A stretch of 64,000 bases of DNA from Fidelibacterota bacterium (lineage in GTDB: Bacteria > Fidelibacterota > JAANXI01). How positions within the stretch are numbered: the stretch's first letter is position 1; each line of letters starts with the position of its first letter. The notes beneath the pieces are model-generated. The model was given only the letters and a program-made list of their open reading frames with translations, did no database searches and had not been told where the DNA came from. The position numbers and the translations under genes are program-made. This document shows positions 1 to 64,000 of this stretch, in pieces. The stretch lies in NCBI GenBank assembly GCA_021734025.1, contig JAIPJS010000005.1, positions 2,112-66,111 of the forward strand, written 5' to 3'.

Positions 1-664
1 CGTCCATCGCGCCCTGACCTGTTCCCTGGAATGAGGCGGTCATCATACTGAGCATATCGCCGCGGGACCGGTCAAAATGGGAAGCGACCTTAACGACCTG
101 TCGTGCATTTTCCAGAAGTTCCGGCGAAATGCCGTCCTCAAGAATGACGCTGATATTGAGCCGTTTGATACGTGGCAAACCCATACTGGATTGTTCCACG
201 GAATGGCTTACCACTTCGGCATTCATTTCCTGACGCGCCGCTGTATCCTGGGTACCTTCTACCTGCTGCGGTGCACGTTGCCCCTCAAATTCCACATCAC
301 TGGGAATACCGGGAAGTATCATCCCGCCGCCCGCGGAACCTGACTGGTCAGTGCTTTCGTTCGCCGTCCCCGGAAGGGCTCCACTTTGGGTTCCGGCACC
401 AGATCCATCTTTGGGACGGTAGACAGTTTCCGTTCGCTGCGACGGCTGGAACTCGATTTCCGCCTGCACATCCACAACGAATTTTTCGTCCTCAAGGACT
501 TTACTCAGTCCCTCGGATATGCGCTCCCGCAACGTATTTTCCAGCATCACTTTTTGCGCAAGCGAGGAGTTACTCTCCTGCGCCAGCAAACCGTTGGAGA
601 ACAGGCATCCAACAGCGAAACCTGTTAACAGCAGAACCAAGCTCTTGAAACCTGAGCGATTCAT
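1..664 (-). CDS. hypothetical secreted protein, N-terminal part (gene runs off the left edge of the window)
   Basis: ATG at 664..662 on the minus strand is preceded by GGAG. The N-terminus MNRSGFKSLVLLLTGFAVGCLFS looks like a signal peptide. The reading frame stays open to position 1 by my translation. It is absent from the ORF track because it is truncated. It lies 14 nt downstream of the motB-like stop. Confidence 0.45.
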   Translation of the reverse strand, partial: MNRSGFKSLVLLLTGFAVGCLFSNGLLAQESNSSLAQKVMLENTLRERISEGLSKVLEDEKFVVDVQAEIEFQPSQRTETVYRPKDGSGAGTQSGALPGTANESTDQSGSAGGGMILPGIPSDVEFEGQRAPQQVEGTQDTAARQEMNAEVVSHSVEQSSMGLPRIKRLNISVILEDGISPELLENARQVVKVASHFDRSRGDMLSMMTASFQGTGQGAMD

Positions 665-678
665 TGTTGACTCCTTTA

Positions 679-1356
679 TTACAAACTCTCAGTTAAAAAT
701 TGAATTTCAACCCGGCGATTCTTCGCCTTGTTTTCCGGGGTGGTATTCGGTACCAGTGGTTCAGTGTCGCCCTTGCCAATGGCGATTAGACGGTTGGGTT
801 GAACACCCTCATCAATAAAAAAACGTGCCACAGCAGATGACCGGGAGGCGGATAACTCCCAGTTCGACGGAAACTGCGCCGTCCGGATGGGATCGGAATC
901 CGTATGTCCGATAATCGCCACCGGAAATACGCTGTTTTTGATAGTGGGTACCAATTTTCGCAGAAAGGGCTGTAACTGCTCGGTCATATCCGCCTGTCCC
1001 GTCGAAAAGGTTAGTTCACTGGGAATGTTCATCTTGACGCCGAAACGACCGCTTTCAACGTTCACCACATCCTGCAAATTTTCCTCCTGTACGATCTCTT
1101 TCATCGACTCGTACAAATCTGCCAAACTTGTCCGTTGTGATTGTTTTTTCGATGCACCCTGCAGACCACCAACGCCTTCGGCAAATTGTTCGAGTTTTAC
1201 CGGATCGATGGATGACATAGCGAACAGGAGCACAAAGAAGGTCATCAGCAGGGTCATCATATCGCCGTAGGTCAGCAACCACGGCTCAGCATCACCGGAA
1301 TCCTCCTCATCATCGAGGCCCTGGAGGTTATAATTTTTGTATTGTGATTCGTCCAT
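679..1356 (-). CDS. MotB/OmpA-family protein (single N-terminal TM helix plus C-terminal OmpA-like peptidoglycan-binding domain)
   Basis: Translation shows a TM segment LLMTFFVLLFAMSSI and an OmpA-like C-terminus (HTDSDP...NRRVEIQF). It sits directly downstream of a MotA/TolQ-like gene. Confidence 0.75.
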   Translation of the reverse strand: MDESQYKNYNLQGLDDEEDSGDAEPWLLTYGDMMTLLMTFFVLLFAMSSIDPVKLEQFAEGVGGLQGASKKQSQRTSLADLYESMKEIVQEENLQDVVNVESGRFGVKMNIPSELTFSTGQADMTEQLQPFLRKLVPTIKNSVFPVAIIGHTDSDPIRTAQFPSNWELSASRSSAVARFFIDEGVQPNRLIAIGKGDTEPLVPNTTPENKAKNRRVEIQFLTESL

Positions 1357-1366
1357 GGATCATTCG

Positions 1367-2164
1367 TCAGTTATTCTCTTCGCCAGGCTTTTTCCATTCC
1401 CGTGGGGGAATGAATGAATTGAGTTTTTCCCGTACAATCAAAGGATGCTTGCGATGCAAAACCTGCACGGTCCCCTCAATCAACATTTGCTGGAGCGTAT
1501 TTTCCTTCCGGATGCGGCTCTCAAATTTCTCTGCCATAGGATTAAAGAACAGGTTCGCCAGCAGCACCCCGTAAAAGGTCGTAATCAAGGCCGCGCCCAT
1601 TCCCACACCGAGCTGGGCTGCGGCATCTGCCGTTGCTCCTTCGCCCATGGAATAGAGCATGACCACCAGCCCGATGAGCGTACCAATCATCCCAAAGGCC
1701 GGCGAAAATTTACCCATGGTTTTTAGTACATTCGCCTCGCCCCGTTCGCGCTTGGCCCGGTTTTCGATCCGGGTCATCATAATATCCCGGAGTTCCGGCT
1801 CATTGTAGCCATCGACCACCATCTGTATGCCATCCCGCAGGAACGGGTGGGAAACATCGGAGACGGAATTTTCCAGTTCTTTCATACTCTTACGCGAGGT
1901 ATCCGCCAAATCCACAATCTCATCGATGAAGGGAGACATGCTGTCCCGCTCCTTTTTGAAGACCACGCCCATAATCCGGAAGATGCGAAACACCTCCTTC
2001 AGCGGGAAGGAAAGCAATGTGGCAGCGAGGGTGCCGCCGAGCACGATAGCCAGACTGGGGATGCTGAGGAACATATTGACCGCCTGCTCCTGCGCGTAGC
2101 TCCACATGGCCCAGCCGATGAGACCTAAACCCGAAAGTATCCCTAAGAGAGTTGCAAAATCCAT
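1367..2164 (-). CDS. MotA/TolQ/ExbB-family proton channel
   Basis: 265 aa with the MotA-like TM pattern and a conserved C-terminal TM pair (GMIGTLIGLVVML...GAALITTFYGVLLANL). Confidence 0.8.
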   Translation of the reverse strand: MDFATLLGILSGLGLIGWAMWSYAQEQAVNMFLSIPSLAIVLGGTLAATLLSFPLKEVFRIFRIMGVVFKKERDSMSPFIDEIVDLADTSRKSMKELENSVSDVSHPFLRDGIQMVVDGYNEPELRDIMMTRIENRAKRERGEANVLKTMGKFSPAFGMIGTLIGLVVMLYSMGEGATADAAAQLGVGMGAALITTFYGVLLANLFFNPMAEKFESRIRKENTLQQMLIEGTVQVLHRKHPLIVREKLNSFIPPREWKKPGEENN

Positions 2165-2173
2165 AAGACTCTA

Positions 2174-3511
2174 TCAGTTTCTGTTTATAGTTGAAGTCGT
2201 CTGCAGTCGGTTTTCGTTCAGCGCCCGGAGGATATTGCGCACATCGTCGTACTCCGGATCGATCTGTAAAGCTAAATTCCAGTTGATGGTCGCTCTGTCC
2301 ACATCGCCGAGTTTGTAGTAGATGGATCCCCGGCGAGCGTACGCCAGCGCCAAATTATCGTTCAGTTCGATGGCGATATCCACTTCCTGCAAGGCTTCCT
2401 TATAATTACCCGCATAGAAGTAGCGCAGGGATCGGGACAGGTGCTTCAACGCCAGGTTAATATTCTGTTCAGTTACGTGTTTCTGGAGTTTCACCCGCTG
2501 GACTGAATCCTTCAGCACCGACGTTTGCTGCTGCAGCATGGCCACTTCGTTTTGGAGGCGATCGATTTCCGCCAGGGTAATTTTCACGGAATCTTCCAAT
2601 GTCTGGATCCGCCTGTTTTTCACCCGGAGGATGGAATCAATCTTGGCTTCGTAGTGTTCCTGCATCGCCACCAGGTCTTTATCCGTCCCCAAAACCCCGC
2701 GCGGCGCCCTTTTGCCGAAATCCGTATATCTGGGTATCGTCATTTCCATGCCTAGTATGATACCGGGCCGCCTTGATACATTGGTACCGAGCTTCGGCAA
2801 ATTGTCGATCCGCTGCACGCCAAAATTGATGTTATAATTCTCGGTAAACGGTATCTTCACACCAACGTTTAACCCCTGACCGTCATACTCTCCAATGAAA
2901 TCCACGCCACCGTGATGCTGCAGGGTCTCTGTCGTCATCCGAAATCCCGCAAATACCCCCGCCGTACTAATGGAGGTCTCTCCTCCACCGGTGAAACTAC
3001 TGGCCAGCAGACCAGTGCCAAATCCCATGTACGTATTCAGCACAAAATCGTCCATCTGCTTTTCATTTGCGATCACGGCGAACATGGACACGTTATTTTC
3101 CTGAAGCGTCAATTGATCGTTGGCAACATCGTTTTGGAACATCACGTTGTAGAGGCCGGCGCTCACTGATATTTCCTCGTAGGAAAATATCCGTTTCTTC
3201 AAGTGCAAACCGTACAGGACTGGCAGGGTATCATCTGCCCCCTTGATTGCGGAAAAGCCCAAACTCAGTGCATTAGCAAATTCCGTATCAAAATATAATC
3301 CCTTGCCGGACGCAAAATCCGGTGCAAATTTGTAGACCGATCCCACAAAACCCGCCCGGAACATATACGGCGCCCGGTGCTGAGACGATGTGGGAATATT
3401 CATGGTCATATCCGGCTTAGTAAACGGGATAGTCGTCTGCGCCGTTGTTGCACTTGCCGCAAACAACCCCAATATACATCCCAGTGATATGATTCGTTGT
3501 ACGCTCTTCAT
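2174..3511 (-). CDS. secreted protein with central coiled-coil and C-terminal TPR repeats
   Basis: The start is moved to the internal Met (MKSVQRIISLGCILGLFAASATTAQ signal peptide). This removes an 89-nt overlap with the upstream gene. The C-terminus carries a TPR-like YYKLGDVDRATINWNLALQIDPEY. Confidence 0.6.
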   Translation of the reverse strand: MKSVQRIISLGCILGLFAASATTAQTTIPFTKPDMTMNIPTSSQHRAPYMFRAGFVGSVYKFAPDFASGKGLYFDTEFANALSLGFSAIKGADDTLPVLYGLHLKKRIFSYEEISVSAGLYNVMFQNDVANDQLTLQENNVSMFAVIANEKQMDDFVLNTYMGFGTGLLASSFTGGGETSISTAGVFAGFRMTTETLQHHGGVDFIGEYDGQGLNVGVKIPFTENYNINFGVQRIDNLPKLGTNVSRRPGIILGMEMTIPRYTDFGKRAPRGVLGTDKDLVAMQEHYEAKIDSILRVKNRRIQTLEDSVKITLAEIDRLQNEVAMLQQQTSVLKDSVQRVKLQKHVTEQNINLALKHLSRSLRYFYAGNYKEALQEVDIAIELNDNLALAYARRGSIYYKLGDVDRATINWNLALQIDPEYDDVRNILRALNENRLQTTSTINRN

Positions 3512-3527
3512 TATTAGTCGTCTGGCC

Positions 3528-4541
3528 TCAGGAGGTAACATACCGCAACCGCCGTACCTCGCTCCGGGCAATTCTTGCATACTCGCTGTCCGGATAGTTT
3601 TGAACGACCCGCTCAAACGTGCCGAGAGCCTGTTCTAGTTGACCAAGTCGTTTTTGGGATAATCCGGTAATGACCAGCGCATCGATGCGATGTTTTGTTG
3701 CCTTGAATGCGTTAATGTATTGATCCATTTCTTGAATTGCTTGCGAAAAATTTCCCAGTTGATAATAGCATTCACCCATCCAGTATTGGGCTGTGGCTGC
3801 CAGTTCCCTGTCTTCCGATTGGTCCACGACCTGCCGGAACTTCTTCAGTGCTTCCGCAAAGTTACTGCCATAATACTGCCGGACTCCCAGCAGATACTGG
3901 CGCTCCAAATGTGGCTGCGCCGGCGGAGTCTTTGGCGGTTTCGGTTCATCCGGTCGGAGCGAAGCCGGTGTTGAACTCTTTTCCTCCTGCTTAGATACAT
4001 TCGCCTGCTGCGTCCGTTGGAATTCCTGCTCAAGATATTCGATTTTTCTGGTGAGCTGCAGATTTTGATCCCGCAAATCCGCAATCTGCTCCTGATACTT
4101 GACTCGCAATGCGTTCATTCGCTCCTGCAACTCAGCCAACGTTATCAGGCTGTCCGATGATTGGCCTCCGGCCAAAGTTGGTTGCGCTTGTTGGATTGTC
4201 GTATCAGCGGCCTGCGCGGCGGAATCCAGAGCGGCTTCGTCCGCTTGCATTATGGAATCGATGCGGGCTCTGGCACGAGCCTGTTCTTGTTGCGCAATGT
4301 TCCGGGCGCTTTTGTTGGCCATCTGCTCCAGCTGTCTGGCGGCGGAATCTTTTTCTGCCTCAGTCGGTTCGACCTGGATACCAAGATCATACATCCGGAA
4401 TTTGTTTTCCACGGCTGCGGAATCCGGCGACACGGTCGCAGATTCCGTCTCCGGTGCGGCTAATCCCGATTCCTGGGCAAATCCTGTAATCGCCGGGAAT
4501 ATACATCCCAACAACAGGAGGACCGACAGCTTATTGCGCAT
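3528..4541 (-). CDS. YbgF/CpoB-like protein (signal peptide, coiled-coil, C-terminal TPR)
   Basis: Signal peptide MRNKLSVLLLLGCIFPAITGFA, a long Q/E-rich coiled-coil, and a TPR C-terminus (QYWMGECYYQLGNFSQAIQEMDQYINAF...). Confidence 0.6.
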   Translation of the reverse strand: MRNKLSVLLLLGCIFPAITGFAQESGLAAPETESATVSPDSAAVENKFRMYDLGIQVEPTEAEKDSAARQLEQMANKSARNIAQQEQARARARIDSIMQADEAALDSAAQAADTTIQQAQPTLAGGQSSDSLITLAELQERMNALRVKYQEQIADLRDQNLQLTRKIEYLEQEFQRTQQANVSKQEEKSSTPASLRPDEPKPPKTPPAQPHLERQYLLGVRQYYGSNFAEALKKFRQVVDQSEDRELAATAQYWMGECYYQLGNFSQAIQEMDQYINAFKATKHRIDALVITGLSQKRLGQLEQALGTFERVVQNYPDSEYARIARSEVRRLRYVTS

Positions 4542-5403
4542 TATTATAGTTGGGTACCTCCATGTATTCTGTCACCCGGGGTAACAGATCGCTCTTTGGA
4601 TAATCCTTTTTCAACGATTCAAACGCTTCCCTGGCTGCCATCTTGTTATCCAGTTTCAGGTAACAGAGAGCCCGTTTAAATTGCGCATGATCACCTTTAT
4701 TGGTTGCAGGGAAGTTCAACACCCGTTCGAACTCCTCGGCGGCTTTCTTGTAATCCTCCATAGAATAATAGCTTTCGGCGATCCAGTACTGGGCGTTATC
4801 AGCGTAATCATTGTGTTTATCAATAATAAGGAGCGTCTGGAATTCGGCAATAGCCCGGTAGTAATTCGCCCGGAAATATTCGTTCAGCGCCTTGTTATAG
4901 CGCTCCCGGTACTCGTCCTTACTGATGGGATCCAGCATGCCGGAAAGGTCTTCCGACTTCGTATAGAGGGAGTCCGAGTGCTTGATTTCAGCTGCTATGG
5001 CTTTGTTCTCCGCCGACTGAAGATTCCGGGTAATGAGCAATTCGCGATACGTATCCGACAGACTGTCGATTTCCACGCCGCCGTCATCGCCCGTGATGAT
5101 TCCGCTGCTGCTCCGATATCGCTGCCGCAACCGATGCTGCAGCGTTTGATTTTCCTCTTTCAGTCGGACAATTTCGTTCTTCAGATTGGAGACTTCATCG
5201 TGCAGGTTTTCAATTTGAGATTCCATTTCGAGTACATCCATCCTTTTTTGTTCCAGAAGTTCCTGCTTGCTGAGCTGGGAAGTATCCGACACCGCTGATT
5301 CCGAATGGGGTTCATCACCGGACACCTGCCGGGCACTGCTGCATCCGAGCAGTAGTAAAAGCGAGATTCCCACCGAGAAAAATAATAGAAACCGCTTATT
5401 CAT
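4531..5403 (-). CDS. YbgF/CpoB-like lipoprotein (coiled-coil plus TPR)
   Basis: The start is moved to the internal Met MNKRFLLFFSVGISLLLLLGCSSA (lipobox). It has a coiled-coil followed by a TPR C-terminus (AQYWIAESYYSMEDYKKAAEEFERVL). It is a paralog of the previous gene. Confidence 0.6.
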   Translation of the reverse strand: MNKRFLLFFSVGISLLLLLGCSSARQVSGDEPHSESAVSDTSQLSKQELLEQKRMDVLEMESQIENLHDEVSNLKNEIVRLKEENQTLQHRLRQRYRSSSGIITGDDGGVEIDSLSDTYRELLITRNLQSAENKAIAAEIKHSDSLYTKSEDLSGMLDPISKDEYRERYNKALNEYFRANYYRAIAEFQTLLIIDKHNDYADNAQYWIAESYYSMEDYKKAAEEFERVLNFPATNKGDHAQFKRALCYLKLDNKMAAREAFESLKKDYPKSDLLPRVTEYMEVPNYNNAQ

Positions 5404-6364
5404 ATTCTTCCCAATCGATGGAGTAAGAGTATCCAATGTAATTGCCAAACGACTTAGGCACATAGAGCTCAAACGTCCCCGAAGCCTCCGGCGGTAAGGC
5501 GGCATCGCTCTCAACGCCGGACTGATACTCGTATTGGATGCCGTCCACAAAGGCGGTCATCGTTTTGTTGTCGCCGCTCCAATTTCTCCGAAACTGGAAA
5601 TGCACTTTTACAAAATCGGCGCGCCGTTGACCGGTGTTCTTAATGGTGCCAGAGAAAATATGGTTCCCGGAAGCGTCGGTGCGTTCTTTGATGCTGCCAA
5701 CCAAAACGCAATTCGCGCTCTGATCCAGTCCCTGCGGAGCCGGCTCCTGGCTCCCGGTCATGGATTTCAATGGCTTGGTCGTTGAACTTTCACTTTTTTC
5801 GGCGGCAGGTTGAGGGGCCGGCTTTGGGGATTCTCCGCCTTTAGTCGAAGTCGTTTCCTGTTCCTGGAACACGGTTGCCTCGTTATCCACAATACGTTTT
5901 ACGGCCGATCGTTCCAGCGATAGATAGCCAATTAACGTCTCTACCTTAATGACCCGCTCATCCTGGGCAACGATCTTTCCAAAGACGGAAGTCCCGTTGT
6001 TCAGAATTATTTCCTTATCATAGACAGAGAGCGGATTCAGCCAGATAGAGGCTTTCGCCTGCAGTTCATCCAGTTGATTCTTCACGTAATCCACCTCAGC
6101 CCGCTGCTTCTTCAGCTGGAAGTTCAGCTCGTCGACCCGCATTTCCAGATCACTCCGGGAAGCCGCCGAACTAGCTGCCGTTCGCCCGGAAGTATTCTGT
6201 GCAGACGATGCGGTATCCGACGCAGTCTGCCCGGATTGGGAGGTTTGTGTTCTTTCCGCTGCCGGTGTGGACGTCTGTGCATCGGGATGATCCCTGAGCG
6301 TAAACAGACTACAGCTCGTCAGGAATACTGCTCCCAACAGCACGTTCGGAAGCCATCGGATCAT
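5396..6364 (-). CDS. hypothetical lipoprotein with coiled-coil region
   Basis: The start is moved to MIRWLPNVLLGAVFLTSCSLF (lipobox). The protein has an S/T/A-rich linker, a coiled-coil, and a conserved-looking C-terminal domain. Confidence 0.5.
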   Translation of the reverse strand: MIRWLPNVLLGAVFLTSCSLFTLRDHPDAQTSTPAAERTQTSQSGQTASDTASSAQNTSGRTAASSAASRSDLEMRVDELNFQLKKQRAEVDYVKNQLDELQAKASIWLNPLSVYDKEIILNNGTSVFGKIVAQDERVIKVETLIGYLSLERSAVKRIVDNEATVFQEQETTSTKGGESPKPAPQPAAEKSESSTTKPLKSMTGSQEPAPQGLDQSANCVLVGSIKERTDASGNHIFSGTIKNTGQRRADFVKVHFQFRRNWSGDNKTMTAFVDGIQYEYQSGVESDAALPPEASGTFELYVPKSFGNYIGYSYSIDWEEYE

Positions 6365-6844
6365 AGATTTAATCCTTATACATGGTTGAGGCGATTCCAA
6401 AATTTGTGGCGTACGAGGCGTCCGAATCTGCAGAACGCAAATCCGGAAATTTGTTATGCTTGCGAAAATATAGTCTCCCCCCAGGGGCAAGTCAAGCGGG
6501 AATTCAATAATTTTAGCAGGTTACCCGAATGACTTTAAAATTTAGTTTAAGTGATTACAGGAGGATTTACAGGTAAGATTTGCGGTGAACTCGGGGGTTA
6601 GTCAGCAGGATGAAATGAGTTTTTTTGCGGAGTACGCATTGCGTGACAATTTTCGCGCAATCGAAAAACCAGTCATTCTGGCTAAGCGCAGCGAGATGTC
6701 CCGGCAAGGGCTTCAATGGAGGAGAAATCTCGTAAAGAAACTTCTGCAGAAATTGGCGGAGGTCAGGATAATCTACAACAAAACCGTCGGCGCCCCTGGG
6801 AGGGAGCACCGACGGATGAATTAAAGATCACATTTTGGGTAGAT

Positions 6845-7999
6845 TTACCCCGTCTTCTGGATGGGATACCGGAGGATGGCGCCGACGTTGTCCAGGTGGC
6901 CCATGTCACCGGCAATCATCTCAATCGACGCCCCCTGTTTCAGTACATTGAAAATCAGGTTATCGATGAGATCCGGAGTCCGCCGTAATTCCGATCCGTC
7001 CAGCGGACAGGTCTGCTCTTTCACCGAGAGGTGGTTGCATTCCGGGCAGTACCACCCTTTGGTTGAGAAGTTATCCTGAACAATGAGCGTCTCGATTTGT
7101 CCGCGCTGCTGGGCGTTGAGCGTGCCGGGAATACCGCTGATTCCCCGCTGTCCACTGCCGATTTCATCGCTGAGGCGATCCAGGAGCTTTGTCTCGTAGT
7201 CCGACCGGGTCGATTCGGCCGCCTCATTTGCCTTTTTCAGCACCTCTTCCATGGGCGCGTGTGGCTCCACAACCAGGTGGCCCTCAATGCGTTCTTTGAG
7301 ATAGGAGTGCAGCATGCCTTCGAATTCATTTATTATTTCCTGCCGGCCGCCGACGTAAATCCATTTATAGTCGTGCTGCTGATGCAGTTCCAGCGCCTTT
7401 TCCGCTACTTGCTTCAGGTGCCGGTGGACGTGTTCGTTGATATGCCGTTCAATCCGGCGCTCGCTGGTGCCGCCGAAGTCACCCTCTTTCACCTGATCCG
7501 GCATATCTTCTTCCAACACATGCAGGCGTTCAATGACTTTACCCAATTTGACCTCCAGAATGCGTGCCTTTGCGCGGTCCACGAGGATAATAGCATAATT
7601 TCGGTATTCGCTGGCCGCTTCGACAAACGGCCGGAGATACGGATGCGGATTAATGACCATCGAGGTCTCCATGGGCATATCATATTTTTGTGTTTCCCAG
7701 AGATCCTCGGCCGCACAGGAAAAAATGGCAACGCTCCGGCTGCCGCTGCCATCCTGATCATATTCCATGGAAATATAGTCCTGTATCTTTTCGAAATCCC
7801 GCTTTACGGATTCCTGGGCGCTTTCGCTGAGATTGTTAAAATATGTTTTCTCTGTTTTATATCGAAAGAGATCCTTGAGTACAATTTTATGTTGGTTGGT
7901 CTTTTTGGCTTCTTCATCGAAACTGAGGTACAGCGTGGTAATCGGAATATTCGCAGGTTGATAATTGAGGATGCCACTGAGTTGTTTTTCTGTGACCAT
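6845..7999 (-). CDS. hypothetical protein, possibly eRF1/Pelota-like (bacterial eRF1-like family) with C-terminal zinc ribbon
   Basis: 384-aa clean ORF with a C-terminal CPECN...CPLDG zinc ribbon. The central region is reminiscent of eRF1-like proteins. I made this assignment by eye only. Confidence 0.35.
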   Translation of the reverse strand: MVTEKQLSGILNYQPANIPITTLYLSFDEEAKKTNQHKIVLKDLFRYKTEKTYFNNLSESAQESVKRDFEKIQDYISMEYDQDGSGSRSVAIFSCAAEDLWETQKYDMPMETSMVINPHPYLRPFVEAASEYRNYAIILVDRAKARILEVKLGKVIERLHVLEEDMPDQVKEGDFGGTSERRIERHINEHVHRHLKQVAEKALELHQQHDYKWIYVGGRQEIINEFEGMLHSYLKERIEGHLVVEPHAPMEEVLKKANEAAESTRSDYETKLLDRLSDEIGSGQRGISGIPGTLNAQQRGQIETLIVQDNFSTKGWYCPECNHLSVKEQTCPLDGSELRRTPDLIDNLIFNVLKQGASIEMIAGDMGHLDNVGAILRYPIQKTG

Positions 8000-8166
8000 A
8001 GAAACCTGTCCTTTCTCGCTGTTGGATATATGGGATTAGTAAATTGAACTGCGGAACAATGAGGAATAATGAATGATGGCAATGTATCCCCGTCGTTTAA
8101 CTACTTCTGCCCACAATATAACCGGTGGGTGATACCCTGTCAAGCAGACCGGCACTGCCATAAATT

Positions 8167-9444
8167 TTATCCGGAGGAAACGAGTGGCTGGCTCAAATTA
8201 TATTGGTTGATCCATTTGAGTGCGATGGGTGCGTACTGGGAGTCCTGATAGTCGGCCTGGAATTTAAACAGAATTTTTTGGGCTTCCCGGTACTCACGCA
8301 ATCGCAGGTACGAGGAGGCCATCATGATAAGTGCATCGTCGTTCTTATTGGAATTGGGATATAAAAACACCTTTTCAAATTCGCGGATTGCTTCCCGGTA
8401 CCGACCGAGTCCAAATTTACATTCACCGATCCAGTATTGTACGTTATCGGCATAGGAAACCGGCGGATCAGAAATTTGCAGTCGCTGCATCATGACCATT
8501 GTAGCGAGATAATCCTTATCCTGAAACTGGCGGAGTCCGTCGTCATACGTCTCAAGAAATTGCTGCCGATGATTTGTGCCAAATTCGTACGGCTCCACGT
8601 CCGGTAGGTCGATGAGGGATGTTGCGGTTGCGGGTTCCGGCGTTTCCGAGATGCGCTCCGGGACACTGGCCACTTCTTTTGTTTCGGAGGTTGTCGTCTC
8701 TGCTGCAGCACCGAGTTCAGCTTGTTCCATCGGCGCCTGGGTAGTGTCGGTTATCCCGGCCGTATCGGCGACCACTGGCTGAGAGACCTCATCCGTCGCG
8801 ACATCTGTGGCAACCTCGTCACCCGGTCCCCGGAAAGCCACGATACCTATGATTATGACCAATACGATAACCGCAGCCGAAACAATATACGGCACCGTGC
8901 TGGAGCGCTGGCGGACCGGCGGCTCCCAACCGGTGCGCTGCCGTTTTTCCATCCGTTCTTCGAGAGTTTCTTCGGAGGTTTCCTCTTCGTCTTTTTCCGC
9001 ATCCGGTTCTTCCGCGTCGGCGGCCGCTTCATCAGCGGCGTCTTCCGGTTCCTCTTCCCGTTTGCCTGACTCCTCCTCTTCGGTCGCCTGCTCCTCAGTC
9101 TTTTCTTCAGATTCGGGAGTCGCTTCACCTTGTTCAGCCGCTGTCTCTTCGGTTTCTTCCTCGGCAGGATGGGATTTCCCTTCCCGGATCAGGGTATCGG
9201 ACGGCGTCCAGTATGGAATCCAGCGCCCCTCAATTTCAATCTCTTCCCCGGTTTGGGGATCCCGGCCGGTGCGACTTTTCCACCATCGCCGACCAAACTT
9301 CCCGAAGCCATAGATAAGTGTTTCCTGGCCCTCTTTTATGCGGTCGGTAATGAGATCCAGGAATTCATCGAGTATGGCTTCCGCTTCGGTTTCGTTCACA
9401 CCTTCCGCTTCGGCTACCTGCTGAATCAATTCCTGTCTGGTCAT
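8167..9444 (-). CDS. HU/IHF-like DNA-binding domain fused to acidic linker, TM segment and C-terminal TPR domain
   Basis: The N-terminus MTRQELIQQVAEAEGVNETEAEAILDEFLDLITDRIKEGQETLIYGFGKFGRR is an HU/IHF fold signature. It is followed by an E/D-rich low-complexity region, a TM helix (VSAAVIVLVIIIGIVAF), and a TPR C-terminus. Confidence 0.65.
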   Translation of the reverse strand: MTRQELIQQVAEAEGVNETEAEAILDEFLDLITDRIKEGQETLIYGFGKFGRRWWKSRTGRDPQTGEEIEIEGRWIPYWTPSDTLIREGKSHPAEEETEETAAEQGEATPESEEKTEEQATEEEESGKREEEPEDAADEAAADAEEPDAEKDEEETSEETLEERMEKRQRTGWEPPVRQRSSTVPYIVSAAVIVLVIIIGIVAFRGPGDEVATDVATDEVSQPVVADTAGITDTTQAPMEQAELGAAAETTTSETKEVASVPERISETPEPATATSLIDLPDVEPYEFGTNHRQQFLETYDDGLRQFQDKDYLATMVMMQRLQISDPPVSYADNVQYWIGECKFGLGRYREAIREFEKVFLYPNSNKNDDALIMMASSYLRLREYREAQKILFKFQADYQDSQYAPIALKWINQYNLSQPLVSSG

Positions 9445-9601
9445 AATCTTGTCCTTTACGGGTTGGATTTATTGCAAGGTGAAAAGGCTGATACAGCAGG
9501 AATAAAGTCTGCCTTTTTCACCAGGAGTGCAAGTCGAAGTGTTTCCGGAATATCCGGCGTAACTCCTCTGAACAATACTTCAGGTCCTTGCCAGAAGGAT
9601 G

Positions 9602-12337
9602 TTACTCCTGAGGGGCGCTATCCCCAGGTGCCGTATTATCCCGCATTTGCCGCAACAGATCCTCCAGTTTATTCCACCGATCGCCATATTCAGCCCAATT
9701 GCCTTGTTGGAGGCTTTGTTGGGCCTGCCGGTACGTTTCCAATGCTGATTTCGCCATATCTGAAATATTCAGATTTTGAATCACCGAGGTAGAAGCAGCA
9801 GCCCGTTGATCCACTACCGGTGTTGGTCTTTTTTCACCGAAGAGCACGGCAAGGGCCTCATCCAAGGTCTCTTCCATCACAATTTGGTTGTCGTAGGAGA
9901 GAATGATCCGTCTCAGTTCCGGAATTTCCCCCTGATCCGATCGCATAAAGAGCGGCTCAACATAGAGCAGCGATTTTTCAATTGGTATAGCAAGCAGGTT
10001 ACCCCGGATGACCCGAGACCCCTGTTGACTCCATAGGGTTAACAGCTCGGAGATCTGGGAGTTCTGATCAATCCGTGCCTCAATCTGCATGGGGCCATAG
10101 ATCAATTCACTCTTCGGGAATTCATAGAGCAGAAGTTCTCCATAATGTTCTCCATCAGAACGGCCGGCGAGCCAGGCAATCATATTGTCCTTGTTCACCG
10201 GTGTAAATGGATAAATCAGGATAAATTCTTCCCCTCGCTCCTCCGGTAATTCCATAATCAGATAGTACGGCTCAACCCGCTTTTCATTCCCCTCATAGAC
10301 CTCTGTTGGGTATTCCCACTTATCTTCCTGATTATAAAACACATCCGGTTCAGTCATATGATACGACAGATAGACCTGCGACTGCACCTCAAACAGATCC
10401 GTGGGGTAACGGAAGTGCTTTTGAATCTCTGTCGGAATTTCAGATTTCGCCGTAAACAGGTTCGGGAAAATTTTCCGGTACGTCTGTAAAAGCGGATCTG
10501 TCTCGTCGACCACATAAAACTTCATGGTCCCGTCATATGCATCCACAACGACCTTCACCGAATTCCTGATATAGTTCGCATTTCCGCGTATCATCGGCTC
10601 GGCATACGGATAGTTCGAACTCAGGGTATAGGCGTCGATGATCCATTTTAATCCACCATTGATAATGGTGATATACGGATCGCTGTCATAGTGGAGGAAC
10701 GGCGCGACGTTTTGCACGCGTTCCCGGATTTCCCGGTGATAATGTACCCTGGAATCTTCCGTAAAATAATCGGAGATCACCACCTTTAAGCTGCTGAACT
10801 CATAGGCATACAACAAACGCCGCCACAACGAACCCATTGGTACGCCGCCATTACCGCTATATTGCGTATATTTATTTTCATCCCCCATGGGATAATCAAA
10901 TTCTTGTTCGGTTGTGCCGGTGAAAATATGGTAGTTAGACACTTCGCCGTAATAAATAGCCGGTCGCGTGATGTTGAAATCGGCCTCGGACACCGGGGGG
11001 ATATTCTTGATAAAAAGGTCGGGCAATCCTTCCTCTGTCACGATATTCACGGGACTCATGACTGCCCCATATCCGTGGGTGTATGTCAGTCGCTGATTTT
11101 GCCAGGTCTGGGCTCTTGTGGGTACCTGGTTATAGTTAAACTCCCTGGCTGACAACATCACCTGTCTGTAATCTCCGTCGATGAGATAGCGGTCAATATC
11201 CACGTCCTGAAAGGTGTAATACAACCGGATTTCCTGGAGCTGGCGATAGGTGCTCAGCAGGGGACGGGTATCCCAGAGACGAACATTCTGCATGGTTGGC
11301 TCGTTCTCAGCCAACACTTCTTGATTCAGGTTGGATTCTACAGGATAGTTCTTCCGCTGCACGTCGTGTAAATCGTAGGCATTCCGTGTAAATTCGATAT
11401 TATACTTGATATACGGCCGCTCACGATCCAGTTCGTTCGGTTCCACCACGAACTGCTGCTGAAACCAGGGATAAATTCCATTCACGAGGACCAGCGCGAT
11501 GACAAACACCGCCACGCCGCTGATCAATAAGTTCACGCCTTTCCGAATCACCGAAATGATAAACAGGACAGCCACGCCGATGGTCAACAAGGCCATTACC
11601 CAGTAGGATAACAACTTCGCATGGACGTCGGTATACCCCGCTCCGTACACGACTCCACTAGACGAGAACAATAAATCATACCGGTCAAGAAAGAATCGCG
11701 TGGCAATTAATATCGCAATACCGACTAGCAGGAGACTGATATGGGTCTGCACCCCGCCGGAAAAAATATTCTGCCGGGATTTCACAAACCGAATGGCCCC
11801 CTTGAGAAAGTAGACGGCGCCGGACAATAACAACCCCAACAAAAACAATGAAAGCAACCAGCTCTGGGCGCCATTGTAAAAGGGCAACTGGAAGAAATAA
11901 AACCCGATATCCTTTCCAAAGATGGGATCGACTGTGCCGAAGCTGCTGGGATTCATAAACTTCAGTATCGTTTCCCAGGAGGGCAACGTGGCCCCGGCGG
12001 CAATAAACGAGATAACGAGAATCAGTGCCCCGACAATGTAGTTAAAAATCTTTTGCCCCGGCATCTTTATGTCGGAATTCTGGAACTGCCGGAACGGTTT
12101 GTTTTTTGTCAGCCGATTTGCGACCCGGTAATTAATCCAGAGAAACGCAGCAAAGAGAATAAACGAGCCGATCCAGACAATTATTTTCCAGGTAATGACT
12201 GTCCAGAATACCTCAACAAAGTTGACGGCTGAAAACCACCAGGATTCGGTGATAATATTGGACAGACTGCTGATCACCGTCAATAAAAGAAAAACGGCTA
12301 CGATAAACCATATCGCCTTGTTTTGTTTGAAATTCAT
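9602..12337 (-). CDS. UPF0182-family large membrane protein
   Basis: 911 aa. The multi-TM N-terminal region and the conserved large extracytoplasmic region are typical of the UPF0182/COG1615 family. Confidence 0.7.
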   Translation of the reverse strand: MNFKQNKAIWFIVAVFLLLTVISSLSNIITESWWFSAVNFVEVFWTVITWKIIVWIGSFILFAAFLWINYRVANRLTKNKPFRQFQNSDIKMPGQKIFNYIVGALILVISFIAAGATLPSWETILKFMNPSSFGTVDPIFGKDIGFYFFQLPFYNGAQSWLLSLFLLGLLLSGAVYFLKGAIRFVKSRQNIFSGGVQTHISLLLVGIAILIATRFFLDRYDLLFSSSGVVYGAGYTDVHAKLLSYWVMALLTIGVAVLFIISVIRKGVNLLISGVAVFVIALVLVNGIYPWFQQQFVVEPNELDRERPYIKYNIEFTRNAYDLHDVQRKNYPVESNLNQEVLAENEPTMQNVRLWDTRPLLSTYRQLQEIRLYYTFQDVDIDRYLIDGDYRQVMLSAREFNYNQVPTRAQTWQNQRLTYTHGYGAVMSPVNIVTEEGLPDLFIKNIPPVSEADFNITRPAIYYGEVSNYHIFTGTTEQEFDYPMGDENKYTQYSGNGGVPMGSLWRRLLYAYEFSSLKVVISDYFTEDSRVHYHREIRERVQNVAPFLHYDSDPYITIINGGLKWIIDAYTLSSNYPYAEPMIRGNANYIRNSVKVVVDAYDGTMKFYVVDETDPLLQTYRKIFPNLFTAKSEIPTEIQKHFRYPTDLFEVQSQVYLSYHMTEPDVFYNQEDKWEYPTEVYEGNEKRVEPYYLIMELPEERGEEFILIYPFTPVNKDNMIAWLAGRSDGEHYGELLLYEFPKSELIYGPMQIEARIDQNSQISELLTLWSQQGSRVIRGNLLAIPIEKSLLYVEPLFMRSDQGEIPELRRIILSYDNQIVMEETLDEALAVLFGEKRPTPVVDQRAAASTSVIQNLNISDMAKSALETYRQAQQSLQQGNWAEYGDRWNKLEDLLRQMRDNTAPGDSAPQE

Positions 12338-12403
12338 TAAAACCTCCTGAAGTCAGATCCCCCCGAACAAATCAGGGGGAATGAAACCAATGTGGTGGGG
12401 TGG

Positions 12404-13162
12404 TTAATTACGTTCCTGAATGTCTTCCAGCTGATCGCGGATGCGTGCGGCATCTTCATAGCGTTCGAGCCGGACGGCTTCTTCCATATCCGCCTTGAGT
12501 TTTTCGGATTTGGAGAGTGGTTTTTCTTCCAGTACAGTTTCACGCCACTCTTCCAGAATTGTGATCTCTTTCCGGGATTCCTCTGAATCCTGGATCCCCC
12601 ATTTTTTATTAAAATCCCGAATTGCTTTAATACTCTTATCTATATCTTCCAGCGCACTGCGATACGTCTCATTTTCCAATGCCTGTTGAATTTTCGCCTG
12701 AGTCTGCATCATTTTCACATAGGGATAATACTGCATAAACGCCCAGGCACTCTCTTCATCTTTCGCGAATTCTTCTACAAATTCCAACACTTCCAGATTA
12801 TGCGCTGTATCCCGGATAACTCCGGAGTAATCACCTAATTCGGCAAAGCAAAGATACCGATGATAATACTGTATCGATTCCTGTTGCAGCTCGCGTAAAT
12901 CATCGGCTGTCAACTCAAACTGATCTTCCTCACCGGCCTCTCTCAGGGCATAATACTCCGACTGTATAAAATCCAGCACATTGGTATAGCCCTTGTACTC
13001 CTGTCCGTCAGGGCGTCCCTGCGCTTCCATCTGCAACAAGCCGAGATCGAGCCGGAGCTGTATCTTTTCGTTTCCGTCGCGACCAGTGATCTTCCGGACA
13101 TTCAGTATATCCGGATCAAATTCCCAGTTATTTAATATATCTGAAATATCTTGCTTGCTCAT
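12404..13162 (-). CDS. hypothetical protein with C-terminal UVR (UvrB/UvrC) motif
   Basis: The C-terminus ...MEEAVRLERYEDAARIRDQLEDIQ matches the UVR motif. Confidence 0.5.
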   Translation of the reverse strand: MSKQDISDILNNWEFDPDILNVRKITGRDGNEKIQLRLDLGLLQMEAQGRPDGQEYKGYTNVLDFIQSEYYALREAGEEDQFELTADDLRELQQESIQYYHRYLCFAELGDYSGVIRDTAHNLEVLEFVEEFAKDEESAWAFMQYYPYVKMMQTQAKIQQALENETYRSALEDIDKSIKAIRDFNKKWGIQDSEESRKEITILEEWRETVLEEKPLSKSEKLKADMEEAVRLERYEDAARIRDQLEDIQERN

Positions 13163-13416
13163 AATATCTCCGTGTTATCGAAATTAAGACCTCCCCTTAT
13201 GAATATAAAGAAAAAACGACAGTCTCCTGCCCTTCTGCGCGTACTTTTTTACAATCCATCCTTTGGTGTTAGTTGAAATTGAGTTGTACCAGCCGGAGTA
13301 AAATAAAGTTTCGCTCGGTAGTGCACGAACTCAGAGATCCCCGGGAAAAATCCAGTTGCTTGTCAGCTCATTTCTCATCAAATTCTGCTGGGGAGAATTA
13401 ACAAACTCAAGGGGAA

Positions 13417-13842
13417 TTGAGGGTACAGATGAACTGGTTAAAGCTAGAAGATGTTGCGCAGTGGATAAAGTCGCCGGGAAAAGCACAGTTGACTCCACAA
13501 GGGTTTCCGATGTTTCAGACGCCCAACGTAGAAATCGTGAAAAAAACTGAAGCAGACCTGTCAGGTCGTGGTTCGGTTATTCTGGCCGAAAATATGGATG
13601 CGATTTGGTACGTCGAAACCAAAGATCGGAAGACAAAATTTAATAAACAGGACAGCGAACGGTTCCTGCGATTAAAAGATGAGCTGAAGGAGCAACATCC
13701 CGATCTCTACATTCGGGGAATCATGTTGACCTCGGCTCCAATCGATGAAGAATCCCAGGAAAATTTGAAGGAAGAGGACTGTTTGCTAATCCACGTACCG
13801 GAAGAAAAGCGGGGGAATCATTCAGCCAGCGGCGAAAAATGA
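13417..13842 (+). CDS. hypothetical protein
   Basis: 141-aa ORF in an otherwise empty interval. I recognised no motif. Confidence 0.35.
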   Translation: MRVQMNWLKLEDVAQWIKSPGKAQLTPQGFPMFQTPNVEIVKKTEADLSGRGSVILAENMDAIWYVETKDRKTKFNKQDSERFLRLKDELKEQHPDLYIRGIMLTSAPIDEESQENLKEEDCLLIHVPEEKRGNHSASGEK

Positions 13843-13849
13843 AAAGATC

Positions 13850-14320
13850 ATGGCTCGCGATTCATTAACTTCCCAGTTAGAATCACTGGCAGATGATGCG
13901 CCGGATCCGGATTCTTTTTGCACGGATGCCGTCCGGCTCATAAAACAATCCAATGGAAAATACGATTGGGTTGGGATTTATGCTTCCCGGGAAAACCGGT
14001 TAAGCCTTCCGGAGTCCTGGTTTCAGGGCGCCACTCCTGAACATACGGAGATCTCCTTCGACGAAGGTATCTGTGGGGCTGCCGCCCGTGAGCGGAACAC
14101 CGTTGTTGTTGATGACGTCAATTCCGACCCCAGGTACCTTGCCTGTAGTATTTTTACACAATCCGAGATTGTGGTGCCGATACTCTCAGAAGACGGCACC
14201 CTTTACGGCGTTTTAGATTTGGACAGCGACACCCCGGCAGCATTCCAGTCGGAAGAACAACAATCCCTGGAAAACGCCGCTGCCATAATCGCCCGGTATT
14301 TTTCCACACATCAAAATTAA
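13850..14320 (+). CDS. GAF-domain protein (free methionine-R-sulfoxide reductase / YKG9 family-like)
   Basis: DWVGIYASREN...ICGAAARERNTVVVDDVNSDPRYLACS...VVPIL..DGTLYGVLDLDS is the signature of the fRMsr-type GAF family. Confidence 0.7.
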   Translation: MARDSLTSQLESLADDAPDPDSFCTDAVRLIKQSNGKYDWVGIYASRENRLSLPESWFQGATPEHTEISFDEGICGAAARERNTVVVDDVNSDPRYLACSIFTQSEIVVPILSEDGTLYGVLDLDSDTPAAFQSEEQQSLENAAAIIARYFSTHQN

Positions 14321-14346
14321 TCCGATTCTGACTATCTAGTGAAATT

Positions 14347-15279
14347 ATGGGAATTTTCTTTACCATAACCATTGTTGTCGTACTGCTGGTCGCCGTTCCA
14401 ATTGTCGCCGGACACGTCGCGTTTTCCGTGACGCCGCAACCGAGCAAGCGCACGCCTGAATCGCTGGGACTGGCCTTCCAGGACATTTATTTCCGCAATG
14501 CCAATAACGAAGTCCTGCACGGCTGGTGGATCCCGCACAGTGAGGCCTCCAAAGAAGAGCCCTGCCCTACGCTGGTATTTGTCCACGGATGGGGCCGAAA
14601 TTGTGAGCGGATGCTGCCCTATATGGATGCGTGCAGGGATTTGCCGGTAAATTTGTTAGCCATTGACGTCCGGGGCCACGGCGAAAATGCGAAGAATAAT
14701 TTTATCACCGAGGTCGGTATTGCTGACGATATCAACGCGGCAATTGACTGGCTGGTGCTGCAGCCAGGAGTCGATATTCAGCGTATCGGACTCATGGGGC
14801 ATTCCTTTGGGGCTGCTGCCACCATCATGGAATCGTCCAGAGATAAACGCATTGCTGCCTTCGTAGCCGACGGCAGTTTTGCCAATCCCATGGATATACT
14901 GAAGGAGATGATGGAATCCAAAAAGGTCCCCTATATTCCCCTGGGATGGCTGATACGCCAATATATCCAGATGCGACTGAATGCTACATTCGACCAAATC
15001 GCACCGGAGAACCGGATCACCTCCACTCAGTCACCCGGCTTACTCATACACGGCGATAAGGATCCCGTGATACCGGTGGAAGACAGTCACCGGATCCTGG
15101 GGAATGCCGGAGAAAATGTCCAACTTTGGATCGCCAACGGATGCGATCATTCCAACACCCCAGAACATCCTGACTTTCAGAACGTTCTGCGGAATTTTTT
15201 GCGACAATCACTGATTGACCTGCCCCCCGCTCCGGGAGATTCTCCGGCGGAAGAGCATTTCTCACCCATTGTAAACTGA
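14347..15279 (+). CDS. alpha/beta hydrolase (dienelactone hydrolase / BAAT-like)
   Basis: N-terminal TM helix. It has the HGWGRN oxyanion region, the GHSFGAA nucleophile elbow, and D/H downstream. Confidence 0.7.
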   Translation: MGIFFTITIVVVLLVAVPIVAGHVAFSVTPQPSKRTPESLGLAFQDIYFRNANNEVLHGWWIPHSEASKEEPCPTLVFVHGWGRNCERMLPYMDACRDLPVNLLAIDVRGHGENAKNNFITEVGIADDINAAIDWLVLQPGVDIQRIGLMGHSFGAAATIMESSRDKRIAAFVADGSFANPMDILKEMMESKKVPYIPLGWLIRQYIQMRLNATFDQIAPENRITSTQSPGLLIHGDKDPVIPVEDSHRILGNAGENVQLWIANGCDHSNTPEHPDFQNVLRNFLRQSLIDLPPAPGDSPAEEHFSPIVN

Positions 15280-15351
15280 AGAATTCAGCGTAAACTCATA
15301 TCATGGAATCGCGAAATCCGAGACACATCGTCGGGCAGTTTAACGACGGTA

Positions 15352-15777
15352 TCAATGCTCATGATATTGACGGGATGGACCGACCCAATTTTCTGCAGAA
15401 AGTCCGAAAATACGCTGAAATTCTCTCAGGTTATTTGTTACTAGTGTCAGGTGTTCGCTCAGAGCATGCGCACCAATCATCATATCATAAGCGTCGATGA
15501 CGTTGCCCCGCCTTTCTAGTGTCGCACGGACTTTTCCGAATTCCTCCACCACCTCTCCAGCGAATGGTAAAATATCGAATGGTGAGAGAAATCCCGCCAG
15601 AGCGATACGGTTTCGTTCCTGTTGTTCGCTTTTTTCGACACCGTACTGAAGTTCGGCCAGGGTTACCGATGAAATACAAAGATTTCCGACGCCGAATTCC
15701 CGAAACTTCGTGATCACCGGCTTCGGTTTTCGCTTTATAATGTAAATACAGATATTCGTGTCGAGCATGTATTTCAT
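15352..15777 (-). CDS. vapC: PIN-domain toxin VapC
   Basis: MLDTNICIY...acidic residues typical of PIN. The start overlaps the stop of a VapB-like reading frame. Confidence 0.75.
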   Translation of the reverse strand: MKYMLDTNICIYIIKRKPKPVITKFREFGVGNLCISSVTLAELQYGVEKSEQQERNRIALAGFLSPFDILPFAGEVVEEFGKVRATLERRGNVIDAYDMMIGAHALSEHLTLVTNNLREFQRIFGLSAENWVGPSRQYHEH

Positions 15778-16003
15778 TCGGGATTATCTCGGTCCTGCAC
15801 TCGCGGCTGATTCCGATTCTCCATGAAATTGTCGGAAAAATAGGCCCGGCTCTCTTCCATTACGGCCCACGGGCTCTCCTTCGGGATCAGCATTACAATA
15901 TCCCCGAGTTTTTCCAATAGACCTCGGACGCGTCGAATCGGTATTCCTTTGGCAGGCGAACTGCCTGGCTTCGTCCGTTTTTAAATAGCTTGGCGGTGTC
16001 CAT
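15774..16003 (-). pseudogene. vapB: VapB (AbrB/SpoVT-type) antitoxin, apparently frameshifted
   Basis: ATG at 16003 gives MDTAKLFKNGRSQAVRLPKEYRFDASEVYWK, then a stop. The continuation KLGDIVMLIPKESPWAVMEE...NPE* is in the -1 frame and ends in TGA overlapping the vapC ATG. The shift occurs at an A5 run near 15905-15915. The total length of 230 nt is not a multiple of 3. Confidence 0.5.
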
Positions 16004-16224
16004 AGGTATCTCCTATTCTGAAGGAGACATCCAAAAACGCTTTTCCCGCCAAACGGCTTAATCTATCAGTTTTTACCGCGTTCGCCGGACTCACTGCCTG
16101 GGAACTATTTCAAACGGTGTGGGGCTATCCGGTGGATCTGAACGATATACTGATGAGCAGTATCGGATCCATTTTCACTCTCCTGGTAGTCAGGGTGTTC
16201 TACAGAGTTTAAGGCGGGAACGGG

Positions 16225-16944
16225 TTAAAAAATCTTCCGGTTAAACCGGCGATACAGCAGGATAAACAGTCCTGTGTGAGTAAAAATTCCCACACCCAGG
16301 TTGATTAGATAGACAAGAAATGAGTCCGCCCAGTACGCTTCGGCAATCCAGAAGACCGGTGAGAGTCCAGCGACGTACTGGACGGGAGACTGGACGAGGA
16401 AGCCCACAATCAGCGCAACTATATAGATGCCCATGGCCTTGCTCAGCGCGAGTCCTTCAACTTTATTTTCCGCCAGCCCCACCAGGAACATTCCGGCGAG
16501 TAACGCCTCTGTAGATAACAGCATTGCCAGTGGAATAAACCGGAGAAGTTTGCCGTTTCCGAAGCCGGAAAACCAGAAAAACACCAGCAGAAACAGGAAG
16601 GCCATCAGGGTCGGCAGGACAAATTTTCGCCGGATGTAGCCGTTCCGGGAAAGCGGCGTGACTGCCACGAACCGAATAATGTCTTCGTCCTGCTCGTCCA
16701 GCAGTACCAGTCCGATGAGCATCCCGTAGATCATCGGCGGCAGGGTGCAGAGAAAGATAAAGATCAGCGGCGTGTACGGGGTCAACTCGAAGGCAAACTG
16801 TGTCCAGAGGACAGAAGCCAGTTCCGGGATCCCGAACCGGAGCAGACCGAAGATCAGCACCGGCGCACACAGGATCAGCACGTACATGGCATCTCTGGTA
16901 TAGTGCCGTGTATCGCCGGCCAGGAGTGTCAGTGTACGCTTCAC
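16225..16944 (-). CDS. ABC-2 type transporter permease
   Basis: 239-aa polytopic membrane protein in an operon with an ABC ATPase. Confidence 0.6.
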   Translation of the reverse strand: MKRTLTLLAGDTRHYTRDAMYVLILCAPVLIFGLLRFGIPELASVLWTQFAFELTPYTPLIFIFLCTLPPMIYGMLIGLVLLDEQDEDIIRFVAVTPLSRNGYIRRKFVLPTLMAFLFLLVFFWFSGFGNGKLLRFIPLAMLLSTEALLAGMFLVGLAENKVEGLALSKAMGIYIVALIVGFLVQSPVQYVAGLSPVFWIAEAYWADSFLVYLINLGVGIFTHTGLFILLYRRFNRKIF

Positions 16945-17645
16945 AGATCCGATCCTATGCTTCGTATGACGTATTTATTGAACCAGCTCGCCGCCCACCA
17001 CCAGGCCAAACCGTTCCAGATAACCAGGTTTATAACAGCTAATCCCATCTCTGGAAAAGAAACTGCCCTGAACGGTGCGCTGACCAGTACTATCAGTCCA
17101 TAGGTCGGCAGTATGCGGAAGAAAACGCTTTCGACGAGGTGAAAATAGTCCATGAGGGGCAGCGCCAGGACAATTGTATAGACAATGGCCCGGAAGAAAT
17201 AGCCATTCAGCGTGCGGGAACGTGCGACCACTGCGATGCCGATGAGGATGAAAAAGATCGAACCCAACACAGCGCCAATAAGAAACCAGCCGATATTCGC
17301 TTTGGTCTGTCCGCCGCCGAGGAGTACGACCAGACTCACCAGCACGGCGAGCGCGGACAGGGTGGCGGTTTTTGACCAGAGATATTCCCGGGGACGGAGC
17401 GGCGTGACGAACAGGCTGTCCAGCGTACGTTGCCTGCGCTCCAGCAGGATAATCCCTCCAATAAAGAAGAAGCCAAGTACGGAAGTATCGGTAAAGACCA
17501 GATACGGGATCAGCACAGCACGGACTTCCGGAGAAAGGCTCAGCAGGGCGGCAAGGTACACCGCGGTCACCAGCGCGTACGCAGCGTAAAATCCGTGGCG
17601 CCACTGGAATTTGAGATCGTATTGTATTGCGGCTGAAATTCTCAT
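16941..17645 (-). CDS. ABC-2 type transporter permease
   Basis: 234-aa polytopic membrane protein. It overlaps the downstream permease by 4 nt. Confidence 0.6.
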   Translation of the reverse strand: MRISAAIQYDLKFQWRHGFYAAYALVTAVYLAALLSLSPEVRAVLIPYLVFTDTSVLGFFFIGGIILLERRQRTLDSLFVTPLRPREYLWSKTATLSALAVLVSLVVLLGGGQTKANIGWFLIGAVLGSIFFILIGIAVVARSRTLNGYFFRAIVYTIVLALPLMDYFHLVESVFFRILPTYGLIVLVSAPFRAVSFPEMGLAVINLVIWNGLAWWWAASWFNKYVIRSIGSDL

Positions 17646-17687
17646 TGCTTATTCGTTCTATGTAAAAATTGAGTGGTTATCATTGGA

Positions 17688-17875
17688 AGTATTGCGTACT
17701 GCGTATTGCGTATTCGTAATCATTCGCACCTTGCTTTGAATGACCCTTTCAGGGGTCTGCGACCCCTGAAAGGGTCATTTTTACTTGTCTCCGTTGGTCC
17801 AGCAACCGCCAGTGTTTTTGTTGTGGTAAAAACGACCGACGGGAATTCTTTTACGCAATACGTAATACGCACTAT
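17688..17875. repeat. MITE-like element with imperfect terminal inverted repeats and a central perfect 16-bp-stem hairpin, inserted between ABC ATPase and permease genes
   Basis: The left end is agtattgcgtactgcgtattgcgtattcgtaat. The right end is the reverse complement of atagtgcgtattacgtattgcgtaaaagaat. The central palindrome is gaccctttcaggggtc-tgc-gacccctgaaagggtc followed by a T run. Related motifs occur at 19443-19540, 37725-37765 and 48640-48680. Confidence 0.55.
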
Positions 17876-17879
17876 TCGT

Positions 17880-18734
17880 TCACACTAACCGTCGCCCGGT
17901 CGTCTTTATAAAAACATCCTCCAGTGACGCCTCCTGGGTATGGATGGTCTCGACCTGGTTTTTGCGTAGTATATTAAGGAATTCGGCGTTTTCTCCCAGC
18001 GAATCGATAGGAAAATCCCTTGTTTCGGTTTGACCCTTTAATTGATATTCGACCCGGACGAGTTTCTTGCCGTCCCGGAGTTTCAGTTCCCGGGGCGAAT
18101 CACACAGGACGAGTTCGCCGTCCACAATAAAGGCTACCCGGTCGCAGAGTTCGTCGGCCACGTGCATGTTGTGCGTGGTGAGGAAGACTGTGACACCTTC
18201 GTCCCGTTTTTTCAACACGATGTCCCGGATTTTTCTGGCATTCACCGGGTCCAGTCCGGCAGTCGGTTCATCCAGGAAGACCAATTTTGGATTGTTCAGG
18301 AACGCCCGGCAAAAGTTCAGGCGCATCTTCATTCCCTTGGAGAAATTACCAACCCGGGTGTTTGCATCCCCCGAAAGCCCGACCATCTCCAACAGTTCAC
18401 CGGGATTAGCCGTATTATCCTTATAGAGCGCGGCAAAATAGTCCAGATTTTCCATGGCGGTGAACTTGGAGTAAAAGTTCGGGAATTCGAACGCCACGCC
18501 GACCTGCTCGTAAAAATCCGGTGAAATGTTGCTCAGTTCCTGTCCCAGCACTTGCACTGAACCGGCGTACCGTTTCAGGATCCCGATGAGGACGCTCTGG
18601 GTGGTACTCTTTCCTGCGCCGCTGGGACCGAGAAAGCCAAGAATTTCGCCGTCATTAACTGAAAAGTTGAGTGTGTCGAGGGTAAATCGTTCGTTTCCGG
18701 GATAGGAAAATGTCAGGTCACGGACAGTAATCAT
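17880..18734 (-). CDS. ABC transporter ATP-binding protein
   Basis: Walker A GPSGAGKST, signature motif, and Walker B LVFLDEPTAGLD. Confidence 0.85.
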   Translation of the reverse strand: MITVRDLTFSYPGNERFTLDTLNFSVNDGEILGFLGPSGAGKSTTQSVLIGILKRYAGSVQVLGQELSNISPDFYEQVGVAFEFPNFYSKFTAMENLDYFAALYKDNTANPGELLEMVGLSGDANTRVGNFSKGMKMRLNFCRAFLNNPKLVFLDEPTAGLDPVNARKIRDIVLKKRDEGVTVFLTTHNMHVADELCDRVAFIVDGELVLCDSPRELKLRDGKKLVRVEYQLKGQTETRDFPIDSLGENAEFLNILRKNQVETIHTQEASLEDVFIKTTGRRLV

Positions 18735-19342
18735 TAGGGGCGTTCCTCCGGGATCAGCTGATTCGCGATGCTCTCTGCCAGCAATTCCACGGTATCATCG
18801 AAATAGTCGTCACCGATTTCGTTTCGGTGAAGGATCATGAGAAACAGGGCGCGGATGGCGCTGGTGATGATCTCCGGGTCACGCCGGATCATCTGTCCGG
18901 CATCCTGCCACTGGTGAATCAGCGGCGTGAGCTCGGAGATATCTTCGGACGTGTGTTGGTCGAGGTATTCCTGCGGGAGTTTTCGTGCCAGGTATCGGTA
19001 CTCGTCCTCCAGGTACATCCGGCGGATAATCGGATTTTTGCCGATGAGCCGAAACGCCTCTAGCAGGAAATCGCGAAACGTGGGTGCAGAGAATTCCTTC
19101 CCGGAGAGCTGCATCAACACCTTGCCCTTGAGTTTCTTTTCTTCCCGCCGGAAGATTTCAAAGTAGAGTACCTCTTTCGATTCAAAAAACGAATAAAACG
19201 ATCCCTTGGCAATCCCGACTGCTTCCGTGAGATCCTCCACGGTGGTCTTTTTCAGCCCGAAGGTGCTGAATAGATCTTCACCCGTCTGAAGCAGCGCGTT
19301 TTTGATCTCCGTTTTTTCCTCAGAACTGAACGATTTTGGCAT
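18734..19342 (-). CDS. TetR/AcrR family transcriptional regulator
   Basis: N-terminal HTH (TTVEDLTEAVGIAKGSFYSFFESKEVL). It is the first gene of the ABC operon. Confidence 0.75.
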   Translation of the reverse strand: MPKSFSSEEKTEIKNALLQTGEDLFSTFGLKKTTVEDLTEAVGIAKGSFYSFFESKEVLYFEIFRREEKKLKGKVLMQLSGKEFSAPTFRDFLLEAFRLIGKNPIIRRMYLEDEYRYLARKLPQEYLDQHTSEDISELTPLIHQWQDAGQMIRRDPEIITSAIRALFLMILHRNEIGDDYFDDTVELLAESIANQLIPEERP

Positions 19343-19442
19343 CTCTGGCAGCCTTAAATGTTTTTGTGACTATTTTATTCATTTGGTCACACAATATTTA
19401 CAACCCGGAAATCTTATTGTCAAGCGCTTTTGTGACTGAAAA

Positions 19443-19540
19443 AATTATTTGGTCATAAAGAGTATTGCGTATTGCGTATGACGTATAAAATGATACAGGA
19501 GTGAGATTTACGCAATACATCATACGCAATAAAAAAACAA
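19443..19540. repeat. short inverted-repeat element of the TACGCAATACGCA family immediately upstream of the tetR operon
   Basis: agtattgcgtattgcgtatgacgta ... tacgcaatacatcatacgcaata. It shares motifs with the 17.7 kb element. Confidence 0.5.
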
Positions 19541-19570
19541 AACCCCGCCGCCAATTCCCTGGCGACGGGG
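19531..19570 (-). terminator. intrinsic terminator downstream of lipoprotein gene (minus strand)
   Basis: The minus strand reads ccccgtcgccagggaattggcggcgggg followed by TTTTGTTTTTTT. Confidence 0.55.
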
Positions 19571-19600
19571 TATGATTAACCCTGGTCTCTTTATCCGGCG

Positions 19601-20119
19601 TTACGCCGTTTTGCCAATATATTGGACGGCCAGCTGTATGCCGCGGTCTCCATTCCAGAGCTGTATTACGATTTCTGTCTCTTCGGTTTGCCAAGACGTT
19701 TGTAACTGTACCTCGCCGTTTTCCAGCCCCTCAGCCGGTTTGTCCTGATATTGCTCTGCCTGGACAAGTGTGGTGTCAACCTCGGGGGAACCGTAGTCTT
19801 CCCTCATGGTGGACTCCAATGATTCGAAATACTCGACAAACTGCGAGCCACTTTCAAATCCGGCATTGAGGATATATTGACCCTGGTTCAGCGTATTATT
19901 TTGGCCTTCGAACTGATAGACCACGTACACCTGTTCGCCTGCCAAATCGTCGGAATAGTACAGAACGTTGGCCTTTTCCTGGAGGAGCTGGTTATCTTCT
20001 GCTGATTTTACCTCAGATTTGGTCATGCCCCAGGATGTACTCCGGAAATCCGTGTCCTGTGCTATCAATGGCGAAACACCAATTAATAACATTAATACAA
20101 GTGCGGCAAATTTACGCAT
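19601..20119 (-). CDS. hypothetical secreted protein
   Basis: Signal peptide MRKFAALVLMLLIGVSPLIAQ. 172 aa. Confidence 0.5.
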   Translation of the reverse strand: MRKFAALVLMLLIGVSPLIAQDTDFRSTSWGMTKSEVKSAEDNQLLQEKANVLYYSDDLAGEQVYVVYQFEGQNNTLNQGQYILNAGFESGSQFVEYFESLESTMREDYGSPEVDTTLVQAEQYQDKPAEGLENGEVQLQTSWQTEETEIVIQLWNGDRGIQLAVQYIGKTA

Positions 20120-20416
20120 CTCGCGCCTCCTTTGGCTTTAATGAATCTCCTGTGTAAAAGGCTCAAATCTTTGCACAAAAAAAGAAAATATGTGTACGGA
20201 TTACCGCGGAATCACCTCCCTGAAATTCTTTCTGCTTACTAGCTACGAATTATGGGCGGTAATCGCAAGGAATGCCCATTGGAACCGCGCCTGGGCGACG
20301 ATTTCAGTTGTTTCACCCTGCGCGCTAGTCTATATTATTTTTGCTTCTTTCAGGTTATTCTCAGAACTATTACGTTCACATTGCTGTTTGTCAATCGAAC
20401 TCCGAAGCGGATTGAT

Positions 20417-21184
20417 ATGATGCGGGTTTTACGAACGTTTATTGTACTCTTTATAACAACCGGAGCCGTCTTATCCCAGGAAACCATTCCCCTCCCTGCC
20501 GGGATTACCGCCGGCCTGGGAATCGGAAACTTTGGTGTGACAGACCAGTACATCTCTGCAGCGAAATATGCCGGCCTGACCAACAATTTCTATACAAGAT
20601 GGGATAAAGATCATCAGAATTCCCACACGCGGATCGCATTCGGTTACCAGTACGGTGAAAAGATCGCCAATCACAATGTTTCGGCGCAGGTACGCCAGTT
20701 CTCGCTCCGCCGTGCAAATCTGTATCCGGTTGCCACAGAATCGTTATTTTCCAGAGATGTTGCTTTCTATTTAGGACCGTCGACGGAGTCATTTATCCAT
20801 CTCAGACGCCAGCAGATTGCCAGCGGCGGCGCTGCATTCCGGACGTCCTACTCGTTTGCCGCCTTGTTTTCTCTGGGAATAAACGGAGAGTTGGTAACTC
20901 CACTTTCCGAGAAAACCGGTCTCCGGCTGGGCAGTAATCTGAGCTTGCTCTCTGCGGGACTCCGTATCATAGATTTGACGGGCGAATCCAACGATTCACC
21001 GCTCAAACTCCTGATTCCGTTCACCGGGATGACATTCTCCGCAAATGTGTCCATTGATTACCGGCTCCATCGCCGGGTCGCTCTATCCACCGGTTATGAC
21101 CTGTTTGTCAGCCGGATTACCGCCTGGGAAAATTTTCTGGTTGCGAGCGACAATCTTTTCATCTCGCTGAGGTTTTTTCTGTGA
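20417..21184 (+). CDS. hypothetical outer-membrane beta-barrel-like protein
   Basis: The start is moved to MMRVLRTFIVLFITTGAVLSQ (signal peptide). It shows alternating amphipathic strands and a C-terminal ...ISLRFFL (terminal aromatic). Confidence 0.5.
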   Translation: MMRVLRTFIVLFITTGAVLSQETIPLPAGITAGLGIGNFGVTDQYISAAKYAGLTNNFYTRWDKDHQNSHTRIAFGYQYGEKIANHNVSAQVRQFSLRRANLYPVATESLFSRDVAFYLGPSTESFIHLRRQQIASGGAAFRTSYSFAALFSLGINGELVTPLSEKTGLRLGSNLSLLSAGLRIIDLTGESNDSPLKLLIPFTGMTFSANVSIDYRLHRRVALSTGYDLFVSRITAWENFLVASDNLFISLRFFL

Positions 21185-22194
21185 AGAAACGGCTTTATAT
21201 CATCAGTTTTTTCAGTATTACTCTGGTGACGCTGAGTTGCCAAAATCTTCTGGTGGAGCCTGCTTCTCAAAACGATAACATGGAAGACTTCATTACGGTC
21301 TGGCACACTGTGAATACGGTCTATCCGCTGTTGGAATTTAAAAACATCGACTGGGACAGTATTTACACCGCGTATCTTCCGCGTGCCGAGGCGGCCCGGG
21401 GTGACGAAATGTATCCCCTGTTAACCGACCTGCTCGGCGAACTGCACGATGGCCACGCCTCGTTGATCACTAACGGCGGATGGCCCATCTCAACGTGGGA
21501 ATCCCCTAGGTTGCAACGCGATCGTCACGCCTTCAGTCCGCTGGTTGTCCGGAACTATTTTTCACATCCCCTGGAAATCGCCGGCCAGGGTAATCTGGAG
21601 TACGAATACATGACGCCGGACATCGGGTACATTTATATTTCCACATTTACCGAGGGAGACTGGAAACGTGCATTTGACCAAATACTGCGATATTTCGGTG
21701 ACTCGAAAGGACTAATATTAGATGTGCGAAATAACAGCGGAGGCCACGGATCCACATTCTACTATTTACTGGCAAAGTTTCTGACATCCCCGGTAACTGT
21801 GACCGATTTTTCCAGAACCCTCACCAGAAAGACGACCATATCTCCAAGCACCGAAAATCAATACACCAAACCTGTGGTTATACTGTTGAACGGAACAAGC
21901 GCCAGCGCTGCCGAGATTTTTCCGGCGCTCATGCATGATGAGCAGGCGGTGACGCTAATCGGTGATACCACAGCTGGGTTGGGGGGGAATATCTACGAAT
22001 TTGACCTGCCGTCCGGTAAAAGAGCACGGATTATCAACCGCTATTTTACCAGTTATGATGGCACTGTCATCGAATGGAATGGCGTCGTACCGGATATTCG
22101 CGTTGAGCAAACGCCTGCGGACTTACAGCAGGGCGCGGATTATCAACTTGAATTTGCCAGAGATTATTTGAGTGGGTTACCGAGCGGAAGATAA
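21181..22194 (+). CDS. S41-family peptidase (C-terminal processing peptidase-like) lipoprotein
   Basis: Lipobox LVTLSC. The catalytic region is VILLNGTSASAAEIFPALM...GDTTAGLGGN. Confidence 0.7.
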   Translation: MKKRLYIISFFSITLVTLSCQNLLVEPASQNDNMEDFITVWHTVNTVYPLLEFKNIDWDSIYTAYLPRAEAARGDEMYPLLTDLLGELHDGHASLITNGGWPISTWESPRLQRDRHAFSPLVVRNYFSHPLEIAGQGNLEYEYMTPDIGYIYISTFTEGDWKRAFDQILRYFGDSKGLILDVRNNSGGHGSTFYYLLAKFLTSPVTVTDFSRTLTRKTTISPSTENQYTKPVVILLNGTSASAAEIFPALMHDEQAVTLIGDTTAGLGGNIYEFDLPSGKRARIINRYFTSYDGTVIEWNGVVPDIRVEQTPADLQQGADYQLEFARDYLSGLPSGR

Positions 22195-22276
22195 AACGCC
22201 TGATATGGTCCTTTGCGGGTCAAGTGGTGAACCGATACATTTTGATATTTCCGGATCTTGATTCATATTTACTTAA

Positions 22277-22774
22277 GTGTGTTATATTATTGAAAAAGAT
22301 AAAAGGAGCGCGTTGGTGATACGAGTCCAATATGAGACGATAATTGACCGCTCCCTCACCGATGTGTTTGATCGCCTAATCGACATAAACGGTTACCCGG
22401 ACTGGCTGCCGAAATCCAAAGTGTTTTTGCATTGTCGCAAGACATCGGAAGGGCCGATCGGAAAAGGAACCACATTTATCGATGAAACCAGAGTGGGAAC
22501 CTATACAGGTGAAGTTCTGGAATTTGAGCGTCCCACCAAAATCACCTTTCGGAATGAACTGCGCTGGTTCGGTCTCAGGGTGATGGAAACCTATCCTGCC
22601 TACGAACTGGAGTCAGTGGAAGACGGAACCAGAGTACGTCACCATGCCGAAGGAAAAATGTTCGGCCTCTTCAAACTCATGCAGCCATACGTGGCCATGC
22701 GCGCGAAAGAAGAGCGGATACGGACGGTGGAAATGCTGAAAAAATCGTTAGAAGCGGAAGCCGCCTCGCAATGA
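22277..22774 (+). CDS. SRPBCC-family (polyketide cyclase/dehydrase-like) protein
   Basis: 165 aa. The pattern resembles the START/Bet v1-like fold. Low specificity. Confidence 0.45.
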   Translation: MCYIIEKDKRSALVIRVQYETIIDRSLTDVFDRLIDINGYPDWLPKSKVFLHCRKTSEGPIGKGTTFIDETRVGTYTGEVLEFERPTKITFRNELRWFGLRVMETYPAYELESVEDGTRVRHHAEGKMFGLFKLMQPYVAMRAKEERIRTVEMLKKSLEAEAASQ

Positions 22775-22792
22775 GATTGCGAGGCTTTTTTG
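22763..22792 (+). terminator. intrinsic terminator after SRPBCC gene
   Basis: gcctcgcaatgagattgcgaggc followed by TTTTTT. Confidence 0.6.
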
Positions 22793-23004
22793 GATTTGAT
22801 TTACGCAATCGATTAGCCTTGAAATCTAATTTCAAGGCATGCTCATCCCCACATTCCGGTACTCTTCAAATGGGGCTAATTCGGATTAATGTCGATCCTC
22901 AAATAAATTGAGGGTTAATACGCAGTAAGCAATATTTACCAAATAGAGTAAGATTATGATTAAGATTCAGAAACGCCAAAAACACCTGGTTTCCCACAGT
23001 ATCC

Positions 23005-23667
23005 CTATCGTTTTAACGCCAGCGTCAACCCGTCGCTCAGCGGGAGCATGCTGAGATCGATGCGGTCGTCCTGGTGCAGTTTCTCGTTTAATGCGCGCAT
23101 GGCGACGGTGTTTTCGTCGTCGGAGTTTTCGTTGAGGACTCGCCCCCGACGTAGCACGTTGTCGAATATAATCAGTCCGCCGGGTCGCAGCAGCTGCAGG
23201 CACTGCTCATAATACGTATCGTATCCGGTCTTGTCTGCGTCGATGAAGGCGAAGTCATAGCGGCCTTCTTCACCGGATTCTATCAGCTTTTGCAAAGTCT
23301 CGTCTGCCGGCGCGATACGAAGGTCGATCTTCTCTGCGACGCCAGCTTTTTGCCAATACTCCTGTGCCATCCTTGTCCACTCTTCACTCACATCACAGGC
23401 GACGACCGTGCCGTCCTCCGGCAGCGCCATGGCTGTCCAGAGTGCGGAGTATCCGGTAAACGTGCCAATTTCCAGCGTGCGTTTTGCGCCCATTAATTTT
23501 ACCAGCAAATACATAAACTGGCCCTGCTCCGGGGAGATCTGCATCCGGGCCATTTCCATTGTGCCGGTTTCTTCGCGGAGATCTCTGAATACCTCCGGTT
23601 CGCGGAGGGTGACGGATAACAGATAATCGTGTAAATCTGGCGTAAGATTTATAGTTGAGCGGGACAT
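23005..23667 (-). CDS. class I SAM-dependent O-methyltransferase (caffeoyl-CoA OMT family)
   Basis: LEIGTFTGYSALWTAMAL (motif I), FAFIDADKTGY, and LLRPGGLIIFDNVL. Confidence 0.75.
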   Translation of the reverse strand: MSRSTINLTPDLHDYLLSVTLREPEVFRDLREETGTMEMARMQISPEQGQFMYLLVKLMGAKRTLEIGTFTGYSALWTAMALPEDGTVVACDVSEEWTRMAQEYWQKAGVAEKIDLRIAPADETLQKLIESGEEGRYDFAFIDADKTGYDTYYEQCLQLLRPGGLIIFDNVLRRGRVLNENSDDENTVAMRALNEKLHQDDRIDLSMLPLSDGLTLALKR

Positions 23668-23734
23668 TGGGGCTCCTTTTCATTCAAATAATTCAAGACA
23701 GCAATAAGTTTCTTGAACTTCGGCATTTTGAGGA

Positions 23735-24262
23735 ATTTTATCTACCGGCATTCTTTCTTCTTTTGCCTTGATACAAAAGTGGAGAAAAAATCAAGGCTGC
23801 CAAATTAATTTCGGTATCGGCAGCAACGCCCTCCTTACCAGAACCAGAAACTCGTCCGGCAACTGCCGGACTCAAACAGCTGGTTCTGGCTTCACGTCGG
23901 ACGTTGGCCGACAGAGCGAAATTAATTTGAAGGCCGAAACTCAAAAGCAAAGAGATTCGTTTTTCGGTCTCGCCATTCCTTAAGTACGAACGACTGGTGC
24001 GATGAGGACAGGATAATTCGGCTGTCTGACGGAGTGGAGCGACGGAGTTCCGAATTATCCCCGAATCGCAGCGTAGTTGTTCTAGAAAGGAATGGCATAA
24101 CCGGATTTTTGCAGCACTTTTTCTAAAAAAGTGCGGAAGAAAAAGAAAGTTTATCTTTCGACATAGGTTAGTATTTATCAAAAACATTTACCTATTGTAC
24201 CAGTCACATCAATTTGTTTGTATTCCCCTTTTGCCTTGATATAAAAGTGGAGGTCGGAGTAA
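23735..24262. repeat. modular structured repeat, locus A (about 1.5 units, forward orientation)
   Basis: Contains the modules hairpin(CTTGAT loop)-AAAAAATCAAGGCTGCCA, cggtatcggca, the ccagaaccagaa...cagctggttctgg hairpin, gaaattaatttgaaggcc, ttttcggtctcgcca, and gatgaggacaggataat. A second unit then starts with the ggatttttgcagcactttttctaaaaaagtgcgga hairpin and ends in a second CTTGAT hairpin at 24225-24253. Confidence 0.7.
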
Positions 24263-24376
24263 TACCAAACATTTTATGAGGAAAAAAGAACCACGATGGT
24301 CGACCAATTCCGAAATGATTTATTGTGATAAACTTTTCTCCTTTGACAATCTCAGTCGCTGCGGTAGGTTTGCACT

Positions 24377-26104
24377 ATGCCTCTTCCAAATCTCACACTC
24401 ACGAATTTTACCGGGGAAGTATCGTCAACTATCGTTGATAGAGGGCAGGACTATTTTTATCGCGATCTGGTAACTTCGCTTGAGGAATCGCTGGATGGTC
24501 AGTGGGTGGCGCAGGTCAGGGGTACCGCAACATATACCGTCGAAATATCACTTTCCAATGATGTGGTGGCGTCCTGGGCGTGCACCTGTCCTTATGATTA
24601 TGGACCAGTGTGCAAGCACGTGGTTGCAGTATTGATGGAGTTGAAGGAGGGGAAATCTGCGAAAGCCGATCCGGAGCAGAAAAAGCGGTCTACCAGAAAA
24701 TCACCGGAAAGGCGGTTTGATTCACTGGTCGACGACCTGCCGGTGGACGCGCTCCGGAAATTCCTCCGCGATTACGCGCAGTTTCATCCGGAGATGGAAC
24801 GGGAATTCCTGGCAAAATTTACCACTGCGGACGTCCCCGACGCCTGGCGGGATTACGTCGCCGTGATCCGGGAATCGGCGCGGGCAGGCTCCGACCGCCA
24901 TGGATTTATTAAATATTCGAACAGCTTCCGGGTTATGCAGCCGATCCATACGATGATTCAGCAGGCATACGAAAAATTGGAGTCCGCGGAATATCACGCC
25001 GCCTGGCACATCGCCCGCGCCGTAGTGCAGGAAGTGCCGAAACTCATCCAGCGGATGGATGATTCCAGTGGTGACGGCGGTTTTGTGACGAACAACGCCC
25101 TGGAGATCCTCCGGGAAGCCGGCACTGCCACCGAAGATGATGACTTACAGTCGGAGATTTTTCAGTTTTTGCTGAAAGAGTATCCAAAACAGCAGTATTC
25201 CGATTTTGGATTTGATGAGACTATCCTGTCTGTCCTGACAGCACTGATCAGGAATCCCCGGCAGGCTAAGCAGGTGGAGCGGCTCATCAAAGCACAGCTG
25301 GAAGCGGCGGAAAATGCGGAAGATGACTTTGGCTTCGATTACCGGTTTCAGCGAGCGCTGAAACATCAGATCGAATTCCTGGAGCAGACCGGCCGGGAGG
25401 ACGAAGCCGCCGATATTATCGATGCGCATCTGGACATCGAGGAGTTCCGGGAGCGGCGGATTCAGGAAGCATTTGATCAAGAGGATTTCGACACGGCAAA
25501 ATCACTGGTACGGGATGGGATTAAACTTATACGGGAGCAAAAGTATCCGCCTGGATACGAATATCGCTGGGAACAGTGGCTGTTCCGGATTGCCAAAGCG
25601 GAAGAGGACACGGAGAACATTCGTCAATATGCACGGTTCTTTTTCCTCCATCGACGGCAGGATATCTCCTGGTATAAGGAGCTCAGATCGACCTATACCG
25701 ATCAGGAATGGCGCCCAATTCTGGCGGATCTGATTGAGGAGATCCGTTCGAAATCATACTTCCCGGCCCGGGCGCTGGCGGAGGTCTATGCGTATGAACA
25801 TCACTGGGATGATTTGCTGCAATTGTTATCGGAGAACCCGGACCTTTCTCTGCTGAAGGAGTACGGCACTTATCTCAGGGAAGATTTTCCCGAAGACCTC
25901 CTCGCAATATACGGGGAGACCCTGCGCGCCTTTGCGGCGGAGTATACGGGGCGCAAGTATTACCGGGAGATTGTCAGGACGCTGAACAACATCCGGGACA
26001 TCTCCGGTGGCGCCGATTTCGTGCGGAACCTGGTGGCGGAATTCCGGGAAACCTATAATCGCCGCCCGGCGATGCAGGAGGAATTGGATAAGGTAAAGGC
26101 ATAG
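24377..26104 (+). CDS. SWIM zinc-finger domain protein
   Basis: WACTCPYDYGPVCKHVVAVL is the CxC...CxH SWIM signature. The remaining 500 aa is helical-repeat-like. Confidence 0.65.
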   Translation: MPLPNLTLTNFTGEVSSTIVDRGQDYFYRDLVTSLEESLDGQWVAQVRGTATYTVEISLSNDVVASWACTCPYDYGPVCKHVVAVLMELKEGKSAKADPEQKKRSTRKSPERRFDSLVDDLPVDALRKFLRDYAQFHPEMEREFLAKFTTADVPDAWRDYVAVIRESARAGSDRHGFIKYSNSFRVMQPIHTMIQQAYEKLESAEYHAAWHIARAVVQEVPKLIQRMDDSSGDGGFVTNNALEILREAGTATEDDDLQSEIFQFLLKEYPKQQYSDFGFDETILSVLTALIRNPRQAKQVERLIKAQLEAAENAEDDFGFDYRFQRALKHQIEFLEQTGREDEAADIIDAHLDIEEFRERRIQEAFDQEDFDTAKSLVRDGIKLIREQKYPPGYEYRWEQWLFRIAKAEEDTENIRQYARFFFLHRRQDISWYKELRSTYTDQEWRPILADLIEEIRSKSYFPARALAEVYAYEHHWDDLLQLLSENPDLSLLKEYGTYLREDFPEDLLAIYGETLRAFAAEYTGRKYYREIVRTLNNIRDISGGADFVRNLVAEFRETYNRRPAMQEELDKVKA

Positions 26105-26354
26105 TGAGCCGGCCTACGTCATTGTGACCCTGCCAGGGTCTTTCGTCATCAATTCCTTTGCTCACCACAGCATTGCCCAAATTAAACCCAAGAATACAAG
26201 CAAATTGCCAAAGCAAGTTTTTTACGGCATCTGAAATCGTATTGTAGAACTTCTGCCGCGATGTCGGCAGGGAGAATCAGCTGTTTGACCGAGTGAAACG
26301 AGGGAGTTCTGATTCTCCCAGACGAGCGGTGTAGCAGTTCTTAATAGGATTTCA

Positions 26355-26786
26355 GCAGCCGGATTTTTGCAGCACTTTTTCTAAAAAAGTGCGGAGAAAA
26401 AGAAATTTATCTTCCGATACAGGTTCGGATTTATAAAAAAGGTTAATCTGTTGTACGGTTATGCAATCACATTAATTTAGTTTTAAGCATCCCCGTTTTG
26501 TCTTGATACAAAACGGGGTAAAAAATCAAGGCTGCCACTACAATTTCGGTATCGGCACCCATTCCCTCCGGGCCAGAACCAGAACTCCCTGCGGTCAGAC
26601 AGCTGGTTCTGGCTGTCCTATGGTCATGGGCCGATAGAGCAAAATTGTAGTGGAGGCCGGAGTAAAAAACAACGGTGGCCAAAATTGAAAACGATGCCAA
26701 AACTAAAAAGTGAAGAGAAGCGTTGGTTTTATCGGTCTCGCCACTCCTTTGGTACGAACTACTGGTGCGATGAGGACAGGATAATA
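26355..26786. repeat. modular structured repeat, locus B (one complete unit, forward orientation)
   Basis: Module order is the gcagcac hairpin, then gttgtac..cacatc, the CTTGAT hairpin at 26491-26518 (perfect 11-bp stem), aaaaaatcaaggctgccac, the ccagaaccagaact..cagctggttctgg hairpin, caaaattgtagtggaggccgg, and gatgaggacaggataat. Confidence 0.7.
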
Positions 26787-27296
26787 TTAATGGCTCCAAT
26801 TCTTTTTAAGATTTTCAAACGCATGCAGCAGTTTTTCATTTCTGCGATAGTATAAATTGTGTTCGAAGACCTGTTCTAACTTTACAATGGCTTCATCTGT
26901 CGTTAGGGTGTTTTCCATTACCATCCGATCAAAAGCCCACAACAACCCATGTGTCTTTATCTTGTGCTTTCTTCCCATTTTACGCAAAACGCCATCGCTG
27001 GTTAGCAGCAATGCACTTTCCTTTTTAGCAAGAAACCAAACTGAGCGGTCGGCAATCGAAAGGGACATGGACAGGTTGAAGGGATCCGTTTCGTCAATAA
27101 AGTTCTCTTCGATTTCAACAATAGTGAGTTTTTCTTTTTCTACCCATGTGGATAAAAATTCACGTTGGTCTTGATCTAACTCCATCCACACCTGATATGA
27201 GGTAATAATATTATGGGGTAATTGGAAAAAGGCATTACAAGCATCGCACAGCAGCAAATCGATAAATATCGAAGCATCTGTGACGGCTAATTTCAT
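26787..27296 (-). CDS. DUF4411-like PIN-fold protein, the usual partner of an ImmA/IrrE metallopeptidase
   Basis: MKLAVTDASIFIDLL... N-terminus. It has a 1-nt gap or overlap with the upstream HTH-ImmA gene. The pairing is recognised from gene context. Confidence 0.5.
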   Translation of the reverse strand: MKLAVTDASIFIDLLLCDACNAFFQLPHNIITSYQVWMELDQDQREFLSTWVEKEKLTIVEIEENFIDETDPFNLSMSLSIADRSVWFLAKKESALLLTSDGVLRKMGRKHKIKTHGLLWAFDRMVMENTLTTDEAIVKLEQVFEHNLYYRRNEKLLHAFENLKKNWSH

Positions 27297-28352
27297 CTAT
27301 CCCAGGAGGAAGTTGTGACGGAATTCGTTTATCGGCTGATTCTTCAGTGCTGCGGCCTTCGAAATAGAGATATACTCCTCTGCCAGCGCCTGGCCGATTA
27401 ACTGATCGAATCGGAGAGCCTGTTCCTCTCCGGTGTATTCTGCCAGATCGGACTCATCCTGTCTCAGGTTATTGCTGTTGATAAATTTGTAAAAATCCCG
27501 GTAAGCCCCTTCACTCATAATCTCCAATTCCTTCAGCCGGGTCGCGATGGCTTGTATCGAGATCCCGTACTGTCGTTTCAGTGAAGCAAGTTCCTGTAAA
27601 GAAACTTTCTTCCGCTTTAAACCGAGTTCTGCTTCAACTGCCCGCTTATCCAGCAGCATCGCACCGGCAAAATGATGGCAAAGACTTTCCTGCTTCCGGT
27701 GATTCATGTGGTTAATATTCAAAAGGAGATGTCCGAGCTCGTGCATCGCATTGAACCGGTAGCGGTCAAGTGAACCTTTTTTCTCTTTATTCAGAACGAT
27801 AACCGGGACAGAGTTGTTAATCCAGGAAGAAAAACCATCGATCGAATCGTCGCCACTCAATTCGATTATTTTGATACCCCGATCTTCCAGCAATTCCAGA
27901 ACATTGTAGAGGGGATCGATGCCGAGATTCCATTGATCCCTCAATTGCTGCGCTGCGTTTTCGACATCCTTTTTATTGGTAATATTTTGTTCTTGTAGTG
28001 GATTTTTTACATGTGGCTGGGTACCGAGAATTTTTTCCAGCTCAAGATAGCGTTCCAGGAAATCACGTGCGGTTTCCACAATTCGGTTCTGTTCTTTTTT
28101 CTGGAGCCTTGACAGTTTTCTAAACGAAATCTCCTCGATTTCTACCGCATGATCCCGATAAAAGTAATCCGGTTTCAAATCCAAAGCATCTGCGATGTTT
28201 TGGATCATCACGTTGCCCGGTACGACCTGCCCTTTTTCATACTTGTGCAGCGCCTGCCTGCTGATTCTATTGTCGAGACGATCAGACAAGTCCTGCAACG
28301 AAAATCCCCGCATAAGACGCGCATGTTTTAAACGCTGTGCAAGTTGTGGCAT
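27297..28352 (-). CDS. XRE-family HTH fused to ImmA/IrrE (COG2856) zinc metallopeptidase domain
   Basis: N-terminal HTH (LKHARLMRGFSLQDLSDRLDNRISRQALHKYEKG). HEXXH motif HELGHLLLN within a DUF955-like region. Confidence 0.75.
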   Translation of the reverse strand: MPQLAQRLKHARLMRGFSLQDLSDRLDNRISRQALHKYEKGQVVPGNVMIQNIADALDLKPDYFYRDHAVEIEEISFRKLSRLQKKEQNRIVETARDFLERYLELEKILGTQPHVKNPLQEQNITNKKDVENAAQQLRDQWNLGIDPLYNVLELLEDRGIKIIELSGDDSIDGFSSWINNSVPVIVLNKEKKGSLDRYRFNAMHELGHLLLNINHMNHRKQESLCHHFAGAMLLDKRAVEAELGLKRKKVSLQELASLKRQYGISIQAIATRLKELEIMSEGAYRDFYKFINSNNLRQDESDLAEYTGEEQALRFDQLIGQALAEEYISISKAAALKNQPINEFRHNFLLG

Positions 28353-28438
28353 TTTTACCTCCCAATCTTGTTGACAAGATAGATTAGTAATAGTAGTTTG
28401 TCAACCAAAGAAAGAACAATGTAAGGAGGTGATTAACC

Positions 28439-28612
28439 ATGGCGACAAATGGCAAGTCCGGCGATAACCGTCGGCATGGTGCCGTTCGCAACCGCTCCCA
28501 GATTAAAAATCCGGTAAACGGCTTGTACATTAAACGCAACAGAAAAACCGGCCGGTTTATGGACGTGAAAACCAGCGGTGGCAGATTTAAAGGCGTCCGC
28601 CGGGAGAAGTGA
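28439..28612 (+). CDS. small highly basic protein (57 aa), divergent from the XRE/ImmA gene
   Basis: Near-consensus RBS AAGGAGGTGA 7 nt upstream of the ATG. MATNGKSGDNRRHGAVRNRSQIKNPVNGLYIKRNRKTGRFMDVKTSGGRFKGVRREK. It is not in the ORF track because it is under 60 aa. Confidence 0.4.
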   Translation: MATNGKSGDNRRHGAVRNRSQIKNPVNGLYIKRNRKTGRFMDVKTSGGRFKGVRREK

Positions 28613-28689
28613 GCGATGCGAGTCAAAAAGACCTTGACAGGTGTCCGGGACCCTGCCAGGGTCTATCGGCATCAATCATTCCAATTTGA

Positions 28690-29465
28690 CTTTATTCCCC
28701 CTTTTGCCTTGATGCAAAAGGGGGCGAAAAAATCAAGGCTGCCACTACAATTTCGGTATCGGCACCCATTCCCTCCGGGCCAGAACCAGAACTCGGTCAT
28801 TGCATTCTCTCAAACAGATAATACTGGCTTTACGTCGGACGTTGGCCGACAGAGCGAAATTAATTTGAAGGCCAAGTTCCAAAAGCACGAGAGTCGGTTT
28901 TTCGGTCTCGCCATGCTTGAGCCCCAGTTCCGGCGTCTACCTTTCGACAAGCTCAGCTCCGGAAGGAGCCTCTTCCGAGGGATGACGCCTCTAGGAGTCA
29001 CTCTGAGCCTGTCGAAGAGTGGCAAACTCTTTGTCTATCGAATGTGAGGAATTTCCCAAATTGGAGTGAAAGATAAATTCATGAATTATTCAGGTTAGGT
29101 TTTCATAAAAACGTTTATCGATTGTATCGGGAAGCAATTATATCAATTTGACTTTATTACCCGTTTTGTCTTGATACAAAACGGGTAGAAAAAATCAAGG
29201 CTGCCACGACAATTTCGGTATCGGCACCCATTCCCTCCGGGCCAGAACCAGAACTCCCTTCGGTCAGACAGCTGGTTCTGACGATCCTCCAGTCATGGGC
29301 CGATAAAGCAAAATTGTAGTGGAGGCCGGATGAACAAAACAGTATACAATCTGAAAAATATCAGTAGTACACAAAATTGAAAGCGAGGCCAATACCTTAA
29401 AGCAAAGGGAATAATACTGTAGTTTATCTGTTGTACTTCAGTCACATCTTGGTAATATTACACCC
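28690..29465. repeat. modular structured repeat, locus C (two partial units, forward orientation)
   Basis: CTTGAT hairpins at 28696-28724 (stem cccccttttgc/gcaaaaggggg) and 29160-29185 (stem cccgttttgt/acaaaacggg). Each is followed by aaaaaatcaaggctgccac..cggtatcggcacccattccctccgggccagaaccagaact. The locus ends with ctgtagtttatctgttgtacttcagtcacatc. Confidence 0.7.
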
Positions 29466-29529
29466 GTAAACCGAGTCCTAAATATGGTACTTGGTAAAGT
29501 ACCATTTTAAACGATGACGCTCACTTAAA

Positions 29530-29952
29530 ATGACCGACGTTCACGAGCCGGAAGTCCGCAGTTACAATATGAGCCGGATTCGGGGTAAGGATACTAAACC
29601 CGAAATGCTGGTTCGGAAGTTTTTGCATTCCTACGGTTTTCGTTACCGGTTACACGTGAACAATTTGCCTGGAAAACCGGATCTGGTTTTACCAAAATAT
29701 AACACCGCGATATTTGTTCACGGCTGCTTCTGGCATGCGCACGAAGGATGTGAGTACTTCAAAATTCCGCAAACCCGAACGGAATTTTGGAAAGAAAAAT
29801 TATTCGGTAACAGAGAAAGGGACGAGGAAAACATTTCTGAACTCCGGAAAATGGAGTGGAACGTTATCGTGGTTTGGGAGTGTGAGTTAAAATCAGAGGA
29901 AAAGGAAGTGAAACTTCAGGAAATTGCAAATAAGGTTGAAGAAAATAAATGA
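29530..29952 (+). CDS. vsr: very-short-patch repair endonuclease
   Basis: MSRIRGKDTKPE...FVHGCFWHAH.GC...TEFW..K...N..RD...L...GW.V..VWECE are classic Vsr motifs. Confidence 0.85.
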   Translation: MTDVHEPEVRSYNMSRIRGKDTKPEMLVRKFLHSYGFRYRLHVNNLPGKPDLVLPKYNTAIFVHGCFWHAHEGCEYFKIPQTRTEFWKEKLFGNRERDEENISELRKMEWNVIVVWECELKSEEKEVKLQEIANKVEENK

Positions 29953-30386
29953 GCATACCTGTTATTGACATTTTTGCCGGCCCTGGAGGCTTAGGAGAAG
30001 GATTTAGTTCCGTTATGAATGAAGAGGGAGAACGGTTTTTTAATACAGTCCTCTCTATTGAAATGGATGAGTATGCTCACGAAACGTTAGAGTTACGAAG
30101 TTTTTTCCGCCAGTTTGCGCCCGGCAAGGCTCCTGAAGAGTATTACAAGTTTTTACGGCAGGAAATCGATAAAGAAGAATTATTTAAGTCTTGGCCTGAG
30201 CAGGAAGAAAAAGCAAAAAATGAAGCTTGGAATATCAAGCTTGGATTTGATGAAAGTTCAGTAACCCCAGATGAAGTCGATCGAAGGATAAGGGTTGCAT
30301 TAAACAATGAAAAAAAATGGGTTTTGATCGGTGGCCCTCGTTGCCAAGAAAAGCCTATGCCGACTCTCAATGGCCAAAATCTGTGA
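29949..30386 (+). pseudogene. remnant of a DNA (cytosine-5)-methyltransferase (motifs I-IV only)
   Basis: Motif I FAGPGGLGEGF. Motif IV is degenerate (GGPRCQ instead of GGPPCQ) and is followed by unrelated residues, with a stop after 145 aa. No downstream frame continues an MTase. It overlaps the vsr stop (ATGA). The intact paralogous dcm starts 450 bp further on. Confidence 0.6.
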
Positions 30387-30835
30387 TTTTGTTCCTATTG
30401 AGTTATCGGTAAAACTCGCTACACTCAGAAAATCTTTAAAAAGTTATTAGTTCTGAGTCTGATTTTTATTATCATATTAAGGAGACTTTCGAAGGGTTTT
30501 CTCAAATAATTGTATCGATCAAAATTCGAATTGTGCCCAGTGGTGATGAAATTTGTCGCTGGATCGATGATAACCTGAATTCGGCAAAGATTCCAAGAGA
30601 AGTAATACTCGAGGATATAGGTGATGGACTCAATTCCTTTGGCGTACACTTTAAAAACTATGACCCCAAAGCCAGGTTCGCCGATAAAGAAAAAGTGAAG
30701 AGGTTGTCGAGGTTGGTGTAGGAGGGATGATGAGAAACCATATACTATCCTGAAAATTCTTATTTTATAAATGACTAAGTTTGTTCATTTTAGAGAAAGT
30801 TAAACAACTAATTTATTTCAGAATAGCTTAAATTA

Positions 30836-32041
30836 ATGAAATACATAGATTTATTTGCGGGTGCCGGCGGTCTTTCTGAAGGTTTTTACAGGGAAGGATT
30901 TGAAGCTGTGGCTCATATTGAAAAAGATCACCATGCTTGCCAGACTATTAAAACCCGGACTGCCTTTCATTATTTAAAGCAGGAAAATCATATCTCTGAA
31001 TATATTCGTTATCTGAACCAAGAAATAACAAGAGAAGAATTCTATGATTTAATACCTGATGAAATACTTGATACGGTAATTGACGCTGAAATATCGGAAG
31101 AGACCTTAGAAGACCTTTTCAATTTAATTGACCAGAAGCTTGAGGATGAAGAACTTGATTTAATAATTGGTGGCCCTCCTTGCCAGGCATACTCTAGTGC
31201 CTCCGCTTATATTGAAGAAAAAAACGAAAAATTAATTTATTTATATGAATTATATGGTGAATTCCTTGATCACTTTACTCCAAAGATGTTCATCTTTGAA
31301 AATGTACCTGGAATTTATACGGCAGATGAAGGAAAATATTATGAAGGGCTGAAAGAATGCTTTAAAAATGCGGGCTATGAATTTGAAGATAAAAAATTGG
31401 ATGCTTCTGAATTTAACGTACCACAGAAGAGAGAACGGGTAATCATAATTGGTTGGAGAGAAAACTTAGATTTATCATATCCTGAATTTGAAAAGAAAAT
31501 ACCCGATACAAAGATTGACGAATTATTTAATGATTTACCAGACCTTGAACCAGGCAAGTCTTACGATCCGGGAAATCACTACACACAAGGAGGATCTGAG
31601 TATGTTAATACCTATATCCGAAACGGAATAGATGTATTGACACACCACATTGCCCGCCCTCATAATGAAAGAGATTTGAATATTTACAGAATGGCTATAG
31701 AAAGATGGGAAGGAGGTGCGAGGTTAAAGAATTCAGATATTCCTGAAGAGATGAGAACTCAAAAAAATATCTCATCTTTTTTGGATCGTTTTAAAGTAGT
31801 TGATGGTGAAGGTTTTTCTCATACTATGATAGCTCATATCGCCAAAGATGGTCATTACTACATTCATCCGGATCAGAAGCAATTACGCTCTATTTCAGTT
31901 AGGGAAGCGGCCAGAATTCAGTCTTTTCCAGACGATTACTTTTTTGAAGGACCTCGAACTTCTGTATTTACTCAAATTGGCAATGCTGTGCCACCAATTC
32001 TTGCACAAGAAATAGCACGCAAAATAAAAAGGGTCCTTTGA
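30836..32041 (+). CDS. dcm: DNA (cytosine-5)-methyltransferase
   Basis: Motif I DLFAGAGGLSEGF, motif IV GGPPCQAYSSAS, motif VI ENVPG, and motif X QIGNAVPPILAQ. Confidence 0.85.
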   Translation: MKYIDLFAGAGGLSEGFYREGFEAVAHIEKDHHACQTIKTRTAFHYLKQENHISEYIRYLNQEITREEFYDLIPDEILDTVIDAEISEETLEDLFNLIDQKLEDEELDLIIGGPPCQAYSSASAYIEEKNEKLIYLYELYGEFLDHFTPKMFIFENVPGIYTADEGKYYEGLKECFKNAGYEFEDKKLDASEFNVPQKRERVIIIGWRENLDLSYPEFEKKIPDTKIDELFNDLPDLEPGKSYDPGNHYTQGGSEYVNTYIRNGIDVLTHHIARPHNERDLNIYRMAIERWEGGARLKNSDIPEEMRTQKNISSFLDRFKVVDGEGFSHTMIAHIAKDGHYYIHPDQKQLRSISVREAARIQSFPDDYFFEGPRTSVFTQIGNAVPPILAQEIARKIKRVL

Positions 32042-34401
32042 TGACTAATTATAAAGAGATATCAACTTATTCTTTTACTCCAGGGGCAATGTCAATTATT
32101 CAGATGGGCGAAGAACTCATTGGGCAACCCAATACTGCTATTAATGAATTAGTAAAAAACGCCTATGATGCCGACGCAAAGAATTGCGAAGTTTATTTTC
32201 ACAGTGCTGAATCAAAAGAATCATCCTTTACTCTAATTTTTGATGATGGAAATGGGATGGATGAGTCTATTCTATTTGGTGATTGGCTTAAGCCTTCTGT
32301 AAGTGATAAACGAAAGGAGGGGGTTAAAAGTCCTGTATATGGAAGAAATTTATTGGGTAGTAAAGGAATTGGCAGACTTGCTTCTATGGCCCTGGGCAGG
32401 CTTGTTACTGTTATTTCAAGACAAAATCCTTCGGATGATTATAACTGGATAACAGTAGACAGGGAATTATTTAAGGAGGAAGCTTTACTTAAGGATATCA
32501 AATTTCCAGGCTCAAGCATTGAGAACTACCTAGATTTATTTAGAGATGAGGAGTTACTAGAAATTAGAAACTCTTATGAAAATGATGAGCTTTTTGAGGT
32601 TCTGAAAAAAAATGACCTTGATCATTTTGAGAAAGGCACATTAATATTGATTGAGGAGTTTGATGAAGCGGTAGTTAAAATTCTCAGGAAAGATTTTCTC
32701 GAAAGTAACGAGAAATTAAATGAGCACTCTCTGAAGAGTACCAATTTCTATAAGTCTTTAGCCACACTTATTACTCCGATAACTTTAAGTTCGGAAATCC
32801 AGGATGAATTATTAGAAAGAGAAATAATTGATGCGAAGAAAATCATTGCATCAAAAGATGATTCATTTGAAATAAGTTTTGGAATCAATTTGCTCCCTGA
32901 TCAGGAAAAATCTGAAATAGAATGGCAGGATATAGACCCAATTCCAATACTTGATGTTTTTGATTACAGGGTCTTTGGTAAAGTTACTGGCGAAGGTGAT
33001 GTTGATGGATATCTTGGCTTCAACAGACTTGAAAAAGATGGCCATGAAATAACTTTTTCAATTTCTCGGAATGAAATTAAAGATAAAAGCTTACGCGGTA
33101 AGGATCAGCCGACATTATTTGATAATGAAAGTGATTCTGAAAATGAAATGGAGACAGGCGAATATTACTTTGACTTCCGAGTATATGATATGGGAGAATC
33201 TGATAATCGGGCAAAACTATCTGAAAAAGCTGGGTTCGAAAATATAAATACCTTTAGAAGTACTTTTAAAGAATTTCAAGGGCTTAGGGTTTCAAAAAAT
33301 GGATTTGGTGTAAAGCCATATGGGGAAGAGGTCGAAGACTGGATAGGTTTATCTAAAGCGAGAGTTCAGAATCCAGGTCAAAATGTTAATACCAATCAGA
33401 TTATTGGTTATGTCTTTTTCTATTCCCCGGAAAATGATCAGATTGAAGAAAAGACTAACAGAGAAGGTTTTCTTGAAAACACAGCTTTCATTCAGGTTAA
33501 GGAAACTTTAAAAGTTATTTTCAAAAACCTAGGACGTAAAAGGTATAACTATCGATTAAAGCATGGTCTTGGCAGGGTGCCTTCCAGTAAACATAAAAGA
33601 CCTAACATAGATAAGTTTCTAAAGTCTATTGAATCCAGTAAAAATGTAGATCAGGCCAGAAAAAAATCAGAAAAATTTGTCAAAGAGATTACGACTTCTT
33701 TGGATAATTTAGAAGAGGCATTAACATTTTCAGAACGATTAGCATCTCTTGGTAGCGGAATAGAACTGGTGTATCATGAGATGGTACAGCCTATTTCAAC
33801 TTTGAGAACTACGAAATCTTCCTTAGATCTAAAGAAAGAGAAAATTGCTGAGGCGGTTAAAGAGATCTTCCTCAACGATATAAATTCATTGAATAGTGCA
33901 ACTGATGTATTAGCAGAGTTAAGAAATTCTCTTCAACCTGCAATAGGGAGAACAAGAACTAAAAAATTCAAACCTGTTGATACCTTTTTGCGGGTATGCA
34001 CCTTATTTAAAACGGATTTTGAGGATGCAGAAATTAGTATAAATCTTATTGGAGAAACTGAAAATTTTACTCTGAAAGATTATGAATACCCCTTCTGGAT
34101 AGCTTTCCTGAATATTTTAAATAATGCCGTTTATTGGATAAAAAGGTCGGAGGAACCAGGAACTATTTATTTTCAAATAGACAATGGAAACATAATAGTA
34201 GGTAATACAGGACCGCTTATATCAGAAGATATTATAGAAGATATTTTTGAATATGGTGTCACAACCAGAAAAGAGAAAAATGCAACCGGATTAGGCCTTT
34301 CTTACACGCAAAGTATTCTCAGTAAAAATGATTGGGACATAACAGCTGAGAATCGAAAAAATGGACCGGTATTTATAATAAAAAAGCAAGAAAGTGAATA
34401 A
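32038..34401 (+). CDS. fusion protein: N-terminal MORC/Hsp90/MutL-like GHKL ATPase domain, about 380 aa of unknown middle region, C-terminal histidine-kinase core (HisKA H-box plus HATPase_c)
   Basis: N-terminal N-box ELVKNAYDADA, G1 FDDGNGM, G2 GSKGIGRLAS. C-terminal H-box ELVYHEMVQPISTL, N-box FLNILNNAVYW, G1 QIDNGN, F IFEYGVT, G2 GLGLSYTQSIL. The start overlaps the dcm stop (ATGA). Confidence 0.6.
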   Translation: MMTNYKEISTYSFTPGAMSIIQMGEELIGQPNTAINELVKNAYDADAKNCEVYFHSAESKESSFTLIFDDGNGMDESILFGDWLKPSVSDKRKEGVKSPVYGRNLLGSKGIGRLASMALGRLVTVISRQNPSDDYNWITVDRELFKEEALLKDIKFPGSSIENYLDLFRDEELLEIRNSYENDELFEVLKKNDLDHFEKGTLILIEEFDEAVVKILRKDFLESNEKLNEHSLKSTNFYKSLATLITPITLSSEIQDELLEREIIDAKKIIASKDDSFEISFGINLLPDQEKSEIEWQDIDPIPILDVFDYRVFGKVTGEGDVDGYLGFNRLEKDGHEITFSISRNEIKDKSLRGKDQPTLFDNESDSENEMETGEYYFDFRVYDMGESDNRAKLSEKAGFENINTFRSTFKEFQGLRVSKNGFGVKPYGEEVEDWIGLSKARVQNPGQNVNTNQIIGYVFFYSPENDQIEEKTNREGFLENTAFIQVKETLKVIFKNLGRKRYNYRLKHGLGRVPSSKHKRPNIDKFLKSIESSKNVDQARKKSEKFVKEITTSLDNLEEALTFSERLASLGSGIELVYHEMVQPISTLRTTKSSLDLKKEKIAEAVKEIFLNDINSLNSATDVLAELRNSLQPAIGRTRTKKFKPVDTFLRVCTLFKTDFEDAEISINLIGETENFTLKDYEYPFWIAFLNILNNAVYWIKRSEEPGTIYFQIDNGNIIVGNTGPLISEDIIEDIFEYGVTTRKEKNATGLGLSYTQSILSKNDWDITAENRKNGPVFIIKKQESE

Positions 34402-35521
34402 TTTGGGTACAATAATTCATTTAGACAACGATGAAAAAATTCTTCAAGATTTTAAAGGGCTATTCGATCAGTCCGGTATTAATCTTGATTTAGTCACTTG
34501 CCAAACAAAAGATGAATTTTATAAGCTTATTGAAGAGCATAAAAATTCTCTAAAGGCATTGGTCTTTGACTTATTAAGTTCTGAGCCCGGTAAAGAAGAA
34601 CTACACAAAGGTGATGCAGAATTTCTGGACTCTGTAGAGGATAGTTTTTCTACGGTTAGTATTCCTATTTTCATTTACAGCGGGTTTTTAGAAGCTATTG
34701 AGGAACAATTTGAAACCCATGGAACTGTGTTTAAAATTGATAAAGCAAATGGGCCAGACGAAATACTCAGGCTGATCAAGCTTTTTGATGAATCTGGATT
34801 TTTAGACGTATTTAGCCCGGGTGGAAAAATTGAAAAAGATTTTCATAATGAATTAAATAAATCTTTTATATCTCAATTCACAAATAACAAGCAAATAGAA
34901 GAAATAATTAACACTGTTGCTGAAGAGGATGTCAAAGAATCTAAAGAAAGGGTTGAAAAGGTCTTTAAGAGAATTGCCTTAAGGTCACTTTTAACCGTGC
35001 TTCAGTTATCAGAAAATGAAGGAGATGAGGAATACCTTAATCCGGTTGAGCACTATGTGAAAAGAATTAATGATCAAAAGATTGTAACTGGAGATATCTT
35101 TTTTAGCCAAGAAAAAAACGAGCATTTATTAGTAATGACACCCAGATGTGACCTTGCTAATAAAGATCCTCAAGAAATTTTAGTATGTAATATTGATACA
35201 GAAAAATTTCCAGATAAGACGACAAGTAACACTCAGAAAGGTAAAATTCTTAATGCTATTACTGATAATCCTGAATATTCAGGTTATGACAGATACTTAG
35301 TTAGGTCCCCTTTTTTTGTTGGCGGCTTAATAAAAATTGGATCTTATTCAATGATAGCAAAGGAAGAATTACTGTCTAGTTACGATCTTCAGATAACATT
35401 AAGTGATGAACTTACAAATGAAATACTGGGTAAATTTGGATCTTATTTTTTCCGTACTGGAATTACAACATGGGATCTTGACGAAACTGTAAAATTCATA
35501 GAGTCGATAAAGGAAGATTAA
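34394..35521 (+). CDS. receiver (REC) domain protein with about 250-aa C-terminal domain of unknown function
   Basis: GTG start overlapping the kinase stop. IIHLDNDE (beta1 acidic pair), ALVFDLL (putative phospho-acceptor Asp near residue 59), IPIFIYSG (Ser/Thr position), and VFKIDK (Lys position) match a CheY-like spacing. I recognised nothing in the C-terminal region. Confidence 0.5.
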   Translation: MNNLGTIIHLDNDEKILQDFKGLFDQSGINLDLVTCQTKDEFYKLIEEHKNSLKALVFDLLSSEPGKEELHKGDAEFLDSVEDSFSTVSIPIFIYSGFLEAIEEQFETHGTVFKIDKANGPDEILRLIKLFDESGFLDVFSPGGKIEKDFHNELNKSFISQFTNNKQIEEIINTVAEEDVKESKERVEKVFKRIALRSLLTVLQLSENEGDEEYLNPVEHYVKRINDQKIVTGDIFFSQEKNEHLLVMTPRCDLANKDPQEILVCNIDTEKFPDKTTSNTQKGKILNAITDNPEYSGYDRYLVRSPFFVGGLIKIGSYSMIAKEELLSSYDLQITLSDELTNEILGKFGSYFFRTGITTWDLDETVKFIESIKED

Positions 35522-35523
35522 AA

Positions 35524-36228
35524 TTGACCTTCAAAAACTGGCTCATATCTACTGGACGAAAACCAATTTCAGCAAAGAAATATGAAAGTGCCGTATACGG
35601 ATCAATTTCTGGTTGGGCAGAAGAGGCTGGAATAGTAAAGTCAAACCTAATTGATGTCAATGATCCTGAAGAGTTTGAATCACTTTCCAATAGGATTAAA
35701 GAACTTGAGATTTTTCTGGAAAGAAATACTGATGGACATCAGATGTACAGCGCTGCATTAAACAGGTACTCAGAATACCTGATAGCTATCCAAAATGAAA
35801 TTGAAGAGGATATAGACAAAGTATCAAATGATGATTCTGTTTCTGAAACTGAAAAAGACAGTCTTATTAAATCCCGTCTGGGTCAGGGCGTTTTCAGAAA
35901 AAGTCTGATGGATTACTGGCAGAGATGTGCAGTAACCGGCTATCAATCCTCTAAATTATTAGTCGCTTCACACATTAAACCATGGAGAAGTTCCGATAAC
36001 AAAGAGCGTATGGATGTGTTCAACGGCCTGTTATTGATTCCAAATCTTGATAAAGCTTTTGATAAAGGCTTCATATCTTTCAAAAAGAATGGTAGCATTA
36101 TAATTTCAGAGTTTTTCCAAAAACCGGCTTCATTGGGAATAAAATCTGATTTAAATCTTAAGATTTCTAATAGGCACCAACCATATCTTGAATACCACCG
36201 TGATATAGTATTTCTGCAAGCTAATTAA
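35524..36228 (+). CDS. HNH endonuclease (HNH_2-type) with N-terminal domain of unknown function
   Basis: TTG start 2 nt after the REC gene stop. C-terminal CAVTGYQSSKLLVASHIKPW...NGLLLIPNLDKAFDKGFISF is the HNH_2 signature. Confidence 0.65.
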   Translation: MTFKNWLISTGRKPISAKKYESAVYGSISGWAEEAGIVKSNLIDVNDPEEFESLSNRIKELEIFLERNTDGHQMYSAALNRYSEYLIAIQNEIEEDIDKVSNDDSVSETEKDSLIKSRLGQGVFRKSLMDYWQRCAVTGYQSSKLLVASHIKPWRSSDNKERMDVFNGLLLIPNLDKAFDKGFISFKKNGSIIISEFFQKPASLGIKSDLNLKISNRHQPYLEYHRDIVFLQAN

Positions 36229-36317
36229 TCAGTTCATTTAGAAGATTTACTACAGAAGATGAAATTACGATAGTTATTGATCAGATATATCGTTTGTACA
36301 ATTAAATTTTAGTTTAA

Positions 36318-36378
36318 TCCGTGGTTATCTGCTGTTTCTGCGATCCGCCGAAGGCGGACAGCGTGCTATTTGTTTTTT
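36318..36378 (-). ncRNA. conserved 3' UTR element with covarying hairpin (copy 1, immediately after rsgA stop)
   Basis: The minus strand reads AAUAGCACGCUGU-CCGCCUUCGGCGG-AUCGCAGAAACAGCAGAUAACCACGGAUU. The copy at 44398-44460 has the same flanks, but the hairpin is replaced by CCCCGACAAAUCGGGG. Confidence 0.4.
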
Positions 36379-36379
36379 C

Positions 36380-37459
36380 TCACCGCAACTTCTTCCGGTG
36401 CTTCTTCATCTCCTTCACATCCTTATAGATCTGTTTCCAGTACTCCTCGCGCTCGCGGCGGGCCGCTTCGTCCTGTTTGGATTCCAGGTAATCTAATTCC
36501 TTCTGGAGTTTCAGGTAATTCTCGTAGTGCGACTCCGGAATCTCGCCGGACTCCACCGCTGCCAGCACCGCACACTCCACCTCGTGCGTATGCGTGCAGT
36601 CATTGAATTTGCACTCTGCCGCCAGATCCAGGATGTCGTCGTACACCTCCTCCATCCCCCCGCCGGACCACAGTTGAAACTCCCGCATCCCCGGCGTATC
36701 GATAATCAGTCCGCCATCCGGCACCAGGATCAGTTCCCGCCGGGTCGTGGTGTGGAGCCCCTTGGAGTCGAACTCGCGCACCTCCTGGGTCTTCTGGCGC
36801 TCCTCACCGAGCAGCGCATTGATAATCGTCGACTTGCCCACGCCCGACGATCCCACCAGCGCAATCGTCTCGCCCGGCTGAATCGCAGATGCCAGTTCGT
36901 CGATTCCGTTGCCCGTTTTAGCACTCACCACAAACAACGGCACCGTCCCAGCGATGTCCTGAGCTGCGTCTTTCTTATCCGATAAATCTTCAGCCAGGTC
37001 CGATTTGTTCAGTATGATGCCCGGCTGAGCGCCGCTCTCCCGGATCATCACCAGGTAGCGCTCCAGGCGATTCGGACTGAAGTCGCCGTCCAGACTCTGC
37101 ACCACATACACGTGATCCAGGTTTGCGCCGATGATTTGTAATTCCGTCCGTTTCCCCGAGGCTCTGCGGGTAAACGTTGTCTGTCGCGGCAGGATGTCGT
37201 GGATGATGGCTTTGCCCTCGTCACCCATCACGGAGATCGCCACCCAATCGCCAACCTTGGGATAATCCGCCGCCGATTCTGCCGAATAAATGAGCCGGCC
37301 AGTGATCTGCGCATCCAATTCCCCGTCTGCTGACATTACCAGATAATTATCCCGATTCTCGATTGCAATTCGTCCCGGCTCAAATCCCCGGGATTCGAAC
37401 TCCGCGAATTCGGAGGCGAAAAAGTCGTTCCAGCCCAACTGTTCCAATGAATAGCCCAT
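36380..37459 (-). CDS. rsgA: ribosome small-subunit-dependent GTPase A
   Basis: GLV..D..PG.R, VGSSGVGKSTIINALLG, and the zinc-finger CKFNDCTHTHEVECAV. Confidence 0.85.
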   Translation of the reverse strand: MGYSLEQLGWNDFFASEFAEFESRGFEPGRIAIENRDNYLVMSADGELDAQITGRLIYSAESAADYPKVGDWVAISVMGDEGKAIIHDILPRQTTFTRRASGKRTELQIIGANLDHVYVVQSLDGDFSPNRLERYLVMIRESGAQPGIILNKSDLAEDLSDKKDAAQDIAGTVPLFVVSAKTGNGIDELASAIQPGETIALVGSSGVGKSTIINALLGEERQKTQEVREFDSKGLHTTTRRELILVPDGGLIIDTPGMREFQLWSGGGMEEVYDDILDLAAECKFNDCTHTHEVECAVLAAVESGEIPESHYENYLKLQKELDYLESKQDEAARREREEYWKQIYKDVKEMKKHRKKLR

Positions 37460-38092
37460 AACGCGGTTAAGATAGTATATGCCGGGGTTGGTTCAAAAGG
37501 TAAAAAACCGTGAGATGTGAGACGTGAGATGTGAAACGAAAATCAGTCAGCAGTAGGCAAAAATACACAACCGGGGGAATGACAGGCGGCTTCAGGAATT
37601 CGTGATAATTATTGGAAAAAAGGAATAGGGATTACGGAATAAGGAAAAAAGAACGCCCCTTTGGGGCTGGATGAAAAACCATGCGTACCCATCAATGGGC
37701 ACATTCGTCAATTGCATAAGACAAATGACCCTTTCAGGGCCATTCGACCTCTGAAAAGGTCTTTATGTAACATTTTCAATCGTTCGTATGAATACTACCG
37801 TCACCGACGCTGTTAGCGATCGGCGACGGGATCATTTTTTTCCGAATTCCATATTTTACGTTGAATTCCAACAAATATGTCAACCCCGTGGGAGTCAGAC
37901 TAGAGAGCTCGGGAAAATTTTGCATGCATTTTTTTATCTCCCACGTAATTCGTGTATAGTCACGGATAGGTTTTTCAGTTGTTATCTGTGTAATCAACTG
38001 ACAGTTATTTCTTCGTGTCTTTGAGCCTTCGCGGCAAATTTTTTCGGTTTTCTTTGGCTCTTTTTTCTTAGCTCTTGGTTCTTTCGGTTTAG

Positions 38093-39505
38093 TTAAAAAC
38101 GAATTTCTGCCTGAATCATGGAAAGAAACGCTGTGCGGTTGTTTTCGTCCCGAACCGGCACGACAGAAAAAGAGGGAATCACATCAAATGATTTCCGGGA
38201 TTCAAGAGTAGAGTAGGTGCCATCTCTGCTGACATCCAGGATGGAGCGCGTCAGAAAGAAACCGCCGGCGCCACCGGCCATAACCATTGCAGAGATAACC
38301 TTTCCGTCGTTGATAGAAGTCAAAGCGGCGGTACCAAGGCTGAACGCCATACCGGAACCTGTACCCAGTGCCATAAGTACCGCCTCTCCAAACTGGTAAT
38401 CATCTTTGGAAATGTACCGATCCATCAGAAAGGCACCACCCAAACTTCCGACTGTTCTCATTGTCAGGCTAAGCGAGGACTCCAAATCGATATCTGCAAT
38501 CTCCGAAAGTAACCCTGCGTACATCAGGCCAAGCAACCGTCCCTCGTAGAGCATAAGGGCGTCACCGAACGTATAATTCCGGTCGCCGAAGTACCGGTGT
38601 CCCAGGTAAATACCCAGTGGATAGCCGGCCATCTCCATGAGTGCATCGGTGCGTTTCCATTCCTGATATTTTTGAAGAGCCTGATTATACTCTTGCTCAT
38701 GAAAAATGTATTGGCCTGACCAGGGGTTATATTCTTCATATTCCCATTGCTCTGGTTTGTCTTCTGTGCCGGCCGAAATACGGTGCAGGTTCCTTGAAGC
38801 ATAGCCTCCTAATTCGCCCCACAGACTGAGTGCCCAGGAGTGGCCATGACTCGGCTTCCACTGTTTATACAGGTAATCTCCAGCCCATATCCCAGCCGGA
38901 ACAGAAGCCATTAACGACACAGCCCAGCCCTTGGAACTGTTGGTAAAAAGGTCAACTTCGGAAGGCCATAATTCGAAGACATCATTGACTAAATAGCCAT
39001 ATCGTAGTCCCAGCACCGATCCGCCTCGCATCATCTGGGCACGGCTGTACGGTATGTTCATATTTTTTGTGTACTGGTAGGTCAAATAAAATGCACCGCC
39101 GATTGAAAGCATTTCCGTCCCGACATACCACTTGGGATTCTCGGCATCCAGGACAAACGGAATCGTCCAGCCGTACAATCCGCTGCCGATAGCAATATTT
39201 TGGAGGACGACCGGCCAGCGGCCGGACTGGTCTAACCGGTCAGGTTGATTTCGGATGATGTCGTTTTCGAGCCGGGTAACCAGATTGTCCGGTAGATGAA
39301 GAGAGGACTGGAGAGTCCGCAGCAGATACCGCTCATTCTCATCGATGGATCCGTCACGGAAAGCGGAACGCAACAGATTTTCGTAAATTCCTTGCGGATT
39401 CAGGGAATCGGAGGGTATAGTATCTGCGGCAGTGGTTTGACCCGTTGCCGTGACTGTAAGGCAGCACAGCACCAGTATTACTGGAAACGCATAGAGGTAT
39501 TTCAT
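38093..39505 (-). CDS. hypothetical exported protein
   Basis: Signal peptide MKYLYAFPVILVLCCLTVTATGQ. 470 aa rich in G/A/M, possibly an outer-membrane protein. Confidence 0.5.
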   Translation of the reverse strand: MKYLYAFPVILVLCCLTVTATGQTTAADTIPSDSLNPQGIYENLLRSAFRDGSIDENERYLLRTLQSSLHLPDNLVTRLENDIIRNQPDRLDQSGRWPVVLQNIAIGSGLYGWTIPFVLDAENPKWYVGTEMLSIGGAFYLTYQYTKNMNIPYSRAQMMRGGSVLGLRYGYLVNDVFELWPSEVDLFTNSSKGWAVSLMASVPAGIWAGDYLYKQWKPSHGHSWALSLWGELGGYASRNLHRISAGTEDKPEQWEYEEYNPWSGQYIFHEQEYNQALQKYQEWKRTDALMEMAGYPLGIYLGHRYFGDRNYTFGDALMLYEGRLLGLMYAGLLSEIADIDLESSLSLTMRTVGSLGGAFLMDRYISKDDYQFGEAVLMALGTGSGMAFSLGTAALTSINDGKVISAMVMAGGAGGFFLTRSILDVSRDGTYSTLESRKSFDVIPSFSVVPVRDENNRTAFLSMIQAEIRF

Positions 39506-40333
39506 GGTTGGAACTCCGGTGTTATTGGTAATCGAAATATATCTGTGGATTGCGGTTCACGCAATATGAATAGTGATAAACAACAAAAAGACGGAAGTCA
39601 CTAATAGGCAAAAAGTAACGAAGATATGGGAGAATGACAGCCGACGGAGACGCCATTGTACGAACAAGCGGACGTCTCCAGGCATTCGTGATGATATCGG
39701 ATATGTGGAATTGGGAATAGGGAGAATCGTGATGCAAAAAATATACAGCAATCGTGAAAAGGGGATAGTTAATATGGGTTGGCGCGTCCTTTAAAAGTCG
39801 TGAACAGGAATTAATGAACCGTAAAAAAGCAAGAGGGGTGTACACCAATTTAATATCAAATAAATGAAAACCGATAATTGAGCCCCGAAGGGGCGGTCGC
39901 AATTAGCCCACCAATTAATTGGTGGGATCCGGGTATTCCCCCAAACAATCAAGTACGGTGAGGCGCGAGGGACGACCTGGTGTGGGTTGTCGAAGCTACC
40001 GCGGCCTCATCAGCAGGCACGCTGTTTCGCATCAAGACGTATGAAAAACAGAATATCGGAGAGGGGCATCTGCCGTTCCTCCTTGGGTACGTCCAGGGGC
40101 AATGTATGTATGCGATTTATCATGTCCTGAAATCCAGCGCGCCTCGCCCAGTCCCTCAGGAATACAAGGGTTGGCGGTAGTACTGTGGTGTTTTCAGATA
40201 CTTTAAATATTTCTGCCTTACGGTGGTTCATTCCGTAATTCGTGTTCATTCCTGTCTCTTCGTGGACAATATTTTTTCACGTCCTTGAGACTTCGTGGTA
40301 AACTCTATCGGTTTTCTTTGGTTCTTGGTTCTT

Positions 40334-40831
40334 CTACAGGTCGTACAACTCCGGATCGCGCCTCAGCGGCCGCACCTTCGGCTGGATGCCTTTCTTCCCC
40401 TTGAACTCGAACGGCATCTCATCCTCGTCGAACATGTCGCCCATCTCCTCTTCAATTTTATCGGGATCCTCGCCGGCTTCAAGGCGGCCGAGAGCCTCTT
40501 CCATCTGCTCGTTGTATTTGAGGCCTGTTTTATCGGCGAATTTCCGCATGAACTGCGCCATAGAGCGGGGATCGTCTTCGTTCATATTCTCTGCCTCCGA
40601 GGCCAGGGACATCATCGCCTCCTCCATCTTGGATTCGTCGATGGGCAGATCCCCGAACTCGTCGTCGCCCTCACCGGCGCCGCCGGAAATTATGGCGGAT
40701 TTGGAGACCATGCGCTTCAGTTCCTCCCGGTCGCACTTGGGGCAGCCGGGGATTTTATCAGTATTAATTCGCTGGGACCAGAAGCTGTAAACCGTGTGAC
40801 AGTCCGGGCAGTAGAATTCGTAAACGGGCAT
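40334..40831 (-). CDS. FmdB-family zinc-ribbon protein
   Basis: MPVYEFYCPDCHTVYSF...PGCPKCD is the CxxC-x-CxxC FmdB signature. It has an acidic C-terminal tail. Confidence 0.65.
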   Translation of the reverse strand: MPVYEFYCPDCHTVYSFWSQRINTDKIPGCPKCDREELKRMVSKSAIISGGAGEGDDEFGDLPIDESKMEEAMMSLASEAENMNEDDPRSMAQFMRKFADKTGLKYNEQMEEALGRLEAGEDPDKIEEEMGDMFDEDEMPFEFKGKKGIQPKVRPLRRDPELYDL

Positions 40832-40959
40832 GTTATGTGACCTCCGTGATTTTCATTTTGGTGCTCCGAAAATTTGTGGTAAAAAATACCGAGATTTTTC
40901 CTGTAGGGCAAACTGCAAACTACATGAAATTGATTTCAAAACAGCATCTATTTTTTGGT

Positions 40960-41745
40960 ACTTTTGGCCAGCCCCAAAAGTACCAAAAAAGGCCTGCCTC
41001 CAAGAGATCCTTACGGGAGAAACTCAGAACTCGCACTGCTCTTTTGATGGATGGTCTTTCATAATACTATTTGGAACTCGAATTTGATATATCGCCATCA
41101 ATTTGGGTGCTCAAACACTGAGTTTCCGGGTTAAATGCAAAGAACCCGGTACCCAGCGGCCTTGCTATTCATTTTGGGCACCGCTTCAACGAGTGGAGGC
41201 AAACAGAACCAGACTGTCCGAGTCCGGCGGCAGCCGGACGAGTTTCTGGTTCTGTTCCGGAACGAGTTGCTAAGCGGTCAAAATGGATAGCACCGCCTTG
41301 ATTTTTTTACATCCTTTTGTATCAAGACAAAAGGATGAAAGAACAAAGCTGTTGTTCACTCATCATGCAAGCCTCAAAGATATTCCCACGGGAGAAACTC
41401 AGAACTCTCCCGTACATCTTTATGACAAGCTATTCACCACCAAGGCAATCTCGTCTTTTGTAAATATATAGGAAATACCAGGTTCCTTACACAAGAGTGA
41501 GTAATAATTCTACTTACATTGCCCGTTTTTTCTTGATAAAAAAACGGGCAGAAAAAATCAAGGAAGCTCAGAACTCGCACCCGTATGTCGAAAATTGGTC
41601 TTTCACAAATACCTTGTAATATTAGTAAATAATAATTGTTTTCTGTCGGGGTGCTCAAACACTGAGTTTCCGGGTGAAACAAAAACACCGCTTGTATATG
41701 GCCTTGCAATTAATTTTTAGGCCCTTTTAGCGTGCAAATGTTCCA
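40960..41745. repeat. modular structured repeat, locus D (mostly reverse-complement orientation plus one forward hairpin unit)
   Basis: 41105-41340 gggtgctcaaacactgagtttccggg...ggccttgctattcattttgggcaccgcttcaacgag...cagaaccagactgtccgagtccggcggcagccggacgagtttctggttctg...caccgccttgattttttt...ccttttgtatcaagacaaaagg is the reverse complement of the locus A-C modules. A forward hairpin lies at 41520-41575 (cccgtttttttcttgataaaaaaacggg..aaaaaatcaagg). gggtgctcaaacactgagtttccgggtg recurs at 41650. Confidence 0.7.
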
Positions 41746-41807
41746 CACAAGCGCATCAAGGCAAAAGGGCACTTACATAAAAAAATCACAAAGGTGAAGT
41801 CAAAGCA

Positions 41808-44291
41808 TCAAAGATAACAGCTTTTATTCCAAAAGATAGACGCCACCACCACAATCCCATAACACCCCAGCGCAATCCCCATCGTCACCGTAAACCCGAA
41901 CTCCATGGATAGCATCACACCCAGCGGCGCGGCCACCACCGAGGCAAATCCGTTGATCCCCCACGCCCAGGGAATAAGCGGTTCGCTCCGGTTTTCCAGG
42001 ATTTCGATGCCGGCGGGAAAGAACCATCCCATGCAGAAGGCCAGCGGAAACAGGGCGATAAACGTCACAAGGAAGCGGACTGCGGTTCCGAATCCGATAA
42101 ATAGGTTCAGGAAGGAATCCAGTCCCAGCAGATAGAGTCCTGCGATGGCAAGTAAACCAATCCCGGCGGCCTGGATTCGCCTGGCGGCCGGCATGTTGAT
42201 ACGTCGCTGGGATGCACTTCCCAAACCTGCGAATACCAGGATAGCGGTGAGCGCCGCCGCTACACTATAAATCGGATCGCCCATAAACTTGGTGAACCGC
42301 TGAATATAGACCATCTCCAGGAACATAAAGCCGAATCCGATGCCGGCGAAGTGAAGGAGCGTCCAGCCGGACGTTCGGTTCAGTGGCAGCGACCGGTTCC
42401 GGAAGAAGAGCGGCAGCAGGATGAGCACAAACGCGATGAGGGAAACCTCGATGAGTGTAATAACCAGCACCGCGTACCCAAGCTCCAGTCGCTGGAGCCA
42501 CTGTCTGCCGTAGGTTTCCATAAATTGATCCACAGAACTCCACTTAAAGAAGTTGAAAAAGTACGGCTGCTCGTCGGTGGCGGGACGCACGTTATACGCC
42601 CAATTCTGATAAAATTGTTTGGCATTTCCGGCGATTATCCGTCCGGCAGCGTGATGCAGATAAGAATACGACTCGCCTTCCGGCCCCGCTATTTTGTTTC
42701 GCTGCTCCAGCGCCGCTCCGGAGATCCCGGGAAACCAGCCCGCATCCATGATCAGCGAATCGCAGACCGCGCGGAATGCGGTGATCTGCTCCGTTGAAAT
42801 TCGCGACTTTGCCAGAATCGTATTCGCCGCCAGGTAATTTCGGCTCTGCAGCATATGATATTCCGGACTTTCGACTCCGGATGACTCCAGAGATTCGTAA
42901 AACGTGGCAAAGATCTTGATATTATCCCTGGGCGGTGACTGGATTCCTCGTGTGATGCTTAGGAGTCCGTCCGGTGTTAATCGCTTAATACACTGCGCAA
43001 TACCCTCAACCGTCAACAGGTAATTCTCGTGTAGCGACTGCAATCCACTCACACCAGCGGACATTCCCTCCACACCCGCAATCTGGATGATGTCGTACTG
43101 TTCCTCGGTCTGCTCCAGAAACAGCCTTGGATCCTCGTTGATTACCGTGACGTTCCCCTTCAGATATATCCGCCCCGACTCCCCTGCGAATTCATTTTTC
43201 ATTAAATTCGTCAACTGCGGATTGGTCTGTACTACCGTGATCGATTCGGCGCCGAACCGCCGCGCAAGCCAGGCGTTCGTCCCGCCAACTTCACCAAGGA
43301 GCAGTACCTTCGGATTTTCCGTCAATCGATACGGAACCGATTGGGGCGTGTAATCCAGGATTGCAGTTTCATCCAGACTATCGACGGTAAAAATGGTGCC
43401 GGCCATTCCTCCGTCCATGAGCAGGGAGAACTGGGCAGGAGGCATTGCCTGAGATTGGAGTCCGGCGAACAACGTCTGATGCACCCTTTCCGATTGATAC
43501 ACATCAATCCGCGCCCGTGGACCGGGCTCCTGAATCAGAGGGGTTGCATCTCCCTGCGCTTCCAATCTTTGGAAATTCGCCAGCGCTTTGTACTGGTCGA
43601 CCGTCTCCAATGGATGGAGAAACACCGAAATCCCGGTAACGATAATCCCGGCTCCGAGGAGGAAGAATGTGAACGGTTTCCGCTCCCCGAAAAAGCTTAC
43701 CGGACTTGAGAATATCAAGCATAGCAAACCAATCAGAACGGTGAGCGCAAGTTTCAGGGGCAGGGCAATCGCCGGGATAAAAAACATAGCCAAAACCGCC
43801 AACATACCGCCGATTCCGCTTCCCAGGAGATCTGCTGCGTACAGCGTGGAAACTTCTTTGCGAAAATAGGAGATTGCCGCGCCAACAATTACCGCGCCGA
43901 AGAAAAACGGCAGGAGTATCAGCAGGTTGTAGAGCAGCATCAACAGTTGCTGGCGGGCGCTGAACAGGACATATCGTGTGTCAATGGGTAACGACTGAGC
44001 GGCGAGATAGCTCACTGGAATTGAGATCAGGAAGACCAAGTAGAAAAGCGGAACCCAAAACGCAAACCGGGATTTCATTCGCTCATAGAAAAACGCGAGA
44101 AATGTCCCGCTCACGCCAAAACCCAGCAATGCCGTGCTGATCACCAGATACGAGAAGTGGTGATACCGCACCACGGAAAGCGCCCGCATGAGAAAGAGCT
44201 GAAGTCCCACCAGCGTCACAGACACGAGGAAGATGGAGAGGAGTGTATATCGGTTGAACTGAAATGACCTTCTTTTATCGGCAGAATTCAT
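41808..44291 (-). CDS. fused polytopic membrane domain / spermidine-synthase-like (class I MTase fold) protein
   Basis: 827 aa. It has N- and C-terminal multi-TM regions. The central region contains LLLGEVGGTNAWLARRF...DIIQIAG, typical of the spermine/spermidine synthase family. Confidence 0.6.
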   Translation of the reverse strand: MNSADKRRSFQFNRYTLLSIFLVSVTLVGLQLFLMRALSVVRYHHFSYLVISTALLGFGVSGTFLAFFYERMKSRFAFWVPLFYLVFLISIPVSYLAAQSLPIDTRYVLFSARQQLLMLLYNLLILLPFFFGAVIVGAAISYFRKEVSTLYAADLLGSGIGGMLAVLAMFFIPAIALPLKLALTVLIGLLCLIFSSPVSFFGERKPFTFFLLGAGIIVTGISVFLHPLETVDQYKALANFQRLEAQGDATPLIQEPGPRARIDVYQSERVHQTLFAGLQSQAMPPAQFSLLMDGGMAGTIFTVDSLDETAILDYTPQSVPYRLTENPKVLLLGEVGGTNAWLARRFGAESITVVQTNPQLTNLMKNEFAGESGRIYLKGNVTVINEDPRLFLEQTEEQYDIIQIAGVEGMSAGVSGLQSLHENYLLTVEGIAQCIKRLTPDGLLSITRGIQSPPRDNIKIFATFYESLESSGVESPEYHMLQSRNYLAANTILAKSRISTEQITAFRAVCDSLIMDAGWFPGISGAALEQRNKIAGPEGESYSYLHHAAGRIIAGNAKQFYQNWAYNVRPATDEQPYFFNFFKWSSVDQFMETYGRQWLQRLELGYAVLVITLIEVSLIAFVLILLPLFFRNRSLPLNRTSGWTLLHFAGIGFGFMFLEMVYIQRFTKFMGDPIYSVAAALTAILVFAGLGSASQRRINMPAARRIQAAGIGLLAIAGLYLLGLDSFLNLFIGFGTAVRFLVTFIALFPLAFCMGWFFPAGIEILENRSEPLIPWAWGINGFASVVAAPLGVMLSMEFGFTVTMGIALGCYGIVVVASIFWNKSCYL

Positions 44292-44397
44292 CCGGATTAA
44301 GAGTAAGAGTATAATTAGGATTAAGAGACCCCGTGAAAATTAGGGCATTACCCATTATACCTTATACCCTATATCATATTTTCCTTCCTGTCTGAAA

Positions 44398-44460
44398 TCC
44401 GCGGTTATCCGTTGTTTCTGCGATCCCCGATTTGTCGGGGACAGCGTGCTATTCGTTTTC
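44398..44460 (-). ncRNA. conserved 3' UTR element with covarying hairpin (copy 2, overlapping pcm stop)
   Basis: See the 36318-36378 feature. It has identical flanks and a different but still self-complementary stem. Confidence 0.4.
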
Positions 44461-45207
44461 CAGCGCCTCCCCCGTCATCGGGACGAACCGCACCGGCATC
44501 AGGCTTTCAGTGCGCATCTTTCCGTCCTCGCCCGTGGTGACCTTCATCAGGGTCTGAGTCACGTACGGGCTGCCCACCGGAATGACCATGACGCCATCCG
44601 CCTTCAGCTGCTTCAGTAGTGGCGGTGGGACGTGTCCGGCAGCTGCGGTCACGATGATAGCGTCGAACGGGGCAGGTTCCTCCCAGCCATAATAGCCGTC
44701 GGCAATTTTTACATGGATGGAGTCGTAGCCGAGTTTGTCGTATCGTTCTTTCGATTGTTGTCCCAGCGCTTCAATGATTTCGATGGTGTATACGTGTGGC
44801 GTGATCTCCGAGAGCACCGCGGACTGATATCCGCTTCCGGTTCCAATTTCCAGCACCTTCTCGTCGGGAGAGAGGTTCAGTATTTCCGTCATGTACGCCA
44901 CGATATACGGCTGAGAAATAGTCTGTCCGTGTCCGATGGGCAGCGGCCGATCCCGGTAGGCATTTGATCGCTGACTCTTTGGAACAAACAGGTGTCTGGG
45001 CACATGGCGCATCGCGTCAAGAACGGCTTTGGAGTTCACACCTCTGGCGGCGATTTGATTTGCTACCATCTTATGACGCTCACTTTGGCGCTCGTCAAAA
45101 CGTGGAGGGGACCAATCTGGCGTATCCGGTGGAACAGCTCCCGACATCTCTGGGAGGAAAACCACTGCAATGAATAAACTGAATACCAATGATAAAAATC
45201 TTCTCAT
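44449..45207 (-). CDS. pcm: protein-L-isoaspartate O-methyltransferase (with signal peptide)
   Basis: VLEIGTGSGYQSAVLSEI (motif I), DAIIVTAAA, and the PCMT family spacing. Confidence 0.8.
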   Translation of the reverse strand: MRRFLSLVFSLFIAVVFLPEMSGAVPPDTPDWSPPRFDERQSERHKMVANQIAARGVNSKAVLDAMRHVPRHLFVPKSQRSNAYRDRPLPIGHGQTISQPYIVAYMTEILNLSPDEKVLEIGTGSGYQSAVLSEITPHVYTIEIIEALGQQSKERYDKLGYDSIHVKIADGYYGWEEPAPFDAIIVTAAAGHVPPPLLKQLKADGVMVIPVGSPYVTQTLMKVTTGEDGKMRTESLMPVRFVPMTGEALENE

Positions 45208-45299
45208 GATTTCACCTCATCCGGTGACGGGTGAACAGAGTGAACATCTCTTATGGTTAAAGTATCAGGTGGGATGGTGAGGTACAACAGGAGATGCGG

Positions 45300-46515
45300 G
45301 TTTTTCTTTAATTTGGCAGCCTGATTTTTTTCATCTTTTAGTGTGCACACGCTTCCGCCGGTGCGTAGCGGGTTTGTAGAAATGCATTAAAATAATTAGC
45401 CTGAATTATTCATAAACTCGTGGACTTGTGATAAAAAATATCGCGCTTAGTTGTTCAGAATCAACGATTTGTAGAGACACGCCATGGCGTGTCTCTACCC
45501 ACGAATATTTTGGCAGCGGAGTACTGCCCATTCATACCATACATCCGGTCAGTACTTCAATGCACAATTCCGAAGATCTTTTTATGAATAATACAGGTTA
45601 GAAAAGAATAATCGCACTATTGAATACCCGTTTTTTCTTGATATCCCATAGGGATCCCTTCCGGGGAAAAACGGGTAGCCTCGTAGAGATCCCTACTGGA
45701 GAAACTCAGAACTCGCACTTGTTATATCAATGATGTCCTTTCATAAGAATATTTGGAATTCATGTTTGGCTTATCGCCCTCAACTCGGGTGCTCAGACAC
45801 TGAGTTTCCGTTTTAAAAGCAAAGAGTCCGGTTCCCAACGGCCTCGCTATTTATTTTGGGCACCGTTGCGATGAGTGACGGATAGCCAGAACCGGCTGTC
45901 TGAAGGAGCGCAGCGACTGAGTTCCGGTTCTGGCCCGGAGCGAATTGTGAAACGGTCAAAATGGATAGCACCGCCTTAATTTTTTACATCCTTTAGTGTC
46001 CAGGTATTAATGTCCAAGTATTCCATACAAGCCCGCACAAGCGTATCAAGACAAAATGAAAGAAAATTAAATCTGTGCCTCACTTAATATTGAGTGACGC
46101 TCCACGGCAAGGTGGCCTCAACCTGATCTCAGCGAAAAAAATAAGAACACTGGTTGAATGTCCCCTTTTTCCTTGATGAAAAAGGGGACAGAAAAAATCA
46201 AGAAAACTTCGAGCTCACGCCTCCGTAATTAATGGCTTTCCCATTTATGATGACGGTGATCAAAATCAATGCTCAGGTAGATATTTCTAGGGGCGTTCAG
46301 ACAGCGAAGTTTTCGAAAACGTCAAAGCAGTTTATTATTGGCCTTGCTATTCATTTTGGGTACCGCTTCGACGAGTAGAGGCAAACAGAACCAGACTGTC
46401 TGAGTCCGGCGGCAGCCGGACGAGTTTCTGGTTCTGTTCCGGAACGAGTCGCTAAGCGGTCAAAATGGAAAGCACCGCCTTGATTTTTTCACCTGTTTTG
46501 TATCAACACAAAACT
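45300..46515. repeat. modular structured repeat, locus E (1.2 kb non-coding; several units, both orientations)
   Basis: 45305-45345 is a ggcagcctgattttttt fragment. 45625-45680 is a forward CTTGAT-type hairpin with an insertion. 45780-45995 is a reverse unit. 46155-46200 is a forward hairpin (gtcccctttttccttgatgaaaaaggggac..aaaaaatcaag). 46290-46510 is a reverse unit nearly identical to 41165-41340. Confidence 0.7.
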
Positions 46516-46527
46516 GGAAAGAAAAAA

Positions 46528-47811
46528 TCAGCCAATCGCCTCAAGCGCCTTCCGGTGCGCTTCCAGCGTCCGGTCGATATCTGCCTCTGTGTGTGCCAGA
46601 GAGACAAATCCGGCCTCGAACGGCGACGGCGCGATGTAGATGCCGCTGTTCATCATCTCCACGAAGTATGTATTGAACTTGTCCCGGTCCGCGTTGCTGG
46701 CATCCTCGAAGTTTTCCACCGGATTGTCACTGAAATACTGGCAGAACATAGAGCCGACCCGATTGATTGTTGCCGGTACGCCGGTCTCTTCCAGGTTTTC
46801 AAGCATCCCCATTTCCAGACGATTGGAGATCTCTTCGAGGCCTTCGTATACCATTTCGCTCTGGATGAGTTGGAGCGTTTTAAGTCCCGCAGCCATGGCC
46901 ACCGGATTACCGGAGAGCGTTCCCGCCTGATACACCGGGCCAGTTGGTGATACGTGCTCCATAATCTCCTGTTTGCCGCCGTAAGCGCCCACCGGCATCC
47001 CGCCACCGATGATTTTACCGAGTGTCGTGAGATCCGGCATCACGCCGTAACGGGCCTGGGCGCCACCGAGTGCAACCCGGAACCCGGTCATGACCTCATC
47101 AAAAATGAGCACGATGTCATTGTTATCACAGAAGGAACGAAGCCCTTCCAGGAATCCGGTCTTTGGCGGAATCGTTCCCATGTTACCGGCCACCGGCTCC
47201 ACGATAATCGCGGCGAAGGCGTCTCCGCCATGATCCCGCAGGAGCGCCTGCACCGAATCGAGGTCATTGAACTGGGCAATGTGCGTATCTTTGGCAGTAC
47301 CTTTCGTAACTCCCGGTGAATTCGGCTGTCCGTGCGTCAACGCGCCGGAGCCGGCCTTGATGAGAAAACTGTCTCCATGACCGTGATAGCAGCCCTCGAA
47401 TTTGATAATTTTATCCCGGCCGGTATAGCCGCGCGCCAGCCGAATAGCACTCATCGTCGCTTCGGTCCCGGAGTTGACCATCCGGACTTTCTCAATCGAT
47501 GGGACTATTTTAATAATTTCTTTGGCGAGTTTCGTTTCCAGGGCAGTTGGTGCCCCGAAACTCAGGCCATTATCCATCACGATTTTTACGTATTCCATCA
47601 CCTCGCGATCGGCGTGGCCCAGGATCATTGGTCCCCAGGAACCAACGTAATCCACGTATTCATTCCCGTCTTCATCCCAGAGAAGTGAACCGCGTCCGGA
47701 TTTGATAAAGGGTGGATCCATCGGCACCGAGCCGAACGCTCGCACCGGGGAATTCACACCGCCTGGAATCGACTTTTTCGCCTGCTCGAATAGTTGTGCG
47801 TTTCGTGACAT
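46528..47811 (-). CDS. hemL: glutamate-1-semialdehyde 2,1-aminomutase
   Basis: Full-length class III aminotransferase with the HemL-specific N-terminus MSRNAQLFEQAKKSIPGGVNSPVRAF and the PLP lysine region. Confidence 0.9.
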   Translation of the reverse strand: MSRNAQLFEQAKKSIPGGVNSPVRAFGSVPMDPPFIKSGRGSLLWDEDGNEYVDYVGSWGPMILGHADREVMEYVKIVMDNGLSFGAPTALETKLAKEIIKIVPSIEKVRMVNSGTEATMSAIRLARGYTGRDKIIKFEGCYHGHGDSFLIKAGSGALTHGQPNSPGVTKGTAKDTHIAQFNDLDSVQALLRDHGGDAFAAIIVEPVAGNMGTIPPKTGFLEGLRSFCDNNDIVLIFDEVMTGFRVALGGAQARYGVMPDLTTLGKIIGGGMPVGAYGGKQEIMEHVSPTGPVYQAGTLSGNPVAMAAGLKTLQLIQSEMVYEGLEEISNRLEMGMLENLEETGVPATINRVGSMFCQYFSDNPVENFEDASNADRDKFNTYFVEMMNSGIYIAPSPFEAGFVSLAHTEADIDRTLEAHRKALEAIG

Positions 47812-47813
47812 AT

Positions 47814-48233
47814 TTACAACTCCTCCTCGTTCATTTTTAAATATTGACCGATAGAAAACGCAATTTCAGGAAATGCGTCGAGTACTTGTTGGTCCTCCGT
47901 GACCAGGGGCGCCCCGACATCTTTGGCCAGAGACACAAATTCGCAATCGTAGGCGGAGCAATCCGAATGACTTGCGAGTTGCAGTATCGATGCGGTGTCA
48001 ACACTATATTCCAGTCCATGGAATCTGTTTTGCGCCAGCTCGAATATCTCCAGCGATTGGTTCAAATCGAGAATTTCTTTCCGGATATACATTGTCAGAA
48101 TACTGCGAAACTCGCTCCGCCAGAGTATCGGCACGCCCCATTCGTGATCCAACCGGTGTAAGGCTTGTGCGCTTTCGGTTTTGACAGAATGCAGGTAAAA
48201 ATAGGCGATAACATTCGTGTCGACAACGATCAT
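47814..48233 (-). CDS. vapC: PIN-domain toxin (VapC-like)
   Basis: MIVVDTNVIAYFY... with PIN acidic residues. It overlaps the upstream RHH gene by 4 nt. Confidence 0.7.
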   Translation of the reverse strand: MIVVDTNVIAYFYLHSVKTESAQALHRLDHEWGVPILWRSEFRSILTMYIRKEILDLNQSLEIFELAQNRFHGLEYSVDTASILQLASHSDCSAYDCEFVSLAKDVGAPLVTEDQQVLDAFPEIAFSIGQYLKMNEEEL

Positions 48234-48472
48234 GGGCGGCCGTGTGCTTTAGCATCGGCAATTTCTTTTGGGGTCAGGGTGTGAGACTCCGTTCGTTGCC
48301 GAAATTTTTGCGCGCTTTCCAGATGTTCCTCGGGATCGAACGGCCGTGCTTCCACAGCCTGTGATAAGCAATGAATGATCTCTTTATTTACGCTGCGTCG
48401 ATGGGATTTGGCATGATCCCGGATCTTCTCGTACAGGTCATCAGGAATATTTTTTACCGTGATATTTTTCAT
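48230..48472 (-). CDS. ribbon-helix-helix antitoxin (FitA/VapB-like)
   Basis: MKNITVKNIPDDLYEKIRDHAKSHRRSVNKEIIHCL is an RHH fold signature. Confidence 0.65.
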   Translation of the reverse strand: MKNITVKNIPDDLYEKIRDHAKSHRRSVNKEIIHCLSQAVEARPFDPEEHLESAQKFRQRTESHTLTPKEIADAKAHGRP

Positions 48473-48914
48473 GAAGAAAGGCCCTCACCTTTATGCCGGT
48501 TTCATTATGGAACCAATTTGGAAATTTTTAGGGTGAGTGTCAAGAATTCAGTGGGGTACTGTTACTGCGGTTGAGGGCCCAGAGCCATCAGTCTCCGGTC
48601 AAAGATAGTGAGATGTGATTCGCCGCAGGTGAATTCAGATGTGAAAAACGCATTACGCACTGCGTATTACGTTTTGACAATGTTGTGGTTTGAAAGTTGT
48701 GAGAACTGGTTGGTAGTCCCCTCTTTAGAGGGCCATTCTGTTGGTTGTTAGTGGTTTGTAGTTCGTTGACCTGAGAAGAAAATGCTACTTGTATAAGTTT
48801 CCATTGATCTTTACGGCTCGATATTTTTTCACAACAAACAACGAACCACGAACAACTAACATTTTTTCCGGTTTCAGGATTTCCCCCTATACCTTATACC
48901 CTATTCCCCCATAC

Positions 48915-49889
48915 CTATCCGTTTAAAAGTCTCGCCGCCTCCTGAGCAAAGTACGTCAAAATCAAATCCGCCCCGGCGCGCTTGATGGACGTCAGAGTTT
49001 CCAGCATTACCTTGTCCCCGTCCACCCAGCCGTTCTGTGCTGCGGCTTTAATCATGGCAAATTCACCGCTGACATTGTAAGCCGCTGTCGGCATTGCGAA
49101 GGTATCCTTTACTTGTCGGATGATGTCCAGATACGGAAGCGCCGGCTTCACCATCACAATGTCTGCGCCTTCCCGGATGTCCAGTTCCACTTCGCGGAGT
49201 GCTTCATCGGCATTTGGCGGATCCATCTGGTAGGACCGGCGGTCGCCAAACTGCGGCGGTGATTCCGCGGCATCCCGGAACGGACCGTAATAATTCGAGG
49301 CAAACTTGGCAGAATATGCCATCACTGGAATGTCGTCGAAGCCATTCTCATCCAGCGCTTCGCGGATGTAGCCGATACGTCCGTCCATCATATCCGACGG
49401 CGCGACCATGTCGGCGCCGGCTTCGGCGTGGCTCAGCGCCTCTTTGGCGAGCAGCTCCAGTGTGGGATCGTTGGCGACATCCTGGTTCTCGATGACGCCG
49501 CAGTGCCCGTGATCCGTGTACTCGCACATGCAGACGTCGGTGATGAGGTAGAGTTCCGGCACTGCTTCCTTGATCTCCCGGAGCGCCCGCTGGACGATAC
49601 CATCTTTGGCATATGCTTCTGAGCCGATTTCGTCTTTTTCCTCCGGAATACCAAAGAGGATAATCGCCGGGACACCAAGATCGAAAGTTTCCTGGCTGAC
49701 CTTCACAGCTTCATCGATAGACAGTTGATATTGCCCCGGCATACTGGGGATTTCGTTCTTTATGCCTTCGCCTGGACGGACAAAGATCGGATAGATAAAA
49801 TCGTCCGGTGAAATGTGAGTTTCTCTGAACATCCGGCGGATGGTTTCGTTTTTGCGTAAGCGGCGCATGCGGGTGATTGGGAAATTCAT
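48915..49889 (-). CDS. hemB: porphobilinogen synthase (delta-aminolevulinate dehydratase)
   Basis: RRLR...IYPIFV N-terminus and the active-site lysines context (...[11 protein letters not shown]..., ...[11 protein letters not shown]...). Confidence 0.9.
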
Positions 49890-49902
49890 AAAAACCTCAA
49901 AA

Positions 49903-49977
49903 GTGTTAGTGTGTTATGGTGTTCATGTGTTCAAGTTAAAAAAGCGTGTTAATGTGTTACCGTACCGTGTTATAGTT
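49903..49977. repeat. GTGTTANN period-8 tandem array (hemB upstream region)
   Basis: gtgttagt gtgttatg gtgttcat gtgttcaa ... gtgttaat gtgttacc ... gtgttata. Confidence 0.55.
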
Positions 49978-50104
49978 AAAGCCGGTCGGACGCCCAGTGT
50001 CCACAGTCACTTCACGTGTTGGTAGTTCCCGCTTTAGCGGGTATTTGTTCGTTTTTCGTAGTTTGTGATTCGTTGTATTCTTTTATTTTCGGTGTCTTTC
50101 CGTT

Positions 50105-51544
50105 TTATTTAATCTGTTTTTCTTTTCTCTGCGTCTCTGCGGTGGAATCCGTTTTTGTTTTCAGGTACTCATAAATTGCTTCCGCGCGCGGTTCAGAGTG
50201 CTTAATACAGTCCGCCACACTGATGCCGCCCCGATGATTCCCGGTGATGAACAGGCCGGGATGGTTCTCCTCGAAGGTCTCCATCCGGGCTTCGCGTTCC
50301 AGGTGCCCCAGCGTGTATTGGGGAATGGCCTTTGGCCAGCGGCGGATAAAGAGTTTTTCCGGTCGTGCTTCGACACCCATAAGAATGGCAAAATCTTCAC
50401 GCATCTGCTGCAAAAGTTCTTCGTCGGATAGCTCTAACTTCTCTGGTTGTCGTCTGCCGCCGACGAATGTGGTGAAGGAGACTTTGCCCTCCGGCGCCCG
50501 GTTCTCGAAGACCGTCGTGGACCAAATAGTGCCAAGGATATTCATTTCCTCCTTCTCCGGAATCAGGTAGCCGAATCCGTCCAAATCAATGGGCACGTCT
50601 TTCTTGTCAAAGGCGCTGTACATCATAATTGCCTTGGCATACGGAATAGCGTCCAGCGCGGCAGCGGTCTCGTTATCCAGATCCCGGATAAACTCCGACG
50701 CCACATACGCAGGTACCGCAAACAGTACAGAATCCGCACTTACTTCACGCGATTCACCATCTTTGGAATAGGTAACTTGCCATTCATCGTCACCTGATGC
50801 AACGCTTTGCACTTCAACGCCCGTTTCGATGGAATCCGCCAGTTCACTTCCCAGCGATTCGGTGAGCGTTCCGAGTCCGTTCCGGAAGGAGAACATCTGG
50901 GCGCTCTGTTTGGACTCCTCGCCCTCTTCCAGCCGCTTTTTTCGCTCACGGCGTCCTTTAATGACGCCCTTGAAGATTCCGCCGTAATTCTCCTCCAATG
51001 CAGCCAGCTTCGGGAACGCAGCTTTCACCGACAGTTCTTTGGGATCGCCGGCGAACACGCCTGCCACGAACGGATTGATAGCGTAATCCAGAAATTCCGG
51101 GCCCAGGCGACGGCTCACAAATTCGGCCACGGTCTCCTCTTTATCCTCCGGTGCTTTGCCAATGAACAGTTCGAGAGGCACTCGCCACTTGGCCTTCCGG
51201 CTGAACAGTTTTGTCTTAAAAAATTTCAGCGGAGCCATAGGCAACGGATGCAACTCTTTGTCCCGTACGATGTAGCGGTTGTTGGCTTCGTCGTTGGCGT
51301 AGATCATCTGATCTTCCAGTCCCAGCGATTCCACCAGCTTTCCGATCACCGGATTCGTCTCCATCCCGCTGTTCGGCCCGTGCTCGATGATAAATCCGTC
51401 TTCCCGCGTGGTCTGGATAGAACCGCCGATCCGGTCGGCCTTCTCCAGGATTTGTACCGAATGTCCCTGTTGTTTCAGCCAATAGGCCGCAGATAGTCCC
51501 GATACTCCGGCTCCGATGACAACGACGTCCACGTGTTCATTCAT
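50105..51544 (-). CDS. hemY: protoporphyrinogen/coproporphyrinogen III oxidase, HemY/CgoX family (FAD-dependent)
   Basis: VVVIGAGVSGLSAAYWL dinucleotide-binding motif. 479-aa HemY architecture. Confidence 0.8.
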   Translation of the reverse strand: MNEHVDVVVIGAGVSGLSAAYWLKQQGHSVQILEKADRIGGSIQTTREDGFIIEHGPNSGMETNPVIGKLVESLGLEDQMIYANDEANNRYIVRDKELHPLPMAPLKFFKTKLFSRKAKWRVPLELFIGKAPEDKEETVAEFVSRRLGPEFLDYAINPFVAGVFAGDPKELSVKAAFPKLAALEENYGGIFKGVIKGRRERKKRLEEGEESKQSAQMFSFRNGLGTLTESLGSELADSIETGVEVQSVASGDDEWQVTYSKDGESREVSADSVLFAVPAYVASEFIRDLDNETAAALDAIPYAKAIMMYSAFDKKDVPIDLDGFGYLIPEKEEMNILGTIWSTTVFENRAPEGKVSFTTFVGGRRQPEKLELSDEELLQQMREDFAILMGVEARPEKLFIRRWPKAIPQYTLGHLEREARMETFEENHPGLFITGNHRGGISVADCIKHSEPRAEAIYEYLKTKTDSTAETQRKEKQIK

Positions 51545-52560
51545 TTTTCGATCTCCTCAAGTACCCGTTGTGCAAGCGCGTCGATAAATTCCGGGGAGTC
51601 ATTCAGCGCCGGCATCACGTGGTAGTGTTCTATCCCGGCATCTTCAGCAATCTCACGATCCTGAATATTCAGTTCGTGCAGCGTCTCCAGATGATCACTG
51701 ACAAACGCCACCGGCACCACCAACAGATGCTTGACTCCTTCTTCACCCAATTGCTCTAACTTATCTATGGTCGAGGGCTGTAGCCACTTCTGCGGACCGA
51801 CCTTGCTTTGATAGCTGATATGGTGTGGATAATCTGTGGATAACCCGTCCATTACGTGTTTGACAGTGGTTTCGATGTGATCTTGGTAGGGATCACCGGA
51901 TTTGATTACCTTTAACGGCACACCGTGCGCGGAAAAGAGCAAATGCAGCGGCTCATCCGTCTCGCAACACCCGTCGATAGTGCGTTCCACTTGGTTGACC
52001 ATGGCATCGATATATGGCTGATAGTCGGGATACGCACGAATCGCATCGCTGGGTAAATCGGACAGTTTTGTGCCATTTGTCACACGTTCCCACTCCTTGA
52101 AGCTGCTGCCGGAAGTGGTTTTGGAGTAGTGTGGATAAAGTGGGAGTAAAACAAGGCGATCCACATCGGCGGCTTTCACTTGCTCAGCTGTTTCTTCGGT
52201 CAGCGGGTGCCAGTAGCGCATGGCAACGAAGGCGTGGTAATCCCGCCCCGGATCGCGCTTACGGAGTTCGTCCCGGAGCAACTCCGCCTGCTTGTTGGTG
52301 ATCTCCCGGATTGGCGAAGGGCCGCCCATTTCGCGGTACAGCTCCTCCACCTCCTCGCTCCGTCGGCTACTGATAAACTTCGCCAGCGGCTTCCTGAGCA
52401 GAAAACCGAGCGGTATATCAATGATATCCGGGTCGTTGAACAGGTTGTTCAGGAAGGGTTCGACGGCGGCGTAACTATCCGGCCCGCCGAGCTGGAAAAG
52501 TACAACACCGACTGATTCTTTTTTTTGTGTGTCTGGGGATTTATGAGTTTTGGGTTCCAT
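51541..52560 (-). CDS. hemH: ferrochelatase
   Basis: GVVLFQLGGPDS..., LLPLYPHYS, and ...SAHGVP... are conserved ferrochelatase motifs. Confidence 0.85.
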   Translation of the reverse strand: MEPKTHKSPDTQKKESVGVVLFQLGGPDSYAAVEPFLNNLFNDPDIIDIPLGFLLRKPLAKFISSRRSEEVEELYREMGGPSPIREITNKQAELLRDELRKRDPGRDYHAFVAMRYWHPLTEETAEQVKAADVDRLVLLPLYPHYSKTTSGSSFKEWERVTNGTKLSDLPSDAIRAYPDYQPYIDAMVNQVERTIDGCCETDEPLHLLFSAHGVPLKVIKSGDPYQDHIETTVKHVMDGLSTDYPHHISYQSKVGPQKWLQPSTIDKLEQLGEEGVKHLLVVPVAFVSDHLETLHELNIQDREIAEDAGIEHYHVMPALNDSPEFIDALAQRVLEEIEK

Positions 52561-52583
52561 GCAGCCCTTTAGCTAATAACGAC

Positions 52584-52616
52584 GTGTTATTGTGTTATAG
52601 TGTTAGCGTGTTATAG
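52584..52616. repeat. GTGTTANN period-8 tandem array (between hemH start and four-helix-bundle gene)
   Basis: gtgttatt gtgttata gtgttagc gtgttata. Confidence 0.55.
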
Positions 52617-52635
52617 TTCTGCGTTTCCTTAACAT

Positions 52636-53109
52636 TTATATAGTGTCAGGGTCAATGAAATTTTCAGGGATCGAGTAAGAGGCGTTAAGAGTTCCTTCAA
52701 CTGAGTATTCAGATTCGGGTTCTTTAACACTGCCCCCCGGTCTGTCGTAATTTTTAAGATATCGTACCAAACCGAAAATTAATTTCCGGACATTATTAGT
52801 CGATACCGAAATAATTGAAAACTGCTCCTTGGTGATGTAATTTTGGTCCAATGCGATATATAATTGACTCTTCAACTCTGAAGCAGAGCTTTGTGCAATG
52901 TCAAGAAAACGAACGAACTCTTTTTTGTGATATCTCCCAAATCCCTCGGCAATATTCGACATTATTGAGATTGCAGCGCGTCTTGTTTGATTTTTCAACT
53001 CAAAGTCCCGACTGAAATCACCGTCATTTGAAATGGAATATATTTCATTAACTAATTCCCGCGATTTCTGCCAACAAATCAGTTCCTCAAAATCCTGAAT
53101 CTTAGGCAT
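52636..53109 (-). CDS. four-helix-bundle protein (the family often encoded in 23S rRNA intervening sequences)
   Basis: MPKIQDFEELICWQKSRELVNEIY...AAISIMSNIAEGFGR...SASELKSQLYIALDQNYI is characteristic of this family. Confidence 0.7.
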   Translation of the reverse strand: MPKIQDFEELICWQKSRELVNEIYSISNDGDFSRDFELKNQTRRAAISIMSNIAEGFGRYHKKEFVRFLDIAQSSASELKSQLYIALDQNYITKEQFSIISVSTNNVRKLIFGLVRYLKNYDRPGGSVKEPESEYSVEGTLNASYSIPENFIDPDTI

Positions 53110-53148
53110 TTTATTATCCTAACCTCGACTTTGTGCTCCGGTTTTTAA

Positions 53149-53192
53149 CTATAACACAGTAACACAATAACACTTTAACACTACCGTCACAC
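53149..53192. repeat. GTGTTANN array, inverted copy (TAACAC orientation) upstream of four-helix-bundle gene
   Basis: ctataacacagtaacacaataacactttaacactacc. Confidence 0.55.
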
Positions 53193-54590
53193 TGTACGCG
53201 AATACGTCGGCGTCTCCTCTTCCTTCTCCCGTTTGAGATACGAATCAAACGTCATCGCGATATTGCGGATGAGCAGGCGACCAAGTGGTTTGACCTTAAT
53301 GACATCTCCCTGGTATTCCACGAGATCGTCGGCGATGAATGGCTCGAGCTCGGGCAGATTAGCGGCAAAATAATCACCGAAATCGATGCCATATGCTTTC
53401 TCTACTTCACTGGGATGGAGTTCGAAGTCGCACATCAGCCGGGTGATGACCCAGCGGCGAATCTGATCGTCCCGGTTGAGTTCGTAACCCTTGAATACCG
53501 GCAGGCGACCCTCGGAAATCCGCTGGTAATAGGCGGAGTTCTCCTTAACGTTCTGCGCGTAAACGTCCTGCGTCTGGCTGATGCTGGTCATGCCGAGCGC
53601 GTAGAGATCAAGCCCGGCTCTGGTTGAGTAGCCCTGGAAATTCCGGTAAAGTTTTCGTTCCTGCTGGGCAAGGGTGAGTTCGTCGTCCGGTTTTGCAAAG
53701 TGATCCATACCGATAAAGACGTAGCCGGCATCGGTGAACTTGTCGATAGCCATTTTGATTATCTGGAGTTTGGTCTCCGCAGTGGGGAGCCAATCCTTCT
53801 TGAAATAATTCTGGTGCGGCTTCAGCCACGGAACGTGCGCGTAATTGAACAGCGCAATCCGCTCGGGGCTGATATCGATGATAGAATCCACCGTCCGCTC
53901 GAAGCGTTCCGGCGTCTGGTGCGGTAGTCCATAGATGAGATCGATGTTCAAGCTCTGGTAGCCAAGTTCCCTCAACGAATTGAAGTGCCGGCGGGTCAAC
54001 TCTTCCGGCTGAATGCGGTGGACGGTCTTCTGTACCAGCGGATCGAAGTCCTGTACGCCCATGCTGGCGCGGTTGAATCCCATCTCCCGGAGCGCCTGGA
54101 GCCTGTCGTAGGTCAACTCCCTGGGATCGATCTCCACTCCAGCCTCGATATCATCGGAAAATTCGAAGCGTTCACGAATGTACCCCATAATATCGCGGAT
54201 CTGATCCGCGGTGAGATACGTCGGCGTTCCGCCGCCCCACTGGAACTGCCGGACTTTCCGGGTGCGATTCTCCGGCAGATACGACGCCAGCATATCGATC
54301 TCTTTCTTCAGATATTCGATATATTCGTCGATCTTCGCCGGCGTTCTTGTGATAATCACATTGCATCCACAATAGAGACAGAGCGAATCGCAGAACGGGA
54401 AGTGGAAATAGAGCGACAGATCCGGCGCGTCCTTCCTGGCGTTTGATTCCCGCAACTCCTCATCCCACGACTCCTCGTCGAATCCCTCGTGAAAGTGCGG
54501 CGCAGTGGGATAGCTGGTGTATCGCGGGCCGGGTTTGTCGTACTTCTTCAGTAAATCTATATCGACGATGACGTCTTGGTTGACACTCAT
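53187..54590 (-). CDS. hemN: oxygen-independent coproporphyrinogen III oxidase (radical SAM)
   Basis: Radical-SAM CxxxCxxC as FCDSLCLYCGCN. 467-aa HemN length. Confidence 0.85.
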   Translation of the reverse strand: MSVNQDVIVDIDLLKKYDKPGPRYTSYPTAPHFHEGFDEESWDEELRESNARKDAPDLSLYFHFPFCDSLCLYCGCNVIITRTPAKIDEYIEYLKKEIDMLASYLPENRTRKVRQFQWGGGTPTYLTADQIRDIMGYIRERFEFSDDIEAGVEIDPRELTYDRLQALREMGFNRASMGVQDFDPLVQKTVHRIQPEELTRRHFNSLRELGYQSLNIDLIYGLPHQTPERFERTVDSIIDISPERIALFNYAHVPWLKPHQNYFKKDWLPTAETKLQIIKMAIDKFTDAGYVFIGMDHFAKPDDELTLAQQERKLYRNFQGYSTRAGLDLYALGMTSISQTQDVYAQNVKENSAYYQRISEGRLPVFKGYELNRDDQIRRWVITRLMCDFELHPSEVEKAYGIDFGDYFAANLPELEPFIADDLVEYQGDVIKVKPLGRLLIRNIAMTFDSYLKREKEEETPTYSRTV

Positions 54591-54740
54591 TTTATAAACT
54601 CCACTTTTACCGCTGAGAACACAGAAGAAATATATTTGTAGCCACCAAGACTCAAAGACACTAAGAACAGATTTATACTATTTTTAGCCATATTTTTGTC
54701 TTTCTCTGCGATCTTTGCGTTCTCTGCGGTGAAATTTTTT

Positions 54741-55781
54741 CTATTTGTAGTTTTTCACTGCATCCACAAACGTCCTCGCGTTTTCCACCGGTACATTGGG
54801 CGTTATACCGTGGCCCAGGTTGACGATGTGCCCCGGGCCATCGCCGTAGGAATCCAGCATTTTCCGGGTTTCGGTTTCGATGGTCGCCGGATCGGTGAGC
54901 AGAATCGCGGGATCGAGATTGCCCTGCAGCGCAACTTTGTCACCGACCTCTTCTCTGGCATCTCCGAGGTCTATCATCCAGTCCAGACTGAGTACGTCGG
55001 CACCAGTTGCTGCCAGAGATGGTAGATGTGTCCGGGCTCCCTTGCTGAAGACCGTCACCGGCGTCTCCGGGTGGCGTGCTTTTATTCCCTCGACAATAGT
55101 TGTAACAGGTTCAAGCGCGAATTCCTTAAATGCGGCCGGAGTTAAAATTCCGCCCCATGAATCGAAGATCTGCACGATGTCCGCCCCGGCCTGTATTTGC
55201 ATGTCGAGGTATTCGATGGTTTCGACCACCAGTTTGTCCAACATGGATTTCAGTAGTTCCGGTTGGGAGTAGAGCAGCTTTTTCACCACCTTGAAATGCT
55301 TGGACGAACCGCCTTCAACCATGTACGTCGCCAGCGTCCAAGGGGCTCCGGTAAAACCGATAACCGGTACCCGTCCATCGAGTTGACGGACTGTTTCCTC
55401 AATGGCTTTGCCTACGTATTCCAACTCCGGAAGAATTCCGCTACGGAGATCATCAACATTCTTATCGTTCCGTACCGGATTATGAAAGACCGGACCGCGA
55501 CCGGAGACGAACTCCAGATCCAGTCCCATGGCTTCGGGAATCGTAAGGATATCGGAAAAAATAATCGCCGCATCCACACCAACGATATCCACCGGCTGGA
55601 TGGTTACCTCCGCCGCCAGTTCCGGCGTTTTGCACATGGTCAGAAAATCTGCCTTTTCCCGGACTGCCCGGTACTCCGGCAGATACCGCCCAGCCTGGCG
55701 CATCATCCAGACTGGACGACGTTCGGTTTGTTCTCGTTTTGCGGCTTGTAAAATTAAATCGTTCTGTAAGTTTTTTGACAT
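54741..55781 (-). CDS. hemE: uroporphyrinogen decarboxylase
   Basis: N-terminal ...RPVWMMRQAGRYLPEY... is the HemE signature. Confidence 0.9.
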   Translation of the reverse strand: MSKNLQNDLILQAAKREQTERRPVWMMRQAGRYLPEYRAVREKADFLTMCKTPELAAEVTIQPVDIVGVDAAIIFSDILTIPEAMGLDLEFVSGRGPVFHNPVRNDKNVDDLRSGILPELEYVGKAIEETVRQLDGRVPVIGFTGAPWTLATYMVEGGSSKHFKVVKKLLYSQPELLKSMLDKLVVETIEYLDMQIQAGADIVQIFDSWGGILTPAAFKEFALEPVTTIVEGIKARHPETPVTVFSKGARTHLPSLAATGADVLSLDWMIDLGDAREEVGDKVALQGNLDPAILLTDPATIETETRKMLDSYGDGPGHIVNLGHGITPNVPVENARTFVDAVKNYK

Positions 55782-55790
55782 TTAAAAACC

Positions 55791-55827
55791 GTGTTATAGT
55801 GTTAGCGTGTTACTGTGTTTTAGTTGT
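55791..55827. repeat. GTGTTANN period-8 tandem array (hemE upstream / hemD downstream)
   Basis: gtgttata gtgttagc gtgttact gtgtttta. Confidence 0.55.
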
Positions 55828-55896
55828 TGAAGTCTTTTCCATCTTCATTCATACTTCTTGGCGCTTTTGCGAGAATCTTTCAGTGTATTTCGGTGT

Positions 55897-56715
55897 TTAA
55901 AGAGTTTTTCTCCGTGACCTCTGCGTCTCAGCGGTAAATTTTTTATGTTTCGAAATTTCTTCCAGCATGTGCTCAACCGTATATTCCTCCGGAACGACCG
56001 CAACCTCAACTCCCGCCGACTCGATTGCTTCTGCCGTGATCGGCCCAATGGCGGCAATTATGGATTGGTTGATGAGTTCGCCCGGTGATTCAGCGGTTTC
56101 CGCCAACAATTCATAGAAATTTTCGAAGGTCGACGGACTGGTAAAGGTCAGATAGTCAACAGAGCCGTCTCTGAGCAGGGGGATCAACCCAGAGGCGGCT
56201 TCTGAATCCGGTGATACGTTGCGGTATGCTTCCAGCCTGGTAACTTCAGCACCGTGCGACTTCAGCCCTTCTTCCAGCGTCCTCCGCCCTTTATTTCCGG
56301 TTACCTGCAAAAAGCGCTTTCCATCGATATTCTTCTTCGCGAAGTATTCGAGCAATCCCTCTGCAGAGAAGTCCTCCGGAACGACATCAACTTCGATAGT
56401 GCTCTCTCGAAGCGCCTCGGCGGTTTTGCTTCCCACGGCGGCGATATTGGATTGTTTCAACCGGGATAATTCCGAAATGTTAGAGAGTCGAACAGTCAAA
56501 TGCTTTACACCGTTGGCACTTGAGAAAATTATCCAGTCATACTCTTCCAGAGTTTTGATAGCAGCATCAACCTCGTCCCAGATCTCCGGCGGCTCGATAG
56601 CGATTGTCGGAAAAATCACTGGCTCTCCGTCCATTTCCCGGATCAACTCAGCCATCTCAGAAGCTTTGGGCTGAGGCCTGGTCACCAATATGGTTGCTCC
56701 ATCCAGATTATTCAT
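55897..56715 (-). CDS. hemD: uroporphyrinogen-III synthase
   Basis: 272 aa with the HemD two-lobe pattern, located between hemC and hemE. Confidence 0.75.
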   Translation of the reverse strand: MNNLDGATILVTRPQPKASEMAELIREMDGEPVIFPTIAIEPPEIWDEVDAAIKTLEEYDWIIFSSANGVKHLTVRLSNISELSRLKQSNIAAVGSKTAEALRESTIEVDVVPEDFSAEGLLEYFAKKNIDGKRFLQVTGNKGRRTLEEGLKSHGAEVTRLEAYRNVSPDSEAASGLIPLLRDGSVDYLTFTSPSTFENFYELLAETAESPGELINQSIIAAIGPITAEAIESAGVEVAVVPEEYTVEHMLEEISKHKKFTAETQRSRRKTL

Positions 56716-57655
56716 TCGGTTCCAGCGCCTCGCGGACTTCCAGCAAGATTTCTTCGGCTCCGTCCTTCAGCAGCTGGTTGGCCAGTTGGATACCCAGCGA
56801 TGTGGCATCGTCCGGCGACCCGGAAATTTCACCGCGCACAGACTTGCTGCCGTCAAGTGCGCCTACGTAGCCTTGCAGGTTCACCTCACCGCCAATCACT
56901 TCGCCGTATGCACCGATGGGCACCTGGCAGCCGCCTTCCAGCTTCCGTAAAAATCCCCGTTCCGCGCGGGTACCGGCTTCGGTATCCGCGTCATTAATTG
57001 GCGCAACTATCGCTTTAATCTGGAAATCGTCGGAACGGGTTTCAATACCCAGCGCACCCTGTCCCACCGCCGGCAACATAATATCCTGGCTGATGGTCTC
57101 GGTGGCTTCGTCTTCCATCTCCAAACGGACCAAACCGGCTTTTGCCAGCACCATCCCGTGCCAGTCTGAGTCTTTCAGTTTCTGGATACGCGTTGGCACG
57201 TTACCGCGGATGTCATGAATAATGAAATCCGAGCGGTAATTCAGAAGTTGTGATTGCCGGCGCAAACTTCCGGTGGCGATGTGAGCGCCTTCCGGTAAAT
57301 CCGCCAGCAGAGTACCGCCTTTGGAAACAAGTACATCGCCGGGATCTTCGCGTTCGGAGATGGCAGAAATTGTGAGTCCCTCCGGTAAAACCGTTGGTAA
57401 ATCTTTTAAACTGTGGACGGCGAGATCGACAGTGCCGTCCAGCAGACGATCTTCCAGCGCTTTGGTGAACAGTCCCTTGCCGCCGATTTTTGAAAGCGCC
57501 GTATCAAGGATTTTATCTCCCTCGGTCTGAACAATCTGGATTTCTATGGAAAGTTCCGGGTGATGCTCTTCCAACTGGCTTTTCACCCAATTCGACTGCC
57601 AGAGCGCCAGATCGCTGCCCCGGCTGCCGATGATTAATGTATTATTATTACTCAT
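56708..57655 (-). CDS. hemC: hydroxymethylbilane synthase (porphobilinogen deaminase)
   Basis: IGSRGSDLALWQ...TEGDKILD..L..IGGKGLFTK. Confidence 0.9.
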   Translation of the reverse strand: MSNNNTLIIGSRGSDLALWQSNWVKSQLEEHHPELSIEIQIVQTEGDKILDTALSKIGGKGLFTKALEDRLLDGTVDLAVHSLKDLPTVLPEGLTISAISEREDPGDVLVSKGGTLLADLPEGAHIATGSLRRQSQLLNYRSDFIIHDIRGNVPTRIQKLKDSDWHGMVLAKAGLVRLEMEDEATETISQDIMLPAVGQGALGIETRSDDFQIKAIVAPINDADTEAGTRAERGFLRKLEGGCQVPIGAYGEVIGGEVNLQGYVGALDGSKSVRGEISGSPDDATSLGIQLANQLLKDGAEEILLEVREALEPNE

Positions 57656-58928
57656 GCATTGTTTCCTTCAGGTCGAAGAGTTCGTAAGCCGCTTCAATTC
57701 GTTTCAATTCACCGTTGCCGTTCTGTGCTGCTTCCCGGAGTTGCATCATCGGAGTATGCAGAAATTTTTTCATCAGGATTGAAGTCAGCTTGTCCAGATC
57801 CTCCCACTCGTCCTCATCAAAATATTTGCGCGCCTTTTCCAGCTCCTCCTGCCGGAGCTGTTCGAACTTTTTGTGCAGAGAGGCGATCACCGGCTTTACA
57901 TCCAGGGTTTTTATCCAGTCCGTAAACGAGGCAACTTCCTCATCCACGATTTTCTCTGCGACTGGAATTTCCTCTTTCCGTAGATCCAGATTTTTATTCA
58001 CGATGGTATTCAGGTCGTCGATATCGTTGAGAAACACGTTATCCAGCTTGTTCAATGCGGGATCGATATCTCTGGGAACTGCAATATCTATGAGAAATAG
58101 CGGTCTGTGGTTTCGTTTGGACATTACCTTCTTCACCATCTCTGCGGAAACCGTAAAGTCCGGCGAATTGGTGGCAGAAATGACGATATCCACCTCGCCG
58201 ATCTTCTCGCCATAGGAATCAAACGGCAGCGCGTATCCACCAAGTTCTTCGGCGACTTTTTCCGCTTTCTCAAATGTACGATTGGTAATGTAGAGCGTTT
58301 TGATATCCCGGGATTTAATATGCCTGGCCGTTAATTCACCGGTTTCCCCGGCCCCAATCAGTAACGCCGTACGTTTTGACAGGTCGCTGAAAATCTTGTT
58401 TGACAGTTCCACCACCGCCGAACTCACGGAGACTGCCCCAGCGCCGAGCTCTGTCTCATTTCTTACGCGCTTACCGACATGAAAGGCCGAGTGAAACAGT
58501 GTATTTAAAATGGTACCGGTGGTTTCCATATCCGAGGCCATCCGAAATGCGTCTTTCACTTGTCCAAGGATTTGCGGCTCCCCCAGTACCTGGGAATCCA
58601 AACCGGATGCAACTCTGAAAAGATGTTTGACCGCATCGGCTTTTTTCTTCACATATGTAATTTCCGGGTTCGACCAGATCTCGATATTCCCGGAGATATT
58701 CAGTAGTGTCCGCAGGCACATCAGGTAGTGCGGGTTAGATGGCCCAACGATATACCACTCAGTCCGATTACACGTGGACAGTCCCACCACCTCTGAAAAA
58801 TGCCCGGTCGCTTTTATGGCATGCAGAATGGAAGACATCCTGTCAGGCGACACCGCAGCACATTCCCGCTGATCCACCGAGGCGGATTTATGATTCAGGC
58901 CGAGAACGTATATTTCAAACGCTTTCAT
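57648..58928 (-). CDS. hemA: glutamyl-tRNA reductase
   Basis: The start is moved to MKAFEIYVLGLNHKSA. Contains LSTCNRTE and GAGETGE. Confidence 0.85.
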   Translation of the reverse strand: MKAFEIYVLGLNHKSASVDQRECAAVSPDRMSSILHAIKATGHFSEVVGLSTCNRTEWYIVGPSNPHYLMCLRTLLNISGNIEIWSNPEITYVKKKADAVKHLFRVASGLDSQVLGEPQILGQVKDAFRMASDMETTGTILNTLFHSAFHVGKRVRNETELGAGAVSVSSAVVELSNKIFSDLSKRTALLIGAGETGELTARHIKSRDIKTLYITNRTFEKAEKVAEELGGYALPFDSYGEKIGEVDIVISATNSPDFTVSAEMVKKVMSKRNHRPLFLIDIAVPRDIDPALNKLDNVFLNDIDDLNTIVNKNLDLRKEEIPVAEKIVDEEVASFTDWIKTLDVKPVIASLHKKFEQLRQEELEKARKYFDEDEWEDLDKLTSILMKKFLHTPMMQLREAAQNGNGELKRIEAAYELFDLKETMHE

Positions 58929-58945
58929 GGTTCTTCCTGATTTAC

Positions 58946-59761
58946 TTAATAGAACTTGTGAAACGAGGTTAAAAAGTAGTTTACCACCGTCATCGAAATC
59001 ACCACTGTGGTAAATCCCGTCAGTGAAACATAGGCGATGCGCTTCCCGCTCCAGCCCAGCCACCTCTTGCTGGCGATCACGAACCCGAAAATGGCCCAGG
59101 TAATCAATGCGAGCATAATTTTCCAGTCAAACACGATCAATTGCTCAAACGCAATTTTCGTCCAGACAGCCCCCAGGAAGATGGTGATGGTCAGGAATGT
59201 AAACCCCGCCGTCGCCGCCTTGGTGTTCATCGCATCCAACACTTCCAGGGAGGGGAGTTGATTATAAAACACACTAAACCGGCTACCCTTAATATCATAG
59301 AAAAGCAAAAGGTAGAGCAGTGCGTAGAGCGCAGAAATCGCGATACTGGAATATCCGAGAATGGCCGAACCGGTGTGAACACTGAACAGCGGTGACTGTA
59401 GGATAGGATTAATATCCGGGATAAATTCGATTGTTGCCGAAGATGCTACCTGAAAAATTGCCACGAGACCTATTACGAAAACCCCGGTCGTTTTGACGGA
59501 CAAGATTGATTCAATCCAGAGATAAATGAGTGCCATAGCGAAGGCGATGACGGTCATCACTTCTGCCGGGGACGCCGTCGGAAAATGCTGATATGCGACC
59601 GTCCGCAGGGTGAGGTCCGCTGCATGGATCAAAAGCGTAACAATCAGGAGAGGCGTCAGATACCGTTCAACATCAACCTCATCAGCAAAAAAGTGGATGG
59701 CATACAGGATGGCGGTCGCCAAATAAAAAACGGGAAGCAGAATATTGAGCAGGTTTATCAT
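58946..59761 (-). CDS. cytochrome c assembly protein family (CcsA-like; HemX-like, as found next to hemA)
   Basis: 271-aa polytopic membrane protein with a W-rich segment. It lies adjacent to and upstream of hemA. Confidence 0.55.
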   Translation of the reverse strand: MINLLNILLPVFYLATAILYAIHFFADEVDVERYLTPLLIVTLLIHAADLTLRTVAYQHFPTASPAEVMTVIAFAMALIYLWIESILSVKTTGVFVIGLVAIFQVASSATIEFIPDINPILQSPLFSVHTGSAILGYSSIAISALYALLYLLLFYDIKGSRFSVFYNQLPSLEVLDAMNTKAATAGFTFLTITIFLGAVWTKIAFEQLIVFDWKIMLALITWAIFGFVIASKRWLGWSGKRIAYVSLTGFTTVVISMTVVNYFLTSFHKFY

Positions 59762-60240
59762 TTTCGGTTCTCGCGGTTAGTATTCAGTCGTTAATATATT
59801 TACAATCTTCATGCCACCAGCGATGAAAAACACAACACCCTCCTGAAAGCGTTGTAATATAAGCGCTGATGAATTATGAGCAAAACCCTCTTATTCATTT
59901 ATAATAAAATTCGGGAATGCGTTGTTTCAAAATGAAACTCCGTTTTTCAGAATGGAAGAACCGAAAAGGAATATGGGTATATGGTATAGGGGAAAACAGG
60001 GGGAGATTGAAGGTTGGAGATGGGAGACTGGATATTGGAAACTCGAAATTAGAAACTAGTCACTTGGAGTGTGACACTTAATATTATATTCTTTACAAAA
60101 CGCAGAATATTCGGTTCATGACTTTTTATAACTTGAACACTTGAATACTTGAACACGATATCGCTGTTGTTTCGAACCCCGTTTTTTCATAGACTTTTGT
60201 TTCGTTTTGCAGGGATCTGAAAATATCAAACGGACGGGAG

Positions 60241-61308
60241 ATGAATATGACCACGGAATCGGCGGACGACGGACGGCTGCATATTCCCAAAGATTACACA
60301 TCTGCGCTAGATTTGCGGGCCACGGAAGAGGCCATCAAATTTATTAAAGATACGTTTCAGGAAAATATTGCTGAGGGACTGAGTCTCTCACGGATTTCCG
60401 CTCCGATTATGGTGCTGCAGGACACCGGAATCAATGATCATCTGAGCGGTACGGAAACACCGGTGACATTTGACGTTCCTGACATTCACCAGTCGGCAGA
60501 AATTGTACAATCATTGGCCAAGTGGAAGCGGCTGGCGCTGGCGGATTACGGATTTGAGCCGGGCGAGGGCCTCTATACGGATATGAACGCCATTCGTCCC
60601 GACGAGACACTGGATAACCTGCACTCCATCTACGTGGATCAGTGGGATTGGGAACTGGTGATGCACGAAAATGAGCGAACTGTGGAATTCCTGCAGGAGA
60701 TCGTGCGGGAAATTTACGCTGAAATCGTCCGTACTGAGCGGAGAAATCACGAGGCGTATCCGGCTCTCAAAGAACCGTTTCTCCCGGACGAGATCACCTT
60801 TATTCACACCGAGGAACTCGCTCAGCGCTTTCCGAATATGTCACCGAAAGAACGGGAAATTGCCATATGTAAAAAGCATGGCGCGGTATTTCTCCGCGGA
60901 ATCGGCGCCGATCTGGAACACAGCGGCCAGGCCCATGACAACCGGGCGGCGGATTACGACGACTGGACATCTGTTGGTGAGGACGGTCATCCCGGGCTGA
61001 ACGGCGATATTCTGGTCTGGTATCCGGTGCTGAACCGGGCGTTTGAGATCTCTTCCATGGGTATTCGCGTCAATCCGGAATCACTGCGAACTCAACTGGA
61101 GTTAAAAGGCGAACTGGAGAAGCAGAATTTTTATTTCCACAAGCGGTTATTAAATGGCGAATTGCCGCAGACCATCGGCGGTGGCATTGGGCAGTCCCGG
61201 CTCTGTATGCTGATGCTGCGGAAGGCGCACGTGGGGGAAGTTCACGCCAGCATCTGGCCGGAGGAGATGCGAGTCACCTGTGAGAAGCACGGGATGCAAC
61301 TGCTGTGA
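60241..61308 (+). CDS. asnA: aspartate--ammonia ligase
   Basis: Full-length AsnA-type ligase, the class II aaRS-like fold (ISAPIMV...GINDHLSGTE..., ...IWPEEM...). Confidence 0.8.
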   Translation: MNMTTESADDGRLHIPKDYTSALDLRATEEAIKFIKDTFQENIAEGLSLSRISAPIMVLQDTGINDHLSGTETPVTFDVPDIHQSAEIVQSLAKWKRLALADYGFEPGEGLYTDMNAIRPDETLDNLHSIYVDQWDWELVMHENERTVEFLQEIVREIYAEIVRTERRNHEAYPALKEPFLPDEITFIHTEELAQRFPNMSPKEREIAICKKHGAVFLRGIGADLEHSGQAHDNRAADYDDWTSVGEDGHPGLNGDILVWYPVLNRAFEISSMGIRVNPESLRTQLELKGELEKQNFYFHKRLLNGELPQTIGGGIGQSRLCMLMLRKAHVGEVHASIWPEEMRVTCEKHGMQLL

Positions 61309-61598
61309 AAACCGGTATAAGGTAGAGGGGAAAAGCGTGTTTGTGCGTTAACTGTTATTGTAATCAAAACCTTCCTTTTGTATCAGAATCGGAAAGCAGG
61401 TCAACCGACGATATAAATTAGCCCCCCAATTTATTGTGGGGATGGGGATATTTGAAGTATGGAAAGTCCCTGCAGCGGCGATCGTAATTGGTGGAATTTA
61501 TCCCAACGGATCCCCGGGCTAAAGCCCGGGGCTATTCATCCGTTCCTTAGGTGCGGATAACCTGAACACCCGAACACCTGAACACTCTAACACTTTCT

Positions 61599-62471
61599 TT
61601 ACGCCGTCACCTTCGGAATCCGCTCGATTAAGTCGTCGAGTTCCTCTTTGGCCTCTATACCGATGGTGAAACAATCCACAAAATCGTGAGTCAGCGAGTA
61701 GCGCAAAGATTCGTCAATTCTATGAACGAGCCGACCGTCGCCGAGGAGCTTCATGCCGATGACACCCTTGCCGTTCCGCTTCATTTCTTCCAATACGGAG
61801 GCGACGGTTTCGGTATCCGCATCCATGCGGATGCCGAACGGGTTGATCCGCGCCAGATCCACCTCTACCCAGTCGGAACGCGCCGCCGTCTTCAGCGCCC
61901 GGAGCGTGTGACACGACACGCCGTGGGTACTGACGATCCCGTCCTGCTTGGCTTTTGCAATGACTTCCATGGCACCTTGCTTCTGCTGATCCCAATCCTC
62001 GTCGCGCATCATATGCAGCAGGAGAATGTCAATGTAATCGGTGCCGAGCTCCTTGCGAAACCGATCCAGGTCGGCTTTCATTTCTCTGGCTGAAGAAGCG
62101 TGGGTCTTGGTCAAAATCTGCACCTCTTCTCTGGGAACGTAATCCAGCGCCTCGTTGAGGTGCGGATGCGAACCGTACGCGTCCGCCGAATCCCAGAAGG
62201 TAATCCCGTTCTCGTAGCCGTGGCGCAGCAGGTCAGCCAGTCCGCTGATGCCGAGATCTCTGGTCTGCTCCGAACTCCCGCCAAATCCGGAGGTGCCGGT
62301 CCCGATAGCCAGCCGGCTCACTTCCACATCGCTGGGACCGAGTATAATCCGGTCATCGGCGTAGAGCGTTTTCTGCTCCGCCAAGATATCAGTTCCGGCA
62401 GCACCAAGTGCCAAGGTGCCGACGCCGCCCAGCGTTTTTCGAAGAAATTCCCGTCTATTTAGTTTGGTCAT
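61599..62471 (-). CDS. aldo/keto reductase with Tat signal peptide
   Basis: MTKLNRREFLRKTLGGVGTLALGAAG is a twin-arginine signal. The body is AKR-like (...FWDSADAYG...). Confidence 0.65.
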   Translation of the reverse strand: MTKLNRREFLRKTLGGVGTLALGAAGTDILAEQKTLYADDRIILGPSDVEVSRLAIGTGTSGFGGSSEQTRDLGISGLADLLRHGYENGITFWDSADAYGSHPHLNEALDYVPREEVQILTKTHASSAREMKADLDRFRKELGTDYIDILLLHMMRDEDWDQQKQGAMEVIAKAKQDGIVSTHGVSCHTLRALKTAARSDWVEVDLARINPFGIRMDADTETVASVLEEMKRNGKGVIGMKLLGDGRLVHRIDESLRYSLTHDFVDCFTIGIEAKEELDDLIERIPKVTA

Positions 62472-62810
62472 TGTTTTTCACCGTTCGTTTATTGATGCGT
62501 CCGAAAGAAGATAGAGGATCCCAACGAAAAAGAAAAATTCCGCAGTCGCCGATTCTTCCTTTGCCCATCAAAAACTCCGGTCTTCCATCATCGCTATCAT
62601 TCCACTGGGCAACGCCTTGTTCGTCAGCTGACCTCGCCGAAGGTTATCCTTCGTTCATACACCTTTTCTCTTGATCTGAAAAAAAACAAATTTTTAAAAG
62701 CGATACAGTCACTACTGTCCGGTTATTGAAAATTTTGAGGTATAATCGAACGCTATATTATAGATATAAAAAAATGAAACTGTCGAATATTTTTCTTGCA
62801 AATCCATATA

Positions 62811-62833
62811 GGGGGGGGGGGGGGGGGGGGGGG
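62811..62833. repeat. homopolymeric G tract (23 nt)
   Basis: atatag(g)23tatcttg in a 775-bp intergenic region. Confidence 0.9.
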
Positions 62834-63246
62834 TATCTTGCAATTGGTACAGTATAAATCTCGTTTTATAGTTTATGTGTTCTTTTTTTTAGGGGATCTG
62901 GTCGGAGAAGGTTTTTACAAAAATTAGCCCAGGGACCTCGATTGATGACTCCAAAATTTCACTAGCCATTCCGGGATTTCGCCCTTGAAAGACTTTACCT
63001 CTTGAAAGGGAGACATAATTCTTTTTAATCACTTAGAACAGAAGGCGCCGAATAATGCAAAACAGGACTAAAAAATTTTCCTTTTCCTAGATAAGGAGCC
63101 TTAGTTTTTATGTATATAAAACCTTACCTGTCATAGGAATGATCGGGTATTGTAACCAGAGGGATCTCTAGGAAAAGTTCCTGTACCTCTCAGCGCAGGG
63201 AGTTTATAGATACATCGATTCAAGTCATTCTTCATGAGGTGTAAAA

Positions 63247-64000
63247 ATGTGTATTCCTCATTCTGTTACCGATGGCTTTTCATCCCTTATTGTCTTTCTC
63301 GCTTTTTTTATGGCAGGGTGTAATAATAATCCCGTCACCCCCAAAGACCTGGAACCCGGCCGCCGGGACTACATCTGGACCGTAGACACCCTAAATATGC
63401 CGATGAATTATATTGCATCAGTCTGGGGCGCCTCCCCCAATGATGTCTGGGCGGTGGGCGCCGGCGGCACCTATAAGGATCGATTGCTGCACTATGACGG
63501 GGAAGATTGGTCAACTTACACCAACGAACCCATCTGGTGCACCGGAAATGTCATCTTTGGTTTTAGTGAGGATGACATCTGGATGGGAGGAGGCGCGGGC
63601 TGGTTGGAGCACGGGGCGGGCATCTGGCATTATGATGGCGCCAAATGGTCGCAATATTATGTATACAATATCAAAAACTCCCCTATTATGTATGTACAAG
63701 ATATTTGGGGGGCAGCACCCGATAATATTTATGCTTCTGGTTTGTTCGTTTTTAACGAAGATTCGACCGAAAATGCCTATGGATTTTTATTACACTTTAA
63801 TGGAAAAAACTGGGAGGAGATTGCAAAGGCAGATTTTGAATCCCAATTTTTAACAGTCAGGGAAGAAAACGGTACCGTATATCTCTTTTCGAGTTCTTCG
63901 AGGGTTGATGGTAACTATCATTTCTATAAATTGGAAGAGAAAAAACTGGTACGGCTCTATTCAAACTCAGATGCTCGCGGTTTGTATAGTATAGATGGGA
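63247..64000 (+). CDS. hypothetical lipoprotein, beta-propeller-like repeats (gene continues past window end)
   Basis: ATG at 63247. Lipobox LAFFMAGC. Repeated W-containing strands (VWAVGAGG, IWMGGGAGW, IWHYDGAKW). There is no stop up to 64000. The ORF-track frame at 63413-63853 is the wrong frame. Confidence 0.5.
   Translation, partial: MCIPHSVTDGFSSLIVFLAFFMAGCNNNPVTPKDLEPGRRDYIWTVDTLNMPMNYIASVWGASPNDVWAVGAGGTYKDRLLHYDGEDWSTYTNEPIWCTGNVIFGFSEDDIWMGGGAGWLEHGAGIWHYDGAKWSQYYVYNIKNSPIMYVQDIWGAAPDNIYASGLFVFNEDSTENAYGFLLHFNGKNWEEIAKADFESQFLTVREENGTVYLFSSSSRVDGNYHFYKLEEKKLVRLYSNSDARGLYSIDG

What the first reader, a model, noticed from the sequence alone, without database searches (positions are those of the whole stretch)
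23735..29465. Family of modular 250-600 bp structured repeats with compensatory base changes in a hairpin (conserved CTTGAT loop)
At least nine hairpins have the form stem-CTTGAT-stem. The stem sequence differs between copies (ccccgttttgt, cccccttttgc, cccgttttgt, cccgtttttttc, gtcccctttttc, catccttttgt) while always remaining self-complementary. The loop and the following AAAAAATCAAGG(CTGCCAC) are invariant. A second hairpin (CCAGAACCAGAA...CAGCTGGTTCTGG) and a third (GCAGCACTTTTT-CTAA-AAAAAGTGCGG) are equally conserved. Covariation that preserves pairing is the hallmark of a functional RNA, or of a protein-recognised DNA hairpin such as a REP/RAYT or IS200/IS605-type end. The units occur in five loci within 64 kb, in both orientations, always intergenic. 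Candidate identities are a multicopy large ncRNA, a MITE, or the end of a non-autonomous element.
Basis: seen in the sequence. Interest (0 to 1): 0.75.

Follow-up and report, generated by a model that had tools for sequence, protein, structure and literature searches.

The report
Rod-shaped hairpin repeat family in Marinimicrobia
The window holds a previously undescribed family of intergenic repeats built from 135-base rod-like hairpins, paired head-to-head and capped by small hairpins, whose base pairing is kept by many compensatory changes; it most resembles the REP/REPIN/BIME/ERIC kind of bacterial palindromic repeat, not a known RNA gene.

Summary

It is a rod-like imperfect hairpin of about 135 nt (P1-P2-P3, with conserved tip CCAGAACCAG..CUGGUUCUGG).
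- A covariance model finds 9 rods in the window and 12 more in six unrelated metagenome or MAG contigs.
- Over these 21 rods, 92.7% of cells pair and 35 of 42 pairs show double-sided changes (0/500 shuffles).
- On that strand every rod is followed by a T-run and then a cap hairpin.
- Rods sit head-to-head in doublets of 370-440 bp.

There is no Rfam match, no plasmid or phage match, and no transposase or integrase nearby. Copies are mosaic, truncated and non-syntenic.

Best reading: a lineage-restricted extragenic palindromic repeat family that works like REPIN/BIME/ERIC elements. When transcribed, its doublets would probably act as two-way terminators. Mobility and RNA function are both unproven.

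Verdict: new variant of a known kind, moderate interest.

The parts
23756..23783 (+). Cap hairpin HP1 (stem-CTTGAT-stem), followed by AAAAAATCAAGG; outer cap of doublet 1
23793..23936 (-). Rod A1 (P1-P2-P3); favoured strand is -
   Evidence: CM R1 118.4 bits; MFE -72.4 on this strand vs -65.0 on the other
23965..24104 (+). Rod D1, same family in inverted orientation, head-to-head with A1 (28-nt spacer)
   Evidence: CM R1 75.7 bits; RNA MFE -66 vs -56.5 kcal/mol, z -7.2
24105..24136 (+). T-run ATTTTT plus cap hairpin E (GCAGCACTTTTTCTAAAAAAGTGCGG)
24224..24251 (+). Solo HP1. This is a rod-deletion derivative; the junction lies at a GTGGAG microhomology.
   Evidence: Sequence comparison with the rod end ..GTAGTGGAGGCCGGAGTAA
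26225..26362 (+). Rod D2
   Evidence: CM R1 59.5 bits
26363..26394 (+). T-run plus cap hairpin E
26491..26518 (+). HP1 followed by AAAAAATCAAGG
26528..26659 (-). Rod A2
   Evidence: CM R1 127 bits; RNA MFE -72 vs -62.6 kcal/mol, z -8.2
26733..26785 (+). 5' half of a D rod, truncated where the PIN-like/ImmA gene cassette begins
   Evidence: 84% identical to 23945-24017 (family D13)
28697..28724 (+). HP1
28735..28874 (-). Rod A3. It is chimeric: one arm is A2/A4-like and the other A1-like. Its P3 is broken.
   Evidence: CM R1 80 bits; only 25 of 42 Watson-Crick pairs
29159..29186 (+). HP1
29197..29328 (-). Rod A4
   Evidence: CM R1 122.5 bits
40957..40984 (.). Cap hairpin GGTACTTTTGG..CCAAAAGTACC flanked by T6 and A6; outer cap of the B2|A5 doublet
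41014..41132 (.). Rod B2, a second rod family (GAAACTCAGAACTCGCAC..GTGCTCAAACACTGAGTTTC), head-to-head with A5
   Evidence: (D9, D12, D15)
41157..41299 (+). Rod A5
   Evidence: CM R1 132 bits; RNA MFE -74.8 vs -66.4 kcal/mol, z -8.1
41310..41337 (-). HP1 capping A5
41521..41676 (+). HP1 + AAAAAATCAAGG + rod B1 (a unit with the same cap but a different rod family)
   Evidence: (D11)
41700..41770 (-). Expanded HP1 followed by a collapsed A rod (AAAAATTAATTGCAAGGCC); deletion at an A-run microhomology
45625..45680 (-). HP1-type cap in inverse orientation, with a 24-nt inserted module; outer cap of the A7|B3 doublet
45696..45814 (.). Rod B3
45839..45977 (+). Rod A7
   Evidence: CM R1 142.1 bits; MFE -61.5 vs -43.9
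45987..46058 (-). Expanded HP1 capping A7
46161..46332 (+). HP1 + AAAAAATCAAG + rod C, a third rod family (AAAACTTCGAGCTCACGCC..GGCGTTCAGACAGCGAAGTTTT)
   Evidence: (D11)
46339..46481 (+). Rod A6, head-to-head with rod C
   Evidence: CM R1 129.1 bits
46491..46518 (-). HP1 (loop GTTGAT) capping A6, directly after the hemL stop codon
45314..45345 (-). Fragment: end of a cap hairpin + AAAAAAATCAGGCTGCCAAATTAA (start of an A1-type rod, truncated)

Best explanation
This is a lineage-restricted family of extragenic palindromic repeats. It works like the REP/REPIN/BIME and ERIC class of elements. It is not a member of any described family.

**Anatomy.**
- The basic unit is a rod-like imperfect hairpin of about 135 nt. 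It has a GGC/GCC base, a 2x2 internal loop, a 14-bp P1, a 3-nt bulge, P2, two 2-bp steps, and an 11-13-bp P3 with the conserved tip CCAGAACCAG-CUGUCUGA..GAGUU-CUGGUUCUGG.
- One specific strand folds better.
- On that strand the rod is followed by a T5-7 run and then a small cap hairpin (HP1 with loop CTTGAT/ATCAAG, hairpin E, or similar).
- Two such units lie head-to-head, 24-37 nt apart. Together they form a quasi-palindromic doublet of 370-440 bp: cap - rod - rod - cap.
- The A/D rods are one family. B and C rods are alternative partners that use the same cap.

**Shown.** The anatomy, the strand preference, and the maintenance of pairing by many compensatory and G.U-tolerant changes. Also shown are dispersal to non-syntenic sites in at least seven assemblies, and decay by deletion at microhomologies, chimerism and truncation.

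**Inferred.**
1. Selection acts on a single-stranded hairpin state.
2. The family spreads or is maintained as non-autonomous repeat DNA, by a hairpin-dependent process whose enzyme is encoded elsewhere. A Y1/HUH RAYT-type transposase is the best precedent.
3. When transcribed from either side, RNA polymerase reads through the first rod, which has A-runs on that strand. It stops at the U-run after the second rod, which is then in its well-folding orientation. A doublet would therefore act as a two-way intrinsic terminator or insulator and as a 3'-end protecting structure.

**My split.** About 0.8 that it is a dispersed palindromic repeat family of this general kind. About 0.35-0.4 that terminator or insulator activity is its main effect. 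About 0.35 that a RAYT/IS200-like ssDNA enzyme moves it.
For: **Repeats and modules.**

**Rod structure.**
- All 12 intact A copies give the same MFE architecture.
- On an unfitted MAFFT alignment, 90.7% of cells pair against 75.1% in shuffles. Twenty-five of 42 pairs show double-sided changes (0/500 shuffles). Slid controls pair at 31-53%.
- CM R1 finds 21 full-length rods in the window plus L021, L025, L027, L036, L039 and L040, and none in L028-L035.
- On these 21 rods, 92.7% of cells pair and 35 of 42 pairs show double-sided changes. None of 500 shuffles reached the observed value on any of the five measures.

**Strand preference.**
- G.U 47 vs A.C 14, binomial p = 3e-5; 20 vs 4 on the first alignment.
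- RNA MFE is 8-18 kcal/mol better on the favoured strand, z about -8 against -5 to -6.
- The same direction holds with DNA parameters, but the difference is smaller.

**T-run and cap.** Every one of the 21 rods is followed by a T-run on the favoured strand (mean 6.2 T in 12 nt) and then a cap hairpin.

**Doublets.** Head-to-head doublets are seen in the window, L027, L036 and L040.

**Repeat-like behaviour.**
- Chimeric A3, truncated D rods, solo HP1 and a collapsed rod.
- Subfamilies are shared between genomes at 83-84% identity, yet in different gene contexts.
- Short-read assemblies break at the repeats.

**Precedent.** Compensatory changes are common in REPIN hairpins (PMC3116915). REPs are hypothesised to act in termination and mRNA stabilisation (PMC3733652 abstract).
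Against: - **No enzyme found.** No transposase, RAYT or integrase was found in 64 kb plus 13 kb of flanks, or on the related contigs.
- **No signs of insertion.** No target-site duplication or clean empty site was found. The closest syntenic relatives (63-67% amino-acid identity; L028-L030) simply lack the repeats.
- **Conservation pattern.** The conserved part is the tip, not the ends. This is the reverse of the MITE and REPIN pattern.
- **Age of copies.** Copies are 65-85% identical, so no recent burst is visible.
- **Unusual terminator shape.** A 135-nt rod with an internal loop 3 bp from its base is an unusual intrinsic terminator.
- **A doublet with nothing to terminate.** One doublet (23.75-24.14 kb) lies between two divergent gene starts.
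- **RNA may be favoured.** The strand asymmetry is larger with RNA than with DNA energies. This leans towards an RNA-level constraint rather than an ssDNA one.
- **No expression data.**
Confidence: 0.5

Rival explanations
1. Host-selected cis-acting RNA modules that are not mobile. Rods plus a U-run would be unusually long unidirectional intrinsic terminators or insulators, or RNA-stability elements. They would be duplicated locally and kept by selection on RNA structure.
For: - G.U tolerance on one strand.
- The strand asymmetry is larger with RNA parameters than with DNA parameters.
- A U-run follows all 21 rods.
- Cap hairpins always have the non-terminating polarity, as if accidental termination were avoided (sequences).
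- Internal loops are conserved.
Against: - Contexts differ between genomes, and one doublet lies between divergent gene starts.
- Genes next to the repeats already carry their own compact terminators (GACCCTGCCAGGGTC at 26126 and 28649).
- Orientation relative to flanking genes differs between the window and L027.
- There are many truncated or chimeric copies.
Confidence: 0.2
2. Multicopy small RNA genes. Each rod, with or without its cap hairpin, would be an independently transcribed 140-190-nt structured RNA ending at the U-run. It would work with a protein that recognises the conserved tip.
For: - Strong covariation, a conserved tip and a terminator-like 3' end on the favoured strand.
- Subfamilies are conserved across genomes.
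Against: - No conserved promoter-like motif was found.
- The 5' ends of paired rods are only 24-37 nt apart, so two divergent promoters would have to lie inside the opposite rod.
- No Rfam family matches.
- No conserved neighbouring protein gene was found.
Confidence: 0.1
3. Single-stranded-DNA recombination or transposition sites of a specific known type. Either integron attC-like sites flanking gene cassettes, or ends or derivatives (PATEs) of an IS200/IS605 element that targets TTGAT, as ISDra2 does.
For: - Folding is strand-specific.
- Cluster 1 has a cassette-like layout, with defence-type genes between repeats.
- TTGAT lies immediately 3' of A, B and C rods and in the HP1 loop. TTGAT is the ISDra2 target/TAM (PMC2806898, PMC8612924).
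- A gene cassette abuts a truncated rod at 26785.
Against: - No RYYYAAC/GTTRRRY boxes are present.
- Rods occur in both orientations side by side.
- No IntI, TnpA or TnpB was found.
- D rods with E caps have GGATTTTT instead of TTGAT.
- Cluster 2 lies among syntenic housekeeping genes: hemL, PCMT and the 827-aa protein.
Confidence: 0.1

Closest known systems
REPINs / REP sequences with RAYT transposases (Bertels & Rainey 2011, PMC3116915)
   Same: - Extragenic and multicopy.
- The replicative or selected unit is a long hairpin made of inverted halves.
- Compensatory changes keep the hairpin.
- Higher-order clusters occur.
- Singlets and remnants arise by decay.
- The form is proposed to be ssDNA or mRNA.
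   Different: - The units here are 135-nt rods paired into 370-440-bp doublets, not two REPs of 20-40 nt.
- The tip is conserved rather than the ends.
- There is no GTAG/CGTC tag.
- No RAYT was found in the sequence available.
- The phylum is different (Marinimicrobia).
BIMEs (bacterial interspersed mosaic elements of E. coli; from my own knowledge: Gilson, Bachellier, Hofnung and colleagues)
   Same: A mosaic of palindromic units in alternating orientation, joined by a small set of conserved linker motifs. Located in intergenic regions.
   Different: The palindromic units are about four times longer and unrelated in sequence. Binding of IHF, gyrase or Pol I is unknown here.
ERIC/IRU (127-bp) and other bacterial MITE-like repeats such as RU-1/2/3, Correia and RUP (reviews PMC3184786, PMC10969869)
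   Same: - Imperfect palindromes of about 100-170 bp that fold into rod-like RNA hairpins.
- Variants carry insertions at fixed internal sites.
- Found in transcribed intergenic DNA.
- Orientation-dependent effects on transcripts have been reported for ERIC in Yersinia (my own knowledge: De Gregorio et al. 2005).
   Different: - No terminal inverted repeats with target duplication were identified.
- The doublet-plus-cap architecture is different.
- There is no sequence similarity (no plasmid or phage hit).
- Divergence between copies is much greater, with covariation.
Intrinsic (factor-independent) terminators
   Same: A GC-closed hairpin is immediately followed by UUGAUUUUUU or GGAUUUUU on the favoured strand of all 21 rods.
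   Different: - The stem is 10 times longer than usual and has an internal loop near the base.
- A second hairpin of non-terminating polarity follows.
- Activity has not been tested.
Integron attC sites
   Same: A strand-specific folded hairpin of about 60-140 nt with bulges. Gene cassettes lie between copies in cluster 1.
   Different: - No R''/R' consensus.
- Both orientations are adjacent.
- No integrase.
- In attC sites the base is conserved and the tip varies; here it is the reverse.

Membership tests
Any curated RNA family (Rfam 15) | A match to a family covariance model at or near its gathering score | tested here: not met
   A gathering-threshold scan of the whole window gave only Acido-Lenti-1 at 39881-39926. 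E-value scans of both clusters gave only chance-level hits.
REPIN / REP-RAYT | The unit is two inverted REP palindromes (20-40 nt each) that form one hairpin | tested here: not met
   The unit is a 135-nt rod. Rods pair into doublets with a 24-37-nt spacer.
REPIN / REP-RAYT | A conserved GTAG or CGTC tag at one end of the palindrome (PMC3733652) | tested here: not met
   Rod ends are (C/T)GGCC...GGC(A/C)GCC. No such tag appears in alignments A4 or A8.
REPIN / REP-RAYT | A single-copy RAYT (Y1 transposase) gene flanked by the repeats | tested here: inconclusive
   None is among the window ORFs or on L021 and L027. The rest of the 438-kb contig and of the genome could not be read.
REPIN / REP-RAYT | The hairpin is kept by compensatory changes | tested here: met
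   precedent
MITE | Terminal inverted repeats, target-site duplication, and a parent IS | tested here: not met
   The outer caps are inverted only as structures. No direct repeats flank the doublets (sequences). No IS was found.
Integron attC | R'' RYYYAAC / R' GTTRRRY boxes, a uniform orientation within an array, and IntI nearby | tested here: not met
   No such boxes appear in A4 or A8. A and D rods are inverted neighbours. No integrase was found.
IS200/IS605-derived PATE | Subterminal hairpins at both ends on one strand, insertion 3' of a fixed tetra- or pentanucleotide, and TnpA (Y1) | tested here: inconclusive
   TTGAT precedes the T-run and HP1 in A, B and C units, but not in D/E units. 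TTGAT is the ISDra2 target. No TnpA or TnpB was found locally.
Intrinsic terminator | A stable GC-closed hairpin directly followed by a U-tract, with termination shown | tested here: inconclusive
   The hairpin and U-tract are met on the favoured strand in 21 of 21 rods. The generic scanner does not call them because the loop limit is exceeded. Activity cannot be tested here.
BIME | A mosaic of E. coli PU (Y/Z) units with defined linker motifs | tested here: not met
   The architecture is analogous, but the units are unrelated in length and sequence. This is an analogy only.

The most novel reading that the evidence does not exclude
The rods would be a new class of structured nucleic-acid element with a dedicated trans-acting partner that recognises the invariant tip (CCAGAACCAG-CUGUCUGA..GAGUU-CUGGUUCUGG). 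Two forms are possible. One is a new hairpin-guided ssDNA mobile system in the FCB superphylum. The other is a multicopy rod RNA family with a regulatory or defence role, clustered next to TA and restriction islands. In either form the HP1 loop-to-flank pairing would act as a conformational switch; it is compensated independently in L027 and L040.
Probability: 0.15. Interest if true: 0.75.

Novelty: new variant of a known kind. Interest (0 to 1): 0.5.

Why it matters
Marinimicrobia and their relatives are uncultured, and their non-coding genome is essentially unannotated.

This family fills up to 1.3 kb between housekeeping genes, and it breaks short-read assemblies. It is one of the better-supported structured repeats one can get from so few sequences: 35 of 42 pairs covary.

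If it moves through a hairpin-specific enzyme, it extends the REPIN/RAYT type of long-lived intragenomic replicator to a new phylum and to much larger units.

If the doublets are two-way terminators, they would be a new modular insulator design.

Either way, a covariance model now exists that can annotate these regions and stop them being miscalled as ORFs. Spurious 110-149-aa ORFs do overlap them.

Tried and rejected
- **Rfam.** Searches at gathering and permissive thresholds found nothing.
- **tRNA/tmRNA.** None.
- **Sigma-70 promoter and terminator scan.** Counts were at shuffle level, and no site was conserved across copies. FCB-type -33/-7 motifs were looked for by eye and had inconsistent spacing.
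- **Genome contigs pattern scan.** Of 24 loci, 23 were chance matches and only L021 was real.
- **Metagenome contigs pattern scan.** It returned L025 and L027, which are real, and L026, a chance hit in AT-rich coding DNA.
- **Viral contigs.** 0 hits.
- **Plasmid and phage BLAST.** No match.
- **Syntenic relatives.** Contigs found through the 827-aa protein (L028-L030) carry no repeats, so no empty-versus-filled site comparison was possible.
- **Window flanks.** L031-L035 hold no further copies.
- **Spurious-ORF trick.** Searching the protein database with translations of the repeats gave three new small contigs: L036, L039 and L040.
- **Population variants.** Logan contigs only showed that assemblies break at the repeats.
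- **H-type pseudoknot for HP1.** The pairing is supported by two compensated variants. With zero-length connecting loops, though, the fold is sterically strained on either strand, so it is left open and may instead be an alternative helix.
- **T-run target duplication.** The flanks of rods are not consistent direct repeats.
- **Tn3-like inverted-repeat resemblance of the tip.** GTCTGAC is only a 7-mer and was treated as coincidence.
- **6S RNA and Y RNA.** There is no central bubble and no tRNA-like domain, and Rfam is negative.

Full report
**Source and context.** The window is part of contig JAIPHM010000001.1 (438,851 bp) of GCA_021735205.1, a MAG labelled Candidatus Marinimicrobia.

Cluster 1 of the repeats (23.7-29.5 kb) lies between the following genes:
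- an O-methyltransferase gene (-);
- a SWIM-domain gene (+);
- a PIN-like plus HTH/ImmA pair (-);
- a 57-aa ORF;
- a Vsr-Dcm-HATPase-HNH island of low GC content.

Cluster 2 (40.9-41.8 and 45.2-46.5 kb) lies between housekeeping genes on the - strand: hemL, PCMT, an 827-aa conserved protein and a Zn-ribbon protein. No tRNA, transposase, integrase or Y1/HUH gene is in the window.

**Checking the observation.**
- There are nine short stem-(C/G)TTGAT-stem hairpins, two expanded ones, and one carrying a 24-nt insert.
- The 17-mer AAAAATCAAGGCTGCCA occurs 4 times exactly against 0.16 expected.
- Self-BLAST and the repeat finder show five intergenic loci sharing modules in both orientations.
- In 14 copies of the CTTGAT hairpin (HP1) from five assemblies, 93.6% of cells pair against 82.1% in shuffles. 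Seven of 11 stem pairs show double-sided changes (0/500 shuffles).
- A 4-bp U:A block never varies, and it always has U in the 5' arm.

**The real unit is a rod.** The sequence between AAAAAATCAAGGC and ..AAGGCC forms long-range helices. P1 and P2 differ completely between copies yet stay complementary.
- All 12 intact copies give the same MFE architecture when folded one by one.
- On a MAFFT alignment that was not fitted to any structure, 90.7% of cells pair (shuffles 75.1 +/- 1.1%, 0/500). Twenty-five of 42 pairs show double-sided changes (shuffles 14.8). Sliding the partners by 1-3 columns drops pairing to 31-53%.
- A covariance model built from that alignment (R1) finds nine full-length rods in the window.
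- It also shows that the long hairpin next to each cluster-1 copy, which I had called D, belongs to the same family in inverted orientation.

**Related sequences.** Public data hold few relatives.
- One genome-contig hit is real: L021, a Neomarinimicrobiota MAG from the Suakin Deep brine.
- Two metagenome contigs are real: L025 and L027.
- Three small ENA contigs were recovered by searching the protein database with translations of the repeats: L036, L039 and L040.
- Viral contigs, plasmids and phages gave nothing.
- Syntenic contigs from the nearest relatives (63-67% amino-acid identity; L028-L030) carry no copies, and neither do the window's own flanks.

With all 21 rods, 92.7% of cells pair and 35 of 42 pairs show double-sided changes. 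None of 500 shuffles reached the observed value on any of the five measures. This alignment is fitted to the model, so it leans towards the structure. New copies add events in the 'conserved' parts:
- L036 has CCAGAACCGA/TCGGTTCTGG.
- L040 replaces the P3 stem with AAAAATTCCTG/CAGAAATTTTT.

**Which strand folds.**
- On the opposite strand the 21 rods have 47 G.U and 14 A.C (binomial p = 3e-5, though the copies are not independent).
- RNA MFE is 6-18 kcal/mol better on that strand in 8 of 11 A rods and in 4 of 4 D rods.
- z-scores are about -8 against -5 to -6.
- With DNA parameters the preference has the same sign but is smaller, 1.6-7 kcal/mol.

Because A and D rods are inverted neighbours, their favoured strands are opposite DNA strands.

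**Architecture.**
- On its favoured strand every rod is followed by a T-run: GCCTTGATTTTTT for A, B and C rods, and GCCGGATTTTT or CCCTTTT for D rods. This holds for 21 of 21 rods, with a mean of 6.2 T in 12 nt.
- A cap hairpin follows the T-run: HP1, hairpin E, or GGTACTTTTGG..CCAAAAGTACC.
- Rods lie head-to-head, with their 5' ends 24-37 nt apart. The pairs are A1|D1, A2|truncated D, B2|A5, B3|A7 and C|A6 in the window, and A|D or A|B in L027, L036 and L040.
- A complete element is thus cap - A-run - rod - spacer - rod - T-run - cap. It is 370-440 bp long and quasi-palindromic.
- The hemL-PCMT spacer holds two such doublets in tandem.
- B and C rods are separate sequence families that R1 does not detect. 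They use the same TTGATTTTTT + HP1 cap.
- All caps have the polarity T-run / U-rich 5' arm ... A-rich 3' arm / A-run. This polarity is not that of a terminator on either strand.

**HP1 loop pairing.** The loop CTTGAT is complementary to the ATCAAG that lies 6-8 nt downstream. Two independent variants compensate:
- L027 2322-2362: loop ..TGGCG with CGCC.. downstream.
- L040: loop CTTGAC with GTCAAG downstream.

The pairing therefore matters. A classical pseudoknot would have zero-length connecting loops, though, so an alternative-helix arrangement is equally possible. This remains unexplained.

**Repeat-like behaviour.**
- A3 is a chimera of two subfamilies with a broken tip.
- A D rod is cut at 26785, where a PIN-like/ImmA cassette begins, and only 14 nt of another remain at 28903.
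- The solo HP1 at 24224 and the collapsed rod at about 41700 look like deletions between short direct repeats (GTGGAG and an A-run). This is the expected fate of long palindromes.
- Subfamilies are shared between assemblies: A7 is 84% identical to an L027 copy, and A5/A6 are 83% identical to L025. They are closer to those copies than to their neighbours in the window, yet they sit in unrelated gene contexts.
- Orientation relative to flanking genes differs between the window and L027.
- One doublet lies between two divergent gene starts.
- Short-read assemblies of the same population end at the repeats.

**Interpretation.** The data establish a structured, strand-specific family of dispersed intergenic repeats under selection for pairing. 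They do not establish whether the selected state is RNA or ssDNA, nor how copies arise.

Covariation alone does not decide between RNA and DNA, because REPIN hairpins, which are mobile DNA, commonly show compensatory changes (PMC3116915).

I favour a REPIN/BIME/ERIC-like extragenic palindromic repeat. The reasons are its dispersal, mosaicism and decay products, its inverted-doublet design, and the lack of promoters.

I infer from the invariable U-run after the well-folding orientation that a transcribed doublet stops RNA polymerase coming from either side at the distal rod. This is consistent with the roles hypothesised for REPs (PMC3733652).

The larger asymmetry under RNA energies keeps a purely RNA-level explanation alive. 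The rivals are:
- host-selected terminator or insulator modules;
- sRNA genes;
- attC-like sites;
- IS200/IS605-type ssDNA sites, noting that TTGAT is the ISDra2 target.

These are listed with their tests. Membership of every named family fails on at least one defining feature, so this is an analogue of those families, not a member.

**Verdict.** Its kind is familiar, bacterial palindromic intergenic repeats, so I rate it a new variant of a known kind with moderate interest. The upside depends on finding a dedicated partner enzyme, or on showing terminator or insulator activity.

Noticed in passing
window 39881-39926 (-): Acido-Lenti-1 RNA (RF01687). It scores 49.4 bits against a gathering score of 37 and is the only Rfam hit in the window.
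   Followed up: no
window 49900-49970, 52584-52612, 53147-53181, 55791-55825, 60124-60169, 61558-61596; L021 4661-4760: Tandem arrays of an 8-nt period (NNTAACAC / GTGTTANN, 4-5 units) lie in intergenic DNA of the haem-biosynthesis gene run. A 41-nt array is 97.6% identical in the Red Sea MAG, upstream of a GHMP-kinase gene. This is a separate short-repeat or operator-like family.
   Followed up: partly
window 17683-17713, 19449-19479, 48644-48674: Runs of the heptamer TGCGTAT (GTATTGCGTATTGCGTAT) in three intergenic regions.
   Followed up: no
window 29530-36228: An island of low GC content (34-37%, against about 50% elsewhere). It holds Vsr, a C5-methylase that appears split (29949-30386 and 30836-32041), a 787-aa HATPase_c_3 protein, a 375-aa unknown protein and an HNH_2 endonuclease. 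It is probably an acquired restriction or defence island next to repeat cluster 1.
   Followed up: partly
window 26787-28352 (-) and 26733-26785: A PIN-like gene plus an HTH/ImmA-IrrE (Peptidase_M78) gene pair begins exactly where a D rod is truncated. This suggests that rods are rearrangement or integration hotspots.
   Followed up: partly
window 45643-45666 (-); L040 about 826-850: A 24-nt module, CCCCGGAAGGGATCCCnnTGGGAT, is inserted in the loops of cap hairpins in two different assemblies.
   Followed up: no
window 28926-29025; L021 7063-7190: Another shared structured module (CTTTCGACAAGCTCAG...CTGAGCCTGTCGAAGAG), about 80% identical between the two genomes. In L021 it lies downstream of thrC.
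   Followed up: no
window 26126-26140, 28649-28663, 17739-17779, 37724-37764: Compact GC-rich palindromes (GACCCTGCCAGGGTC; AATGACCCTTTCAGGGGTC..) follow gene ends. They look like the ordinary terminators of this genome and are distinct from the rod family.
   Followed up: no
window 23738-24187 (-), 26467-26799 (-), 28616-29047 (+): Open reading frames of 110-149 aa run through the repeats. They are artefacts of the repeat sequence. Their translations match only other copies of the repeat.
   Followed up: yes
L037 (1006 bp), L038 (2281 bp): Independent short-read assemblies of the same population end within about 250 nt of the PCMT and SWIM genes, that is, at the repeats. This is consistent with further copies elsewhere in the genome.
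   Followed up: partly

What the first reader, a model, noticed from the sequence alone, without database searches (positions are those of the whole stretch)
26200..36330. AT-rich accessory island bounded by structured repeats and a conserved 3' element
Sequence from about 29.5 to 36.3 kb is visibly AT-richer, with an A/T-rich codon choice (many AAA, GAA, ATT), than the flanking GC-balanced backbone genes such as SWIM, rsgA and the heme genes. The island carries only accessory functions: DUF4411/ImmA/XRE, vsr, a dcm remnant, and the dcm-HK-REC-HNH operon. Repeat units at 26.4 and 28.7-29.5 kb sit on its left. The covarying 3' element at 36318-36378 sits on its right. This is the signature of a horizontally acquired defence island.
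Basis: partly seen in the sequence, partly recalled or inferred. Interest (0 to 1): 0.6.

Follow-up and report, generated by a model that had tools for sequence, protein, structure and literature searches.

The report
Mosaic AT-rich defence island with two-component restriction cassette
A roughly 9.5-kb stretch between two housekeeping genes of a Marinimicrobia genome is foreign DNA made of three defence-type modules, the largest being a little-studied methylase, kinase, response-regulator and nuclease cassette that moves between bacterial phyla.

Summary
Window 30.4-36.3 kb has GC 0.33-0.36 against a backbone of 0.50 (GC z -7 to -9, tetranucleotide z 12-18, GC3 0.25-0.31 vs 0.55-0.73). The 26.1-30.4 kb part is intermediate.

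Two close relatives (rsgA 90% and 93% identical) lack the island. In one (L004) SWIM and rsgA lie about 1.9 kb apart and the gap holds a different AT-rich cargo, two HNH_2 nucleases. The other (L043) shows that same cargo after rsgA before its contig ends. The slot (about 26790-36296) is therefore a variable defence hotspot.

The island is a mosaic of three parts:
- an XRE-HTH/M78 "RmrA"-like gene, a PIN-like gene and a 57-aa PDC-S38 gene
- vsr plus a truncated dcm
- an intact, tightly packed dcm / GHKL-histidine-kinase / receiver-domain protein / HNH_2 cassette

This cassette keeps GC 0.32-0.35 in Balneolota and Bacteroidota hosts of GC 0.36-0.49. It matches the two-component-like, restriction-modification-associated module described computationally in 2021. 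New here: the response-regulator-like protein's C-terminal domain is predicted to adopt a MazF/Kid toxin fold.

The left-hand repeats are real and covary, but they are a genome-wide dispersed family. The 3' element belongs to rsgA, not the island. No integrase or att site was found.

The parts
26126..26153 (+). Terminator-like hairpin (GACCCTGCCAGGGTC plus tail) just after the SWIM stop. A 26/28-identical copy lies at 28649-28676.
   Evidence: 2 matches, 0 expected by chance
26247..26789 (.). Dispersed structured repeat, copy A. It has an 11-bp-stem hairpin at 26492-26517, a roughly 130-nt imperfect palindrome at 26530-26658 and a tail at 26706-26789. The tail is also present next to SWIM in relative L004. 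Cargo DNA starts right after this tail.
26787..27296 (-). 169-aa PIN-like protein, the putative toxin partner of the XRE/M78 gene.
   Evidence: Pfam PIN E=0.015 only; PADLOC PDC-S70 6.6e-07; GC3 0.44
27297..28352 (-). 351-aa XRE-HTH + M78 (ImmA/IrrE) peptidase, like the RosmerTA antitoxin RmrA.
   Evidence: Pfam Peptidase_M78 1.8e-11 and HTH_3 5.7e-10; PADLOC RmrA 6.5e-54; NCBIfam spr1629 antitoxin 5.7e-42, below its cut-off
28439..28612 (+). 57-aa basic protein with a strong ribosome-binding site, transcribed divergently from the RmrA-like gene.
   Evidence: PADLOC PDC-S38, full length, 7.4e-30; sequence
28649..28914 (.). Second copy of the terminator-like hairpin, followed by repeat copy B. 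Copy B is chimeric: its 5' half is A-type and its 3' half is of the 23.7-kb type.
29088..29430 (.). Repeat copy C, 84-90% identical to copy A.
29530..29952 (+). vsr (very-short-patch repair endonuclease). It is 75% nt-identical to the vsr of the Fodinibius-like cassette, where that gene lies downstream of HNH on the opposite strand.
29949..30386 (+). Truncated dcm. It keeps the N-terminal 145 aa with motif I and a mutated GGPRCQ, and only 450 nt separate it from the next gene. It is 34% identical to the N-terminus of the neighbouring dcm, so it is the remnant of a different methylase.
30836..32041 (+). Intact C5 cytosine methyltransferase (401 aa), the first gene of the cassette.
   Evidence: Pfam DNA_methylase 6.6e-59; PADLOC DrmMII-type 2.2e-158; same length as homologues
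32038..34401 (+). 787-aa HK-like protein. The N-terminal MORC/paraMORC-type GHKL ATPase keeps invariant E37, N41, D69xGxG and GSKGIG. The C-terminal class-I histidine-kinase core keeps invariant H580-E581, an N-box (N692/N695/N696) and a G2 box (TGLGL).
34394..35521 (+). 375-aa RR-like protein. The N-terminal receiver domain (residues about 1-130) has invariant D59 and K117 and nearly invariant S96. A helical linker follows, then a C-terminal beta-domain (about 205-375) with a predicted MazF/Kid-like fold.
35524..36228 (+). 234-aa HNH_2 nuclease, the last gene of the cassette.
   Evidence: Pfam HNH_2 5.8e-13; PADLOC HNH 5.4e-28; 80% nt identity to the Fodinibius cassette HNH
36297..36379 (-). 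Backbone rsgA 3' element and the right edge of the variable slot. It contains a hairpin with one compensatory change between copies and the motif GCAGAAACAnCnGATAACCnCGGAT. It is not part of the island.

Best explanation
Window about 26790-36296 is a mosaic, horizontally acquired defence island. It sits in a variable slot between the convergent 3' ends of the backbone genes SWIM and rsgA in a Marinimicrobia genome.

It holds three modules, probably acquired at different times.

(a) A toxin-antitoxin-type module: an XRE-HTH/M78-peptidase antitoxin-repressor resembling RosmerTA RmrA, a PIN-like toxin candidate, and a small PDC-S38 gene. Its composition is partly like the host's, and the host's own dispersed repeats have colonised it.

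(b) vsr plus a decapitated dcm, which is debris of an earlier methylase cassette.

(c) An intact, translationally coupled cassette of dcm, a GHKL-ATPase/histidine-kinase fusion, a receiver-domain protein and an HNH_2 nuclease. It has GC 0.345, and its closest named relatives are in Balneolota and Bacteroidota.

Inferred mechanism of cassette (c); the steps below are not shown:
1. Dcm marks host DNA, and Vsr repairs the T:G mismatches left by 5mC deamination.
2. The MORC-like N-terminal GHKL module of the kinase senses unmodified invading DNA or a related infection signal.
3. This drives autophosphorylation at H580.
4. The phosphoryl group passes to D59 of the receiver protein.
5. Phosphorylation releases or activates the receiver protein's MazF-fold C-terminal effector, giving growth arrest or RNA cleavage. 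It may also license the HNH nuclease to cut DNA.

Shown: composition, absence from relatives, gene families, conserved catalytic residues, conserved gene order, and fold predictions.
For: Composition.

Synteny:
- L004 (rsgA 90% identical) aligns to the window up to 36297 on one side and from 26094 on the other, with only about 1.9 kb between. That stretch has GC 0.36 and encodes two HNH_2 / type-IV-like nucleases.
- L043 (rsgA 93% identical) carries the same cargo after rsgA, up to its contig end.

Cassette mobility:
- Gene order dcm, HK, RR, with HNH and Vsr in most loci, recurs in Fodinibius, Elizabethkingia and metagenomic Balneolaceae-like contigs. The Pedobacter locus has Vsr, dcm, HK and RR but no HNH.
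- Identity is 73-80% nt to Fodinibius-type loci, and the homology starts exactly at the dcm ATG.
- Cassette GC is 0.32-0.35 in hosts whose flanks are 0.36-0.49.
- Neighbouring genes in those hosts are defence genes: SymE, Fic, Eco47II, SRA-HNH, GmrSD.

Kinase:
- The profile matches ThkA (9.6e-16) and HK853 (3e-07) over the DHp and catalytic domains, and MORC3 (7.7e-05) over the N-terminus.
- H580, E581, the N-box and the G2 box are invariant.

Receiver protein:
- AF2 mean pLDDT is 84. Foldseek hits receiver domains with TM 0.6-0.78 normalised to the target.
- D59 and K117 are invariant and S96 nearly invariant.
- Distant relatives reach 26-29 bits on Pfam Response_reg.

Effector:
- The C-terminal model has pLDDT 88, and all top 50 PDB hits are MazF/Kid/PemK toxins (TM 0.61-0.75 normalised to the target, probability 1.00).
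- The Pedobacter locus has dcm, HK and RR but no HNH, which suggests RR carries its own effector.

The system class has been described in the literature (PMC8011034).
Against: - No integrase, transposase, tRNA or clear att duplication lies in or next to the slot, so the route of insertion is unknown.
- Only two close relatives were available, and one contig ends 1.2 kb past rsgA.
- Neither cassette protein reaches the Pfam models named in the 2021 paper. HEF_HK scores 13.6 bits against a 24.1 cut-off, and Response_reg_2 gives no hit in 61 family members tested.
- The similarity to MazF is at fold level only. There is no Pfam PemK hit, and hhalign against E. coli MazF (a sequence recalled from memory) gives 0.2% probability. 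No catalytic residues were mapped.
- The kinase G1 box reads NxGP rather than DxGxG.
- No experiment shows defence, phosphotransfer or toxicity for this system class, and none was found in the literature searches.
Confidence: 0.8

Rival explanations
1. The region is the degraded remnant of an integrated mobile element (a prophage or an ICE/IME). The XRE-M78 gene would be its ImmR/ImmA-type immunity switch, and the integrase would be lost or outside the slot.
For: XRE-HTH + M78 peptidase pairs are typical immunity regulators of prophages and ICEs (established knowledge). The module is flanked by direct repeats: 26126-26153 with 28649-28676, and repeat copies A, B and C.
Against: No integrase, recombinase, relaxase or phage structural gene lies between SWIM and rsgA. 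The flanking repeats belong to a family dispersed across the window. The cassette's homology with other genomes is limited to its own coding sequence.
Confidence: 0.1
2. The dcm/HK/RR/HNH cassette is not an immune system. It would be a selfish or regulatory epigenetic module, in which the two-component pair only tunes expression or activity of an ordinary type II restriction-modification pair (dcm + HNH), and the RR C-terminal domain is a non-catalytic adaptor.
For: The 2021 authors speculated that the pair controls R-M systems. RR has no sequence similarity to MazF or conserved MazF catalytic residues. HNH_2 is a frequent type II/IV nuclease domain.
Against: RR has no DNA-binding output domain. 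The RR C-terminal domain carries about 20 invariant residues, including E219, R224, T232-G233-D234, P250-R251-C252, N342, R354 and E364, which suggests catalysis or tight binding. Some loci lack HNH.
Confidence: 0.2
3. The structured repeats are recombination sites, att-like or attC-like, that capture cassettes one after another. The island would then be an integron-like array.
For: A repeat or repeat remnant lies to the left of each module: copy A, copies B and C, and a weak remnant at 30680-30757. The repeat tail abuts the cargo in both the window and L004. Copy B is a chimera of two repeat subtypes, which indicates recombination between copies. The repeats have strongly conserved structure.
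Against: No integron integrase or other recombinase is nearby. The same repeats lie in ordinary intergenic regions elsewhere. The relatives lack them except for the tail. The remnant at 30.7 kb is only marginally significant (score 29 against a shuffle maximum of 27). Modules are in mixed orientations.
Confidence: 0.08
4. The low GC is native, caused by local mutational or selective bias, and the region was lost in relatives rather than gained here.
For: Only two relatives were compared. Their slot is AT-rich too.
Against: The relatives' cargo is unrelated in sequence. The cassette has its closest homologues in other phyla at 59-83% protein identity and keeps GC about 0.34 whatever the host GC. 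GC3 differs by 0.3-0.45 from adjacent genes.
Confidence: 0.03

Closest known systems
Two-component-like, R-M-associated HK-like/RR-like module (Bellieny-Rabelo, Pretorius & Moleleki 2021, Genome Biol Evol; Pfam HEF_HK PF19191 and Response_reg_2 PF19192)
   Same: The soluble kinase has the architecture HATPase_c_3, then DHp with His-Glu, then HATPase_c. The adjacent downstream protein has a REC-like N-terminus and no other recognised domain. A C5 methylase lies upstream. HNH_2 and Vsr are frequent neighbours, including in Bacteroidota (searches compared).
   Different: The window proteins and their relatives tested here do not reach the two Pfam models. The paper assigns no fold or function to the RR C-terminus, whereas here it is predicted to be MazF/Kid-like. 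The host phylum, Marinimicrobia, is not among those named in the Results and Discussion sections read here.
Detocs (defensive two-component system, DtcABC). This comparison rests on my own knowledge of Rousset et al. 2023, not on anything checked here.
   Same: Works alike in principle: a cytoplasmic histidine kinase senses infection and phosphorylates a receiver domain fused to a toxic effector.
   Different: There is no buffer receiver protein (DtcB), no TPR sensor and no PNP effector. No Detocs protein is among the PADLOC hits to the cassette proteins. This cassette is coupled to a DNA methylase, Vsr and HNH, meaning self/non-self marking.
paraMORC / GHKL-type restriction enzymes (Iyer, Abhiman & Aravind 2008; BbrUII/HgiDII family)
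   Same: An N-terminal HATPase_c_3 module with intact ATPase motifs, next to an m5C methylase (NCBIfam BbrUII/HgiDII 2.3e-16 and PADLOC REase_II 2.3e-13 over residues 11-134).
   Different: Only the N-terminal roughly 130 residues match. The rest is a histidine-kinase core rather than a nuclease. The score is far below the family cut-off (59.5 against 550 bits).
RosmerTA (RmrT/RmrA) and other COG2856-Xre toxin-antitoxin pairs
   Same: The 351-aa XRE-HTH + M78 protein matches 14 PADLOC RmrA models (best 6.5e-54). A small putative toxin gene abuts it in the same operon.
   Different: The partner is PIN-like (PDC-S70) and matches no RmrT model. The NCBIfam spr1629 antitoxin score of 144 is below its cut-off of 335.
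MazF/Kid/PemK endoribonuclease toxins (CcdB/MazF superfamily)
   Same: Predicted fold of RR residues about 205-375: TM 0.61-0.75 normalised to the target over 120-140 columns, with all top 50 PDB hits in this family.
   Different: No sequence-profile similarity. The domain is fused to a receiver domain instead of being paired with an antitoxin. It carries extra helices. Catalytic equivalence is untested.

Membership tests
Genomic (defence) island | Composition deviates from the host genome | tested here: met
   GC z -7 to -9, tetranucleotide z 12-18, GC3 0.25-0.31 vs 0.54-0.73
Genomic (defence) island | Absent or different in close relatives at a conserved chromosomal slot | tested here: met
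   L004 and L043 carry unrelated HNH cargo after rsgA. In L004 the SWIM-to-rsgA slot is 1.9 kb, against 10.2 kb here.
Genomic (defence) island | Cargo made mainly of defence or accessory genes | tested here: met
   PADLOC/Pfam hits: RmrA, PDC-S70, PDC-S38, Vsr, MTase, HNH
Genomic (defence) island | Mobility signature: integrase or recombinase, tRNA target, att direct repeats | tested here: not met
   No such gene among the ORFs of the slot. No tRNA in the window. The only flanking repeats belong to a dispersed family.
HK-like/RR-like R-M-associated two-component-like module (PMC8011034) | Kinase architecture HATPase_c_3 + DHp (His-Glu) + HATPase_c, soluble | tested here: met
   Pfam hits at residues 31-149 and 689-781; invariant H580-E581; PDB profile hits to HK cores and MORC3
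HK-like/RR-like R-M-associated two-component-like module (PMC8011034) | Match to Pfam HEF_HK (PF19191) above its gathering score | tested here: not met
   13.6 bits against 24.1; 0 of 27 relatives hit at E<=0.01
HK-like/RR-like R-M-associated two-component-like module (PMC8011034) | Match to Pfam Response_reg_2 (PF19192) | tested here: not met
   No hit for the window protein at E<=10, for 51 relatives or for 10 distant relatives. I did not verify that the model is present in the library copy.
HK-like/RR-like R-M-associated two-component-like module (PMC8011034) | Adjacent RR-like gene with REC residues (acidic pair, Asp, Thr/Ser, Lys), C5 methylase upstream, HNH_2 and Vsr nearby | tested here: met
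   HLDND motif, invariant D59 and K117, nearly invariant S96; gene order
Classical two-component phosphorelay | Catalytically competent HK boxes (H, N, G1, G2) and the phospho-acceptor Asp | tested here: inconclusive
   H, N and G2 boxes and D59 are invariant. G1 reads N723-x-G725-P726 instead of DxGxG.
Classical two-component phosphorelay | Phosphotransfer from His to Asp | not testable with these tools
   Needs biochemistry
MazF/Kid/PemK (CcdB/MazF superfamily) | SH3-like barrel fold of the toxin | tested here: met
MazF/Kid/PemK (CcdB/MazF superfamily) | Sequence-profile membership (Pfam PemK_toxin) and conserved catalytic Arg/Thr | tested here: not met
   No Pfam hit at E<=10. hhalign gives 0.2% probability against E. 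coli MazF, a sequence recalled from memory.
RosmerTA | RmrA antitoxin (HTH + M78 peptidase) | tested here: met
   14 PADLOC RmrA models, best 6.5e-54
RosmerTA | Cognate RmrT toxin | tested here: not met
   The neighbouring 169-aa protein hits only PDC-S70 and weak PIN
Integron | IntI integrase, attI, and attC-bounded co-oriented cassettes | tested here: not met
   No recombinase found. Modules are in mixed orientation. The repeats are about 180-500 nt and dispersed genome-wide.

The most novel reading that the evidence does not exclude
The dcm/HK/RR/HNH cassette is a distinct, experimentally uncharacterised immune system. A MORC-like GHKL DNA sensor is wired through a genuine His-to-Asp phosphorelay to a MazF-fold toxin domain and an HNH nuclease, with cytosine methylation as the self mark. 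It would be a hybrid of restriction-modification, two-component signalling and toxin-antitoxin logic. A secondary, less likely possibility is that the covarying dispersed repeats next to each module are recombination sites that build such islands.
Probability: 0.35. Interest if true: 0.7.

Novelty: new member of a known kind. Interest (0 to 1): 0.4.

Why it matters
As a genomic island the finding is ordinary.

Its value lies in the cargo. It provides a clean, intact, recently transferred copy of a two-component-like restriction module that has been described only computationally (PMC8011034). My literature searches found no experimental test of it.

The predicted MazF-fold output domain gives that module a concrete, testable effector hypothesis: phosphorylation-gated toxicity coupled to methylation-based self-recognition.

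The SWIM/rsgA slot also gives a defined defence hotspot in Marinimicrobia, a largely uncultured marine phylum.

Tried and rejected
- Rfam. A gathering-threshold scan of the whole window found only Acido-Lenti-1. An E<=1 scan of 26.0-29.6 kb found nothing credible for the repeats.
- tRNA or tmRNA as an integration target: none in the window.
- Exact-protein look-ups returned only the same genome, with no island-free strain.
- Sequence-level link of the RR C-terminus to MazF: none by Pfam, by a PDB profile search, or by hhalign against a MazF sequence recalled from memory.
- The sigma-70 promoter and terminator scan of the island gave counts no higher than shuffled sequence.
- The 450-nt gap between the dcm remnant and dcm holds no convincing gene.
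- A repeat remnant at 30680-30757 is only marginally above chance, so it carries little weight.
- The island HNH is not orthologous to the relatives' HNH cargo: 34% identity over the nuclease domain only.
- Supplementary tables of PMC8011034 are not held, so I could not check whether specific homologues are in the authors' orthologous groups.

Full report
**1. Observation**

The 1-kb GC profile drops from about 0.50 to 0.33-0.38 between 30.0 and 36.3 kb and rebounds to 0.49-0.57 at rsgA. I compared 2-kb windows with 101 backbone windows (GC 0.499 +/- 0.019).
- The 30-36 kb windows have GC z-scores of -7 to -9.
- Their tetranucleotide-distance z-scores are 12-18, while the largest backbone value is 4.8.
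- GC3 is 0.27, 0.27, 0.25 and 0.31 for dcm, HK, RR and HNH. It is 0.63 for SWIM and 0.73 for rsgA.
- The left part (26.1-30.4 kb) is only moderately deviant (GC 0.43-0.46).

The composition claim is real and far beyond chance. It applies fully only to the right-hand 5.9 kb.

**2. Genes**

HMM scans gave the following.

| Coordinates (strand) | Product | Evidence |
|---|---|---|
| 24377-26104 (+) | SWIM, backbone | Pfam SWIM |
| 26787-27296 (-) | 169-aa PIN-like protein | PIN E=0.015; PADLOC PDC-S70 6.6e-07; Pfam DUF4411 not detected |
| 27297-28352 (-) | XRE-HTH + Peptidase_M78 | PADLOC RmrA 6.5e-54 |
| 28439-28612 (+) | 57-aa basic protein | Full-length match to PADLOC PDC-S38, 7.4e-30 |
| 29530-29952 (+) | Vsr | Pfam 1.5e-32 |
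| 29949-30386 (+) | 145-aa dcm fragment | Ends 12 codons after a mutated GGPRCQ; 34% identical to the next dcm |
| 30836-32041 (+) | dcm | Pfam 6.6e-59 |
| 32038-34401 (+) | 787-aa GHKL + HK protein | HATPase_c_3 and HATPase_c |
| 34394-35521 (+) | 375-aa protein | No Pfam hit |
| 35524-36228 (+) | HNH_2 | Pfam 5.8e-13 |
| 36380-37459 (-) | rsgA, backbone | Pfam RsgA_GTPase |

The four cassette genes overlap or abut each other by 2-8 nt, which fits a single operon. ORFs 26467-26799 (-) and 28616-29047 (+) overlap repeats and are probably spurious.

**3. Is it an island?**

- A GTDB genome scan with RsgA found one close relative, L004. It is a Candidatus Neomarinimicrobiota MAG from Suakin Deep, with RsgA 90% identical.
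- BLASTN shows colinearity on the rsgA side up to window 36297. It resumes at window 26094-25944, the SWIM 3' end. Only about 1.9 kb lies between these in L004, against 10.2 kb here.
- That 1.9 kb has GC 0.36 and encodes two HNH_2 nucleases (PADLOC HNH 1.6e-90; type IV methyl-directed REase 3.4e-15). They are unrelated to the window cargo.
- A metagenome scan found a second relative, L043 (RsgA 93% identical), with the L004-type cargo after rsgA.
- Exact-protein look-ups found only the same genome in two Logan assemblies.

Thus the slot between the convergent 3' ends of SWIM and rsgA carries different AT-rich defence cargo in sister lineages. It is a defence hotspot. The junctions are about 26790, just after an ~80-nt repeat tail that L004 also has next to SWIM, and about 36296.

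**4. Origin of the main cassette**

- Homologues of the 375-aa and 787-aa proteins co-occur, mostly in Bacteroidota and Balneolota: Fodinibius, Pedobacter, Psychroserpens, Elizabethkingia, Ulvibacterium and others. Protein identity is 59-69% to Fodinibius and up to 83-90% to unnamed metagenomic contigs.
- Gene neighbourhoods show the same order: dcm, HK, RR, with or without HNH_2 and Vsr. They often sit among other defence genes such as SymE, Fic, Eco47II, SRA-HNH and GmrSD.
- Nucleotide homology to Fodinibius-type loci is 68-80%. It begins exactly at the dcm start codon and ends 12 nt after the HNH stop.
- The window's vsr is 75% identical to the vsr of those cassettes, but there that gene lies downstream of HNH on the opposite strand. 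So the window copy is rearranged.
- Cassette GC is 0.32-0.35 in every host, while flanks range from 0.36 to 0.49.

This is direct evidence that the cassette moves between phyla. The vsr-dcm' pair looks like debris of an earlier or recombined cassette. Overall the island is a mosaic of at least three acquisitions.

**5. What the cassette is**

Kinase:
- A profile of 27 kinase homologues matches solved histidine kinases across the DHp and catalytic domains: ThkA 9.6e-16 and HK853 3e-07.
- It matches MORC3 and MORC2 across the N-terminus (7.7e-05).
- Invariant residues include E37, N41, D69xGxG and GSKGIG of the N-terminal GHKL ATPase.
- In the kinase core, H580-E581 (H-box), N692/N695/N696 (N-box) and T750-GLGL (G2) are invariant. 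G1 reads NxGP.

375-aa protein:
- AlphaFold2 with 51 homologues gives mean pLDDT 84.
- Its N-terminal (beta-alpha)5 domain matches receiver domains (TM 0.6-0.78 normalised to the target).
- It carries an HLDND motif. D59 and K117 are invariant and S96 nearly so, at the canonical positions.
- Distant family members score 26-29 bits on Pfam Response_reg, just under the 30.2 cut-off. An Enterobacter plasmid homologue aligns over the full length (hhalign 98.2%).

A literature search found that this architecture was described computationally in 2021 (PMC8011034). That paper reports a soluble HATPase_c_3 + DHp + HATPase_c 'HK-like' protein and an adjacent 'RR-like' protein. The two showed 91.6% linkage, with an upstream C5 methylase and frequent HNH_2 and Vsr. 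The system was proposed to be a two-component-like system related to paraMORCs.

The Pfam models from that work do not capture this clade. HEF_HK scores 13.6 bits against a cut-off of 24.1. Response_reg_2 gives no hit in 61 members tested. I therefore file it as the same kind of system on architecture and context, not on model membership. I found no experimental study.

**6. New point: the output domain**

- A separate model of RR residues 140-375 has pLDDT 88. Searched against the PDB, all 50 best hits are MazF/Kid/PemK toxins (TM 0.61-0.75 normalised to the target, 120-140 aligned columns, probability 1.00). The full-length model also retrieves MazF.
- The domain has about 20 invariant residues, including E219, R224, TGD232-234, PRC250-252, N342, R354 and E364.
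- The family comprises 653 clusters at 50% identity, and in the 150 best-scoring representatives the full-length members share the same two-domain layout.
- The Pedobacter locus has dcm, HK and RR but no HNH. This argues that RR carries an effector of its own.

**7. Proposed mechanism (inference)**

1. Dcm marks self DNA, and Vsr limits mutagenesis from 5mC deamination.
2. The MORC-like GHKL head of the kinase engages unmethylated foreign DNA.
3. ATP-dependent dimerisation drives autophosphorylation at H580.
4. The phosphoryl group is transferred to D59 of RR.
5. The MazF-fold domain is released or activated, giving RNA cleavage or growth arrest. HNH may also be licensed to cut DNA.

The logic resembles Detocs (my own knowledge) but adds methylation-based self-marking. 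I put about 0.35-0.45 on this chain being broadly right.

**8. The repeats and the 3' element**

Repeats:
- The left-hand repeats are copies of a dispersed family. Further copies lie at 23.74-24.26, 40.95-41.35, 41.5 and 45.3-46.5 kb.
- Each copy has an 11-bp-stem hairpin (CCCSTTTTGY-CTTGAT-RCAAAASGGG) and a long imperfect palindrome of about 130 nt.
- Seven copies give 89% paired cells. Seventeen of 40 pairs carry compensatory changes, against 1-3 in slid controls and 0 of 500 shuffles.
- Both strands fold equally well (z -4.2 and -4.8), and no Rfam family matches.
- Copy B is a chimera of two subtypes, which implies recombination between copies.
- In the sequence available, the relatives lack these repeats except for the tail next to SWIM.

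The repeats are therefore real and structured, but they are a property of the host genome that has colonised the older part of the island. They are not island-specific boundaries. An att-like role cannot be excluded, but I rate it at about 0.08.

3' element:
- The element at 36317-36376 is the conserved tail of rsgA. It is present after rsgA in L004 and again at 44.4 kb. It lies outside the island.

**9. Verdict**

The finding is correct and its interpretation is supported. As an island it is ordinary. Its cargo is a well-preserved example of an uncharacterised two-component restriction-like module, now with a testable effector hypothesis.

Noticed in passing
window 23740-24260, 26247-26789, 28677-28914, 29088-29430, 40950-41350, 41518-41576, 45300-46530: A dispersed family of structured repeats. 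Each has a hairpin followed by an imperfect palindrome of about 130 nt. Covariation is strong: 17 of 40 pairs are compensatory in 7 copies. No Rfam match. In the sequence available, the close relatives lack them except for an ~80-nt tail. They could be a MITE/REP-like element or an unknown ncRNA family.
   Followed up: partly
window 39881-39926 (-): Acido-Lenti-1 RNA (RF01687), 49.4 bits against a gathering score of 37. It lies upstream of the 470-aa gene region. The host here is Marinimicrobia, not one of the two phyla in the family's name.
   Followed up: no
window 36317-36376 (-) and 44397-44459 (-); L004 11081-11155: A conserved 3'-of-gene motif: a hairpin with one compensatory change, then GCAGAAACAnCnGATAACCnCGGAT. 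It follows rsgA and another minus-strand gene, and is conserved after rsgA in a relative. It may be a terminator or a 3'UTR element.
   Followed up: partly
window 28439-28612 (+): A 57-aa basic ORF with a strong ribosome-binding site. It matches PADLOC candidate PDC-S38 over its full length (7.4e-30). Its composition is host-like (GC3 0.62) even though it lies inside the island.
   Followed up: partly
window 24377-26104 (+): The backbone SWIM protein hits PADLOC candidate PDC-S62 (8.6e-17) and, weakly, DpdE. The gene flanking the hotspot may itself be defence-related.
   Followed up: no
window 26126-26153 and 28649-28676: A 28-nt terminator-like hairpin is duplicated (26/28 identical), once after SWIM and once after the PDC-S38 gene. 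The two copies bracket the RmrA/PIN module together with repeat copy A. This may be a trace of the recombination that placed the module there.
   Followed up: partly
L004 11290-12925; L043 9090-10281: The relatives' version of the slot holds two tandem HNH_2 nucleases. One has a type IV methyl-directed REase-like N-terminus (PADLOC mREase_IV 3.4e-15). GC is 0.36.
   Followed up: partly
plasmid hits H1-H15 (Campylobacter conjugative plasmids); L038 (Enterobacter mori plasmid); L039 (Bacillus sp. H8-1 plasmid): Distant full-length homologues of the GHKL-HK protein (25% identity) sit on about 50-kb Campylobacter plasmids. HK+RR pairs occur on Enterobacter and Bacillus plasmids, the latter next to an integrase and a dcm.
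   Followed up: partly

Follow-up and report, generated by a model that had tools for sequence, protein, structure and literature searches.

Compensating substitutions in loop and tail argue for a pseudoknot-type fold in a dispersed intergenic repeat of Bacteroidota and related phyla

Short hairpins whose loop is complementary to a hexamer just downstream recur between genes of the window, the whole stretch of 64,000 nucleotides that was analysed. Comparison with copies from many other genomes gives good support to the view that this complementarity is kept by compensating substitutions and that the pairing is under selection. Given these compensating substitutions, the single-stranded module would adopt a pseudoknot-type fold in which the loop pairs with the flank. 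The module, about 45 nucleotides long, is best described as one unit of a dispersed intergenic repeat family. It comprises a hairpin of 10-13 bp with an A.U tract in its upper stem (TTTTGY/RCAAAA) and a loop of 6 nucleotides, followed by a homopolymer linker and a hexamer that can pair with the loop. It appears to reside in 3'-UTRs and intercistronic spacers, in most cases joined to a long hairpin. The reading we prefer, with a probability of about 0.5, is that the module forms an RNA pseudoknot, probably from the complementary strand and with a short U.A-U triplex, and has a structural role in 3'-UTRs and operon spacers similar to that of REPs. A loop-tail pseudoknot had been proposed from the letters of the window (hereafter the sequence-only reading); the selected pairing is borne out by the coordinate changes described below, and we infer that its form is RNA.

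The reference module lies at 26491-26530 on the plus strand, which for this copy is the strand on which the loop reads CTTGAT. It consists of a 5' arm (26491-26501, CCCCGTTTTGT), the loop CTTGAT (26502-26507), a 3' arm (26508-26518, ACAAAACGGGG), the linker TAAAAA (26519-26524) and the tail ATCAAG (26525-26530). The arms form an 11-bp hairpin, and the tail, which stands beyond the six-base A-rich linker, is fully complementary to the loop. The window has seven matches to CTTGAT-N(4-30)-ATCAAG, compared to 0.19 expected from shuffled sequence, and none of 100 shuffles reached seven. All seven matches combine an 11-13 bp hairpin, the loop CTTGAT, an A-rich linker and ATCAAG, with a loop-to-tail gap of N17-19. 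A covariance model of the hairpin plus tail identified eight full-length copies scoring 50.8-66 bits; no other site in the 64 kb comes near them. Six are on the plus strand (23754-23798, 26489-26533, 28695-28740, 29157-29202, 41519-41565 and 46159-46205), including the reference module at 65.3 bits, and two are on the minus strand (41294-41339 and 46476-46520). The five examples named by the sequence-only reading all show the architecture it described.

Five further copies carry both pairing hexamers, on the plus strand or its opposite. The copy at 28695-28740 (+, 65.9 bits) has the stem CCCCCTTTTGC, the loop at 28708-13, the linker CGAAAAA and the tail at 28732-37. The copy with stem TACCCGTTTTGT spans 29157-29327 including its long hairpin (+, 64.6 bits; loop 29170-75, tail 29194-99), and the highest-scoring copy, at 66 bits, spans 41158-41339 on the minus strand, also including its long hairpin (5' arm 41337-41327, loop 41326-21, tail 41302-41297). 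A 13-bp stem characterizes the copy at 46159-46314 (+, 55.6 bits, downstream hairpin included; loop 46172-77, tail 46197-46202). The copy with stem TGCCCGTTTTTT (41519-41671 including its hairpin, +, 50.8 bits) has the loop CTTGATA at 41532-38 and its tail at 41557-62.

Other copies are degraded, partial or split. The stem of the copy at 23754-23798 (+, 55.8 bits; loop CTTGAT 23767-72, tail 23790-95) is a degraded hybrid (TTCTTCTTTTGC / ACAAAAGTGGAG). The hairpin at 24223-24252 (+, a partial match of 17.8 bits) has the loop CTTGAT without linker or tail; its arms are not complementary to each other, and its 3' arm is identical to that of the 23754 copy. A split copy at 45625-45676 (+, 11.4 bits) has a 24-nt insert right behind CTTGAT within the hairpin and is without a tail, and another at 45972-46052 (-) consists of a 5' arm and CTTGATA (about 46052-46043), an insert, a 3' arm, and the tail ATTAAG (45985-45980). 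Finally, a variant module with loop GTTGAT and tail ATCAAG occupies 46340-46520 (-, 54.2 bits) including a long hairpin that extends to about 46340; the module itself (46476-46520) begins 7 nt past the hemL stop codon, and its one-sided change breaks the outermost loop-tail pair. The claim that in every forward copy the loop is followed by its tail needs to be qualified for the copy with the GTTGAT loop, for the hairpin at 24223-24252 and for the two copies split right after CTTGAT.

The window copies stand at the front of a larger repeat. The tail of four copies between 23.7 and 29.4 kb runs directly into an imperfect hairpin of about 130 nt. Behind the reference module this long hairpin (26530-26658, +) shares its first base with the last base of the tail, carries an apical AACTC...TCAGACAG motif, and folds far better than shuffled sequence on both strands (z -4.9 and -5.3). 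The corresponding hairpins, all on the plus strand, extend to about 23935 behind the 23754 copy, from 28737 to about 28875 behind the 28695 copy, where the hairpin is a chimera of two subfamilies, and from 29199 to 29327 behind the 29157 copy. The arms of the long hairpins co-vary among copies, CACTACAATTT/AAATTGTAGTG in one form and CAAATTAATTT/AAATTAATTTG in the other. Two further subfamilies of downstream hairpin accompany the copies at 41-46 kb; the second lies behind the 41294-41339 copy (41297-41158, -), and the third behind the 41519 copy (to 41671, +) with the motif AACTCGCAC...GTGCTCAAACA. Across 126 modules, the long hairpin starts exactly at the end of the tail in 91 (72%).

The module is not private to its source genome, which exact protein matches assign to a Candidatus Marinimicrobia (Neomarinimicrobiota) MAG, but occurs in many Bacteroidota and related phyla. 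A scan of species-representative genomes with the loop-anchored pattern TTTTGYCTTGATRCAAAA returned at least 120 loci. Among the 80 loci listed with titles, almost all belong to Bacteroidota, Ignavibacteria or Balneolales; the Bacteroidota orders represented among them are Flavobacteriales, Chitinophagales, Cytophagales, Sphingobacteriales and Bacteroidales. The few carriers outside these groups among the listed loci include Propionigenium, with two copies. For the 134 copies with a consensus loop, the tail is exact in 99, within two mismatches of the AAAATCAAG consensus in 24 and absent in 11, and 127 of the 134 are intergenic. The matches listed from a scan of viral contigs with the two-hexamer pattern are mostly due to chance, although at least eight, on six contigs, have a stem of 6-10 bp flanking the loop, five of them with TTTTGY/RCAAAA. 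Annotated phage and plasmid collections gave no match to the module. As a point against the preferred reading, the near-invariance of CTTGAT/ATCAAG across phyla also suggests recognition by a sequence-specific protein.

The sequence-only reading took the conservation of both hexamers among the window copies as an argument for selection on their pairing. That argument does not carry, since the hexamers are nearly invariant within the window; the evidence comes from other genomes. What varies among the window copies is the lower stem (CCCCG, CCCCC, TACCCG, CATCC, TGCCCG and TGTCCCC), which nevertheless stays complementary, and what is conserved is the upper stem TTTTGY/RCAAAA, the loop, the A-run and the tail. 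When loop and tail were compared over many copies, both were found to change coordinately in related copies. An unbiased sample was obtained by a metagenome scan in which the commonest stem and linker were fixed and loop and tail were left free. Among the matches listed in this set, the joint distribution of loop and tail is strongly diagonal: beside CTTGAT/ATCAAG, CTTGAA/TTCAAG accounts for about 36 of 125 and CTTGAC/GTCAAG for about 16 of 125. Three loop/tail classes predominate, and CTTGCC/GGCA and CCGGCA/TGCC are also present.

In a gap-free alignment of the unbiased set, the pseudoknot helix is 87.4% paired and stem 1 is 95.9% paired, with a closing pair that is UA in 55 and CG in 16 sequences. 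The last base of the loop pairs with the first of the tail as UA in 25, AU in 19 and CG in 17 sequences. The loop-tail covariation score is 0.143 compared to 0.058 +/- 0.006 in shuffles that ignore the relatedness of copies, none of 500 of which reached it. When the partner was slid by one to three columns, a comparison that does keep relatedness, the score was 0.018-0.069. Covariation is strongest in the 3' half of the loop, and loop positions 1-2 are mostly invariant or mismatched. Two of the features of an H-type pseudoknot are present in the set, a stem with compensatory changes and a loop that pairs outside the hairpin with covariation.

A model search of the loci recovered the same kind of change. 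Matched variants include CTTGAC/GTCAAG, found three times, CTTGAA/TTCAAG, CTTGTT/AACAAG, CTCATC/GATG, CTTGTC/GACA and CTGGCA/TGCC, and even radically different loops are accompanied by matching tails (CCAAAGCC/GGCTTTG, ATTATC/GATAAG and GCTCATCC/GGATG). One-sided loop changes are also present (CTTGCT, CCTGAT and the GTTGAT of the window). For hairpins with a non-consensus loop, complementarity to their own loop exceeds that to permuted loops (p <= 0.0005), and the opposite orientation of the same hairpins, used as a negative control, gave chance matches of only 2-4 nt. Several loop/tail variants share single contigs (L152, L170, L209 and L151), indicating that the constraint lies on the pairing rather than on one sequence read by a protein.

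Linker length provides a second regularity. The modal linker is 6 nt where the stem T-run has four residues (39 of 69), 7 nt for five (11 of 16), 8 nt for six (3 of 4) and 9 nt for seven (2 of 2), and does not track the length of the variable lower stem. The analysis rests on modes and medians, the regression on stem length being noisy from long-linker outliers. Three homopolymer runs, the stem T-run, the stem A-run and the linker, change together. Shared ancestry of the copies may inflate this correlation. Read on the strand with the CTTGAT loop, the linker consists of A residues that could occupy the minor groove. Read on the complementary strand, it consists of U residues running parallel to the stem A-run, and U.A-U major-groove triples with such a geometry occur in telomerase, SAM-II, preQ1-II and ENE RNAs. 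The order on the complementary strand would be 5'-CUUGAU, a U-run, and a hairpin with the loop AUCAAG; the U-run could then form U.A-U triples along the major groove of the A.U tract, giving an H-type pseudoknot with a short triple helix. Such triples would explain why linker length follows tract length.

The size of the loop counts against the fold, since no nucleotide stays unpaired on either side if all six pair; the linker measures 6-9 nt. Fully paired 6-nt loops occur in TAR-TAR* kissing complexes, and the steric objection that such a loop is impossible was dropped on that account. On its own, the 6-bp duplex of loop and tail contributes no more than -4.0 kcal/mol, a value that becomes -10.7 kcal/mol when the two neighbouring pairs are added, and stacking or a triplex would help the weak duplex to form.

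The evidence leans moderately towards the complement of the CTTGAT-loop strand as the functional one. On the CTTGAT-loop strand, mismatches inside the stem are of the A.C or C.A type in 29 cases and G.T in 3, although 12 of the 29 represent one Flavobacteriia-wide variant. Mismatches of the A.C type become G.U wobbles on the complement. The bias is weak in the unbiased set, where the A.C type outnumbers G.T by 15 to 5 among stem mismatches and by 8 to 3 among those of the pseudoknot helix. Gene order was compared for 126 copies with called neighbours: 54 lie within co-directional gene pairs that run with the complementary strand and 21 within pairs that run the opposite way, 35 between convergent genes and 16 between divergent genes. 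In 89 of the 126 (71%) the tail-side gene ends towards the module and is co-directional with the complementary strand, and 37 are arranged otherwise. Both orientations occur within transcription units, 21 of the 75 co-directional cases being the other way. The folding energy of the long hairpins was considered as a further strand criterion and rejected, as the raw advantage of the complement is gone after control for composition by shuffling (p = 0.31). The lean to the complementary strand applies equally to RNA and to single-stranded DNA.

The copies in the window are confined to two intergenic stretches, 23.7-29.4 kb and 40.9-46.5 kb, where their neighbours are toxin-antitoxin, restriction-modification, Vsr and SWIM genes and where they also occupy the hemL-pcm spacer; the remainder of the window holds housekeeping genes and no copies. 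No association with a particular gene was found among 150 neighbouring ORFs, which match 151 Pfam families with at most three members each, and the 25 most frequent of these families have ordinary, mostly housekeeping, cellular functions. A Tamlana contig (L151) contains four modules in the same orientation in four of the five spacers of a trpE-G-D-C-FB-A operon, with the hairpin ending 15-65 nt ahead of the next start codon, and one of the four bears a compensated variant loop. Two modules occupy matching trp positions in another Flavobacteriaceae contig. From the location within the Tamlana trp operon, modules are probably transcribed in at least some places.

The weakest step of the proposed mechanism is that the module would act in these spacers as a compact RNA structure, nuclease-resistant or insulating, and so as a REP-like element of mRNA. 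The module itself would spread or be exchanged as DNA. A bolder version is tentative and, in our estimate, unlikely: that the module is a triple-helix pseudoknot RNA, the bacterial counterpart of ENE- or telomerase-type triplexes, conserved across Bacteroidota-related phyla and copied to many 3'-UTRs and intercistronic spacers as a portable device for RNA stability or insulation. If this bolder version holds, bacterial genomes harbour a class of dispersed, structured RNA elements with a tertiary fold that has so far escaped notice. REPs and other dispersed hairpins have been regarded as plain stem-loops. In the module, what is conserved and co-varies is a contact of tertiary kind between loop and flank, and this contact, together with a linker matched to the A.U tract, is kept in many copies across several phyla. 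A compact modular pseudoknot or triplex between genes would bear on mRNA decay and operon expression in Bacteroidota, which are not known to have Hfq/ProQ-type factors, and might find use as a synthetic stabiliser.

The foremost alternative is that the pairing is selected for transposition or recombination, in the manner of IS200/IS605 or RAYT systems, rather than for an RNA function. The module would then be a single-stranded DNA site of a mobile or recombining element, cleaved or joined by an HUH-type or other single-strand-specific enzyme. Such a site appears unlikely but is a serious contender, and it is not mutually exclusive with the RNA pseudoknot. Several copies bear marks of exchange. 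The hairpins at 23755 and 24223 are hybrids with a common 3' arm and different, non-complementary 5' arms, three hairpin types are interrupted immediately after CTTGAT (45625, 46043 and one on contig L155), and the long hairpin behind the 28695 copy is chimeric. The contig of a relative (L365), whose hemL is about 82% identical in nucleotides, lacks the module throughout a syntenic 12.6 kb and has two genes where the window holds 1.3 kb of repeats. Taken together, the hybrid, split and chimeric copies and the absence from the relative suggest that the module family is gained, lost and recombined like REP-type elements.

These same observations favor a single-stranded DNA site, as do the clustering of copies in the variable parts of the window and the exact start of the long hairpin at the tail end in 72% of modules. 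G.T is the best-tolerated mismatch in DNA, such that the mismatch bias fits DNA equally. Enzymes of the IS200/IS605 family choose where to cleave through base pairing beside a hairpin; the target of ISDra2 is TTGAT. However, no transposase or recombinase is found in the 25 most frequent Pfam families of the 150 flanking ORFs, and the RAYT genes of four subclass 2.6 loci have other hairpins beside them and no module. In the known systems, moreover, the guide lies at the hairpin foot and not in the loop, and orthologous retention in the trp operon spacers of two genera suggests more than selfish spread. The sequence-only reading had offered a recombination site with an inverted core as its DNA-level alternative; a single-stranded form of it would agree with the hybrid and split hairpins, whereas a plain double-stranded site leaves the covariation unexplained. 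A single-stranded DNA site would point to a new mobilising enzyme with structure-guided specificity.

It is improbable that no structure is selected, with the complementarity inherited from one spreading ancestral repeat and the covariation reflecting a few subfamilies. Most copies do share the consensus, three loop/tail classes dominate the unbiased sample, and the shuffle control is blind to relatedness. Yet the same compensations are found on different stem backgrounds and in different phyla, and unrelated loops, among them CCAAAGCC, ATTATC and CTCATC, are each accompanied by a complementary tail of their own at one common position. The slid registers, in which relatedness is kept, score two- to eight-fold lower than the true register.

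A terminator or generic punctuation, formed by the hairpin alone or by the long hairpin and a T-run on the complementary strand, is quite improbable. The depletion of the module between divergent genes (16 of 126), the 71% of copies whose tail side faces a gene 3' end, and the sequence UUGAUUUUUU that follows the long hairpin on the complementary strand are what a terminator would predict. On one strand, however, the small hairpin is followed by an A-run, and on the other the U-run precedes the hairpin, and a consensus terminator scan does not call the module. Modules are also found between trp operon genes shortly ahead of the next start codon, and the relative (L365) has a canonical hairpin and T7 after hemL instead. 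Termination gives no reason for the covariation of loop and tail.

A double-stranded DNA site is very improbable, whether as an 11-6-11 core for a tyrosine recombinase, with ATCAAG as an accessory inverted half-site, or as a binding site for a nucleoid or regulatory protein. The 11-bp arms around a 6-bp centre resemble Xer/Cre-type core sites, and the inner arm TTTTGY/RCAAAA and the centre are the most conserved positions, but the outer arms vary freely while staying complementary, and recognition of a duplex needs no such pairing. A protein that reads the duplex would likewise have no need of loop-tail covariation or of several variants per contig. The distance from loop to tail differs by several base pairs among copies, and copies are numerous per genome and lie beside unrelated genes. 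A promoter was rejected, since neither a sigma-70 nor a Bacteroidota -33/-7 arrangement fits, the spacers being 10-15 nt, and no upstream motif is conserved in a position table of 127 copies; coding was also rejected, since minus-strand ORFs through the copies, for example 26467-26799, are repeat artefacts and the similarity is structural and at the nucleotide level.

Searches of existing collections did not return the module. No Rfam 15 family reached its gathering score, either in the window or in the 18 loci compared, and E values up to 5-10 gave nothing meaningful over the modules. No prior description of the motif was found in open-access text or Rfam 15, the scope searched, and CTTGAT, ATCAAG and AACTCG are all absent from the supplement of a survey of HUH enzymes.

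Several known systems resemble the module in part. Integron attC sites are likewise imperfect palindromes, of 60-140 nt, that lie between genes in variable regions and function as folded single strands. In contrast, the genes flanking the module are housekeeping genes of mixed orientation, and attC is without a loop-flank pseudoknot; inspection by eye of the hairpin bases in the sequences read showed no attC core R''/R' (RYYYAAC / GTTRRRY), and there is no integrase among the 20 window ORFs, covering part of the window, that were scanned against Pfam. Flavo-1 (Rfam RF01705), a long repeated hairpin restricted to Bacteroidota, occurs on two of the same contigs (L152 and L228). It differs in sequence and structure and lies kilobases from the modules, and its model matches neither the window nor any module.

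The ends of IS200/IS605 elements (IS608 and ISDra2) resemble the module in combining a hairpin with the pairing of a short flank to a distant short sequence. TTGAT and TCAA also resemble the target of ISDra2 and the right-end cleavage site of IS608. In the module, however, the flank pairs with the loop instead of a guide at the foot of the hairpin, the listed neighbour families include no Y1 transposase, and modules stand alone and bracket nothing. Triple-helix pseudoknots (telomerase RNA, SAM-II, preQ1-II and the ENE/MALAT1 type) combine a U-run, a U.A tract of equal length and a loop-flank helix, the arrangement also found on the complementary strand of the module. Unlike these RNAs, the module has no ligand or gene association and many copies per genome, its pseudoknot stem takes up the whole 6-nt loop, and it is known from sequence alone.

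RAYT genes provide a possible connection to REPs, as RAYT subclass 2.6 genes of Bacteroidota are reported to be flanked by "atypical secondary structures" (PMC6006769). For the module this link finds no support: the RAYT genes on contigs L149, L361, L363 and L364 are flanked by hairpins of the CGAGTT..AACTCG type, and the module model has no match beside them. A motif scan of all loci found one RAYT-like ORF, 2.6 kb from the nearest module. REP, BIME and REPIN elements of Proteobacteria are themselves similar to the module in several respects. Like it, they are intergenic hairpins, short and present in many copies, whose stems vary in a compensatory manner and whose flank holds a conserved oligonucleotide. 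Both occur between cistrons and in 3'-UTRs, often within larger hairpins, and vary between relatives, and REPs are known stabilisers of mRNA (PMC6006769). The module differs from REPs in that its stem flanks are without a GTAG or CGTC tag, its flank pairs with the hairpin loop, and its consensus is common to several phyla, whereas REPs are species-specific.

The larger element that often begins at the tail of the ~45-nt intergenic module, an imperfect hairpin of ~130 nt, is conserved, as is the module itself. Long hairpins following the tail are exemplified in the window by 23849-23880, 26570-26600 and 41019-41135 and in other genomes by loci L189, L160 and L224. A motif consisting of AACTCGC, a variable hairpin and GCTCAAACAG recurs at the apex or in an internal loop of the long hairpins in 29 of 126 copies, about a quarter of those examined, and is found across several lineages of Bacteroidota and related groups. 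The words GGCTAAAAAT and TTCTTAACGC also recur in long hairpins.

Several copies bear signs of rearrangement. The long hairpin at 28737-28875 has a 5' arm that matches the copy at 26530 and a 3' arm that matches the copy at 23795; its arms therefore no longer pair, and it is a recombinant between repeat subfamilies. The small hairpins at 23755-23784 and 24223-24252 share the same 3' arm and have different, non-complementary 5' arms, and the latter lacks the linker and tail; the two look like products of exchange inside the loop. In the interrupted hairpins at 45625-45676 and 45972-46052 (minus strand), and at 722-809 and 253-331 of L155, a locus from another genome, 24-45 nt are inserted directly after CTTGAT. 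Insertion may be favoured at the site immediately after CTTGAT, or loop expansion may be tolerated there.

Downstream of hemL, a relative (contig L365) has a canonical terminator (CCGGGAGTCACTTCAAAGTGGCTCCCGG followed by T7) at 7285-7330, a position occupied in the window by a variant module with loop GTTGAT (46476-46527). Between its hemL and pcm genes the relative also carries GH31 and transglutaminase-like genes.

Other short repeats occur as well. A related 17-bp hairpin at 40951-40990 has arms TTTTTTGGTACTTTTGG and CCAAAAGTACCAAAAAA and loop CCAGCC, which is complementary to the downstream GGCCTGCC over only 3 nt. A palindrome with a 17-bp stem (AATGACCCTTTCAGGGG...) occurs at 17739-17779 and 37724-37764, direct repeats of the TATTGCGTA type at 17683, 19449 and 48644, and GTGTTA-rich inverted repeats close to gene ends at 49898, 53147, 55791 and 60124. 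In the Tamlana trp operon (L151), spacers contain (GAAGTTT)n tandem repeats in the mRNA sense (3978-4276, 5270-5582 and 6150-6268), directly after stop codons and upstream of modules.

The region at 29530-36228 is low in GC (34-37% versus about 50%), encodes a Dcm-type methylase, a 787-aa GHKL ATPase, an unknown 375-aa protein and an HNH_2 nuclease, and has Vsr and a truncated dcm N-terminus before it; it is therefore probably a restriction or defence island that has been acquired and adjoins the repeat cluster.

The sole Rfam match within the window is an Acido-Lenti-1 RNA (RF01687) at 39881-39926 on the minus strand, which scores 49.4 bits where the gathering score is 37. It lies a short way upstream of a 470-aa minus-strand ORF (38093-39505) without a match in Pfam.

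RAYT genes (Y1 transposase, subclass 2.6) of Sphingobacteriales and Cytophagales, at 3100-3800 in L149 and ~3900-4700 in L361, L363 and L364, have inverted hairpins of the type CGAGTT..AACTCG or CAAGTT..AACTTG on either side. The AACTCG arm of these hairpins is similar to the motif at the apex of the long hairpins.
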